Below are positions 1-64,000 of a DNA stretch of 64,000 bases, in pieces. The stretch spans positions 289,912,001 to 289,976,000 of the forward strand of contig OZ024742.1 in NCBI GenBank assembly GCA_964016885.1. The letters run 5' to 3'. This DNA comes from Eledone cirrhosa. Its lineage: Eukaryota. Within the stretch, counting starts at the first letter, position 1, and each line of letters begins with the position of its first letter. Under the pieces are notes generated by a model. That model did not search any database and was not told the origin of the DNA. It saw only the letters and a program-made list of their open reading frames with translations. The position numbers and the translations under genes were made by a program.

Positions 1-2920
1 TATAGCAGATGCAGAAATACATATACCGAAATATACTGTATTTCGTTCGGACAGGAAGGAGAGAACTCATGGTGGGGTTGCTCTGTATATCCGTGAAGAT
101 GTCACACCAATTGTACTGTTGACACATTCAAACTCAGTCTGTGACACACTGATAATACATATGAAGCAACTACAGACGGTAATATGTGTCACATATCGGC
201 CGCCCGATGCCCCCAGTCATGAGGGTAAATTTGAGGATAGCCTAAGTAGGATAGAAGAGGTCCTTGACAAACTGGACCAGGGTCTCAACATCCTACTGCT
301 GGGAGACTTCAACCTACCAAAGGTCAAATGGCCTGAGGGCCACCTCCTCCCTGGAATGACGTCAATAGAACAGAGACAGACGGAATCCCTGCTGGCCCTC
401 ACACACAGGCTGTTCATGGAGCAAGCAATACTCCTCCCAACAAGAGGCGAAAATGTCCTGGACCTCTGTTTTACAAACAACGAAGTGCTCATCCACAATG
501 TAAAGGTGACACCAACAATTCTCTCGGATCATAACTTGGTAGAGCTAATGATATGTTGTCCAAGAGAACCAACAGAGACAAAACCACCAAGAAGCTCCGG
601 GACGCTATCCAGCCTTAACTTCTACGGGGCTGACTGGAAGAAGATTAAGAGTGAAATCCGGAAGCAAACATGGAGTGCAAACATCGCCACACAAGACACT
701 AACACACAATTTCAACACTTCATGACAACGATACACACCATATGCAAAAAGTGTGTCCCGGAGAAAGAGGCAAACAGACACAAAAATCTTATTCCCAGAG
801 ATAGGAAAATCCTTATGAGACGTAGAACTAAACTCTCAAACCAGTTGAATAGTCAACAAAACCAAAACAAGAGGAAATCCTATTTGAAACGTGCACTACT
901 TGACACCGAGATTGCACTCAAGCTTTCACATGAGAATGAGAGGGCAAGGAAAGAGAACAGGGCCATAGAAAACATTAAAACAAACCCTAAGGCCTTCTTT
1001 AAATTTGCAAAAGAAACTGCCTCAGTACACTGCAAGATTGGACCACTCTTCCACACGGACGGTTCATTAACCGAAAATCCCCAAGAGATATGTGAAATAC
1101 TGAACGAACAGTACAAAAGTGTCTTCACATGTCCACTGAGGCACATGCAAATAACGAAGCCAGAGGAGTTCTTTGATGCCACAACACTACATCAAGAAAT
1201 GGCAACCATCAACCACATAGACATAACGGAGGAGGATGTGGTGTACGCCATTGATGAAATTAGAACAGACTCGGCTGCTGGACCTGATGGATTCCCAGCA
1301 GTTCTCCTAAAAATATGTAAGCGGGCCTTAGCAACTCCACTGAAGATGCTCTTCAGAAGCTCCTTGGCTAGCGGTGTACTACCCAGGGAGCTGAAAGAAG
1401 GCACAATATGCCCTATCCATAAAGGAGGTAGTAGAGCGGAGGCCAAGAACTATAGGCCAGTCTCCCTGACGTCGCATATCAGTAAGGTCATGGAGCGAGT
1501 CGTCAGAAAGAAACTAATCACTTTCCTCGAAGAAAATGACCGCCTGACTAGCACGCAACATGGCTTCCGCCCAGGAAGAAGCTGCCTTACACAGCTGCTA
1601 CATCACTACGACTGGGTGCTGAGACAACTACTAGACAGCTCACATGTAGACGTGATATATCTTGACTTTGCGAAGGCCTTTGACAAGGTCGACCACGGAA
1701 TGATATGTCACAAACTACACGGACTCGGCATAACTGGAAAAGTAGGTGAGTGGCTGCATGGCTTCCTAAGGGACAGAAGCCAGGCAGTCGCAGCAAATGG
1801 GGCCCTCTCGAGGGAAACACCGATAACAAGTGGGGTGCCTCAGGGGACAGTCCTGGGACCACTACTGTTTTTGGTGGCTCTCTCGGACATGCCTTCTGTG
1901 GTGCATGCAACAACATCCCTCACTAGCTATGCTGATGACACTAAGGTAGCACAGGCAATCAAAAACCAGGCTGACGCTGCCCTCTTACAGCAGGATCTGG
2001 ATGCCATATACAGATGGGCGGAAGAAAACAACATGCAGTTTAATGCTGGCAAATTCCAAGCCCTACAATACAAACCTGCAAACACAAACACAAATATAGC
2101 GGAACACAGCTACACAGGACCAGGAGGGACCGATATCCCCGTGTCAAAATCGATACGAGACCTGGGCATAGACATGAGCGATGATGCATCTTTTTCTTCA
2201 CACATCATGAAGGTGGCGACAGCATGTAGACGATTCGCTGGCTGGATCTTGAGGACTTTCCTTACAAGAGATCGAGACACCATGTTGACACTGTGGAGGA
2301 CTTTTGTCCTAAGCCGCTTGGACTACTGCTCCCAGCTGTGGTCACCCCATAGTGTCAAACTAACCACGGAGCTTGAGGCAATCCAGCGAAGCTACACCAA
2401 GAGGATTGCCAAGATGAGGGAGACAAGCTACTGGGAGAGGCTGAAGGAACTGAACCTCTACTCCTTGGAGCGAAGACGGGAGAGATACGCAGTGATCTAC
2501 ATGTGGAAAATCCTGGAGGGACTAGCACCAAACTTTGGCATTGGGAGCTGGACCAACCGTCGAACAGGACGTCACTGTGTGGTGCCAAAGGTCCCGTCTT
2601 CCACATCTAGAATAAGGAGCAGGTATTGCAATAGCCTGGGATTCAAGGGCCCTCAACTCTTCAACAGGCTGCCGAGGCATCTGCGAGACTTGCATGACGT
2701 GGAGGTGGATGTCTTTAAGAAACATCTCGACACCTTGTTATCCAGGATCCCGGATGAGCCCACAGCAAGACACGAGGGAAACCTAAGGGCAGCAGCAACA
2801 AACTCCCTCCTACACCAGTGGCCAACCTATACAGGCTGGAGATAAAATGTGTAGCAACAAGGGCGGTGCCCCAGCATGGCCTCAGCCGGATGGCTGAAAC
2901 AGGTAAAAGAGTAAAAGAGT
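1..2920 (+). mobile_element. CR1 LINE with short 3' UTR ending in (GTAAAAGA)2, abutting (TA)n
   Basis: ORF2 stop at 2845, about 75 bp of UTR, then microsatellite. Confidence 0.88.
2..2845 (+). CDS. CR1-clade LINE ORF2 (AP endonuclease + reverse transcriptase), open frame, start lies upstream of window
   Basis: Frame is open from base 2 (IADAEIHIP...GGVALYI). APE motifs YRPP, GDFN, LDL, SDH. RT motifs [41 protein letters not shown]1-type C-terminus [10 protein letters not shown]. Confidence 0.93.
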
Positions 2921-3002
2921 ATGTGTATATATATACATATATATATATGTATATATATATATATATGTATATATATACATATATATATATGTATATATAT
3001 AC

Positions 3003-3051
<49 letters not shown>

Positions 3052-3060
3052 TATATATAC

Positions 3061-3111
<51 letters not shown>

Positions 3112-3164
3112 TATATACATATATATATTTATATACATATATATAAATATATATATATGTATAT
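2921..3164. repeat. compound (TA)n/(TATG) microsatellite
   Basis: Read directly from sequence. Confidence 0.95.
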
Positions 3165-3227
3165 AAAATATTAAAAAAATAATGAATAAAACAAAGAAAC
3201 AGTTCCTTATATTAAACAAGAAAAGTT

Positions 3228-3366
3228 CATTATTTAACGATCGTTTCTAGGACATATATGTGTTAGAATTGGCATGCATATTCAAAAGATCTATGTACAA
3301 AATTATACAAACTATCAAGGAGAATATACATACCATCACATATATATGCTGTCTTCAGACATAATG
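3228..3366 (-). ncRNA. type I hammerhead-like motif with long stem II (3' pLTR)
   Basis: Minus strand reads CATTATGT-CTGAAGA...GAAAC-GATC-GTT-AAATAATG. Stem III is palindromic. Confidence 0.6.
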
Positions 3367-3724
3367 AAGTATATTTATTGATAATAACAACAATTCAAAA
3401 TTACAGGTCTGTTTGGGAACAGATTTTAAATAGACCAATGAAATACATAAAAATTCATCAAGAAAATACAGTTAGGTGTGTGTATATATGTAAGTAACTT
3501 CGTTCACAGATATGCATAAAAATGTATGTTCACATGCATACGCATGTCGAAAAAGTGTATGTAAATATAAAAATTTAGGGCTAATGTCTCTGTATGTTTA
3601 TAATCCACAGACAAAATATACATACATATACATATATATATACATACATATATACACACATATACATACATTCATACACACACACGCATATACACATAAA
3701 CACACACATACCTACGAACACACA

Positions 3725-3758
<34 letters not shown>

Positions 3759-4138
3759 TACGTATATATTATTATTATAACTATATGGATATTGAGGCGC
3801 ACACATAAACACGGCCACACACACTTACATTTAGATGCAGAATTAAAAGGAGGTAAGGGAGTAAGTAATTAAAAGAGAGTGTCAGACTCAGCATATTTAT
3901 AAAAATGTATCTATAAATTTAGAAATAAAAAGAAACATAATAAAAGAAATATAATAAAAACATAAAAGAGACATAAAATATACATGCTTATATACATACG
4001 CACATTTACACATCCATACGTTCGATACATACATACGTACACACACACACATACACATACTTAACCTCACGCATATTAACCTGTTTGTATGCATATACAT
4101 AAAAACAAGTAAAACATATACTCATACATATAAATACA

Positions 4139-4176
<38 letters not shown>

Positions 4177-4181
<5 letters not shown>

Positions 4182-5402
4182 GAATAATCGAGTATCGAAA
4201 AATCGGCGCACGAGTTCACGATAAACAAAATTCGAGATGATCGGCAGAGGGCTCTATAATTCAAATAAATTAGAGCTATAACTATCGTTAAAATACCGTC
4301 ACACGTAGAATATGTCTACAATCAACCAAATAACCGAAAAGTTCGATATGGAAGATTCGGGCCACTCAGATAAATTATCAATAAATCAATAAATGAAATG
4401 AATGTAAAATGCATACCCGGACCCACTAGAGAGATGGAATATCTAGCTTCTTGGGTTTCTGTAAATCCTTAAACCGTCATCTATCAGCTCATATAAAAAT
4501 ATAAGCTTTACAGATAATGGGGGACTGGAGTTACTTCATCAACGAGCTTCGTCCGAATGGATAAAAAGATAAGACCCAGGCTAAAAATACGCACATGGAT
4601 TTCAGCAAGGGAGATAACCCTTATATCCGCAAAAATATTCGGAAAAATGTGACAAAAACACATATCGAATAAGAGTGCTCAATAGACATGTTAAAATAAA
4701 CAGGGGCTATTCATCATTTAATAGAATCGACAAAAAATGAACAATAAAATTAACTGGTCAATAGCTAAGTCTAGAGCTAAATATAGTAGAATAATCGAGT
4801 ATCGAAAAATCGGCGCACGAGTTCACGATAAACAAAATTCGAGATGATCGGCAGAGGGCTCTATAATTCAAATAAATTAGAGCTATAACTATCGTTAAAA
4901 TACCGTCACACGTAGAATATGTCTACAATCAACCAAATAACCGAAAAGTTCGATATGGAAGATTCGGGCCACTCAGATAAATTATCAATAAATCAATAAA
5001 TGAAATGAATGTAAAATGCATACCCGGACCCACTAGAGAGATGGAATATCTAGCTTCTTGGGTTTCTGTAAATCCTTAAACCGTCATCTATCAGCTCATA
5101 TAAAAATATAAGCTTTACAGATAATGGGGGACTGGAGTTACTTCATCAACGAGCTTCGTCCGAATGGATAAAAAGATAAGACCCAGGCTAAAAATACGCA
5201 CATGGATTTCAGCAAGGGAGATAACCCTTATATCCGCAAAAATATTCGGAAAAATGTGACAAAAACACATATCGAATAAGAGTGCTCAATAGACATGTTA
5301 AAATAAACAGGGGCTATTCATCATTTAATAGAATCGACAAAAAATGAACAATAAAATTAACTGGTCAATAGCTAAGTCTAGAGCTAAATATAGTAGAATA
5401 AT
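4177..5402. repeat. two head-to-tail copies of a 607-bp non-coding unit inserted in (TA)n
   Basis: AGTAGAATAAT recurs at 4178, 4785 and 5392. The copies look identical by eye. Confidence 0.9.
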
Positions 5403-5473
5403 ATACATATATATATACACATACACACAACACACATATATACATATATGTACACACACATACACACATACAT

Positions 5474-5505
<32 letters not shown>

Positions 5506-5748
5506 ATATATATATACACACATATATATACACACACACACATACATATACATATATATACATACACACACTTACCCATGTATATATACACACAACCACA
5601 CACACACACAGACACATAAATATAGAGACATACATACACATATATATATATATATATATAAAAAATAAATAAATACACACAGTCAGACAATTATGCACAT
5701 ATATACACATACATACACACATCTCTACATACACATACATACATACAC

Positions 5749-5812
<64 letters not shown>

Positions 5813-5999
5813 TCATACACACTTATTTACATGCGCACATATGTATTTTTATACTCACATACAAACACACAAACATACATACATACTTACATACACATAC
5901 ATATATCCACGCTTACAAATACGAATAATTATGGTGGGGGGGGGATTTAAAATTATTAGTGGGAAATAGTAAATATAGGTTTCAAGGAACAGAGAATAT

Positions 6000-6995
6000 T
6001 AATCTGCATTTAAATCATAATATGTGTTTACATAGTAGTGTCAGTATTAGGAAATGGTATTTGTAAGAAAGAAGGCTAAATTATGCATTTTAATATAAGT
6101 AGACTATTAATTATAGGTTAATTAAAGTAAAAATAGTTAATATATTAATTTCTAAGGTGTATATTACTTAGGTTTATAATATTTAAAGCGGAATTTTGAA
6201 GTTAAACAGTAGTAGAGTATTAATTATAGCATAACTAAATTAAAGATATTAACATGATGGTATCAATTTTAGGAAATGAATTTTGTAATAGGGAAAGCCA
6301 AATTAAGTATTTCATCGGTAGTAGAATATTAATTATAGGTTAACTAAATTAAAAATTATATATTAATTTCTATAGTATATGTTAATTAGGTTTATAATAA
6401 TTAAAGCAAAATTTTGTATTTTATCTATAGTAGAATATAATTATAGGTTAACTAAATTAAAATTAATCTATATATTTATTTGTAAAGAATATATTAATTA
6501 GGTATATATTTAAAAGTTTTTCTCAGTTTATGATTACACGATATTCTGCAATCCATCTGTATTAGAATTTTAATTTTAAGCTAACTAAATTAAAATTATA
6601 GGTTAACTAAATTAAAATTAATTTATAAATTAATTTCTAAATTGTATATTAATTAGGTTTATAATATTAAAAAGTATTTCTCTGTTATTGATTACACGAT
6701 ATTTTGTTATATTTCATCTGTAAAGGAATTTTAATAAAAGGTTAAATAAACTAAAATTAATCTATATATTAATTTCCAAAGTATATATTAATTATGTTAA
6801 TAATATGTAAAAGTTTTTCACAGTTTATGATTACACGATATTTTTTAAATTTCATCTGTAGTAGAATTTTAATTAAATTAAAATTATAGGTTAACTACAT
6901 TTAAATTAATTTATATATTAATTTCTAAAATATATATTATTAATTAGGTTTATAATATTTAAATGTTTTTCTCAGTTTATGATTACACGATATAA
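6000..6995. repeat. degenerate ~140-160 bp tandem repeats derived from the PLE ORF 3' end
   Basis: Variants of TTAGGTTTATAATA...CAGTTTATGATTACACGATA near 6500, 6655, 6795 and 6945. They decay leftwards. Confidence 0.75.
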
Positions 6996-9414
6996 TTAAT
7001 TCCTGTCGCTTATTTAATAGGATATCCTTAGATTTCATTATTTCAAATAGTTCTTGGGAACACAATCTACATTCATTTCTATTATTTTGATAAGGGGTGG
7101 CTCTTTTGAGCACACTCCAGGTCATATCATATTCTATATTCTTATTTCTATAACTATTAATTGTTTCTGCTAGAGATGTTGTATTAGCCAGTGCGGCATT
7201 TTTAAAACTATGTTTGTGGGTATTAAACCTTACCTTAAAATTGTTAGAAGTAGCTCCTATATATGAGCAAATAGAATCTTTAGTTTTAACTTTACATTTA
7301 TAAACTATGTTGTTAACAAGACAATTTCCTTTTAATGGGCAGTTTACTTTGTTTCTACAGTTACAACCTTTCGTTAATTCTGTATTTGAGGAGATATTAT
7401 GGTTAGTTTGATGTATTGGTGGTATACTTATGGTTTTTTTACATTTATATGCATTATAGGCACTTATATTTTGTTTTATGTTTTTGGTTGTTGAGTATGA
7501 GAATTTAACTGTTGATCTATTTAAGATTTGATGGTATTTGTGGTTTGGCGGGAAGTTTTTCTCTAGGATATTAAAAAAATGTTTAGCTATATTATCCTTA
7601 ATTTGTAAATTAAATGGAGCATTATACCAAGTAACTCGTCTATTACGGTTTCTATGTTGTTTATTGTTTTTATAGGATGCATCGTGATGTTTACTAGGAG
7701 GATTAATGTTAATGACCTCACCACGCACATTTTTAGTTAGATTTATTGATTTAGGTGTTTTAGCTTGTTTATAAGGAGTTTTATTATTAACATTTATTAG
7801 AGTTGTATGATGAGTAGTTTTTTGAGAGTTACTATACTTTATATTAGAGGAGTTAGAGAAATTTGGTTTTATGTTGGTATTTTGGGGTATAGTGTGAGTG
7901 GCATTTAGGTGTGTACTTTTCATTTGGTGTTTGTTGGTAATATTAGGTTGTATGTTTATAGTGTTATTAGTAGAAGGTATATATTCCAATCTATTTTTGT
8001 GGCCACTTCTATCTAGAGCTTCGTTATAGAAGGTCGCATTTTTATCAAATACATCTTGGTTAGACGAAAGGTTAGAAATTCTAAGTGATATATTATATGC
8101 AAGGTTTTTAAGGATAGATTTAGGGTGATTAGATTGTGAGTGTATGTAGTGTAAGTTTTGGTTGGGTTTATGGTAAGGTTGGTAGATACCCGTAGCTAAG
8201 TCTAAAGTTATATCTAGGAAATTAACTACTTTACTTGTGTTTTCAAAATTAATATGAAGACTATAATAGTCTTTAAGGAAAGTTCTAATAAGCTTTTTGT
8301 TTTTTTCTATTTCTGAGAGGCTAAGGTTGTTGGAAAGAAGAAGACGGTCATCACGATATAAACCACCTTTAAGGTGGGGAAAGGAAGCATTTATGTTAAA
8401 AAGAAGAAAGAGGCCCACAAGATCAGTAATTTGGGCAGAATCGCTTGAACCCATAGTAATATCAAATAGATTTCTATATGTGTTTCTGGTCCAGTATTCA
8501 TTCTGAAATTCAATAAGTGTTAGTCTAGCATGTGTAATAATATTAATGTCATCCAAAGTTAAGTTAGATCTATTTTTAGCAAATATCAAAGCTTTGTTCA
8601 GGAGTATAGGTGATATAGAAGAATAGTAATTATCTATATCAAATTGTAGAATTGAAGCAGAAAATTTACATCTAATATTTTTAAACCAGTTAATTACCTG
8701 GGAAGTGTTTTCCCAGAGTGGTAAATTAACATGTTTTCTTATTTGTGGGATGACTCTATCCAAAATATTTTTGCTAATTATTCCAATATCAGATTTGGAG
8801 GGACATATAAGTCTTATAGAAGGATTTGAGTTAAAGTTTGATTTATGATCTTTCAGGTTGAAGTGTGGTCTTTTCAGTGCCAAAGGTTCAGTTCTATCTT
8901 CAATATTTAGTTTATTCACTATGTTGTGTGTTTTGTTGTTGATGTTGGTGAGTGACGCATTATTAGTTTTTCTATAATTTTTCCTGAGTTCTTTATATAT
9001 GAACTCATTGTAATTTTCAATATCCATGTGATATAAGTTTCCAGTTTTGTCCGAGTGGACATGGATTTTTTTAGACTTTTTTAGGTCCAATAGGGTAGAA
9101 TCAAGGTCCTTTTGAAAGATAGATTTATACTTCTTAAATTTGAGGTGTTTAATTAAATTAAAAAGGTCTTTCTCAAAGTCTTCAAGTAGAGAGTTGTGTG
9201 GTGGATTCTTGTAAGTAATGAAATCATACATATATTTCCTATCTGTATATTTAGATTTTTTATCGAAGTGGTAGGCCCTCCATCTAACTCGTCTGATAAA
9301 TTGGTTAGTTTTCTGTATCATAAGGAGTAAGAAGTCATCCTTAGAAGGTATTGGTATATTCTTTAAAGAAGTTCCCAAGTATTGTTTTTCCATTGTGATA
9401 TGGATAATCGACAA
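6940..9414 (-). CDS. Penelope/Poseidon-type reverse transcriptase + GIY-YIG endonuclease (first ATG at 9393)
   Basis: Motifs SLKNIPIP, DKT, LKDHK, RLICPSKS, FDIDNYYSSI, MGS, GLYRDD, FLDITL. C-terminal CNCRNKVNCP, IVY...YIG and CRLC. Uninterrupted 824 aa. Confidence 0.92.
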   Translation of the reverse strand: MSIIHITMEKQYLGTSLKNIPIPSKDDFLLLMIQKTNQFIRRVRWRAYHFDKKSKYTDRKYMYDFITYKNPPHNSLLEDFEKDLFNLIKHLKFKKYKSIFQKDLDSTLLDLKKSKKIHVHSDKTGNLYHMDIENYNEFIYKELRKNYRKTNNASLTNINNKTHNIVNKLNIEDRTEPLALKRPHFNLKDHKSNFNSNPSIRLICPSKSDIGIISKNILDRVIPQIRKHVNLPLWENTSQVINWFKNIRCKFSASILQFDIDNYYSSISPILLNKALIFAKNRSNLTLDDINIITHARLTLIEFQNEYWTRNTYRNLFDITMGSSDSAQITDLVGLFLLFNINASFPHLKGGLYRDDRLLLSNNLSLSEIEKNKKLIRTFLKDYYSLHINFENTSKVVNFLDITLDLATGIYQPYHKPNQNLHYIHSQSNHPKSILKNLAYNISLRISNLSSNQDVFDKNATFYNEALDRSGHKNRLEYIPSTNNTINIQPNITNKHQMKSTHLNATHTIPQNTNIKPNFSNSSNIKYSNSQKTTHHTTLINVNNKTPYKQAKTPKSINLTKNVRGEVININPPSKHHDASYKNNKQHRNRNRRVTWYNAPFNLQIKDNIAKHFFNILEKNFPPNHKYHQILNRSTVKFSYSTTKNIKQNISAYNAYKCKKTISIPPIHQTNHNISSNTELTKGCNCRNKVNCPLKGNCLVNNIVYKCKVKTKDSICSYIGATSNNFKVRFNTHKHSFKNAALANTTSLAETINSYRNKNIEYDMTWSVLKRATPYQNNRNECRLCSQELFEIMKSKDILLNKRQELIISCNHKLRKTFKYYKPN

Positions 9415-9744
9415 GAGAAAGAGCTCAACTAAATGTATATGGAGTTATAAAATCATACATATATATGTATATACATAAATATAAAATTAACACACATATA
9501 CAATACAAAAATAAGGATACTTCCGTGAAAATAGGAGCAAATTATGTAGATAAATCTACCAAAAGTTTACGGTAGTGTCCAATCCGTATGAAGAAGTCAA
9601 TGTAATCCGGATATCATGGAAAGAAGAGATGCATTCAAAAATCACTTTCGGTGAAAGATAAACGGAATACAGAGTCAAGATAAAATATTTAAAAAATAAT
9701 AAATAAAACAAAGAAACAGTTCCTTATATTAAACAAAAAAAGTT

Positions 9745-9882
9745 CATTATTTAACGATCGTTTCTAGGACATATATGTGTTAGAATTGGCATGCATATTC
9801 AAAAGATCTATGTACAAAATTATACAAACTATCAAGGAGAATATACATACCATCACATATATATGCTGTCTTCAGAAATAAT
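9745..9882 (-). ncRNA. type I hammerhead-like motif (5' pLTR copy)
   Basis: Same motif as 3228-3366, with stem I ATTATTT/AAATAAT. Confidence 0.6.
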
Positions 9883-10063
9883 TGTTTCTACTTTAGGCAC
9901 AAGGCCAGCAATTACCCAGTGCATTACTGGTACTTTATTTTATCGACCCCGTAAGGATGAAAGGCAAAGTTAACCTCGGCTGGATTTGAACTCAGATCGT
10001 AAAGGGACGTAACTATGCTGGAAAGCATGACGTCCGACCCTCTACCGATACTGCCAATCCACC
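9883..10063 (-). mobile_element. tRNA-derived SINE (Nin/Deu-like central domain) with 19-bp TSD
   Basis: Box A TGGCAGTATCGG, box B GAGTTCAAATCC, core GCCTTTCATCCTTACGGGGTCGATAAAA. TSD TGCTGTCTTCAGAAATAAT at 9864-9882 and 10064-10082. The empty site is visible in the other pLTR. Confidence 0.9.
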
Positions 10064-10843
10064 TGCTGTCTTCAGAAATAATGAAGTATATTTATTGATA
10101 ATAACAACAATTCAAAATTACAGGTCTGTTTGGGAACAGATTTTAAATAGACCAATGAAATACATAAAAATTTATCAAGAAAATACAGTTAGGTGTGTGT
10201 ATATATGTAAGTAACTTCGTTCACAGATATGCATAAAAATGTATGTTCACATGCATACGCATGTCGAAAAAGTGTATGTAAATATAAAAATTTAGGGCTA
10301 ATGTCTCTGTATGTTTATAATCCACAGACAAAATATACATATACATACATATACATATACATACATATACATACATTCATACACACACACGCATATACAT
10401 ATAAACACACACATACCTACGAACACACATACATATATACACACACACACACACATACGTATATATTATTATTATAACTATATGGATATTGAGGCGCACA
10501 CATAAACATGGCCACACACACTTACATTTAGATGCAGAATTAAAAGGAGGTAAGGGAGTAAGTAATTAAAAGAGAGTGTCAGACTCAGCATATTTATAAA
10601 AATGTATCTATAAATTTAGAAATAAAAAGAAACATAATAAAAGAAATATAATAAAAACATAAAAAAACATAAAAGAGAGACATAAAATATACATGCTTAT
10701 ATACATACGCACATTTACACATCCATACGTTCGATACATACATACGTACACACACATACACATACTTAACCTCACGCATATTAACCTGTTTGTATGCATA
10801 TACATAAAAACAAGTAAAACATATACTCATACATATAAATACA

Positions 10844-10890
<47 letters not shown>

Positions 10891-10892
<2 letters not shown>

Positions 10893-11200
10893 TCAGGTTT
10901 GAGGTTCACCACTGTATAGAGCTGGTCTATTCCGTATGGTCAATCGTAATGCAATAATATAGAGAGTACTCAACGTAAAGCAGTTCAACCGTCTTTGTTT
11001 TTGTAGTTGGTGGTGCTATTACGGAGTTAAATATTATAATGAAATGACAGGAGGCTGGATTTGTGTAAATCCTTGAAAGGTTTATTATACTATGATCATT
11101 TCAATGACCGGATTCATACGGAACCCGGTCATTGAAATGATCATAGTATAATAAACCTTTCAAGGATTTACACAAATCCAGCCTCCTGTCATTTCATTAT
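10891..11200. mobile_element. foldback fragment of the HHR inverted-repeat family seen at 23598-26146
   Basis: Matches 23598-23818. Perfect 76-bp arms at 11036-11111 and 11125-11200. Confidence 0.85.
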
Positions 11201-13348
<2,148 letters not shown>

Positions 13349-13626
13349 TCATCATCATCATCACCGTTTTACGTCCGTTCTTCCACGCTAGCATGGGTTA
13401 GACAGGTTGTCCTGTTGTGGGCAGTGTCCGGTCAAAAGTTTGTTGTTGAGACATAATAATTCTATCATGGCAATTTGTGGAAGGAAGGGGTAGCTGAACC
13501 TGCCAGTAGGAGAAAGAGGGAGAGGGGGTGGAGGAGACCCAGTCATGCGTTGATAGTGCCGACTACAGTTGGGCATGAGGTCAAAGAAGATACTAGGGAA
13601 GATACACTTTTACCATATATGGAATT

Positions 13627-13722
13627 ACCCCTTGAGAAGCTCGGCTATTCAAATACCAGGATAAAAATGTTCATTTAGTCCAGAATTAGCCGTCGAAACG
13701 GCTTCAGCTCAGCCGTCGGGGT
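13627..13722 (+). ncRNA. type I hammerhead ribozyme, U3-A8 core variant
   Basis: ACCCC-TTGAGAA-G..CGGCTA...TAGCCG.C-GAAA-CGGC(loop)GCCG-TC-GGGGT. Predicted GUC cleavage after 13717. Confidence 0.75.
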
Positions 13723-13756
13723 CCTACTCGTTCCTATATATATATGTATATGTAGA

Positions 13757-15200
13757 ACAAACTCTCAAACCAGTTGAATGCACAACAAAAAAACAAAAAC
13801 AAGAACGGATTCTATTTGAAACGTGCACTACTTGACATGGAGACTGCACTCAGACTTTCCCATTTAAAGGAGAGGGCAAAGAGAGAAATCAAGGTCATAG
13901 AAAATATTAAAACAAACCCTAAGGCCTTCTTTAAATTTGCAAAAGAGACTGCCTCGGTACACTGCCAGATTGGGCTACTCTTCCATAAAGATGGTTCATT
14001 AACCGAGGATCCCGAAGAGATAAGTGAAATACTGAATGAACAGTACGAACCTGATGGATTCCCAGCAGTCCTCCTAAAAACATGTAAGCGTGCCTTAGCA
14101 ACTTCACTGACAACGCTCTTCAGAAGCTCCTTGGCTAGCGGTAGACTCCCCAGAGAGCTGAAAGAAGGCATAATATGCCCTATCCATAAAGAAGGTAGCA
14201 GAGCGGAGGCCAAAAACTATAGGCCAGTCTCCCTGACGTCACGTATCAGTAAGGTCATGGAGCGAATCATCAGAAAGAAACTGATCACTTTCCTCGAGGA
14301 AAATGACCGCCTGACTAGCCCGCAGCATGGCTTTTACCCCGGAAGAAGCTGCTTACACAGCTGCTACATCACTACGACTGGGTACTGAAACAACTGCTAG
14401 ACAGCGCACATGTGGATGTGATATATCTTGACCTTGTGAAGGCCTTTACAAGGTCGACCACGGAATGATATGTGACAAACTACACAGACTCGGCATAACT
14501 GGAAAAGTAGGTGAGTGGCTGCATGACTTCTTAAAGGACAGTTGCAGTAAACGGGGCCCTCTCAAAGGAAACATCAATAACAAGTGGGGTGCTCCAAGGC
14601 ACAGTCCTGGGACCACTACTGATTTTGGAGGCTCTCTCAGACATGTCCTCTGTAGTACATACAACATCCCTCACTAGCTATGCTGATGACACTAAGGTAG
14701 CACAGGCAATCAAAAACCCGGCTGATGCTGCCCTTTTACAACAAGATCTGGATGCTATATACAAATGGGCTGAAGACAACATGCAGTTTAATGCTGGAAA
14801 ATTTCAAGCCCTACAATACCAACCTGCAAACACAAATACAGTTCAACACAGTTACACTGGACCAGGAGGGACGAAATTCCTGTGTCAAAATGGATACGAG
14901 ACCTGGGAATAGACATGAGCGACGATGCATCTTTTTCCTCACACATCATGAAAGTGGTGACAATGTGCAGACGACTCGCTGGTTGGATCTTGAGGACTTT
15001 GCGGAAAAGAGACTGAGTGACGATGTTGACATTATGGAGGACATTTATCCTAAGCCGCCTGGACTATTGTGCCCAGCTGTGGTCACCCCATAGTGTCAAA
15101 CTTACCACGTAGCTTGAGGCAATCCAACAAGGATACACTAAGTGCATTGCGACGATAAAGGAGATAAGCTACTTTGGAGAGGCTAAAAGAACTACTTTGA
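13757..15200 (+). pseudogene. degenerate CR1 ORF2 copy (same family as 1-2845)
   Basis: Homologous peptides interrupted by frameshifts, stops and an internal deletion (EQYE/PDGF). Confidence 0.9.
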
Positions 15201-15280
15201 GGAGAATAATATGGAAGTTGAAGGACCCCATAGCCAGTGACAAATTTTAAAGCTTATTACTTGATGCCTTTGACAATAAT

Positions 15281-15475
15281 TGTTTCTACTTTTGGCACAA
15301 GGCCAGCAATTACCCAGTGCATTACTGGTACTTTATTTTATCGACCCCGTAAGGATGAAAGGCAAAGTTAACCTCGACGGGATTTGAAGTCAGACCGTAA
15401 AGGGACGTAACTATGCTGGAAAGCATGGCGTCCGACCCTCTACCGATACTGCCAATTCACCCGCCCAATTACTGT
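15281..15475 (-). mobile_element. tRNA-SINE (family of 9883) with 13-bp TSD CTTTGACAATAAT
   Basis: Near-identical to 9883-10063. TSD at 15268-15280 and 15476-15488. Confidence 0.88.
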
Positions 15476-15489
15476 CTTTGACAATAATA

Positions 15490-17966
15490 AAGAGCAATTA
15501 GAGACGTACACTATAGAGGAACAGAGGAATTCTTGAAAGTGAACATGCTGAAAGCGATGGATGAAATCTGTGGCTGGAGCAGACCTATTGGCAGGAGGAG
15601 AGTAACTTAGTGGTGGAACAGTAAGGTGGAGGAGACAATCAAGGCCAAAAGGCAGGCTTGGAAAATATGGCGGGATGGGGGAAGTAGAGAACACTGTCAA
15701 GTGGCCGGGAGAGAAGCTAGGAGACAAGTGTACCTTGCAAAAAGGGAAGCACAGGATAGAAATTTCAAACGTGAGGTGTTCAGGATTGCTAGACGATGTA
15801 TCAAGGAAAATCGTGATATTGTAGGGGAGAAGTGTGTCCGTAATGATAATGGTGTACTTGCCCTCACTGATACTGATAAGAAGGTAGCCTGGAAGTGTCA
15901 CTACGACAGACTATTAAATGAGGAGAATAAATGGGAAAAAGATAGTCTGCCCCAAATCGATCCAATAGAAGGAACAGCGGTGCAAGTTAAAGGTAGTATA
16001 ATAAGTAAGGCAATCAAAGATATGAAGACAGGCAAGGCAGCTGGGCCTTCGGAGATAGTTGCTGAAATGCTGAAAGCAGAATGGGGTCATACCAAAAGAC
16101 TGGCGTAGCAGCATCATCATTAGCTGCTACAAGGGCAAAGGGGATGCTCATAAAGGGGAAACTATAGAGGCATTAAGTTAGTTGACCAGGTCATGAAGGT
16201 CACAGAAAGAGTTATAGCTCAACTAATCAGAGAGCGAATTGATCTAGATGAAATGCAGTTTGGGTTTGTGTCAGGTAAAAGTACCACAGACGCACTTTTC
16301 CTTGTACGACCACTACAGGAGAAGTACCTACCTAAAAGTAAACCCCTCTACTTAGCTTTTGTAGACCTGGAGAAAGCCTTTGACAGAGTCCCCTGCTCCA
16401 TTATCTGGTGGGCCCTTAGAAAACTAGGTGTAGATAAATGGCTTGTGAGAGCTATACAACTCATGTATAAAGAAACAGTCAGTAAGGTTAGAATTAACAA
16501 TGAATATAGTGAAGAATGTAGTGTAAAAGTTGGTGTTCCTCAAGGCTCTGTCCTTAGCCCACTCCTATTTATTATTGCCCTTCAGGCGATAACAGAGGAG
16601 TTTAAGACTGGCTGCCCATGGTTACTTCTATACACAGATGATCTAACTCTCATAGCTGAATCTATGGCTGAACTAAAGAAGAAATTCCAAACATCGAAAG
16701 GCCTTAAAGTTAACTTGTCTAAGACTAAAGTTCTGGTATGTAGAAAGGAAAATAGGGCACAGGAGCCCTCTGGGAAATGGCCATGCTCAGTGTGTAGGAA
16801 AGGAGTAGGTATAAATTCCATTTTATGTCCCAAATGCAAACTATGGGTACATAAAAGATGTAATGGGATTACAGGTAAACTATCTAAGAACGTAGATTTT
16901 ATATGTGGCCGATGCTCAGGTGCAATAAGTAGCAAGTGCTCACAGGATACTAGCTCCTTCTATTGCCCAGATGGTTCTATAGAAATAGTGAACACATTCT
17001 GTTACCTGGTGGAGGGTGCTCTGAAAGTACAGTAGCCAGAGTCAGAACGGGATGGAAAAAGTTCAGAGAGCTTATACTGCTCTTGGCCACAAAAGGTTTC
17101 TCTCTAAAAATGAAAGGCAGATTGTATGATGCCTGTATACGAACAGCAATGCTACATGGCAGTGAGACATAGGCATTACATGCAGAGGACCTGCGCAGAC
17201 TGGAAAGGAATGAAGCATGCATGCTCCGTTGGATGTGTAATAGTAATATACGTGAACGGCAAAGCATAAATGAACTAAGTGAGAAATTAGGAACAAGAGG
17301 GATCAGATGCTGTTTACTTGAGAGAAGACTACGTTGGTATGGCCACATGATGCGCATGAAAGACGACAGCTGTATAAAAAAGTGCAGGGCGATCAAAATT
17401 GATGGTTGTTACGGAGTAGGTAGACCCAACAAAACCTGGGACGATCTGATAAATTCCGACCTTACACACTTGCACCTCTCTAAGACAATGTCACTAGACC
17501 GAGATCTTTGGCGTTACACAGTAATACAGAAGACCCGCCTTACCTATGTACAAAGCGAAACCTACAGTCGGTAGGCACCTCTTAACCAAATATACACCCA
17601 ATCCACTACCCCTACCCTATCTTCGCACTCCCACCAACACCACCCTCTCTCTATAAAGTTGGTACCACCACATCCAGTCCAAATAAATGGGATAATGAGA
17701 TCGAGATCGTGTAGGTGTCACGACAAAAAACACACAGTCCACGCTGTAATGTGGTTGTGTAGGTAACACGGTAAAAAGTTCCCAGTTCCACACTGTAAAT
17801 GTGGTTGGTGTTAGGAAGGGCATCCAGCCATAGAAAACCTGCCAGATAGTCCTATATGAGCGACACACGGTCACCCGACCAACCTTGCCTCAAGTGGGAC
17901 AACTCCCATCTAAACCCATGCTAGCGTGGAAGATGGATGTTAAACAAAGATGATGATGATGATGAT
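15490..17966 (+). mobile_element. RTE LINE, 5'-truncated and disrupted
   Basis: Peptides QFGF, FVDLEKAFD, QGSVLSP, YTDD, Cys-rich insert, LHGSET, RLRWYGH. 3' UTR with (GAT)n tail. Confidence 0.9.
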
Positions 17967-18003
17967 ATGTATATACATATATGTATATAAATATATATTT
18001 ATA

Positions 18004-19172
18004 TCATCATCATCATCATCATTTTACGTTTGCTTTTCCCTGCTTGCAGCACAGCATCTCTCCACTTGTCATGGTCCTTTGTTATCTCCTCCGTGAGTTT
18101 CAGCGATCTGAGGTCTGCTCTCACCACCTCCGCCCATGTTTTTCGTGGTCTACTTCGTCTTCCTTCTACTGGGATTTCTTGGCATTTCTTTACCCAGCGG
18201 TCATTCTCCATGCGCATCATATGTCCATACCATCTCAGCCTTCTCTCCTTCACACCACAACTTATCCCTCTTATACCCAGTTTCTTTCTGAACTCGTCTA
18301 TGCTTGGTTGTTCACGCTCATTGACATTGCACATCCAACGGAGCATACTTGCTCATTTCTCTCCAGCCGTCGAATATCCTCTGCAGTTGCTGCCCATCTC
18401 ACACAGGCATCATATAACCATCCTTTCGTACGCAGGGAGAAACCCTTCTTTGTCAACAGAGGAAGCAGCTCCCTAAACTTCTTCCAATCCGTCCTTATTC
18501 TAGATACTATGGCCCTCCCATGCTAATCTGATCACCTAGGTACCAGAAGCTATCAACCACTTCTATAGAACCCACCTGCATTTGAAAAATGTGCCTATCA
18601 CTGCGATTACTACTGCCAACTTTACCTGTACATCTACTGCATATGTAGTTTTCCCTACCTGTTAGTTTGCCTGCTATACCACTACCTCTCTTGTGTACCC
18701 AAGATCTGCATTGCGTACATTTCTCTGTAAAGTTATGTTGGTACCACAACATCCAATCCTAAATAAATGAGATTGTGTAGGTGTCATGACAAAAAAAACA
18801 CACAGCCCACGCTGTAATGTGGCCATGTAGGTAACGCGGTAAAAACCTCCCAGTCCACACTGTAAACTTAGTTGGTATTAGGAAGGGCATCCAGCCGTAG
18901 AAAACCTGCCAGACAGTCCTAAACGAGCGAGACGACCAATCTTGCCTCAAGTGGGACAATTCCCATCTAAACCCATGCTAGCGTGGAAGATAGACGATCT
19001 TTGTCCCATTTATTCTCCTCATTTAGTAGCCTCTCATAGTGACACTTCCAAGCTACCTTCTTATCAGCGTCAGTGATGGCAAGTACACCATCATCATTAG
19101 GGACACACTTCTCCCCGACAATATCACGGTTTTCCTGGACACATTGCCTAGCAATCCTGAACACCTCCCTTT
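18004..19172. mobile_element. nested RTE fragments (- 18004-18720; + 3' UTR 18722-18995; - 18996-19172)
   Basis: Peptides MLRWMC..RLRWYGH and EVFRIARQC, plus a match to the RTE 3' UTR. Confidence 0.8.
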
Positions 19173-19228
19173 TTTGGTGTGTCCTTATGGTTTTGGTCCA
19201 TCCATTCCATCTTCCTATGGGAGTCTTT

Positions 19229-19860
19229 TTAGCCATTGAGGTTATGGTGGGGGGGTCTACCTCTTATAGATCTACTAGGGCAGAAACCGCTAAGGTCATA
19301 ATTATCTAAGTATTCAGTATCATAAGGAAGTCTAAGTAGGAGGCCCAGTACATCTGTGTCAACATCGCAGAACTCCACTTCACTCTCACTGATTATTTCC
19401 ATACATTTTTCCACAGCAAAATCAATGTCAATGGATGGATACAGGGATACTACATCCATACTGCCTATTATGCAGTTTGTTAAGTTTTCGTTGTACTCAT
19501 TGATTCTACTGAGGAGGTCCTCTGTGCTGTCAGATATATCTGGGGACATTTTAATTATGGGGCGTATAATCATAAAGAGGAAGTAGGAGATCCTGTAATT
19601 ACTAGCAATATTGGCTCTGCATACAGGTCTTGTTGGTGGTTCTGTCATAGGGTCGTTAGTTGTTTTATGCTTTTTGCGGAGTCCATATAAGGGTGGTATG
19701 TCATTGTTAGAGGTTTGTAAATTATTGGCTGTGTGTCTACTTGGTTTTAGGATGTCGGTCCACATCATCATGTGAGCATTGAGGTTCTTTTCTCTTTACT
19801 GATGTGTCTGGTGTGTTGTTTTGCTCGTGTTGATGATGTGGGGCTGCATAGCCTTGATGT
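19229..19860 (-). pseudogene. PLE-type reverse transcriptase fragment (different family)
   Basis: Peptides PPLYGLRKKHK, PPTRPVC, GSMDVVSLYPSID. Confidence 0.7.
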
Positions 19861-19869
19861 TGTTTGGCA

Positions 19870-21090
19870 TGCTGTTTATTGACATCCTACCAGATTTATA
19901 TACTTAGTTTTTCTCTCAGTTCATCTATGCTTCATCATTCATGCATACTAACATTACACATCCAACAGAGCATATTCATTGCATCTCTCTTCAGCCTTCA
20001 CATATCCTCTGCATTAACTGCCCATGTCTCACTGTCATGCAATATTACATGGTGGCCCCCTTTGATTCTGTTTCCACAACAGGAATTTCTTCTCTAGCTA
20101 TTCCACAGACTCAGCTACAAGAACCTGGTTGTTAGCATACAAAAATGTTCCCATGAATGGCCTAGGGAACTATAATAAGCAGGAGAGAGCTGAGGACAGA
20201 GCCCTGATGAACACCTACCTGCACATTGAATTCCTCATTAAACTCATTACTTACTCTCATTTTACTGATAGCACTTCTGTACATGACTTGCACTGCTCTC
20301 ACAAGCCATTCTTCTATGCCTAGTTTCCTTAATGACCACCAGATAATAGATCATACATCCATGGTATTACATTTGCCATCCTTCCCACTCCCTGGGACAA
20401 TGCACCCTACTCCCATAGTAAAAATATACTCAGTACACTCTGTATAGTGGTTAGTGTTAGAAAGAACATCCCACAATAGAAACCATGCCAGGGTTGAGTG
20501 GACACAAAATCTTTTCTAGTGATAGCGTCATGAAAAATGCACCCACTAGTCTGTAAAATGGTGAGCATTAATAAGGGCTTCCAGATGTAGCAAACTTGCC
20601 AAACAAAGGGTTGAAAGGATACTTCCATTGTGTCAATGGCACAACAACCTTCCTAGTTCTGGTGCCATGATAAAATGCACCCAGTACACTCCACAAAGTG
20701 GTTGTCATTAGGAAGGGCAGCCATCTATAGAAATCATGCCGAATATAGAGATAGGTGCATGTCTCTGCTCTCCCCTCACCTGCTCCCCTCCTCTCCTATC
20801 ATTGCCTTCCCAGCTTAGCTAAGGACATGAGTGTCAGAGTGTTGAAAAGTTGTAGTGCTGGTGCCACAATAAAAAGCACTTGGTCCACCCTGTAAAGTGC
20901 TGATATCACAATAAAATGTACACAGTACATGCCGTGAAGTGGTTGGCATTAGGAAGGCCATCCAGTTGCACAAACCGTGCCAAAATGAAATGTATGAGCG
21001 AGATGCCGTCATCTGATTTGTCTAATCTCAGAACATGACAATTCATCTAACCAATACAGACATGGAAAATAGATATAAAACAATGATGAT
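19870..21090. mobile_element. old RTE ORF relic plus RTE-3'UTR-like repeats
   Basis: Degenerate matches to the RTE RT and to the GTGGTTGGCATTAGGAAGGGCATCC module. Confidence 0.6.
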
Positions 21091-21172
21091 ATATATATAT
21101 ATATAGAGAGAGAGAGATATCATTATAAAAAGGGAGTTTGTACATTGACCGCTAATAACATTAAATTGATAA

Positions 21173-23363
21173 CACTGGTCTGCGATGTTTTCAAGGTCTA
21201 ACATATAATACATGATTTTAGGCCAGTTTTTTTCACTGAATCCAAAAATCATGCTCATTTTACTCAATCAGATCAGGTTAATGAAATATTAGCACATTAA
21301 AAATATCCTAAATTCCGATCTATTTGTAGGTGAATAAAACGCAATATTGAAAATATTAGACTGATTTATTCACAGAAGGCTTACAAAATATTTTGAATAG
21401 ATAGCAAGAAGAGTATAATGAACTAAGGAAGCTACTCATGGATGAATGGTCTCTTCAGGGACTTCCGTTTGTGCTGAGCAGACTGCGCATCCCTCTTTCG
21501 GCACCAGCAGTAGTCGGCCAGAAAGTTGACATCCCATCGGCCTTGATAGCGTTCCTCCATAACACTGATATCTTGGTGAAAGCGCTCACCATGTTCTTCA
21601 CTGAAGTCTCCACAATTCTCTGGAAAATAGTTCAGATGAGACCGGAGGAAGTGCATTTTCACTGACACGTGCGCACCAAGTTGGCGGAAATTCTCCATTA
21701 ACTCATCAACCACCTTCTGATACTGGGAACTTCTGTGGTTGCCAAGGAAGTTTGCAATGACTGACTTAAGGGACAACCAGGCAGAGAGTTCAGCAGGATT
21801 CAGTGCATCATCAAAACTAGTATCCTTGATGAGTTCCCTTATTTGAGGACCATCAAATATACCTGCCTTAATTTTCTCCATGCTTTTTCGTTGAAACTTC
21901 TGATGGAGGAAAGCAAATCCTCCACCTTCCCTGTCCAATGCCTTTACAAAGTTCTTCATGAGACCGAGTTTGATGTGGAGGGTTGGAAGCAATATCTTGC
22001 TCGGTTCAACCAGAGGGTGGGACAAAACGTTGTGTGATCCAGGTTTTAATCCTTGTCTTAATGGCCACTCTTGTCTGACATAATGCTGATCATCAGCACG
22101 GCTATCCCATAAGCACAGAAAGCATGGATACTTTGTGTAACCACCTTGAAGTCCTAGGATGAGTCCAACAACTTTAAGATCTCCACAGATCAACCATTTA
22201 TGTTTCTGGTAGTTCAGAGCAGACAACAGACGTTCCATGCTTTTGTGGGATTCTTTCATTTCAACTGAGTGCCCAACAGGGATCGATGAAAACTTGTTTC
22301 CGATATTCAGAAGAACTGCTTTGAGACTTCTGTTAGATGAGTCAATGAAAAGTCTCCATTCCATAGCATCATACTTCAGACCAAGTAATTCAATCAGGTC
22401 AGCAATATTGCTACAGTAGACCAGTGAAGATGCTTCATCAAACATGAAGAATTTTCTAAATTCTCTCTCGCGGTCCCGATGCCAATAGAATGTTGTTCCT
22501 GGCACCAGTAGACGTTTCTCTCGAAGACAAGAACCCAGTAGCTGGGCAGACTCCTTCGAAAGGTTCAGGTCTCGTGTCAGGTCATTGAGTTCGGCTTGGG
22601 TCAACGGCACCGGTTGGTCGTCCTCTTCTGACCTGTATTCATCACACTTAGCTGTATCAATCATGTCACTAGATTCGGAATCAGAACTAGATTCCATGGT
22701 GACACTTGGCTCAGGAACAGGAAGATCGGGGCCATGGGGGACTGGCTTTATGGCAGAAGGAACATCAGGGTATTGAACATGGTGCTTGTTCTTGCGATTG
22801 ATGCCTTTTAGATTTGTCATGCAAAAGTAGCAGTCGGTAACGTGATCTTTCCCTTCCCTCCACACCATTGGGACACCAAATGGCATACTCTTCCTTTTCT
22901 TGTTCCTCCAATCCCGTAAGTTCTCTACACATGTTTTGCAGCAGATATGGGGAGCGAATAGCTTATCCTGGTCCCCTAGTTTGACTCCAAAGTAAGCGTG
23001 ATATGCCTTCTTCACAAAATCCGTGATTTTTGCTTGACGGTCTGGAAGAACCACATGTCCGCAGATGTAACAGAACCTATTAGGATGGTTTTTACACTTC
23101 CGATCCATTTTTCTAGACCGGAAAAGAGAAATAAAAATAATTATTAAAGGTTACCCACGACCCGGTTTTGCAAAAGCAAAGCCTATAAACGCTTGGATTG
23201 CGATATTTTAGAAAAATATGCTGGAAAAGAAATAGACTATATCTTAGAAACCAGACCTGACCCAGAAAAATAAACTATTTTTGAATTCAGCATGCAAAAA
23301 GGGTCCTAAATCATTTGGAAAACCCTTGACCTTTTAAAAAAAGTTTTGAAACGCAGACCAGTG
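21173..23363 (-). mobile_element. full-length Chapaev3-type (CMC) DNA transposon
   Basis: TIRs CACTGGTCTGCG / CGCAGACCAGTG, with 3-bp TSD TAA on both sides. Confidence 0.85.
21432..23108 (-). CDS. Chapaev3-type transposase, intact 558 aa
   Basis: N-terminal zinc finger (FCYICG..CCKTC..H..DCYFC), LFIDSS, CGDLK, CFLCLWDSR, LHIKLGLMK, KMHFLRSH, EHGERFHQD. Confidence 0.85.
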   Translation of the reverse strand: MDRKCKNHPNRFCYICGHVVLPDRQAKITDFVKKAYHAYFGVKLGDQDKLFAPHICCKTCVENLRDWRNKKRKSMPFGVPMVWREGKDHVTDCYFCMTNLKGINRKNKHHVQYPDVPSAIKPVPHGPDLPVPEPSVTMESSSDSESSDMIDTAKCDEYRSEEDDQPVPLTQAELNDLTRDLNLSKESAQLLGSCLREKRLLVPGTTFYWHRDREREFRKFFMFDEASSLVYCSNIADLIELLGLKYDAMEWRLFIDSSNRSLKAVLLNIGNKFSSIPVGHSVEMKESHKSMERLLSALNYQKHKWLICGDLKVVGLILGLQGGYTKYPCFLCLWDSRADDQHYVRQEWPLRQGLKPGSHNVLSHPLVEPSKILLPTLHIKLGLMKNFVKALDREGGGFAFLHQKFQRKSMEKIKAGIFDGPQIRELIKDTSFDDALNPAELSAWLSLKSVIANFLGNHRSSQYQKVVDELMENFRQLGAHVSVKMHFLRSHLNYFPENCGDFSEEHGERFHQDISVMEERYQGRWDVNFLADYCWCRKRDAQSAQHKRKSLKRPFIHE

Positions 23364-23563
23364 TAATAATTAAGGTTTTTTTGTGTATTTTCAACTAATC
23401 TGACCTGCATTATTGTTTCTGTGCGTGTGTATACACGTGCTTGCCTGTGAGTCTTTTATATTGTTTGTGTGTGCACGTTAGTGCGTATGTGAATTCTTTT
23501 GTTTTTATATATATGAGACAACCCATCTAATCCATGCTAGAATGGAAAATGGACGTTAAATGA

Positions 23564-23599
<36 letters not shown>

Positions 23600-23793
23600 T
23601 CAGGTTTGAGGTTCACCACTGTATAGAGCTGGTCAATTCCATATGGTCAATCTTAATGTAATAATATGGAGAGTACTCAACGTAAAGCAGTTCAACCGTC
23701 TTTGTTTTTGTAGTTGGTGGTGCTAGTACGGAGTTAAATATTATAATGAAATGACAGGAGGCTGGACTTGTGTAAATCCTTGAAAGGTTTATT

Positions 23794-23851
23794 ATACTAT
23801 GATCATTTCAATGACCGGGTTCCGTATGAATCCGGTGATATCATCAGGTAT
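23794..23851 (-). ncRNA. minimal type I hammerhead-like motif
   Basis: ATAC-CTGATGA-..ACCGG..CCGGT..-GAAA-TGATCA-TA-GTAT. Confidence 0.65.
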
Positions 23852-26032
23852 TCGAAATATAATAAGTGAATGTAATAGATAAAATCCATGGGGCTGAAAA
23901 TCAAAGACCTGAGGACGACCGCCATCCAGCATCTTCCACCTTTGCCGGTCGCCCTCAAGTGACGTGGCTAAAGCTTATATGCATTATCTGACTGCAACTT
24001 GAACTATATTGTATTTCTCCTGTGTTTTGATCTCTCCATTTACTCCACCACCACTCTTGTTTGTTTATTTATATCTTTATATCTTTCTACCTTTGCTGTA
24101 TTAATGTTTTTTCCACGTATTCTACTTCTATACATCCATGTACCTTTTACTCCTCTTATTCGGGCTTTTACTCGTGTGTACCTATTAGCACACGGCACTA
24201 GAATGTCTCCCCCTGGGAACATAAATACTGCAACCTGAACTATATTGTATTTCTGCTATGTCTTGATTTCTCCATCTTACTCCACCACCACTCTTGTTGG
24301 TTTATTTATATATTTATACCTTTGCTTTATTAATGTGCTTTTCCACGTATTCTACTTTTATGTGTCCATGTATTTCTACTCTTATTGGGACTTTTACTCA
24401 CTTGTACCCATTAGCACACGACACTAGAATGTCTCCCCCTGAGAACAAAAATAAATATTACCTGACTATATCTCTTACTCTACATCCCACTAGGATAACT
24501 TATAGAGGATCTATATAATACAATTAACGTTTCTTCATAAAAGACTCTCTTTAACTAAAACCCGCAACCCAAAACCTTAAAAAAGTTTTTTAAATGTTTA
24601 ATTTTCAATTTTCTAATTGTTCAATTCTCAGTCTTCTTACTCTTTAATTTTATAATGTTATTCTGAATTCTTTCAACTTCATCCTATAAATCTAAACAAT
24701 ATTTTAACATTCCAACTTTCTGTCGGACTGTTGGGTTGGTTTTCCTGGCGACGGGACCGGCCCCCTGGCGCATAGGCCTACCTTGAGTGCTTGGAAAAAT
24801 AAATTTCCCCTTTCGGTAAATGAAACTACTCGGAGTGGCTTGATTCGCCCCAGGGGGCCGGCGCGCAGCCGGTTTTTTGACCGCCATATAGTACCTTTAA
24901 ATTACAGATCTAATCATAACTATTAGATGTATCACGCCTACCTCTACTTAAGCAAATCCCCCTCCTGGGTAAAGGAATAGTACTGGTTTTGTACAAGGAT
25001 GGCCTAACGATGTGGGCTGACTTCCTGCTGGCGCACCTGGAGTCTGTTATACATTCCTAGAGTGCTCGGAAAAATCGATTTCCATATCTTTCGCTAGGCG
25101 ATATCACTCGGAGTGGATGGGCTGCCCAAGCATGTAGTTTGACGGTTAATCAAAGACATAATCTTTACTCTATAATAAAATTTAAGTTTCTTCATAAAAG
25201 ACTCTTCTTTGCTTAAACCTCGCAACTTTTAAAATGTTAAACTGTCTAACTTTCAATTTTCTAATTTCTTTAATTTTATAATGTTAATATTAAATATTAA
25301 TTTTTTAACTTCATCCTATAAATCTAAACAAATATGTAACGTTCCAATCTTCTGCTCACACATTATAACATACAGGCCCCCACTATATTTACCTCTGCTA
25401 AAATACTTTGAAAATATTTTTTTCGCGCCATTCCTGGCCTGACTGTAGTAGTCTGACATTAATATCGACCTCTCTTCCTCTTTCTTTCTATCTTTCTTCT
25501 TGTAGCCATTAACCTTAACCCTGACTTTTTTTCTTCCTTTTCTTCCTTCTCTTCCCCCTTCTTTCTGTCTTTCTCCTTGTGGCATGATATTAACGCTGAC
25601 TTATCTTCCTCCCCCTTTTTGTTTGCCTATATTTTACCAGTAGTAGTTGTTAAGATACGGGTCCCTTAGAATCATTTTTTTCGCGACATTCCTGGCCTGA
25701 CTGTAATACCGATCTTTCCTCCTCTTTCTTTCTGTCTTTCTTCTTATAGCTGACATTAACCCTGACTTCTCTTCTTCTTCCTTTTCTTCCTTCCCCCTTC
25801 TTCTCTCTTCTTTCTTTCTTTCTTTTTTCTTGTGGCATGATATTAACGCTGACTTATGTTCCTATCCCTTTCTGTTTTCCTTTATTTGACCGGTAGTAGC
25901 ACACTGTAAGCTTTAGCCACGTCACTTGAGGGCGACCGGCAAAGGTGGAAGATGCTGGATGGCGGTCGTCCTCAGGTCTTTGATTTTCAGCCCCATGGAT
26001 TTTATCTATTACATTCACTTATTATATTTCGA

Positions 26033-26090
26033 ATACCTGATGATATCACCGGATTCATACGGAACTCGGTCATTGAAATGATCATAGTAT
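26033..26090 (+). ncRNA. minimal type I hammerhead-like motif
   Basis: Inverted copy of 23794-23851. Confidence 0.65.
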
Positions 26091-26136
26091 AATAAACCTT
26101 TCAAGGATTTACACAAGTCCAGCCTCTTGTCATTTC

Positions 26137-26210
<74 letters not shown>

Positions 26211-26350
26211 TTATCAACAACACTTTAGTATACAGGGTAGAGACTTGACGAAGTACATAAGTGGGTCTGTTTACTCCAGAGTATATTTATAATCATGAAG
26301 TACAAGTCAACAGGTTATAATTTTATAATTCACTTCGTTTATTCATAATT

Positions 26351-26409
26351 GCTGTTATATATATTTCGGTGATAACCATTATGCAACAGTTATGACCTCA
26401 TCAGACAGC
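26351..26409 (-). ncRNA. type I hammerhead ribozyme with canonical core
   Basis: GCTGT-CTGATGA-GGTcATAAC..GTTATcACC-GAAA-TATATA-TA-ACAGC. Confidence 0.8.
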
Positions 26410-26976
26410 TAGAAGTTGAACAAAAAACCAAAAAGAAGAAATGAAGCTTACTTCTGTTGTTTTGATTCATTGATATACCTCGGACTGATATTTGGTGTTG
26501 CTTACTAGTAATACCAAAATATGTCCTCTTTTATTTCAAATGATTGCAATTCCCAGTGAGAGTCAGTTGCACAATTACCATTAACAAGTCCCAAGGTCAA
26601 ACTCTGCAGGTTGTCTGTCTCCATCTAGAAGAGGGATGTTTCTCACATGGTCAATAGTATGTAGGTTATTCCAGACTAGTAAGACTCCACAAACTCTTCA
26701 TATATGCTCCAAAGAAAAAAATTAAAAACATTGTATATATTGAAGTTCTGTAAATGTTTTATTTTCGTAGAATACATTTTTCTATTATTTTCTTTCTTTA
26801 TTTTCTGTTGCCTTCTTTTCCAAAAATGGAATGAGGTAGGGGGGACCTTGCATTTTCCAAGCCTTGGCGATTTCTTCAGTGCAAATAACAGGCAGGAAGG
26901 GAGCATAACACTCAGAGTTACAGATAAGCACCTTTCAGCCATTTCCATTTATAGAGAAGCAATTCCTTGATACTAA

Positions 26977-27122
26977 GTGTTCCCCAATTTACAAATCCAC
27001 CATTCCAACGAGGAGTGGCTGTGTGAAAGAGCAAGCATTGCTCCCCAAGACATCACAGTGAATGCCATCAACAAAATCTTTTACAAATGATCCCTGGAGG
27101 TAGCCAGACCTATAAATCTATC
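26977..27122 (+). pseudogene. Helitron PIF1-like helicase fragment
   Basis: VFPNLQIHHSNEEWLCERASIAPQDITVNAIN, then a frameshift, then LQMIPGGSQTYKSI. Confidence 0.7.
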
Positions 27123-27367
27123 ACCACTAAAATCATAGTATACATGGAACATCTGTCAGTGTTTTATAATTCTCGTAGAATACATTTTCCTTTTATTTTC
27201 TTTATTACTTTCTGTATTTAGATATTCTAGATAAATTTTAAAAATTGTTATGCAATATTTAAATACCTTTTAACATCTTTTATTCTAAGGAAAATGGACA
27301 TTACGACAGACAACAATAGGTGCCTTAAGCACAGTGCAGACGAGCGTGAAGGCTGGGAGTAAATATA

Positions 27368-28632
27368 CAGGGTGCGAATGATATTTATTCGCAAGATTAC
27401 TGTCTAGGAAAAAATAACACAGTAGTCTTATTTTTTAAGATATATTTATCAAACTTGCGTCAGTTTGTCTTCATGACTTGTTCTTTCGATCTCACTCGGT
27501 AAACCTGCCATTGGCTTTGATGACGGCCTCAAGGCGGCCTCAGAACTGGCTACAGGCCTTCGTCACTGTCCCCCGACTTAAGCCCCTAAAGGCACTTGTG
27601 ATCCTGGCCTTCAGATCGTCTTTCGTATTGCAGCTAGATCTGTTGGTGTCTCGTTCCACTGCATCCCACACAAAGAAGTAGAGGGGGTTGCAGTCAGGCG
27701 AGCTGGGATGCCAGATGTCAGGTGAAGTGTGGTCAACAAAGTTCTCTGACAGCCAGGCTTGGGTCTTTCGGCTAGTATGGCAGGGCGCTGAGTCTTGTTG
27801 CAACACGTACGGCCTACCTGCAGCTACCTAGTCGATCCAGGGCTTTACTACGTCGCTCAGAACGCGGATGTAGCCATCGGTGTTCAGCTTGAGGCCCTCA
27901 GGGAAGAAGTGAGGTGGCATGACGTCACCTTGACTGCTGACGACACTTAAGACCAATGTTGTCACTGGAAACTTTGTCTGCATGACTCTGGGCACGTCTT
28001 TGGATGAGACAGCGAGCCACCTGTTCTGGAAGTTAATCTTTTGGTCTTGGCAGAAGTTTTTCTCGTCGGAGAAAAACCACAGCATGTCTGGCTCCAGTGG
28101 GTGTTTCAACTTGTTGATCAGCTTCTTTGTGTGGTTCAGTCGCTTTTCTTGCATCACCTTTGACAGAAATTGTCCTTTCCTCATCTTGTATGAAACGTAG
28201 CGAATGTCTTCATGTACCACCATTGCAAGGTATGCATCGACTTGCTAGGTTCATTGTTGATGATATCCTGAACTTCAGCGACGAACTCGGGCGTTCTGAA
28301 GGCGTCAGATCATCGATCATGTGTTTTCCTCTCTGATGTTGCTTCGTAGTCGAATCCTGAATCTTCCAATTCCTTTCTGACCTTTTCCACCATTCTCCTG
28401 ATGACGCTGGGAAAGTCTGAAATTTCCTTATTTGTCCTCCCGGTGCGGATTCCAAGAAGAACTCCGTGTCTCTTCTACAAATTTGGAGGTTCAAAATTAT
28501 TCATAATCAATTATTCTGAAAATAAATAATAGAAATATAGTCACTGTTTTTATGAAGACAAGAGTGACAACGGAAGTAAAAAAAAATTACATAAAATTAG
28601 CAGTTGAAAATTGCGAACAAATATTGTCCACA
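27368..28632 (-). mobile_element. decayed Tc1/mariner, DD37D (maT)-like
   Basis: Left TIR TA|CAGGGTG and a degenerate right TIR. Peptides FSDEKNF and QQDSAPCH...SPDCNPL with 37-residue spacing. Stops and frameshifts present. Confidence 0.8.
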
Positions 28633-28768
28633 TATATATAATGATGATAATTTAGAGGGATAAGCTAAAATTATTCTTTCAGTACTAAGATATACTTATA
28701 ATATAAAATTATGTGAGATTTTAATTTAAATAGGTACTCTTTAAAATGAATAGTTTGAAATATAGTTG

Positions 28769-28803
<35 letters not shown>

Positions 28804-28991
28804 GCAAAAGTTCTATTTAAATTGTTGGGATACAACAAGTAAATATTTTTATAACTGATATAAAGCACTCGACAAGTATTTGGAGTAGATATACGATATT
28901 AACAAATAGAAACTATATTTATAAAACCATATTTATTTCATTATACATATTTCAAGGATACCAAGTTAAATTATAAAACTGGTATATATTG

Positions 28992-29056
28992 TATTTTGTC
29001 TGATGAAGGCATACCATAATTTAACTTGGTATCCTTGAAATATGTATAATGAAATA
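28992..29056 (+). ncRNA. minimal hammerhead-like motif in a pLTR relic, with an inverted partial copy at about 28890-28975
   Basis: CTGATGA-AGGcATACCA..TGGTATCCTT-GAAA-TATGTA-TA. Confidence 0.6.
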
Positions 29057-29197
29057 AATATGGTTTTATAAATATAGTTTCCATTTGTTAATATCGTATA
29101 TATATATATATATATATAAAAGGTTTATAATTTTCTTCTTCAAACTCTCTAGTTATATCATAGCTCTAATATGAAACATTCTTTACATGTATAATAA

Positions 29198-29490
29198 ATA
29201 CTGGTCAGTTATTAGGCTGTGGCCATGCTAGGGCACTGCCTTAATTTAGTCAATCATATTGACTTTAGTACTTGTCTTCAAGTCTTGGTACTTATTTTAT
29301 CAATCTCGTTTTTGTTAAATTACTGAACTTAAACACACACATATATGTGCAACAGCCATTTCCTATTTCTATCTACCAAATTCCATGCACAAGGCATTGG
29401 TCAACCTGAGGTTATAATAGGTGCTATACAGTAGGAGTGAACCAGAAACCAGGTGGTTGTAAAGAGAACTCCTTAACCACACAGCCATAA
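29198..29490 (-). mobile_element. tRNA-headed SINE with CR1-like 3' tail
   Basis: Head TGGCTGTGTGGTTAAG...GGTTCACTCC. Tail is similar to 2862-2902. Confidence 0.65.
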
Positions 29491-30958
29491 CTTTAGAGCT
29501 TAAATATCTTCAGTTGTTTTATTATTAGTATGTAAATAGCCAAATGGTGTTTAAATTGCTTTAGTCTGATAATCCAGTACTTTATAAAGACTAATTACTG
29601 ATGTAATGCGATTAGTATTAATCTTATTCCTGTGTTAGTAACAATCAATGATTACATATGTTTTATATAGCCTGAAGACAGTATTGTGTTCCTAAATATA
29701 TTGCAAGTGTGATGTAACTGGACTACAATTTCTAATATCAAAATAAATGTTTGCAGTGTTATGTTTATCGTGAAAATCTCTTCAGCTATCTTATGTTTTT
29801 GGTTCCAACTGGTAATAACCGCTCTCTCATTGTAAACATTCTTAACTGTACATACATACATATATGTATATATATAATATGTACGCACACATATATATAT
29901 AATTTTTTTAATATATTGCTCTTAAATTGTTGGAAGCATCAAAATAATATTTTTATATAATTGTTATATTTTGAGAGAGGCACTTGACTCCTCTGTTGAG
30001 TTTCCCCATCTCAATCCTCCCTCGTTCCCTATATGCACCCTCCACACACATTCTTACCTCATCCCTCTTTTCAGGCCAAGCCATGCAGGCACAGAAAGAA
30101 GAAACAAGTGTTCCCCCAACATCCTGCTTCCTCTCACATCCCCAAATCACCTTTCTTGTCCAACCCCTGTTGACACGGAAGAAAAAAAGATGTGTTCCCT
30201 ACTCCCACCCACATCCCTTCCCCTTGTCCAGCCCATGCCTGCATGGAAAACCAGGCATGCTTTACAATATACAACCAAATTCAACTTACTCTCTTCTTGG
30301 CCACCTCCATAACTTAACGCATCCTCTTTCATGGTGGTTTGAACCCTCCCCCCACTCCCATCAATGCTTCAATAAAATACACCCAGTCCTCTCTGTAAGG
30401 TGGTAGTGCTTTTGCCACAATAAAAGCACCGTTTCACACTGTAAGGCAGTAGTGCTGGTGCCACAAATAAAAGCACCTCGTCCTCTCTGTAAGATAGTAG
30501 TACCAGTGGCATGATACAATGCTCCTAATACATGCTGTAAAGTGGTTGGCATTAGGAAGGGCATAGAAACCAAGCCCAAAATGTAGCATATGAACAAGAT
30601 GTGTTCACCTGACTAGTTGAAGCTCGGTACATGACAACTTGTCTAACCCATGCAAGTACAGAAAATAGACGTTAAACGATGATTATAATGATTATATATA
30701 TATATAGTACTAGAAATTTCTTTTACCACATTATTTACAATAGGCAAATACCTTTCTTGGACACAATCCCATTGGTTAAATCATTAAAAATTAAGAGAGA
30801 ACTTGCTTTCCAGGAAGTGGATTTAATTTGTGAGAATATTTTCATTCAGTCATATCAAGGAAGCAACAACCTCCTGAGTACTGGTGCCACATAAATATAA
30901 AGTGTAATCCTAATAAGACTGTTTTTGCATCCCTGTGTTTGTTTTGTTTTATTTGTTC

Positions 30959-31008
<50 letters not shown>

Positions 31009-31494
31009 CTGGTGCTACAACAAAAATCACTTAGTACATCCTCTAAGGTGGTTGGTGTTAGGAAGGGCATCCAACCATAGAAATCTTGCCAAATATAAAA
31101 TGTAATGAGCAAGAAAGGTTTCTCTAATCTGTCTGGTCTCAGTCCAACCAGCCCATGCTAATGTAGAAAGTGGACATAAAATGATGGTGGTGATTCTATC
31201 TAAAGTGTAAGGCAAATATAGCTGAAGAGAGCACTCTGTGTATGCATATGAATAGAGCCTTACTGTCTGAATATGGCAAATGGAAAACACCCTCCAATCA
31301 GCCAAAACTATCCTTGCAATTTTAAGACCTAAACTCCCTTTAGTAAGATCAAAATATTTGTTGCTTTCACCAACTTGTCTAAACGACAAGGGCCACATTC
31401 ACAGCCGAGGAATTATATCCCTTGCTTGCTCTCCAAGACCTGAGCATCCCCAAAGAGAATTTTGGTTTTGAACTTGTGAGGATAGTCTCAATAT

Positions 31495-32010
31495 ATGGTG
31501 GTGATAGTAGTGGTGTTGATGATGGTGATGTTGGTAATAATAGTGGTAATGATGATTGTGATGGTGTTTATGATAGTAAAGGTGATGATGGTAATGATGG
31601 AAATGATGTTGGTAGTAGTGATGGTAATGATGATGATGGTGATGTTGATGATTTTGGTAATAATGGCAGTGATGGTGATGATGAATGTTTAAGGTAAAGA
31701 CTGAAGTACTTGTGATCTGTAAAGTTTGTTAATCATCAACCAAGCACTTGATTGACCTGCTATAGTGAGGTAGATTAATATTATACTACATTATCAACAT
31801 AAAAAACAACAATAGCAACAACATCAAAATTATATGACATCAACATCATCATCAAGACCAATAATAGCATCATCATCATTGTTGTCATCAACAACATAAA
31901 CATGAACAACATCGGCAACAATAACATTGACATCATCATCTATAACAAAAACAGCAACATCAACATCAATAACACCAACACCATCAACATTACCAGCAAC
32001 AACATCAATA
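31495..32010. repeat. low-complexity (GAT/GGT)n and (CAA/CAT)n tracts
   Basis: Read directly from sequence. Confidence 0.85.
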
Positions 32011-32219
32011 TGTTCACTTGCATCACACCAAGATGGTAATACATTACCAGTAGTATATCAGTATACTTGCATAACTACATGTTATAATTATATGAGCATC
32101 TGATGATGTCATATGGAGACTGTCAGTGATATAACCATTGCATAACCATGTCATTGAAATATAAAGCAATTATGTAAAAGTAATCCTGCCTTAACAACAT
32201 TTCATGTATGTATATATAT

Positions 32220-34165
32220 ATCATCATCATCATCGTTTAACGTCCATGTTCCACGCTTGCATGGGTTTGAACGGGAGTTTTCCCACTTGAGGCAAGAGTG
32301 GTTGTCTTGCTCGCATAGGACTGTCTGGCGGGTTTTCTACAGCTGGATGCCCTTCCTAACACCAACCACATTTACAGTGTGGGACTGGGAGGTTTTTACC
32401 GTGTTGCCTACACGGTCACATTACAGCGTGGACTGTGTGTTTTTTTGTCGTGACACCTACACGATCTCATTTGTTTCGGCCTGGATGTTGTGGCACCAAC
32501 ATAACTTTACATTGAAAGGGGGGTGTGGATGGGGTGGGGGTGGTGGGACGGGGGTGTATTTTGTTAGAGATGCCTACTGACTGTAGTAGGTTTTACTTTG
32601 TATTTAGGTAAGGCGGGTCTTCTCTATTACTGAGTACCGCCAAAGATCTCGGTCCAGTGACATTGTCTTGGAGAGGTGTAAGTGTGTGAGGTCGGAATTT
32701 ATCAGGTCGTCCCAGGTTTTTCTGGGTCTGCCTACTCCGTGGCTACCGTCTATCTTTATTGTCCTGCACTTTTTTATACAGCTGTCGTCTTTCATGCGCA
32801 TCACATGACCATACCAACATAGCCTTCTCTCGAGTAAACAACATCTGATCCCTCTTATTTCTAATTTTTCCCTTAGTTTGTTTATGCTTTGCCGTTCACG
32901 TATATTACTTCGTTCCTCTCTAGTCTGCGTATATCCTCTGCACACAATGCCCAGGTCTCACTGCCATGCAACATTGCTGTTCGTATGCAGGCATCATACA
33001 GCCTGCCTTTCATTTTTAGGGAGAACCCTTTAGCGGCTAATAGTGTTATAAGCTCTCTGAACTTTTTCCATCCAGTTCTGACTCTAGCTACTGTACTTTC
33101 AGAGCACCCTCCCCCACTGCTGATTTTGTCACCCAGGTAACGGAAGCTGTCCACTATTTCTATAGAACCCTCTGCGCAATTGAAAGAGCTAGTATTTTGT
33201 GGGCACTTGCTGCTACTTATTGCACCAGAGCACCGGCCACATGTAAGATCTATGTTCTTAGTTAGCTTACCTGTGATCCCACTACATCTTTTATGCACCC
33301 ATACTTTGCATTTGGGACATAAAATGGAGTTTCTACCTACGCCTTTCTTACACACTGAGCATGGCCATTTCCCGGAAGGGACCAGCGCCTTATTTTCTTT
33401 CCTACAAACTAGAACTTTAGTCTTAGCCAGGTTAATTTTAAGGCCTTTTGATTCTAGGCCGTGCTTCCATGTTTGGAATTTCTTCTCTAGCTTGGCCATT
33501 GATTCAGCTATGAGCGTTAGATCATCTGCGTATAGGAGTTCCCATGGGCAGCTGGTCTTGAACTCCACTGTTATAGCCTGAAGGGCAATAATAAATAGTA
33601 GGGTGTTAAGAACAGAGCCCTGATGAACACCAACTTTTACGCTAAACTCTTCACTATATTCGTTGTTAATTCTAACCTTGCTGACTGTTTCTTTATACAT
33701 GGCTTGTATAGCTCTCACAAGCCATTCATCAGCACCTAGTTTTCTAAGAGCCCACCAGATAATGGAACGGGGGACTCTGTTGAAGGCTTTCTCCAAGTCG
33801 ACAAAAGCTAAGTATAGGGGTTTACTTTTAGCTAGGTACTTCTCCTGTAGTTGTCGTACAATGAAAAGAGCGTCTGTGGTACTTTTGCCTGACACAAACC
33901 CGAACTGCATTTCATCTAGATCAATTCTCTCTCTGATTAGTTGCGCTATTACTTTTTCCGTGACCTTCATGACCTGGTCGATTAATTTAATGCCTCTATA
34001 GTTACTCCTATCTAGGGCATCTCCTTTACCCTTGTAACAGTTAATGATGATGCTGCTACGCCAGTCCTTCGGAACAACCCCATTCTCTATGACTTGGTTT
34101 ACTATCCGGGTGACCATGGTGTGTCCCACCGTTCCAGAGGCTTTCAGCATCTCAGCAACTATTTC

Positions 34166-34168
<3 letters not shown>
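32220..34168 (-). mobile_element. RTE LINE, 5'-truncated, young
   Basis: 422-aa RT ORF (YADD, Cys-rich insert) with one small deletion/frameshift, 3' UTR and tail. Flanked by (TA)n. Confidence 0.92.
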
Positions 34169-34213
<45 letters not shown>

Positions 34214-35068
34214 TAGGAAAATTAACTAAGAGAAGAAAATGAATGAAAACAAGGCAGAACAAAAAAAAAAATTTATTAAAGGGGAAACCTTAAAAAAATA
34301 TTTTAATTCCAAGGTCTTCAGCCATGCCGATGCACTTTGACAGTTTCAACCCTTACTGACGAGGATTCATTTTAATATTCCAAGTTGGATGATTTGTACT
34401 CTTGATGGTGTGTGACTTTATCTCCTCTATTGAACTATGTGGTGTTTTGGATGATGTGTCTTGAGTGCCTCACTGATAATACTTCCATCTATATTGGATC
34501 TTTTTCAATTTTTTTTTACTTTGAAGGCTTGATGGGTGTATTTATTTATTTATTCCACACACCATTATATCCTTTGAACATTTTGGGAAAAAATTGTTAT
34601 TATAACTGAATTATGTAGTCGAACTTATAGTCTTGCACCTGTCTGTAATCCCTGGCTATGCTACATGTGCATCTAACCTTTTTAAAATATATTTTAAAAT
34701 TTATATTTGAAATGCATGCTTTTTCACTTATTAACTTTCTTAATTTATCTGCAACAAACAGCATGTTTTTTCCGCCTCAGTTACCTTATATAAATTTTGA
34801 TGCTTACAATTATCTAACCTCCCATATTATGTATCCTCCTAATGTTCTCGTGACAAAGTTTTGCTCTTATATTTGTGTTTGACTCTTGTTATCAACTCCG
34901 ATGATTCTGGCCTTGTGCTAAGATGAAATAATCGTCTGTTATTAAATGTTTGAAAGATTAAAAACTCTTTGATTATCATTTACATTGTATTTTGGCTCTG
35001 TATTATACTTGTTATTTTATATTGAGCTATTTTCATACTTGTAACTGGGTAATATTTATTATTACCCA

Positions 35069-35102
<34 letters not shown>

Positions 35103-35107
35103 CTATA

Positions 35108-35159
<52 letters not shown>

Positions 35160-35160
<1 letters not shown>

Positions 35161-35485
35161 TACTAAAACTCTGTGATTGTGTCTTGCCTGTAATTTCATA
35201 CAGCCAAAACAGTGCATAAGGGGAAAATATTTTGAAAGAAAGTTGCCCCTGAAATGGGAATACAAATAGAATAAAACAAGTTTTGCGTAAATCAGAGCAT
35301 GGGTTCCCGAGATACAGGGTTTTTCTGGATACCTTCATAAATAGAAAGAGAGAAAGAGATAGTGGTTGTGAGAGAGTAGATTGAAAAAGAAACATGTCTG
35401 TGTATATTTTAATTATTTTTAAATGAACATGATTTTTAAAATATATTTTTAAGTGAATGTGACCCAACGAGTCACGGGTGGTCTA

Positions 35486-35486
<1 letters not shown>
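35160..35486 (+). mobile_element. possible non-autonomous Helitron
   Basis: Ends in the subterminal hairpin ACCC..GGGT followed by CTAG|T. Confidence 0.45.
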
Positions 35487-35531
<45 letters not shown>

Positions 35532-36401
35532 GCTCTTCAGCAGTGTCATAATAGGACAACTAGCTTAGTGCTGGTGATTTACATAATAAATGCACCCAGT
35601 ATACTTTATAAAGTACTTGGTTATAGATAGGAAAGGCATCCAGCTGTACAAAACTTACCAAACAAAGGATTGGGATAACCTTTCAGCTGTGTGAAGACCT
35701 GACAACCTCCCTAGTACTAGTGCCATGATAAAATGCACTCGGCAGAGCGTTGGAATATTTTGCAAGCAAGATGCTCAGAAGAATGTAGAAATTTAAGTAA
35801 GATGCAGGCCCTTGGCCCGTCTGTGAGGTCAGTAGCACTTCATGAGTATGGGGGACCCTTGAATGACAACTCATTCAGCAGAAACAGACATTAAATGATG
35901 ATGTTGATGATGATAATGTAGTAGTTGTTAGAATGAGCCAAACTTGAAGAAAAACAGAAGTCTTGATGCTGAAGTTTTAAAACATATGTATGTATATATA
36001 AACACCAATCTCTATTAAAACACACAAACATGTATATAGATATGTACAATAGCATTGTCTATGGCTCTAATCCTGATCATCTCAATCCACTTGTATGTAA
36101 CTGTCTTAAGTACTTCAGTGTTTATATTTAACTTGTGTACTGATCTGTGTGTTGTCTTAATTCTGTCTTCTAATCAGTCATATGTTTAGACATGTGTTGA
36201 GGCTAGTATTGCTTTCTTTGCCTCTGTGTGTGCGTGTGTGTTTATATACACACACACATACACATGTGTATACAAACGAATGTTTTTAATCAGTCATATG
36301 CTTATGCATGTGTTGATTCATGCATATTCACATATATATATATATATATGTGTATACATATACAAGTGTGTATGTGTGTGTATATATATATACATATATA
36401 T

Positions 36402-37116
36402 ATGAATAAAGTTAGTCCTTCATCAGTGATCTTCCAACCATCATTGGTATTTCATCGCTTTAAAGACCATATACCTCCGGTTGGTGCGAGCAACGGCTAA
36501 AAAAAGTCGTTGGGACACGTAAATAAAGGGGACACGAGAGTGTAAACAAACAAAGATGGTGAAGCAACGAAAAGTGAGGAAGAACGAGTCAAGTCCAAAA
36601 ATTTCCATGACTATAAGTTCGGTGAAATCGTGAACGAGAGAGAATAAAGACAATGAAACCTGGTTGGAATGTGAGCAAGGAAGGAATTCCGTACAGGTCT
36701 AACAGGAGGAAGAAGGGGTCTAGTCTGTGAATTCGGTGAACATAAGTTCTGTGAAATCGTAGATGAGAGAGAGAAAAAAAGCGAACTAGCCTGACCAAGA
36801 GTGCAAAAGAAAAGAATTACGCACAGGTCAAACGGGAAGAAGGAGGAGGAGGAGAGGTAGTAACAGAGAGTGAGTGAGTGAAGGGTGAGGAAGAGGCTAA
36901 CAGAGAGAGTGACTGTTAGAGAGGGTTAAGATACAGAGAAAGAGGAAGCAGTAAGAACGAAATAGACGGGTCACAGCAGGGGAAAAAATATGTGTAAATA
37001 TGAGAATAAACGTGCTGCGTGGTTGCAAATGGGTTACATATGAATAAAGTTAGTCCTTCATCAGTGATCTTCCAACCATCATTGGTATTTCATCGCTTTA
37101 AAGACCATATACCTCC
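36402..37116 (+). mobile_element. small non-coding element with ~77-bp terminal direct repeats (TRIM-like)
   Basis: ATGAATAAAGTTAG...ATACCTCC at 36402 and about 37040. Purine-rich interior, TA flanks. Confidence 0.6.
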
Positions 37117-37925
37117 AGATATATATATATATGAAAGTAATGAGTGATTATGTGTAGTGCTTAAATGTCTTGTATGAGTTTGTTTACATGTGTTTGTCAT
37201 GCAGCAGAAATTTTCATAATACTTACTATATATTGGTACATTTCTTGATAAGCTCTGATCCATGTGACCATAGGAACATCACCATCATCACCAGTATCAT
37301 CACTACCAGCACCATCGTCATCATCATTACTACCACCAGCATCATAATCACTATCATCAACACCACCACCATCACATCTGAAACTACCCAATACCACTGT
37401 TATTACCACTACCCCCCCCATCCCTATCCTCAACATATCAAAAATCTACCCTCTCTCAGTTCGGAATGACGTCTCAACTTCCAAGTAAGACTTTCTGTGA
37501 ACATTTTGCATTATACACATTATATATACACTAATTAGACATACTTGTATATATATTTATATACATTATACATACTGTATATATTCATTATATATAAATA
37601 CACACACACATGTATTTATATAAATATACTTCTCACCTTCCATAATACAGACCAAGACATTGTGTAAATATATCAATATATTATCCATACTTATTTATAG
37701 TGTACATTATACACAGAATATTCATACTTATATATACATAACTATATATATATAATTAAATTCCTTACATACCCCCCTCCCCCACTGCTATGAAGGAATT
37801 TAACCATGTACATGTCATTCCAAAATCATTGACCACTGCCCATGACAGATAAGAAAAACAACAATTTTTAGGATTGTTTGATTTGATACTTCTCTGTTTT
37901 GATTGCATGCCCATATATGGACTGT

Positions 37926-38021
37926 ACCCCTTGATAAGTTCAGCTAGGTCCCTGCTGTCCTAATTCTACTGGTTTAGTTTGGATCTAGCTGTCGAAATGG
38001 CCGGAGCTCAGCCGTCGGGGT
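37926..38021 (+). ncRNA. type I hammerhead ribozyme, U3-A8 core variant
   Basis: ACCCC-TTGATAA-G..CAGCTAGGTCC...GGATCTAGCTG.C-GAAA-TGGC(loop)GCCG-TC-GGGGT. Confidence 0.75.
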
Positions 38022-38598
38022 CTCGACTCTTTTCCTGTTACCCACTCTACTATCCTAAGTATCGAGTACTCTGGTGCGTTATGGTCCATCTGGTTCCTTA
38101 CCACACTTTCTTTGTTATATATATATATTTGAATTAATAACAGCACGTATAATCACCAATAATATTTATATTTTATCTATTTATATAAATATGTATATAA
38201 TTGACTGGTTGTAATATAATAAACTAAAATGTACTTACAACCTTAATTCCTTAAACTATAATTATATACATTATATATATAATATTATAACTCATGATTT
38301 GGTTATATATTTAAAAATTTTTGGATTAGTATTCTACCACTTCAACACATTTTTAATTTTTACATCTACTTGCACCCTAATAATAATATTAGCCTATCTT
38401 TCTTCCTTCTTCTTCATCTGATTCTTTTATAAAGTATCCTAATAATATAACGATTTTTTCAGTTCATTCTTCTACTTCATTTGCATATCCATCCTAAATG
38501 ATTTGAAATTTTTCTCTTTTTCTTTCACTATCCAATTGGAACCTGAACCGTTAAGATCTGGTTTATCGGGTATGTCACTATTTATAAAACAAATTTTG

Positions 38599-38661
38599 TA
38601 TTTTATCTGATGAGATCATACCAAAGTTTTTTGGTACCCTTGAAATATATATAATAAAATA
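38599..38661 (+). ncRNA. minimal hammerhead-like motif (family of 28992)
   Basis: TATTTTAT-CTGATGA..TACCAAA/TTTGGTA..GAAA-TATATA-TA-ATAAAATA. Confidence 0.55.
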
Positions 38662-38781
38662 AATATGGTTTTATAAATATAGTTTCCATTTATTAATATC
38701 ATTGATATTATACTCCAGGAAACTTGTAGAGTGCTTCGAATCTGTTATAATAAATAAATTTGTTGAATTACCAGCAAATTA

Positions 38782-38817
38782 TCTTCTGATGAAGGATTAG
38801 CGTCCGAAACGTTAAGA
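38782..38817 (+). ncRNA. minimal PLE-type hammerhead motif
   Basis: TCTT-CTGATGA-aGGA..TCC-GAAAC-GTT-AAGA, with palindromic AACGTT stem III. Confidence 0.7.
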
Positions 38818-41304
38818 CCTTCTTCCTGCTATATCAAGCGTTAACCTAATATATACCTTCCATATACTATACCGATTGTGTTGTTATTTCTGTTTACCTT
38901 TTACATACATACATATTTATGTGTGTGTGTGTGTGTGTATTGGTAAAGTTGATGTGACAAAAAGAATATGATTTACATTTAGTTTTGAAATTTTAAAACA
39001 TTTTTGCTGTACATATTTGTAAAATACCCATCCATTCACATTACATATCTGATTCCTCTTATACTTGGAGTTGTGTAGGTCCTTTCCAACTCAGCCTTTT
39101 TGCCACTTGTTGCATTCCTGTATTCTCATTTATGATATTCAGCACCCTTGCGTCAGTTTTCACTAAATCAGCCCTAGAGAATATTTTCAAATTATTTGAA
39201 AATCATAGGCTGTGTCTTTCATTGTAAATATGATAATGAAAGTGTTAAAGTGTTTATATTTATCTAAAAACCTTCATCAAAATTTTATGTAAGAATTGTT
39301 GTTAGTTATGTTCCAAACCCCAATCTAATAATGAGAAAGAAAACGAAGAAAGACAGATAAAAAAATTAAAACAAAAATATTCTCCAATGAGAAAGCCCCC
39401 CAAAAGCCACAATCATTCTAACTGCTAGGGCATGTGCCCCCTCCCAGTTGTCCTCCTCCAATCTACAAGAGTAGGCTCATTTATTTGGGCCATGCTCGCA
39501 ACTATTACCTTTCAACAAACTGGTTAAATGCTCCAGTGTGGTCAGACATAGACCATGAAAAAACACAAAGGTCAGTTGGTTGTAGATCACAGGTTCTCAA
39601 CCCATTTAGGCCAAATGCCCCCTTTTGTCCCTCGAAATCACGAAACGCGCCCCCCCCCCCCACCCTATTTTTCCATTTTTCAATATACTACTGATTTTGA
39701 TATCAGTAGATTATTAAAAAATTGATTAACAATATTCCAAAGATACCATTGCAGGCAGCTGAGAGTATAAATACATTCCTTGAAAGGAAATATATAAATT
39801 TCAAAAAAAGGAACATAAATGTTCTTTTTTATGAATAAGGACCAGTTGAATTTGTTATATTCCCACCAAGCGATACCAACTATTTTGAACATTTATACAA
39901 GAGCAACTCTGTCTATCCAAAGTGCTCTTATCTGGAAGAAAGTGGCAATTATATCATTCCAAAGCTTTCCAATTTTCCCTTTACTGAAACAGACAGAATA
40001 AATGTTGATATCTAACTTGATGTCCCCTCTGCTTTGTGAGCTTAGAGACCACGGAAGAAGATTTTCATGACCACGCGGGAGGGTATATTTATTAGTAAAT
40101 GGTAAAATATATACAACAAATGAGTAAGTGAATTGTAGTAGATGGTTTCCAGTCCAGTCAGACTGCAACTACAAATAAAAAAAAATTGTTAGTTTGCTTT
40201 GTAACAATAACATATCCAAGTTTTTGGATAAATCAACTTACTTTAACTTTGACCTCATTTCAATGGGACCCTTGAACTTTATGGAGTCTAGCTAACTCTT
40301 TGACGTCAGGCTGGATTTTCGTAAGATGTAGCCGGAGATCTCCACGTGTAATTACATTGTAGCGGTTGCGAGCCTTACTGTGCAGTCTGGAATAGGCAGA
40401 GCAAATCTCTTAGCCTCTACATGTAGGTGTGGAAATCGACATTGAATTTCCTCTTGCATCTAAAAAAGAGGTTCACCTATTTTAGGAAATCTAATTTTGA
40501 TCATGTCATCCGCTTGAAGTTCAATGAATTCTTCCTGAAATATAACGCCCAAATCATCGACATTAGCTATGAAGGGATCTGCTACCCACATTGGGATGTC
40601 CATCGGCAAAAGGTCGACAAACAGTTCTCCCATGTTGTCTTGTAGCGCATGGAGGTGAGCGGTATAAATTTGGAGTTGGTCATCGCTTACAATGTTTTGA
40701 ACATTGGCGACACTAGGAAAATTATAGAATTCCCGTCAACAAAGATTCCTTTCGATGACATTCAATTTGGCCAGGAATGTTTTCACAGCATTCCTTGCTT
40801 TAAGCAAAGTGATCTTCTTCCCCTGCAAAGCCAAAATGATGCTATTGCATTTGTCGACGATGTTGGTGAGGTAGGCGCAGTTTTGCCTCACATCGAGGGT
40901 TTTCTTGTACAGTTCTGTGTTGCGTCCTCGTAGAAACTCAATGATAGAGTCGAACAGTTCAAAGAAGTGAGTAAGGCAATTACCCTTTGAAAGCCACCTC
41001 ACTTCATTATGAAGGAGCAACTTGACGAATTCTTTGTCATTATGTTGGCACAGTTGCTGGAAAATTCGTTCATTGAGGAAATGCCGTTTGATAAAATTGA
41101 TGACATCAAGGGCCACCTGCAAGGACTTGCTCAGCGGCTTGCTGAGTTTCATCGCAGCCAAGTGTTGTCGATGAATGACACAATGAACAACAAATACAGA
41201 TAAATTTTCTTTCTTCAGAAGAGTGACAAAACCTTTATGTTGGCCGACCATTGCTCTTGCGTCGTCCGTAGCACATGATACAATGTGTGTTGTATTTGGT
41301 CCTA

Positions 41305-41826
41305 GCCACGGAGTAGGCAGACCCAGAAAAACCTGGGATGACTTGATAAACTCCGACCTCACACACTTACACCTCTCCAAGAAAATGTCACTGGACCGAG
41401 ATCTTTGCGCTACACAGTAATACAGAAGACCCGCCTTGCCTAAGTACAAAGCAAAACCTACAGTCAGTAGGCACCTCTAACAAAAATACACCCCTGTCCC
41501 ACTACCCCCACCCCATCCACACCACCCCTTCCAATGTAATGGTATGTTGGTACCACAACATCCAGTCCGAAACAAATGAGGTCGTGTAGGTGTCACGACA
41601 AAAAAACAGATAGTCCACACTGTAATGTGGCCGTGTAGGTAACACGGTAAAAACCTCCCAGTCCACACTGTAAACGTGGTTGGTGTTAGGAAAGGCATCC
41701 AGCTGTAGAAAACCCGCCAGACAGTCCTATACGAGCAAGACAACCAATCTTGCCTCAAGTGGGAAAATTCCCATCCAAACCCATGCTAGCGTAGAAGATG
41801 GACATTAAATGATGATGATGATGATG
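41305..41826 (+). mobile_element. RTE 3' end inserted in the hAT
   Basis: HGVGRPRKTWDDLINSD followed by 3' UTR and (GAT)n. Confidence 0.88.
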
Positions 41827-42200
41827 TATGTATTACCTGCCTGTGTTGTAGGTAGTCCTAGATGTATGTATTACCTTCTTATGTATTGTATGTGGTCCCA
41901 GCTGTATGTATTACCTGCTTGTGTGTTATATGTGGTCCTAGATGTGTGTATTACCTCCTTATGTGTTGTATGTGGTCCTAGATGTTTGTATTACCTGCTT
42001 ATGTGTTGCATGTGGTCCTAAATGTATGTATTACCTGCCTGTGTGTTGTATGTGGTTCTAGATGTGTTTGCTACCTCCTTATGTGTTGCATGTGGTCCTA
42101 GATGTGTGTATTACCTGCTTATGTGTTGTATGTGGTCCTAGATGCGTGTATTACCTGCTTATGTGTTGTATGTGGTCCTAGATGTGTGTGCTACCCGCTT
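41827..42200. repeat. 40-bp minisatellite (~9 copies)
   Basis: Unit TGTGGTCCTAGATGTGTGTATTACCTGCTTATGTGTTGTA. Confidence 0.9.
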
Positions 42201-42679
42201 CTGAGTTTTTTTTCTTTTTTTTTTGTAATATTATTTATACAATAGGGAATAAAATAGATCTACATAGTGTTAACTCATTATGGTTGAGTCAATAATTTCA
42301 GACATGAAATACATTGTTATCGGTGAAGGAAAAACAAGATTCTAACTGGTTACACTCGAAGTGTCCTTGACCCAGTTGACTGTGGGTTTTTCCATTGTTA
42401 GGATCTCAATTGCTGGTTAATGTCTAAACACGCCTGCACACCTGCTCACAGCTGCGGTCAGACCATAGTTATGCTATCTGCATACTCATTCAAATGCATT
42501 CACACTGGCTGTCTCAAAGACATACAAATATGGCTTATAAAACTTACCAAAGTAAAGAGCCTTTAAATGCCTCCCAAAGCCCCCCTCCCCCCTAACGCCC
42601 CCTTGCTCCCAAACGCTCCCCCGGGGGTGAATATGCCCCCCGTTGAGAACCTTTATTGTAGATGATGGACGCAATGTAT

Positions 42680-43990
42680 GCGTTCAACCACTTCTGCCCA
42701 ACCTTTTAGTAATAGCTTCTTCTCAACTCATTGAGTGGCCACCCTAGTCATTACCTCATCCCAGTTTTTGTCCATTTGGAGGTCTAAACCAATCCAGACT
42801 TCCAGCAATTTAATTGGTCTGTCTGTCCAGCACCCAGCAACACTGTTGGACGGCAAGAACTTGCCTCTCTAGGTCCCAAGTTGCAGTACCACCGACTTTT
42901 TCTGATTAATTTTTGCTCCTGTTATTACTTTGTATTCCTCAAGAGCAGTGCCAATCAACTCAGTATATTTGCTGCTTCACATCACTACAGTGATGTTGTC
43001 AGCATATGCTGACACAGATTTCTCACATTGTAGTTAGCACGGGATGCCCATCAATGTATCCAATTTGCGTATTAGTGGCTCGAGAGTCAACACATACAAT
43101 AGAGATGAGAGGACATCCTTGGCAGACTAAGTGCATGACATTGAATGGTTTCAACAGATGGCCATTCACTCTGACCACAGAACAGATGTCACTGCATTTC
43201 AGCGATCCATCCTTTGAAAACAGGCCTCAAGCTGGCTGCCTTGAAAACTGCTGCCAGGTACTGATGGTTTACCCTATCAAACATTTTCAATTGATCTAAG
43301 TTGATCAGAGCCCCACCGCTGACAGGTTAGACATCCTCTCTATGATGTATTGATAAGGTGGAGGTTGTCATGACTGGATCTGCCCAAAATGGTGCATGTT
43401 TGTGCCTCTCCTATCAGACCACCGATGACAAGTGCCAACCTTGTCGTTAACACCTTGGCCAAAATTTTAAATTCTGAGTTATGGGTTGAAAATATCTACA
43501 TGGTCCCCCTTGTTCAGGTCCTTTCTCAGAAGCATCACCACTCCTTGGCTCTCAGAACTGGAAAGTCTCCCATTCTGCTGTCAGTGGCCTAGGCATCCGC
43601 TAAGATGTCACCAAACAATTCTGGCATGTTTGTGTAAAGTTCATAGAGCAGACCATCCAAGCCAGGCAATTTGCCCCATATGTAGCCAGCCATTTTGTCC
43701 CATACTTCAACTGTTATCAACTTTTGCAACACTCTGCCTCCCTCACTGAGAGCTGCGCCAGGCCATCAAGGTTGGCACTGAAGTCCATCTTTTGGTCTGC
43801 TACCACTTCTGAACATCAGAGCAAAGTGTTGCTGAAAAACCATACATATCTGCTTGGGATCAAGTACCCTCTGCTTGTGACCCACCAAAGACAAAGTTAT
43901 GCCTTTGTTGTGATGTTACTCTTCCACCACTTGGGTCCATTGAACGGCTTTTGTTCCATCATGTCTAAGAGCATGCTTCCTAGTTCTGAC
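42680..43990 (-). pseudogene. degenerate L1/Tx1-clade RT
   Basis: Remnants QGCPL, SAYAD, TGAKINQKKS. Confidence 0.6.
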
Positions 43991-44049
43991 AATGTAGCCT
44001 TCATGCTTCCTGTTGTATTACAAACAGGCATGAAAAATTGCAGCAGAGA

Positions 44050-44930
44050 CAGTAAAGGCTTCCAAAGTTAAGACATGGGAGAACTTGGAGATTAAGCTGG
44101 ATCTGACTTTAGATCAGCAAATAAAGTATTTTGGCGGACCATCCGCCAACTCCAGAATAAGAAGTCCCCCACACCTGCTATCAGGAATGCATCTGAAGTT
44201 CTTCTTTCTTCAGAGAGATACATCCTTGCGAGGTGGAGAGAATACTTTGCTGATTTTCTAAACCTGATAACAATAGCATCTTCTGATGTACATGAGGTGC
44301 ATTTAGGAGCGATGACTAACCTCTCTGAGGCTGAGGTAACCAGAGCAATTAAAGAGCTCAAATGTGGTAAGGCTTCTGTGGAGGATGAAATTTGGCCCAA
44401 GATGTTAAAATCCTTAGAGAAGGTGTTCTCTGGTTGATTTATATGTGCCAGGTGGCCTGAATCTCTGGAAAGGCATTTAAGCAATGGCAGTTAAGAGTGA
44501 TAAGCCCAATTTTCAAGAAGTGAGACCGTAGGGATTGCTCTAATTACAAAGGGATCTCCTTGTAAAGCCTGCCCAGTAAAATCTATGCTACAGAGATCTA
44601 GAGATATTTTCGAGTTCAAACTACCTGATGAACAAATATTCACATTGCAGTAGGTCTTTGAGAAATGGTGGAAGTATTGCCAAGAGGTGTATGTCTCTTT
44701 TACAAGCCTTGAAAAGGCACAGAGCAGCACCCCAAGGAACCTTTTGTGGAAGATTCTGCAAGAGTATTGGATCGATGAACAACTTCTTGTTGCCCTGAAA
44801 TCTCTACAGTTTTTATGTTTGGATAAATGGAGCTAAGTAAAAACTATTCAATATAGGTGTCACACTCCACTTGGCGAGGGTGCATATTGTCACCTCTCCT
44901 GCTCTTAATCTTCATGAGCAAGATTGACAT
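44050..44930 (+). pseudogene. ancient RTE-clade RT relic
   Basis: Remnants ILARWREYFADFLN and DCSNYKGISL. Confidence 0.55.
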
Positions 44931-45558
44931 GCACAGCCAGATTGGAAGTGGTATCAAGACTGACAAATGTAGGGTCAGTTAGAAATGGTTGCTTCTGACT
45001 GGACCTGAAGGAAGGTATGCTTGTAGACTCTGCCCCACTCCTTATACAGCTGTCACCCTCCATACATAACCCTTCTTTCAGCTCACTCATGTCACACATC
45101 CATGTTTACTTTCAGAATCACAATGCTTGTATTTGTTGACATATCACCAGTCCAGACAGCTCAGTCCTGTATTATCTCCTTCAGTTTCTTCACAACTTTG
45201 CCTCATGTCCTTCTAGGTCTCCTCTTTCACAGATTCTATCCATTTTAAGTGCATGTCTCTTTTTTTTATACTCTCACTCTTTTTATGCATCATATGACCA
45301 TACCAGTGCAATAATTTCTCTGGTAGGCTACATTCAATTCCTTTTATAGAAGAGGAGCTGAAAGCCAGCAGTTTAGTTAAGGGGGCAGTGCAAGCAATTA
45401 GGGAAGATGGAGAAGCTTGTTTTGGGGCTGCAAGGCTAACTTCTGATTTTGCAGAAAAATAGCCTTAAAATAGTTGTTAATTGTAAATGAATTTATAAAA
45501 CCTTTATATCCTAATTCCTTTTTTTTTTTTACTTTCAGTTTTGGATGCCTTTGGAAAT

Positions 45559-46322
45559 ATGGCATTTGGCTGGCCCCAGAACATTCCTGACACTCTTCAG
45601 GAAATGTGTTTGAATATTTTTGTCAAAAACCCAGAGGCATTAGCCACTATTACAGAAGGTAATCGATACACTCTACGTCCTGGTATCTTTTTGCCGCAGG
45701 AAATATGTGAAGGACTTTTGAAAGCATGGCGAGAACGACCTGAAGAATTAACAGATAATATTCTCTACATTTTTGAAGACCCCACACGGACACGTCTTGC
45801 AAAGGTTAATCTTTCTCAAACTTCAGTAAGCAACGATGGGTTGGCTTATATTCAAAATCATACTCTCAGTGATCTCTGCCTTCTGTCATGTTCAAACATA
45901 GACCCGTCTCGTTTATTATTTGAAATGCTCAATACCTCAGGCTGTTCCTTACGAACACTGCAGCTTGGATTTAAGGATTTACACCAGAAGTCCTATTTCA
46001 GTGAACTTAAATACCAGATGTCAAATGGTGAAAAACATGTACATAATGATAAACTAACTATTTTTAACTGCCCTAACTTACAATGCCTCTCATTGAGAAA
46101 AGTAAGCTTTAAAAGTTGTCCGTTACTGCTGAATTCAGTGTTGATGCCATTGAATCGACTCACATTCCTTGATCTTTACCAGTGTGAGCTGAAACCAGAG
46201 TGCTTTGAATTCCTGAGCAATGTCCCCAAACTGCTGTCTCTCAGTCTGGCACAGGTTAATCTACCCAAAGACAAAATTGACAAAATTATAGATTCTATAT
46301 GCAAACATGTGAAAGGGTTAAG
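45559..46322 (+). CDS. ZER1: ZER1-like protein, first coding exon (acceptor at 45538/9)
   Basis: PDTLQEMCL (BC-box-like), LRPGIFLPQEICEGLL, LRR-like repeats. Poly-T..CAG acceptor and AG|GTAAGT donor (phase 2). Confidence 0.85.
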
Positions 46323-46344
46323 GTAAGTGTTTCTCATTATTATT

Positions 46345-47262
46345 ATTGTATCGGTAGAGTCGGACACCATGCTTTGCAGCATAGAATTACGTCCCTTTAT
46401 GTTCTGAGTTCAAATTCCGCTGAGGTTAGTTTTGCCTTTCCTCCTTATGGGGTCGATAAAATAAAATACCGGTAACACACTGGGGTTGATTTAATTGATT
46501 TTTTCCGCTCCCCTAAAATAGCTGGCAAGGTTAGTTATAACTATAATCCTTATGGAAATTGATAAAATAAAGTACTGGTAACGCATTGGGGTTGATTTAA
46601 TCAACTTTTTCCCCTTCCCTAAAATAGCTGGCCTTGTGCCTAAATCTGGAACCATTATTAATATTATTGAATCGGTAGAGCATCAGACAACATGCTTTGC
46701 GGCATAAAGTTACTGCCCTTTACGTTCTGAGTTCAAATCCCGCTGAGATTAGTTTTGCCTTTCATCTTTACAGGGGGTTCATAAAATAAAGTACCAGTAT
46801 TGTGCTGGGGTTGATTTAATTGACTTTCCCCTCTCCCCAAATTGCTGGCCTTGTGCCTATAGTAGAAATCATCATTATTGTTGTTGGGGCTGTAGGTTGG
46901 TAAAATCGTTAGAGCATCAGACAAAATGCTTTACAACATTTGTTCTGCATTCGTTATGCTATGAGTTCAAATCCCATTGAGGTCAACTTTGTTTTTCATT
47001 CCTCCAGGGTTGATAAAATAAAGTACCAGTAATGCACAGGGCTTGATTTAATCAACTTTTCCCCACCCCACAAATTGCTGGCCTTATGGCTAAATCAGAC
47101 CATTATTAATTAGGAACTATGGCCTTTTATGTTCTGAGTTCAAATCCCACCAGGTTAACTTGGCCTTTCATCCTTACGGAGTCGATAAAATAGAGCACCA
47201 GTAATGCTCTGGGGTAATTGCTGGCCTTGTGTCAAAAGTAGAAACATTATTATTATTATTAT
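46345..47262 (+). mobile_element. cluster of about 5 same-orientation tRNA-SINE copies (family of 9883)
   Basis: Repeated GAGTTCAAATCC..GCCTTTCATC..GATAAAATAAAGTAC..CTGGCCTTGTG with (ATT)n tails. Confidence 0.8.
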
Positions 47263-48270
47263 CTTTCTTTACTCACCATTTCGTTGTTTCTTTGCTGGCA
47301 TTTAGATTGCCAGATATCAAGCTGTTTCCTGCAGCTTTAGATATCCAGTACATTTTATATGGTTTTTGCTGTGCCAAACATACAAGCCTTCTGTAGAGTC
47401 AGGAAATTCACCTCAATATCCAACATCTTTAACCAACCACTCAAACTTCTAGTTACTGTCCCTAAAACTCCTATACAATTGGGGTGATAACAACCTTTTG
47501 GCAATTTCAGGTTCTCTGTATTTCATATTTCAAATCTTGGTACTTTTCTATTTTCTCACTTTCTTTGACTACCACTCTAGTATCAAATAGGCAACCAACA
47601 CCGATTAACCAACACCCTCTTTTTTCTTTATTAAATATAACAATGGCTGGGTGTTAATGCTCCATTTATTTATCTGTGAATCTTCATGTCCCATAATAAT
47701 TTTACATGGTTGTTTTCAAGGACACATTCTGATTTGTGGTCATCACACTTCTTCCTATGTTCAAATTCAAACTTTTTACACATTTACCAATGTGAAATTC
47801 TGACAATTTTGTCATTTCTCAAGTTCTTATAAAATTTTTGAACAAGCATCTCACATTCAGAGACCACGTATGTCACTGTCTCTTCTCTTTCACCCTACAT
47901 TCTATATGCCTCTAGGATGTTTTCTTTATCCATATACCTTCTGATATTTTCCTTTCTAATTGCCTGATCCTGTGCAGCTAAGATCAAGCCCTCTGTCTCT
48001 CTCTTCAGACCTTCCTTTTTTAGCCATTGGAATGATTTTTCATCTCGATATCCTTCAGTATTTTGGAAAAACTTTCCATGTAAGCTTTTCTGCTTATATT
48101 GTTGCTTTCTAGTTTTCAGCACTTCACTTTTTTCTTTTCCTTCACTTAGTATCTCTTCTCAAACTGCTATTAGGAGCAACTCTTCACAATCAGCAACATC
48201 AGGTTCTCTACTTCTATCTTCACACAGTCTTCTTCACTTATCAGCCCCTCCTCTCTCCCTTTTCTGTTGA
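47263..48270 (-). pseudogene. R4/Dong-like non-LTR 3' relic
   Basis: LHGKF..WLKK..LKRETEGLILAAQDQAI. The 3' end lies at (TAA)n. Confidence 0.7.
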
Positions 48271-49699
48271 AATATAGCAAACATTCCTAGATGGTGAACA
48301 GGTATGGTCACCTAGTTGCCGTTTATCAGATGTGTCTTTCAACAGCTCATCTCTTTGACTGAGCTATAGCCTTGAGTCAAGCAAAAACTGAGATTGGGTA
48401 CTTGACATCTGGAATATTGTCAGGCTTCTACCAATAAGGCAATGTGGTTAGTTGCAATTCAACATTAGTGTTCAAGGCAAGAGCAGCAACGTTCTTGGGA
48501 AAATTTTAGGCATCAACCAGAGTGAACTGACTGTTCTGTTCTTGAGGACTATTGGTACAGGGAATATGGATAATATAAAAAAATCCCTGGCCTGACAGTG
48601 CTACAGAGGAACACGGCTTGTTTGAGACAAACTCTTCAGATACAGATGTACTGTCAGACTGACTCTGTTCTGCATTCATTTGTCCAGTGTCCATGCATTG
48701 TTGACTTGTGGAGTTTTGCTAAACAGCTCTTGTTGCAAGTTAGTTAGGTCTCACTATTGGCCGACTCAATCTTGAAGATTACCCTGTTGCCTTCTGTTGA
48801 CCAGGAAGAGCAGGCAGTTTTCTTTTGTCTAATGGCTATGGCTAGAGGTTGTGTGGTGTGCATGACTGAAAGGACTGAAGACAAACACAGAAAATTGGCA
48901 AAGCTGGCAACATTTGTGCCATGAATGTACAAAGTCTTTTTATTAATATCCCACTAATAAAAAAAACTATAAACATAATCTTGAACATATATACACATTA
49001 TATAATAAAATCATCTAATTTACCAAGAAACACCCCTTTCATTACCATACTGCTAATGAAAGTTACGATTTTCAAAACATTTTGGAAATAATCAATAATT
49101 TAGAGGGATTTAGTATTATAAAGTCTTCTCTGGCCAAGCCCTCATCGACTTTCCAAGTTCCACTTAGAAAGGAAGGTTAGGGTGAAGATGGAAGTGCCCT
49201 CCCCTTCCATTATATTTGTTAAAAGGTAGATGAATATAGCAAGAATGGCCCAAGTGAATGAGCCTATTCTAAGCATGTTCCTGTAGGCTGGAGAGAACAG
49301 AGGGGTGATGTGCACTTGCCTATGGTGACTTTGGTAATCAGGGTGTTCTTGGATCTGTGGGGGTCCTTGAATACTCCTAGAGAATTCTGTTATTTATTTT
49401 TACTTTACCTGTTTTTATTTTATTTTATTTTATTTTATACTTGTTTTATGTAAATTGTCAGTATCCCTGATTATTTGTATTGTCCTTAATGTTTTTGGCC
49501 CCAGGAACCAAGAAAGGAATTGTTGCTGTTATTGTGAAGGCACATGGCACAGTAGTTAAGCTGTTCGGCTCATGATCGTAAAGTTGTAAATTTGATTCTT
49601 GACGTTTCTGAGATTAGGCCGAGCTGAGGACCACATCATTCTAATGTTCTATATTTCTATATTTTAACATGGTTTCTATAACTGGGTGCTCTTCTTAAT

Positions 49700-49930
49700 G
49701 CCAACCACTTTACAAAGTCTGCCAAGTGAATTTTATTGAAGCACACTCCTACCTGTTTACAGAGTGTACTGGGTACATCTTATTGTGGCACCAGCACTAC
49801 TAATTTACAGAGTGTACTGGGTGCATTTTATTGTGGCACTAACACTACCACTTTACAGAGTGTACTGGGTGCATTTTATTGTGGCACTACCACTTTACAG
49901 AGTGTACTGTGTGTATTTTATGGCAGACAT
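49700..49930. repeat. ~48-bp minisatellite (RTE-UTR-like unit)
   Basis: TTTACAGAGTGTACTGGGTGCATTTTATTGTGGCAC repeated about 4 times. Confidence 0.8.
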
Positions 49931-50559
49931 ATTTTTTAACCCACCATTAATATCCATGTCATTAAAATAACCAAGATATCTCCTAAGATAGCACTCAAGA
50001 TACATCTCATAGTCTGACTAAACTTACATAAGTGTGAGCTGTAACAATGACAACATATATGTGTGATAGGACTGGGCCTGCTATCATTGAAGCCCTGAAG
50101 AAACCTATGAGATACAACCTTGTAGCTGTAACAACAACAATATATCTATTATCTATCGATCTCTATATATATGTGTGTTTTTTTGTTGTTGTCATCTGTG
50201 CCTGAGATTACATCACATTTATATACAATGTCATTCATCAGGCATTTGTTTTCGAGTGGACACACTTCCTTATTGTGGCATTGCACAAGGCTCCTGTCCA
50301 GGGGTCGGTTTCGGAGGTAGTAGGCTTATTTAATTTAGTGGTGTTGAGGTTGGCTATATTCCTAGCTAAGTTTTATTGTATTCTTATTTAAAATAGTGTA
50401 GTATCTATGTTGTGTGGGGAAGTGTTTATTCAGCATTTTGAAGAAAGTCTTAGCTATTAGTGTAGATACTACCTCTTGGTTGAAGGAGTGGAGGGGGGGG
50501 GTTTGTACCAACTAATTTGCCTATGCCTATTTCTCCTAAGTGGTCTTGGGGTGTTTTCT

Positions 50560-51215
50560 AGATAGATAATCTTTTCTTTAAAGCCACTGTGGGCAAGGGC
50601 TTTGTTGTAATAAGGGGCAGAGGTACTAAAGATGTGTTCATTGGCTGAAAGACTGTAAATTCTAAGTGAGACACTGTTAACTAAATTATCAGTAATATTT
50701 TTGGGATGGTTTGAACTAACATCTATGTATCTAAGGGATTTGTTATGTTTGTAGTACTGGTAATAGAGGGAAGTATCTAAATCTAAAGTGACATCTAAAA
50801 TGTCATATTTGATTCTATGGTTATTCTGAAACCTCGATTACGGAAAGATGAGCATAAGTTTTTCCGAAACCCGTCAGTGGTTCTGGGGTTTACCTTGTGT
50901 AAAGTAAAAAGGTCATCGTCATGGTATAATCCTCCGGTCAGGCCTGTGAAAAGGTTCTTCAGGTGGTATAGGATATACAGGCCCACCAGATCGCTAACTT
51001 CTGTGGAGTCACTTGCTTCCATACTGACATCAAATGGAGTCTCAGACTTCTTGTTAATCCAGTAAGACCCTTTGTAGTATAAAAAGGTCTTATGGGCATG
51101 GAGGATCATGCCCTGCTCAGCATCAGTGATGGTGGTAAAATTCCTGGCAAAAGCAAGTACATCCTTCAGTAGAGGCTCTGAGATAGAAGCGTAGTAGTCT
51201 TCTATATCCAGTTGA
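50560..51215 (-). pseudogene. Penelope RT fragment
   Basis: Peptides QLDIEDYYASIS, SDLVGLYIL, GGLYHDD. Related to 6940-9414. Confidence 0.8.
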
Positions 51216-52990
51216 TAGATATATATATATGAGTTCCAACTCGTTACCAAGACTACTTAAAGTTTGTCTTGTTTTTGATTTTCATTTTCGTTTTTTTTTT
51301 CTCTTTACTGGACCTTTTTTCTGTTTCTCCATTGTGAACCTATTTCTATTTTGTACTCCTGAAGAAGGGCTTAAGTCCAACACATCGAACTTTCCTCTTT
51401 CCAATATAAAGTGTGAAACTAATAAGACTTTTTGTACCTTTGTTTGTTGTCTCCTTGAACTATATGTGTGTGTGATGGACTTGAAGTTCTATCATTGAAA
51501 CACCTGTGAAACCTAAGCTCATAAGAAGCCAGTTAAACCTGCACAGGTGTGAATTGTAACTAGAAACACACACACACTCTCTCTCTCTCTCTCGCTCTCA
51601 CTCTCTCTCTCTCTCTCTCGCTCTCACTCTCTCTCTCCCCTTCTCTCTCCCTCTCTCTCTCCATCTCTCCCCCCTCTCTCTCTCTCTCTCACTCTCTCTC
51701 TCTCTCAGAGAGAGTGATCAGTATAAGATTTGCAACTATGAACAAGATCACTACTGCTTTAAATTACACTACAATATGTAATTGTATTGCTTGAAACTTT
51801 GGTCACCATTTCTTCAGACATACAAATGCAGACTGTTTTAAAAACCATTCATAATGGGACTAGGGCCTCTATCATTAAAACACCCAAGAAACCTAGTATG
51901 AGCTGTAATTTTGTAAAAGAGGCCAGCTAAACCTATATATGTGTGAGCTGTAACATCATCATCATCACCATCATCGTATAATATCTATTTTCCAGGTTAG
52001 TGTGGGTTAGACAGGTTATCCTATTTGAGGCAAGTCAGGTCAAGTGACCATGTTTTGCTCATAAAACCTGTTTCTGGTTTGGTTTCTATGGCTGGATGTC
52101 CTTCTTAATGCCAACCTTTTATGCTAATTCCTGGAATTTTTATATTTCTATATCTTGAACCAGAAACCCGTGAAAGAGTTACTTGGAACTCTTTGACCAA
52201 ACATACACACGTAGACATCATACTGTCAGATATTTTATCACTTCTGTTGCACTAAGATGTGTGTTGTTAACGTTCTACTAAAGGTCGTTAGCTTTTTGAA
52301 GCATAATTACTCTAACTGATGATTAAAACTGAGTCAGCTTGTTGTGAGAATGACAACAGCATGAATAGGCTGATAAAAGAGTGATATATATCATTATCAT
52401 ATGTCTATCTTCCATGCTAGCATGGGTTAGATGATATATATATATATATATATATATAGCATGCATACAATCATACATATATATCCACATGCATACATAT
52501 CTACATACATACAAACAAACCTACATACATACATACGTATATCATTGTCAGTTTTACATCATTTTCCATGCTGGCATGGGCCATCACAGTCTGAGATAAG
52601 ACATGGTTGGATAACCAGGTATTACTCATGAGATCCATATTTTGGCATGCTTTCTATAGCTTGATCCTGTTGTATGATTAAAGTTGGTGTTCTTCATCTA
52701 GCTAATATTATCTTTCCTAATTATCCATTCATCATCATCATCGATTAATGTCTATCTTCCACGCTAGCATGGGTTAAACGGGTTTGTTCCATTTAGAGGC
52801 AAGTAGGTCGGGTGACCGTGTTTCGCTCATATAGGAGTGTTTCTTGCTGGTTTTCTATGGCTGGATGCCCTTCCTAATGCCAACCACATTAACAGTGTGT
52901 GCTGGGTGCTTTTTGCCGTGTCTTTTACATGATCACTTCACAGTGTGGGCTGGATGTTTTGTGGTACCAGCATAATATACATATACATAC

Positions 52991-53025
<35 letters not shown>

Positions 53026-53027
<2 letters not shown>

Positions 53028-54875
53028 TTGATCTAGATGAAATGCAGTTCGGGTTTGTGTCAGGCAAAAGTACCACAGACGCTCTTTTCATTGTACGACA
53101 ACTACAGGAGAAGTACCTAGCTAAAAGTAAACCCCTATACTTAGCTTTCGTCGACTTGGAGAAAGCCTTCAACAGAGTCCCCCGTTCCATTATCTGGTGG
53201 TCTCTTAGAAAACTAGGTGTTGACGAATGGCTTGTGAGAGCTATACAAGCCATGTATAAAGAAACGGTCAGTAAGGTTAGAATTAACAACGAATATAGTG
53301 AAGAGTTTAGCGTAAAAGTTGGTGTCCATCAGGGCTCTGTTCTTAGCCCCCTACTATTTATTATTGCCCTTCAGGCTATAACAGAGGAGTTCAAGACCGG
53401 CTGCCCATGGGAACTCCTATACGCAGATGATCTAACGCTCATAGCTGAATCAATGACCGAACTAGAGAAGAAATTCCAAACATGGAAGCACGGCCTAGAA
53501 TCAAAAGGCCTTAAAATTAACCTGGCTAAGACTAAAGTTCTAGTTTGTAGGAAAGAAAATAAGGCGGCGGTCCCATCTGGGAAATGGCCATGCTCAGTGT
53601 GTAGGAATGGCGTAGGTAGAAACTCCATTTTATGTCCCAAATGCAAAGTATGGGTGCATAAAAGATGTAGTGGGATCACAGGTAAGCTAACTAAGAACAT
53701 AGATTTTACATGTGGCCGGTGCTCTGGTGCAATAAGTAGCAGCAAGTGCCCACAAAATACTAGCTCCTTCAACTGCGCAGAGGGTTCTATAGAAATAGTG
53801 GACAGCTTCCGTTATCTGGGTGACAAAATCAGCAGTGGGGGAGGGTGCTCTGAAAGTACAGTAGCTAGAGTCAGAACTGGATGGAAAAAGTTCAGAGAGC
53901 TTATACCACTATTAGCCGCTAGAGGGTTCTCCCTAAAAATGAAAGGCAGGTTATACGATGCCTGCATACGAACAGCAATGCTGCATGGCAGTGAGACCTG
54001 GGCATTGTGTGCAGAGGATATACGCAGACTAGAGAGGAACGAAGCTTGCATGCTCCGCTGGATGTGCAATAGTAATATACGTGAACGGCAAAGCATAAAC
54101 GAACTAAGGAAAAAATTAGAAATAAGAGGGATCAGATGTTGTTTACTCGAGAGAAGGCTACGTTGGTACGGTCACGTGATGCGCATGAAAGACGACAGCT
54201 GTATAACAAAGTGCAGGGCAATAAAGATAGACGGTAGCCACGGAGTAGGCAGACCCAGAAAAACATGGGACGAGCTGATAAATTCCGACCTCACACGCTT
54301 ACACCTCTCCAAGACAATGTCACTGGACCGAGTCCTTTGGCGGTACTCAGTAATAGAGAAGACCCGCCTTACCTAAATACAAAGTAAAAACCTACTACAG
54401 TCAGTAGGCATCTCTATCAAAACACACCCCCGTCCCACCACCTCCACCCCACCCACACCGCCCCTTTCAATGTAAAGTTATGTTGGTCCCACAACATCCA
54501 GGCCGAAACAAATGAGATCGTGTAGGTGTCACGACAAAAAACACACAGTCCACGCTGTAAATGTGGCCGTGTAGGCAACACGGTAAAAACCTCCCAGCCC
54601 CACACTGTAAATGTGGTTGGTGTTAGGAAGGGCATCCAGCTGTAGAAAACCCGCCAGACAGTCCACGCTGTAATGTGGCCGTGTAGGCAACACGGTAAAA
54701 ACCTCCCAGCCCCACACTGTAAATGTGGTTGGTGTTAGGAAGGGCATCCAACTGTAGAAAACCCGCCAGACAGTCCTATGCGAGCAAGACAACCACTCTT
54801 GCCTCAAGTGGGAAAACCCCCGTCCAAACCCATGCAAGCGTGGAACACGGACGCTAAACCTGATGATGATGATGA
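53026..54875 (+). mobile_element. RTE LINE, 5'-truncated, open 444-aa frame
   Basis: Nearly identical to 32220-34168. The 3' UTR contains a ~113-bp tandem duplication. Confidence 0.92.
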
Positions 54876-54890
54876 TATATATATATATAT

Positions 54891-55951
54891 ATCATCATCA
54901 CCGTTTTACGTCCGTTCTTCCACGCTAGCATGGGTTAGACGGGTTGTCCTGTTGTGGGCAGTGTCTGGTCGGCTGACCATGCCTTGCTCATACAGGAACT
55001 GATCTGGCTTGATTTCTACAGCTGGATGCCCTTCCTAACACCAACCTCATTTACAGTGAGTGCTGGGTGCTTTTTCGTGGCGCCTACACGTCCACTTTAC
55101 AGTGTGGGCTGGGTGCTTTTTTTGCCGTGGCACCTCCACGACCACCTTGCGGGGGGGGGGGGGGGGGGCATATTGTTTATATGCTTCAGCATGTACCCAT
55201 GGGAGGTCGGGTACCCTGTATTACTGCGTGACGCCAGAAGTCACGGTCGTGTGTCATTGACTTTGAGAGGTGTAGTTGGGTAAGGTCGGCTTTTATCACC
55301 TCATCCCAAGTCATCTTGGGTCTCCCCACTCCGCGGTTTCCATCAACTTCTAGTGCTCTGCACCTTTTTATGCAGCTGTCATCCTTCATACGCATCACAT
55401 GTCCATACCAGCGTAACCGCCTCTCCTGCACGCAGCATTTGATTCCTCTTATGTTCAGTCTCTCTCTCAATTCATTTATGCTTTGTCGTTCACGTATATT
55501 ACTGTTACACATCCATCGGAGCATGCAGGCTTCGTTTCTCTCTAATCTACGTAAGTCTTCCACCTTCAGCGCCCAGGTCTCACTACCATGCAACATCGCT
55601 GTTCGGATACACGCATCATACAGTCTGCCTTTCATTCTGAGGGAGAAGCCTTTTGCAGCTAGCAGTGGTAGTAGTTCCCTAAACTTCTTCCATCCCGTTC
55701 TTACCCTAGTTATTGTACTTTCTGAGCACCCACCTCCGTTGCTAATTCGGTCACCTAGGTAGCAGAAGCTGTCTACTGTTTCTACAGGGCCCTCCCAGAG
55801 ATTGGTGGTACTTGTTTCCTGTGGCTGTTTGCTTGCTGTTTCAGCACAGCTGCTGCATGTGAATCCTACATTCTTAATTAAGCTTCCTGAGATCCCGCTA
55901 CATCTCTTGTGTACCCATTGTTTGCATTTGGGGCAAAGAATGGAGTTCCTA

Positions 55952-56008
<57 letters not shown>

Positions 56009-58200
56009 ATACATGCACATATCATGATGACATACACATATATATATATGCCTTTCATTTTGAAGGAAAAACCTTTTGTAGTTAGCTCCCTGAATTTCTC
56101 CAACCCAATCTCACTCTGGCTACTGTGCTTTCAGAACACCCTCCTCCACTACTGATTTGGTCACCCAGGTAATGGAAACTATCTACTTCTTCAACCGAGT
56201 CCTTTGAGCATTTGAAGGTGGTTGTATCCTGTGCACCGGCCACAAGTAAAACCTACATTCTTTGCTAGCCTGCTTGAGATCCCACTACATCTCTTGTGTA
56301 CCCATTGCTTGCATTTGGTACATAGAATGGAATTTATACCTACTCCTTTTCTGCACACTGAGCCGGGCCATTTCCCAGAGGAGATCTGGGCCCTGTTATC
56401 CCTTCTACGTACTAGGACTTTAATCTTTGCCAGGTTGACTTTAAGACCTTTACATTCTAGGCCTTGCTTCCGGGTTTGGAATTTCATCTCTAGTTCAGCT
56501 ATAGATTTGACTATAAGGGTTAGGTCATCAGCATGCAGAAGTTCCCATGGGCAGCCAGTCTTAAACTCCTCTGTTATTGCCTGCAGAACGATAATAAACA
56601 AAAGAGGGCTAAGAACAGATCCCTGATGGACACCAACCTGCATGCTAAATTTTTTATAGTAATTGTTAATTCTAACCTTCCTGGCTGTTCTTCTATACAT
56701 TGCTTGAATTGCCCCCACAAGCTATTCGTCAACTCTTAGTTTCCTAAGAACCCATCAGATAATGGAACGGGGTACTCTGTCAAAAGCTTCCTCAAGGTCG
56801 ACAAAGCCAGGAAGAGGGGCTTACTCTTAACTAAGTACTTCTCCTGCAGTTATCTTACAAGGAAGAAGGCATCTGTGATACTTTTACCTGGGACAAATCC
56901 AAACTGCATCTCATCTATGTTAACACGTTCTCTAATCAGCTGAACTACGACTCTTTCAGTGACCTTCATAACCTGGTCAACCAACTTAATGCCTCTATAG
57001 TTTTCTCTATCTAGAGCGTCTCCTTTGCCCTTGTAGCAGTTTACAATGATGCTGCTACACTTGTCATTGAGTATGACACCATTTTGTATGACTTGGTTTA
57101 CAATGCGGGAGACGATGGTGTGGCCCACCATACCTGAAGGTTTCAGCATCTCAGCAACTATTCCTGAGGGACCAGCTGTCCTGCCTGACTTCATGTCCTT
57201 GATTGCCTTACTTACTATACTACCACTAACTTGTACAGCCGGTTCCATTGTTCGGTCGACATGTGACAGACTGTCTTTATCCCATGCATTCTTCTCATTC
57301 AGTAATCTTTCATAGTGGCACTTCCAAGCTACCTTCTTTCAGCGTCAGTGAGAGCAAGTTCGCCAAAATCATTTCTGACACACTTCTCTCCACCAACATC
57401 ACAATTTTCCCTGACACACTGTCTAGCGATCCTGAACACCGCATGTCTTTGATCCTCATGCTGCAAAACATGCTTAGGTTTTTTTGTTTTCTGCTTCCTT
57501 TCTAGTGAGGTAAACTTGTCACCTAGCTTCTCTCCTAGCCTTCTGGTAAACTTCCCTGCTACCCCCATTATGCCAATCTTTCCAAGCATGTCTCATTTAC
57601 TTTACTATTCCACCACCAAGCCACTCTCTGTCTCCCTAGAGACCTACTCCAACTACAGATTTCATCTGTCACCTTCAGGAGGTTATCTTTCAGGAACTCC
57701 CATTGTTCCTCTATATTATATGTCTCTATTTGCTCTTTGTTACTGTTGAAGGCCTCAGTCAACATACTTTTAAATTTGTCACTGTTTGATGGGTCTTTTA
57801 ACTTCTATACTTGTCTCTTCCAGTTTGGCTTCTATTGTCGATTTCTTCCAGCCCTGACTATAAGGTCGCTAACTACTATGTTATGTTGGGAGATGCATTC
57901 TTCACTGGGGAGGGACATTGCGTTCCTAACAGTCACTCTGTCTTGTCTTCTAGTAACAATGAAATCAATTTGGCTGGCGAGGTCACCTGATCTATATGTA
58001 ATTAGGTGGCTGTCTCGTTTTCTGAAGTTCGTGTTACAGATAAATAGGTCAAGGGCGTCACAGAATTCCATAGCCTTCCTCATTTCTAGGATCGTACCCG
58101 TAAACCCCGTCAAAGCCATCGCAGAGTTGTCCCACATGTCCATTGAAGTCACCTGCAATGAGTAGAAAGTCATTGTTGTTAATTTGGGAGGTAGTGAGCA
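54891..58200 (-). mobile_element. two related RTE copies (54891-55954 and about 56048-58200)
   Basis: RT, Cys-rich insert and APE remnants (SQIDFIV, SQH). Confidence 0.85.
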
Positions 58201-58693
58201 TTAGGGACTCAGAACCTGTCTTTTTGTATACTTAAACTGTATGGTCATATCAAAAGATCAACTTGTGGTGTGAGTAAATTATGCCTAAAAGAAAGTTAGC
58301 TGGTAAGAGAAGCAAGGGACGACGGCCAAAACGCTGGCTTGATAATGTCAACTTATAGACTGGACTTGACTTTTGCTCTTTAGATTCTGCTGTTGGTGAT
58401 CAAACTTTGTGGAGAAGAATATTTCATGTTAATGCACAGTCTGCAACTGGTGGAGTGAGTGTTTAGGATGGAGAAAATAATTGCAAAGCAGATAAAGAAG
58501 AGAATTATATGTCACTCAGGCGATTCTCGACTTTTTCTGCTTTAGGGGTATATCCCTGATTTATTCTCAACTATTTTGTAGTGATAATTTATGTGTTGTG
58601 GTATTTTGCTTGATAGTAAAACAGTGGGAAATGTCATTCTTACCACATGCTTCATAGAAGCTCCATTTGATATATTTTGCTTTTCTGCTTCAG

Positions 58694-58915
58694 GCATCTT
58701 GATTTGGGTATGTTAGATCAAAGATCAAAGACAAACTACCAAGACCCTGAAAAGATTCTCTCCAAAATAATATTAGGTCTTCCTGACATTGTATCTTTGG
58801 ATATTTCTGGAACTAATCTGGCTGGAGAGAAGGCAATGACACCAGAATCCCACCGACTTGGCGTCAGAAGACCAAATACAAAATTAAAAGATGAATTAGA
58901 AGAAACAAACTGCAG
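58694..58915 (+). CDS. ZER1: ZER1-like coding exon 2
   Basis: CAG|G completes Arg. Peptide HLDL...LPDIVSLDISGTNL. Donor GTAAAT, phase 2-2. Confidence 0.85.
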
Positions 58916-59670
58916 GTAAATATTTACATAATATATGTTGTTTTTTTTTGTGCTAATATTTATAGGACTGAGACATGGATGATGAATGTTGAGGAGCAGA
59001 GAACGCTTGGAAGAAAAGGGAAAGGTATATACTGTATGTGTGAGAAGTTACATGATTTATGGGAGTGAGACATGGCTGATGAATGGAGAGAAGCAGAGAA
59101 GGTTGTGCCATGATTTATGTGAGTGATATATGACTGATGAATGAGGAGGAGCAGAGAAGGCTGAAAGACAATGGTTTGTAGGATGAGCGGAGCATAGCTC
59201 AAAAAGAATGTACTAAGTGCATTTTATCATGGCACCAGCACTAGAGAGTTTGCCATATGCTCAGTCAAACTAGAAAATCCTCTATATCCTACTATATCCT
59301 ATACTGCCTCTGTTTGATCAACAACCTCTTAGAGCGTGAACTGGGTGCAATTTATTGTGGCACTTTCATTCATTATCTTCATTTGAACGTCAACCACTAC
59401 ACACACATTCATGCATGTTTAATTTTGATGGTAGTGAGAATGAGTACTCAATAACACCACCATCCTCACCATCATCATCATTTAACATTTGCTTTTCCTT
59501 GATAATTAGGTATAGAGATTAATAGTTTTATTCAAGTTGAGTCTGTGTCTTGTTATTCTGGAGTTTTTCCTGTATGCTTACATGCTCATCAGACAGTTCT
59601 TATCTGTCAATAAATGTCTGATGAGTGATAAGCAACTCAACTGACTTGAGCTTAAAACACTATATATATA

Positions 59671-60566
59671 CGAGGTGTGTCAGAAAAGTTCTAGGACTGA
59701 TGTCACAAAAGATTTATTTCAAACCCAAACTTCACACTAAGAGTTTTCTCCTTCAAAGTAATCCCCCTGGCGTATGTAACTGTAATTTTAGCTCTCTGCA
59801 GCGATCAAACTTTTTTCTTCGTAATTTGATATACATGTCCTCTGTTTCAGGTCGTCAAGCAATGAGCACAGAGCAACGAACAAACTTGAAAACTCCGTCA
59901 GAAGCACTGGGATTGCTGCAGCAAGTGTATGGAGATGAGACGATGTCACGCTCATGTGTTTTTTAGTGGTGCAAGAGGTTTAAAGAAGGACGCGAGGACG
60001 TGGAAGATGACCCCAGGAGCGGAAGGCCCTCAACAACCAGGACTGAGGTCGATGTTGAGCGCGTCAGGCAGATGGTGCATAGCGATCATCGGCTGACTGT
60101 TCGACTGATGGCAAATGAGCTGAGCATGAATCGAGACAGCGTCTGGAAGATTCTCACTGAAGATTTGGATATGCGGAGAGTCTGCGCGAAGATGGTGCCA
60201 AAACTGCTGAACGATGACCAGAAGGGTCGACACATGCAAATGTGCCAGGACATCCTCGAGCCTCTTGAAACCGAACCAGACTTGCTAGGGACAGTCATCA
60301 CCGGTGATGAGTCATGGATCTTCGAGTACGACCCGGAGGGGACCTGTTTTGAAGACGTGGATGACATCAAAAAGGCCATGATGACGGAACTGCGGAGGAT
60401 GCCGGAAGAATCCTTCCAGGGGTGCATGCAAGCGTGGCAGAAAAGGATGGAAAAGTGCATTAGACTCCAGGGGGATTACTTTGAAGGAGAAAACTCTTCG
60501 TGTGAAGTTTGGGTTTGAAATAAATCTTTTGTGACATCAGTCCTGGAACTTTTCTGACCCACCTCG
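59671..60566 (+). mobile_element. internally deleted mariner with ~66-bp TIRs
   Basis: TA|CGAGGTG...CACCTCG|TA. Peptides EDDPRSGRP, KMVPK, ITGDESW. Catalytic segment is deleted after YDPE. Confidence 0.9.
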
Positions 60567-61165
60567 TATATATATATATATATATAGCAGGTTCATTATG
60601 ACATCTCACATGTCCAGCTAATGCAAGCCCTCATGATGTCAGAAAGTCAAAGATGTGTACACTAGAAGGATTTATTTGTTACATGTACTCTCTAGATGTT
60701 TTGGACCTTTCTCAGCAATTGTGTGTATGTACCATTGCTCTTCTTTATAAGGGGATTTTTTGCTAATGAGCGTGACTCAACCAATGCTTTAAATAGCCAC
60801 ATTTTTGTTGCTTTCTTGATTAGAGCCAGAGTTTCCATAGGGAGTTGAGAGCTCTCCATGCCTTGCCTATCCTGGTGTCCATGTCATTTTTTTGCACTTG
60901 TGTAACTGCCTAGGTACTATAAGTCAACTATTTTTTGCCACCTCCTAATCATCTAGTGCATGTATTTGGTCATTTGATGTTGCATTGAGATGCATGAATG
61001 TTTTATTGACATTCAAGTACAGTAGTCCGATGGATTGCTCTGCAACCTCAACTCACTGTAATAAGCCCTCTGTTTCTTTGAGGGTGTTTTCCAAGAGTGC
61101 TATGGCATCTGTATAAGCCAGTTCATGTTCCTTTTGTAATCTGCCTTTTTATCTGCCTTGATTAT

Positions 61166-61201
<36 letters not shown>

Positions 61202-61350
61202 CATACTTATAAACACAACACACACACATATGTATATATAGATAGATATATATACATATACATATAAACAAACACACAGACATATATTGTGTAAATCATT
61301 TGAACAATATGTGCATTCTTTATATTTTTTCTTACTTTTGTTTTATTTAG

Positions 61351-61444
61351 CATTCCTGGATTACATGGGAAAACTCTGGATTTTCTTGGACTTTTGAATT
61401 GTGCTAATGATGCCTGTGAACGAGAAAACATACCTGCAAAACTT
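61351..61444 (+). CDS. ZER1: ZER1-like coding exon 3
   Basis: Peptide SIPGLHGKTLDFLGLLNCANDACERENIPAKL. TAG acceptor, GTAGGT donor, phase 2-0. Confidence 0.82.
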
Positions 61445-61585
61445 GTAGGTTCATTTTCATTTAGTATTTACTTTATTAACTCTTTTGATACCATCCCACC
61501 TGGAACTACCCTGGTTTTACAATATAAAGTTATTTATTTTAATGTGTTTGTATTTATCTAAAAACCTTCCATTATAATTTTATCA

Positions 61586-62055
61586 CTTCTCTAAGACAAT
61601 GTCGCTGGACCGAGATCTTTGGCGCTACGCAGTAATACAGAAAACCCGCCTTGCCTAAGTACAAAGCAAGACCTACAGTCAGTAGGCACCTCTTAATCAA
61701 ATATACACACACACACCCCCTCCCACTACCCCCACCCCACCCCTATCAACACCACCTCTTTCTCTGTAAAGTTATGTTGGTACCACAACATCCAGTCCTA
61801 AATAAATGAGGTCGTGTAAGTGTCACGGCAAAAAACACACAGTCCACGCTGCAATGTGGTCGTGAAGGTTACACGGTAAAAACCTCCCAGTCCACACTGT
61901 AAACGTGGTTGGTGTTAGGAAGGGCATCCAGCTATAGAAAACCTGCCAGACAGTCCCATACAAGCGAGACAACCAATCTTACCTCAAGTGGGACAATTCC
62001 CGTCTAAACCCATGCTAACGTGGAAGATAGTCGTTAAACGATGATGATGATGATG
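61586..62055 (+). mobile_element. RTE 3' end
   Basis: ORF tail, 3' UTR and (GAT)n. Confidence 0.85.
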
Positions 62056-62462
62056 TAAGAACCTTTGTTAAACTCCAAACACCAGCCTAACAATGAGAAA
62101 GTTAGTTATATTAGTAAATTCTTCCAAATTCGAGATTATTTTCAAAATTATGTAAAACATATTGGTAATTAATGTCTTTCATTAGAACTATTATATCAAT
62201 TTCAATAACAACAAACACAACCAATGTTTTAAATCCTTTTTCCCTGCTAAATTAAGGGTTAGCCTTGTGAGCCTCATGCGGCCAGCAATTACCATTTAAC
62301 AAAGTGTACTGGGTATGTTTTATCATGGCTTTACACATCATCACAGAGTGTACTAGATGTGTTTTATCATGGCACCAGTACTACTATTTTATTGTGTGGG
62401 TTTATTTATGTCCTTTTCCCATTTTCAAAGTTCTATATTTGTATCCGAATTGCCTTCTACAG

Positions 62463-62606
62463 ATCACAGGTGATGCCAATGAAGAGCAGATCCTGTTATC
62501 CCTGCAAACTTATCAAGACAGAAGCTCCCATATTATTGTTGCTTTGAACAGTCTTTATAATTTATTTCGGAGATCTGTTGTACGGAATCAAGCTGATGCT
62601 CTTGAC
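62463..62606 (+). CDS. ZER1: ZER1-like coding exon 4
   Basis: ITGDANEEQIL is a ZER1/ZYG11 hallmark. CAG acceptor, GTAAGT donor, phase 0-0. Confidence 0.88.
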
Positions 62607-63299
62607 GTAAGTAAACACTTTCTTTTTACTCAGACATTTCTCAGATTTAGACAATCTTTAAACCCTTTTCATACCATCCTGCCTCATTCTATGATAAAAA
62701 GCTGTTTGCATTGATCTAAAAACCATCCATTATAATTTTATGTCAGATCTCTAATGTTCCTGACACCAGCTAAATATTTGATCAACCTACTTGAAACCAC
62801 CCCTAGTTCTATTTCAAAGTATTTATATTTTTTAAAAATTCAGTGATAATTTTATGTAAGAACTATTAAGGAATTTTCAAAACACAAGCATACACAGGCT
62901 AAAGCATACATCTAATGAAGCCTCCATAATGAAGCTGACATAACAAAAAGCACCCAGTACTCACTGTAAATATGGCTGGCATTAGGAAAGGCATCCAGCT
63001 GTAGATACCAAGCCAAAATTAGTTCTGTATGAACAAAACATGGTCATCTGACTTGACATTTCTCACAACAGGACAACTCGTCTAATCCATGCTAGCATGG
63101 AAAAATGTACATTAAACAGTGCTGATGATAATGATATTTACTAGGCAGTATTTTTCATTAGAAATATGTTAATAAAAAGGTTAAGTAAGAGGATGAAACT
63201 TAAGAAAAATATAAAGGCTAGGTTTAAAGCTCCTACTTTTCATCATGTTGATCTATGGGACAATAACATAGTATAATCTAACTGATGGGCATACTTTCT

Positions 63300-63805
63300 A
63301 CAGCTGAATGCCTTTCTTAATACTAACCACTTTACAGAGTGTACTGGCAGCATTTTATAGAGACACTAGCACTTCCTCTTTACAGTGTGTAGTGGGTACA
63401 TTTTATTGTGGCATCCATACTACCTCTTTACCGGGTACATTCTATAATGGCACCAACCCTATCACTTTACAGAGTGCACTGGTTACATTCTATAGTGGCA
63501 CCAGCCCTGCCACTTTACAGAGTGTACTGGGTGCATTCTATATTAGTTCAGCACTGCCACTTTACAGAGTATACTAGGTGCATTCTATAGTGGAACCAGC
63601 ACTGTCACTTTACAGAGTGTACTGGGTGCATTCTATAGTAGCACCAGCACTGCCATTTTACAGAGTGTACTGGGTGCATTCTATAGTGGCACCAGCACTG
63701 CCACTTTACAGAGTGTACTGAGTGTACTAGGTGTATTCTATAGTGGAACCAGCGCTACCACTTTACAGAGTGTACTGGGTACATTCTATAGTGGAACCAG
63801 CATTA
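63300..63805. repeat. ~48-bp minisatellite (~10 copies)
   Basis: Unit CCACTTTACAGAGTGTACTGGGTGCATTCTATAGTGGCACCAGCACTG. Confidence 0.9.
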
Positions 63806-63895
63806 TATGTATGTTGACAACAACTCGTCAGTGACATTGTATTTTGTATTTTAAAGTTTTTCTTTTAATTTCTAACATCTATTTGTCTATTGTAG

Positions 63896-63954
63896 GCCAT
63901 ATTGTCTTGTATGAAGCAACATCCAAAAGATTGGCACGTCCAGATCTCAGGGAG
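63896..63954 (+). CDS. ZER1: ZER1-like coding exon 5 (ARM region; gene continues past window)
   Basis: Peptide AILSCMKQHPKDWHVQISG(S). TAG acceptor, GTAAAC donor. Confidence 0.82.
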
Positions 63955-64000
63955 GTAAACATTACTGCTTTACTTCTTTTCAATTTAAAAGCATGAAAAA

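Follow-up and report, generated by a model that had tools for sequence, protein, structure and literature searches.

A U3-A8 hammerhead motif in the likely 3' end of a Penelope-like retroelement, and the insertion ends of its family

The hammerhead motif of copy B

The window, by which we mean the whole 64,000-nt stretch of DNA analysed here, contains five hammerhead-like matches in a descriptor scan of both strands. Two of them have a U3-A8 core and are called copy A and copy B. Their features are these:

37772..38122 (+), copy B: 5'-truncated Penelope-like retroelement of subfamily B (3' UTR end, hammerhead, long tail), as we read it; 89% over 351 nt to locus L061
37911..37920 (+), palindrome CCATATATGG, which is CCATATAAGG in other subfamilies
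37926..37930 (+), 5' strand of stem I, paired with 38017-38021
37931..37938 (+), core U3 U4 G5 A6 U7 A8 A9 (UUGAUAA, 37931-37937), then G10.1 (37938)
37941..37991 (+), long stem II (11 bp, 37941-37951/37981-37991, one G.U) and loop II
37973..37978 (+), TTTAGT in loop II, its A at 37976: candidate transcription start
37993..38016 (+), C11.1 (37993), G12-A13-A14, stem III, U16.1 and C17 (38016)
37994..37997 (+), GAAA
37997..38001 paired with 38011..38015 (+), stem III, with a palindromic GAGCUC loop
38017..38118 (+), long tail, reaching ~100 nt past the predicted cut; short-tail copies stop at +20
38116..38130 (no strand), (TA)n target of insertion, with the same junction in relatives
13605..13737 (+), copy A: younger subfamily, short-tail form

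Judged from its sequence, the motif of copy B is a type I hammerhead fold with a U3-A8 core. The elements of such a core (the 3-8 pair, G12-A13-A14, A15.1-U16.1 and H17) are all present in UUGAUAA...GAAA...UC, and the predicted cut would likely fall after 38016. The preliminary description of this DNA had placed the palindrome, stems I and III, the core, GAAA and C17 correctly, and copy A does lie 24 kb away, as it said (the core of A is at 13632, 24.3 kb off). It had also described a stem II extended to 11 bp. The helix is there, but it does not stack on the core, from which it is separated by one G10.1-C11.1 pair and then a 2x1 internal loop. In the modelled fold, this loop beside G10.1-C11.1 may slow the ribozyme. 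In stem III of copy B, C15.2 has become U by CpG decay, giving a U.G pair.

When the motif is trimmed to 96 nt, its minimum-energy structure is a three-way junction (z = -2.31, with 3 of 200 shuffles equally good), and the fold constrained to the hammerhead lies at most 0.8 kcal/mol from the minimum. For a 125-nt version with flanks, z is only -0.90. No Rfam family reached its gathering score in a search of the whole window, and no hammerhead family was found in four loci searched at E <= 5. A search for a stem I-II tertiary contact, considering canonical pairing only, gave complementarities between loop II and the flanks of 4-5 nt at the longest, none conserved above 5 nt. The upstream palindrome can be ruled out as a conserved structure because it is broken in the CCATATAAGG subfamilies. 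CCATATATGG, CCATATAAGG and one CCAAATAAGG all fit CC(A/T)6GG, which we take to be the CArG box, possibly by chance.

Elsewhere in the window, an exon-like frame at 45499-46326 (+) has a Zer-1-like LRR match in Pfam (E 2.5e-4, below cut-off) and is probably a host gene. By eye, we take several other stretches to be LINE-like RT remnants (2-2845, 13756-15100, 15500-17570, 32882-34225, 53027-54376) and DNA-transposase-like frames (21432-23150, 27828-28244, 40736-41476, 59967-60518).

Parent element and selection on structure

Other B copies share a common 3' end in (TA)n and extend upstream by 34 to >1,500 nt, and several have an inverted head-to-head partner. At the B-type locus L061, a short-tail hammerhead in inverted orientation is accompanied by the remnant of an RT ORF (470 aa, its nuclease decayed), a 3' UTR and the long-tail hammerhead. 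As B copies run upstream into the RT ORF, a stand-alone SINE or retrozyme is ruled out for B. A whole unit of a young subfamily is found at L114, where two hammerheads 3,118 nt apart surround one 717-aa ORF; the tail of the first hammerhead continues into the 5' UTR and ORF. DNA contigs aligned to L114 show two (TA)n-joined ends, and loose ends at L114 positions 3109 and 3189. The L114 ORF contains RWR, DKT, YRDD, CxCX5C, YIG and terminal CxxC and CxH motifs, with CCHH absent by eye. By these motifs, the single ORF reads as an RT followed by a GIY-YIG-type nuclease. In PMC8557442, these motifs and the (TA)n targets characterise the Hydra clade of Penelope-like elements. The architecture is likewise of Hydra type, with (TA)n insertion, a hammerhead-bearing pLTR, tandem and inverted 5'-truncated copies and an optional tail.

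We are thus confident that copy B comes from a Penelope-like retrotransposon whose protein motifs are those of the Hydra clade; it is the 3' end of an insertion in (TA)n that was truncated at its 5' side. Pfam gave no match for four Penelope-type ORFs, that of L114 included, so the domain names rest on motifs; the nearest database proteins are 38-54% identical to the element ORF. The label 'Hydra' for the parent correspondingly denotes resemblance in motifs and architecture. The preliminary description had spoken of selection in a parent family; selection on structure in the parent holds up, and the parent, a Hydra-type Penelope-like element, was one that it had not named.

Further elements of this kind occur in the window. 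An ORF of 834 aa (stop to stop) at 6940-9444 (-) carries RWR, DKT, YRDD and CxCX5C, with AT-rich tandem repeats after it, and a third copy of a Hydra-type ORF, which is broken, lies at 50104-51214 (-). Canonical C3-G8 minimal hammerheads are located at 38607, 29000 (+), 26404 (-) and 38786 (+). The type at 38607 and 29000 ends a different Hydra-type element, whose upstream ORF at L208 is 41% identical to that of L114.

The family is large. In the 3.0-Gb genome, a DNA search with B returned 4,300 first-look candidates, the best 40 of which, when scored, were 86-93% identical (the window excepted), and a search with A returned 2,969, many of them 98-99% identical. For a pattern of the core plus stem II, the genome contains 5,864 exact matches (0 for the reversed control), and for a strict B pattern 147. 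When a looser pattern was run on metagenome contigs, which gave at least 119 matches, stems I and III paired in 0 of the 119 matches listed, versus 28 of 30 loci of the genome itself.

Copy A, which meets an inverted stretch of its own 3' UTR (13454-13593) head-to-head, is by sequence a younger subfamily of the same lineage as B. Between the B and A majorities, 2 of the 50 columns in the core, stems and palindrome (GAGCUC) differ, compared to 36 of 77 other columns (Fisher p = 8e-8), and those two columns form one compensatory pair. The stem II covariation reported between the two copies amounts to this one pair, a modest point. The idea that A and B are unrelated outside the core is rejected. 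Their loops II, earlier called unrelated, both have TTTAGT at an equal distance from the cut. The 3' flank is common to the family (90% over 90 nt for a B copy versus a young copy), and long-tail A-type copies match the B tail at ~85%, so the claim of unrelated flanks fails at the family level.

Nine subfamilies were recognized from 123 copies in the fetched loci, with 4-5 mismatches tolerated in copy extraction. Across their majorities, two of which represent groups of two copies each, 8 of 50 core, stem and GAGCUC columns vary, versus 47 of 77 others. One caveat here is that BLAST was used to gather B and A copies, whereas the other subfamilies came from pattern searches in which parts of the core were fixed; hence the B-versus-A comparison alone is largely free of that bias. 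The ORFs of L061 and L114 are homologous and 78% identical, with 63% of synonymous sites differing (dS 1.39, dN 0.12).

These data support selection on structure in the parent lineage, as far as can be read from sequence. The preliminary description had gone further, to selection on ribozyme function. The structural part stands (2/50 versus 36/77, at dS 1.39), and selection on a cleaving ribozyme is probable, with catalysis as the selected property being what the sequence pattern suggests. Within B, decay at non-CpG sites is close to neutral (4.8% in core and stems, 6.8% elsewhere), which places the selection on the transposing masters, not on the window copy. An intact core is found in 16 of 33 B copies, the window copy among them. 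That copy differs from the B majority at six positions, one of which is the CpG change in stem III, and is itself likely inert and decaying.

When 649 kb of fetched loci were scanned with a descriptor, a second U3-A8 motif emerged, that of family R; a further family, D, is older:

L073:9011-9901 (-) and G000:C7:69971479-69977077, family R: U3-A8 hammerhead in a 591-nt tandem unit; inverted partners; two fixed ends, both in (TA)n
L212:1577-2261 (+), family D: U3-A8 hammerhead in an older unit of 685 nt, also in L207-L238; internal duplication

Head-to-tail units of R are 98-100% identical (best 40 of 223 candidates) and form arrays of up to nine direct units plus one inverted. Their ends in (TA)n lie mostly at ~+80 or +241-247 from the predicted cut. 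A pattern that avoids most of the main family had 7,967 genome matches, against 14 for its control, and 95 of the first 100 belonged to R; family D came to light through the same pattern. With near-identical copies genome-wide, family R is, on sequence grounds, a candidate for a very young retrozyme. Family D has 76 exact matches, and a tandem was seen in L212. Short head-to-tail non-coding units, the mark of a retrozyme, are found in R and D and not in B. Beyond the ribozyme layout, neither R nor D matched the 3.1-kb element in sequence at word size 7, and TTAGT is absent from the corresponding place in loop II of both.

In D, stem II is a continuous 5-bp helix and the palindromic stem III shows a compensatory switch (ACUAUCGAUAGU <-> ACUGUCGACAGU); in R, the base of stem II consists of G-C and U-A pairs and then a bulge. 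Taken with the main family, R and D show covariation in stems I and III. For 12 chosen sequences from the three lineages, 142 of 144 cells are paired, compared to 33-51% in slid controls, and 6 of 12 pairs show double-sided change. None of 500 shuffles matched the paired fraction or the score, while 96 of 500 matched the count of double-changed pairs. The covariation rests on three independent lineages, too few for a formal test. U4, G5, A6, A9, G10.1, C11.1, G12-A15, U16.1 and C17 do not vary among the 12 sequences, an invariance that is partly built in, as the search patterns fixed most of these positions. N7 varies, and all four bases occur there across subfamilies, as the preliminary description had anticipated.

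Insertion ends and a proposed mechanism

The first 20 nt past the cut, preceded by C17, have 40,571 genome matches, a pattern that covers the young subfamilies and not B. We located the upstream ends of the first 100 of these tails listed, all from one 18.7-Mb stretch of contig C1 (0-18.7 Mb). For 89 the end lay within 48 nt above the cut, and for 63 at 31-50, values of 45-48 being partly an overshoot caused by self-complementary arm ends; one ended at 51-84 and 10 beyond 85. The position of this truncation wall is ~40-44 nt above the cut.

At the other side, the element has two fixed 3' ends, +20 and +100 from the cut. Most sampled copies are tiny head-to-head pairs in (TA)n, and 29 of 31 such pairs have one long (+100) and one short (+20) tail, which fits two start sites on two strands, as described in PMC11167929. 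Arms ended within 50 nt in 42 of 47 long-tail and 45 of 50 short-tail cases (medians 36.5 and 37, p = 0.51). Long- and short-tail arms thus stop alike, which argues that position sets the stop and rules out a limit on cDNA length as its cause. Splicing or a leader at the wall is also rejected: in the 17 junctions listed, one arm abuts the other and no foreign sequence recurs between them. Short arms of B type form a small, selected set.

TTTAGT or TTCAGT occurs in loop II of 101 of 115 aligned copies, A and B of the window among them, and in each its A lies exactly 41 nt upstream of the cut. TTTAGT resembles what we take to be the TCAGT/TTAGT initiator. The youngest subfamilies carry TATTTAAA in stem II, beginning 29 nt above the A of TTTAGT (L114:3017-3046), and B does not. 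The distance from TATTTAAA to TTTAGT is, we presume, that of a TATA box to its initiator. Read from these sequences, the wall likely marks the start of the element's RNA. Promoters within the pLTR with Inr-like starts have been described for Penelope (PMC2377424, PMC3846280). In a literature search that reached few subscription papers, we found no Penelope-like element described as having a truncation wall, a strong stop or a terminal redundancy; one 'template jump' appeared in another context.

On balance, we favour as the best overall explanation a Penelope-like 3' end carrying a conserved, likely cutting hammerhead. How the ends arise is less sure, and we come just short of even belief in a start inside the ribozyme followed by a jump. 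Transcription would begin at the initiator-like TTAGT in loop II of the upstream repeat. An RNA that starts inside loop II has half a ribozyme at its 5' end, which could not cut, whereas the whole downstream repeat would cut after C17, leaving ~41 nt repeated at both RNA ends. The element protein would nick both strands of (TA)n, and reverse transcription would begin at +20 on one and +100 on the other and run off the RNA 5' end at -41. In ~1 in 10 cases it would jump to the repeated 3' end and continue; failed jumps would leave two short cDNAs joined head-to-head. Copy B would be a jump case, continued for ~245 nt above the cut. Jumping itself has no strict need of the cut.

We offer the fuller scheme more tentatively still. 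In it, a promoter in loop II would disarm the upstream ribozyme, and the downstream cut would define a 41-nt redundancy like the R region of an LTR. Strong-stop cDNAs, one per strand, would have to jump, and failure in ~9 of 10 cases would yield ~18,000 tiny head-to-head insertions; R and D would use the same U3-A8 variant.

The wall could instead be a roadblock, with a protein or a tertiary fold on the TTAGT of an uncut hammerhead stopping reverse transcription. In favour of this, arms stop at a specific position, at a conserved motif; in young subfamilies, a small hairpin has its 3' strand at -44 to -37; and a Penelope ribozyme needed its protein to cut, implying binding (PMC11167929). This hairpin, the nearest to the wall, is weak, however (-1.9 kcal/mol), and it differs in B; stronger helices are passed by the enzyme, such as stem III at -4.9 kcal/mol. 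The edge is also abrupt, with 1 of 100 arms ending at 51-84. We regard a roadblock as unlikely.

A further group of ends bears on cutting. Ends exactly at the cut were seen in 19 of 30 tails sampled from 962 preceded by a purine, or ~610 by extrapolation. Ends one base above it were seen in 17 of 29 sampled from 363, or at most ~210, and in many of these the C is that of the partner arm. Ends one base higher would be favoured by a pause before stem III, and ends at the cut by a cut RNA. The excess at the cut comes from two samples of ~30 with no controls at +1 to +5, and pausing at stem III could contribute to it.

The core variants bear on the same question:

L095:1496-1596 (+), C3.A8 mismatch subfamily with core CUGAGAAG; 1,454 exact genome matches

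C3.A8 copies have their own loop II variants, shared with related U3-A8 subfamilies, which indicates that masters with the mismatch transposed. U3.G8 occurs in both arms at one sampled locus. Together, these copies argue that the 3-8 pair is not needed for amplification. N7 is G in 18 of 19 sampled C3 copies, and a shifted C3-G pairing is conceivable.

The 1,454 C3.A8 copies speak for another reading, in which the fold is a scaffold, retained for binding protein or for dimerising RNA, and cutting is dispensable. Two other observations point the same way: the tail is conserved as much as the ribozyme, and in sampled copies of the B/A lineage the palindromic stem III is predicted to pair between two RNA molecules at -22 to -31 kcal/mol. 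Moreover, ribozyme mutants of PAc from Anolis inserted normally in vitro, where the main template was uncut RNA, no reads ended at the cut and cutting needed protein (PMC11167929). Against a scaffold stand the excess of ends exactly at the cut and a core that is invariant across three lineages while N7 varies, which is the pattern of catalysis, albeit partly built in. We consider it improbable that the fold is a scaffold alone.

Slightly more improbable is the model of PMC4209133, in which read-through RNA is cut by both ribozymes, ligated into a circle and copied by rolling reverse transcription. The R arrays, with up to nine direct 591-nt units and an inverted one, fit it, as does the partial tandem of L114, and ends at the exact cut imply that some RNAs began there. 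A circle is endless, however, and gives no account of 89 of 100 arms stopping within 48 nt above the cut; rolling circles fit family R better than the 3.1-kb element. Retention of the window copy by the host, for example as an intronic ribozyme, is very improbable: its core is intact, as in only 16 of 33 B copies, and the Zer-1-like LRR exon (a weak Pfam match) lies 7 kb off, but B decays near-neutrally and the copy has its six differences from the majority, the CpG change in stem III among them.

Significance and comparison with known systems

The role of the hammerhead in Penelope-like elements is called unclear in PMC8557442, and in PMC11167929 it proved dispensable in vitro. In the family described here, natural insertion ends number in the tens of thousands; they show a sharp stop within the ribozyme and, at the predicted cut, a lesser excess. 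Two predictions of the start-and-jump mechanism are testable, namely an RNA start at -41 and a cyclic-phosphate end at C17. The family also provides a natural series of transposed core variants (U3-A8, C3.A8 and U3.G8), long U3-A8 ribozymes with no Rfam hammerhead match and, in R, a 591-nt unit that may be a very young retrozyme. Taken by itself, the window copy is an unremarkable repeat in decay, and what gives the case its interest is the pattern of ends across the family, together with the side families.

U3-A8 is a natural hammerhead variant (PMC3088659), and its occurrence in Penelope-like elements is already published (PMC4209133). That report concerns Cercyon of Schistosoma mansoni, where minimal U3-A8 hammerheads lie in a Penelope-like repeat with ~1,300 matches. 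Cercyon resembles the present family in G10.1-C11.1, in a palindromic stem III region and in opposite-strand pairs 100-700 bp apart. It differs in having no real stem III and an extra base after A9, whereas the motif here has a stable stem III (a monomer fold is predicted), no extra base and a long, branched stem II.

Similarity to the Hydra clade, as set out in PMC8557442, is broader. It includes a single ORF with RWK-like, DKT and CxCX5C motifs, a C-terminal nuclease without CCHH, a length of ~3 kb, (TA)n targets, a terminal-repeat hammerhead, an inverted 5'-truncated partner and an optional tail. The ribozymes are less alike: all 26 Hydra rows in file S2 of that paper are CUGANGA (C3-G8), in contrast to U3-A8 here. 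Loop 2 measures 3-10 nt there and the stem II domain ~55 nt here, and a stem III of 3-4 bp and a tail of 30-40 nt compare with 5-7 bp and 80 nt.

In Poseidon PAc of Anolis (PMC11167929), two internal reverse-transcription starts below the ribozyme likewise define the tail, and insertion at AT-rich sites involves cutting and extension of both DNA strands. PAc, however, has a canonical minimal core, with a ribozyme dispensable in vitro, and it is not known to leave a truncation wall or head-to-head mini-insertions.

Families R and D, finally, are like non-LTR retrozymes, with tandem non-coding units, one type I hammerhead in each and Penelope-style ends (PMC7229834; bioRxiv 10.64898/2026.07.22.740005), and retrozymes have been reported as Penelope derivatives (bioRxiv 10.64898/2026.07.22.740005). 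They depart from the retrozymes of PMC7229834 in unit length (591 and 685 nt versus 170-400 nt) and in their U3-A8 core, and copy B departs from retrozymes in its ORF-bearing parent.
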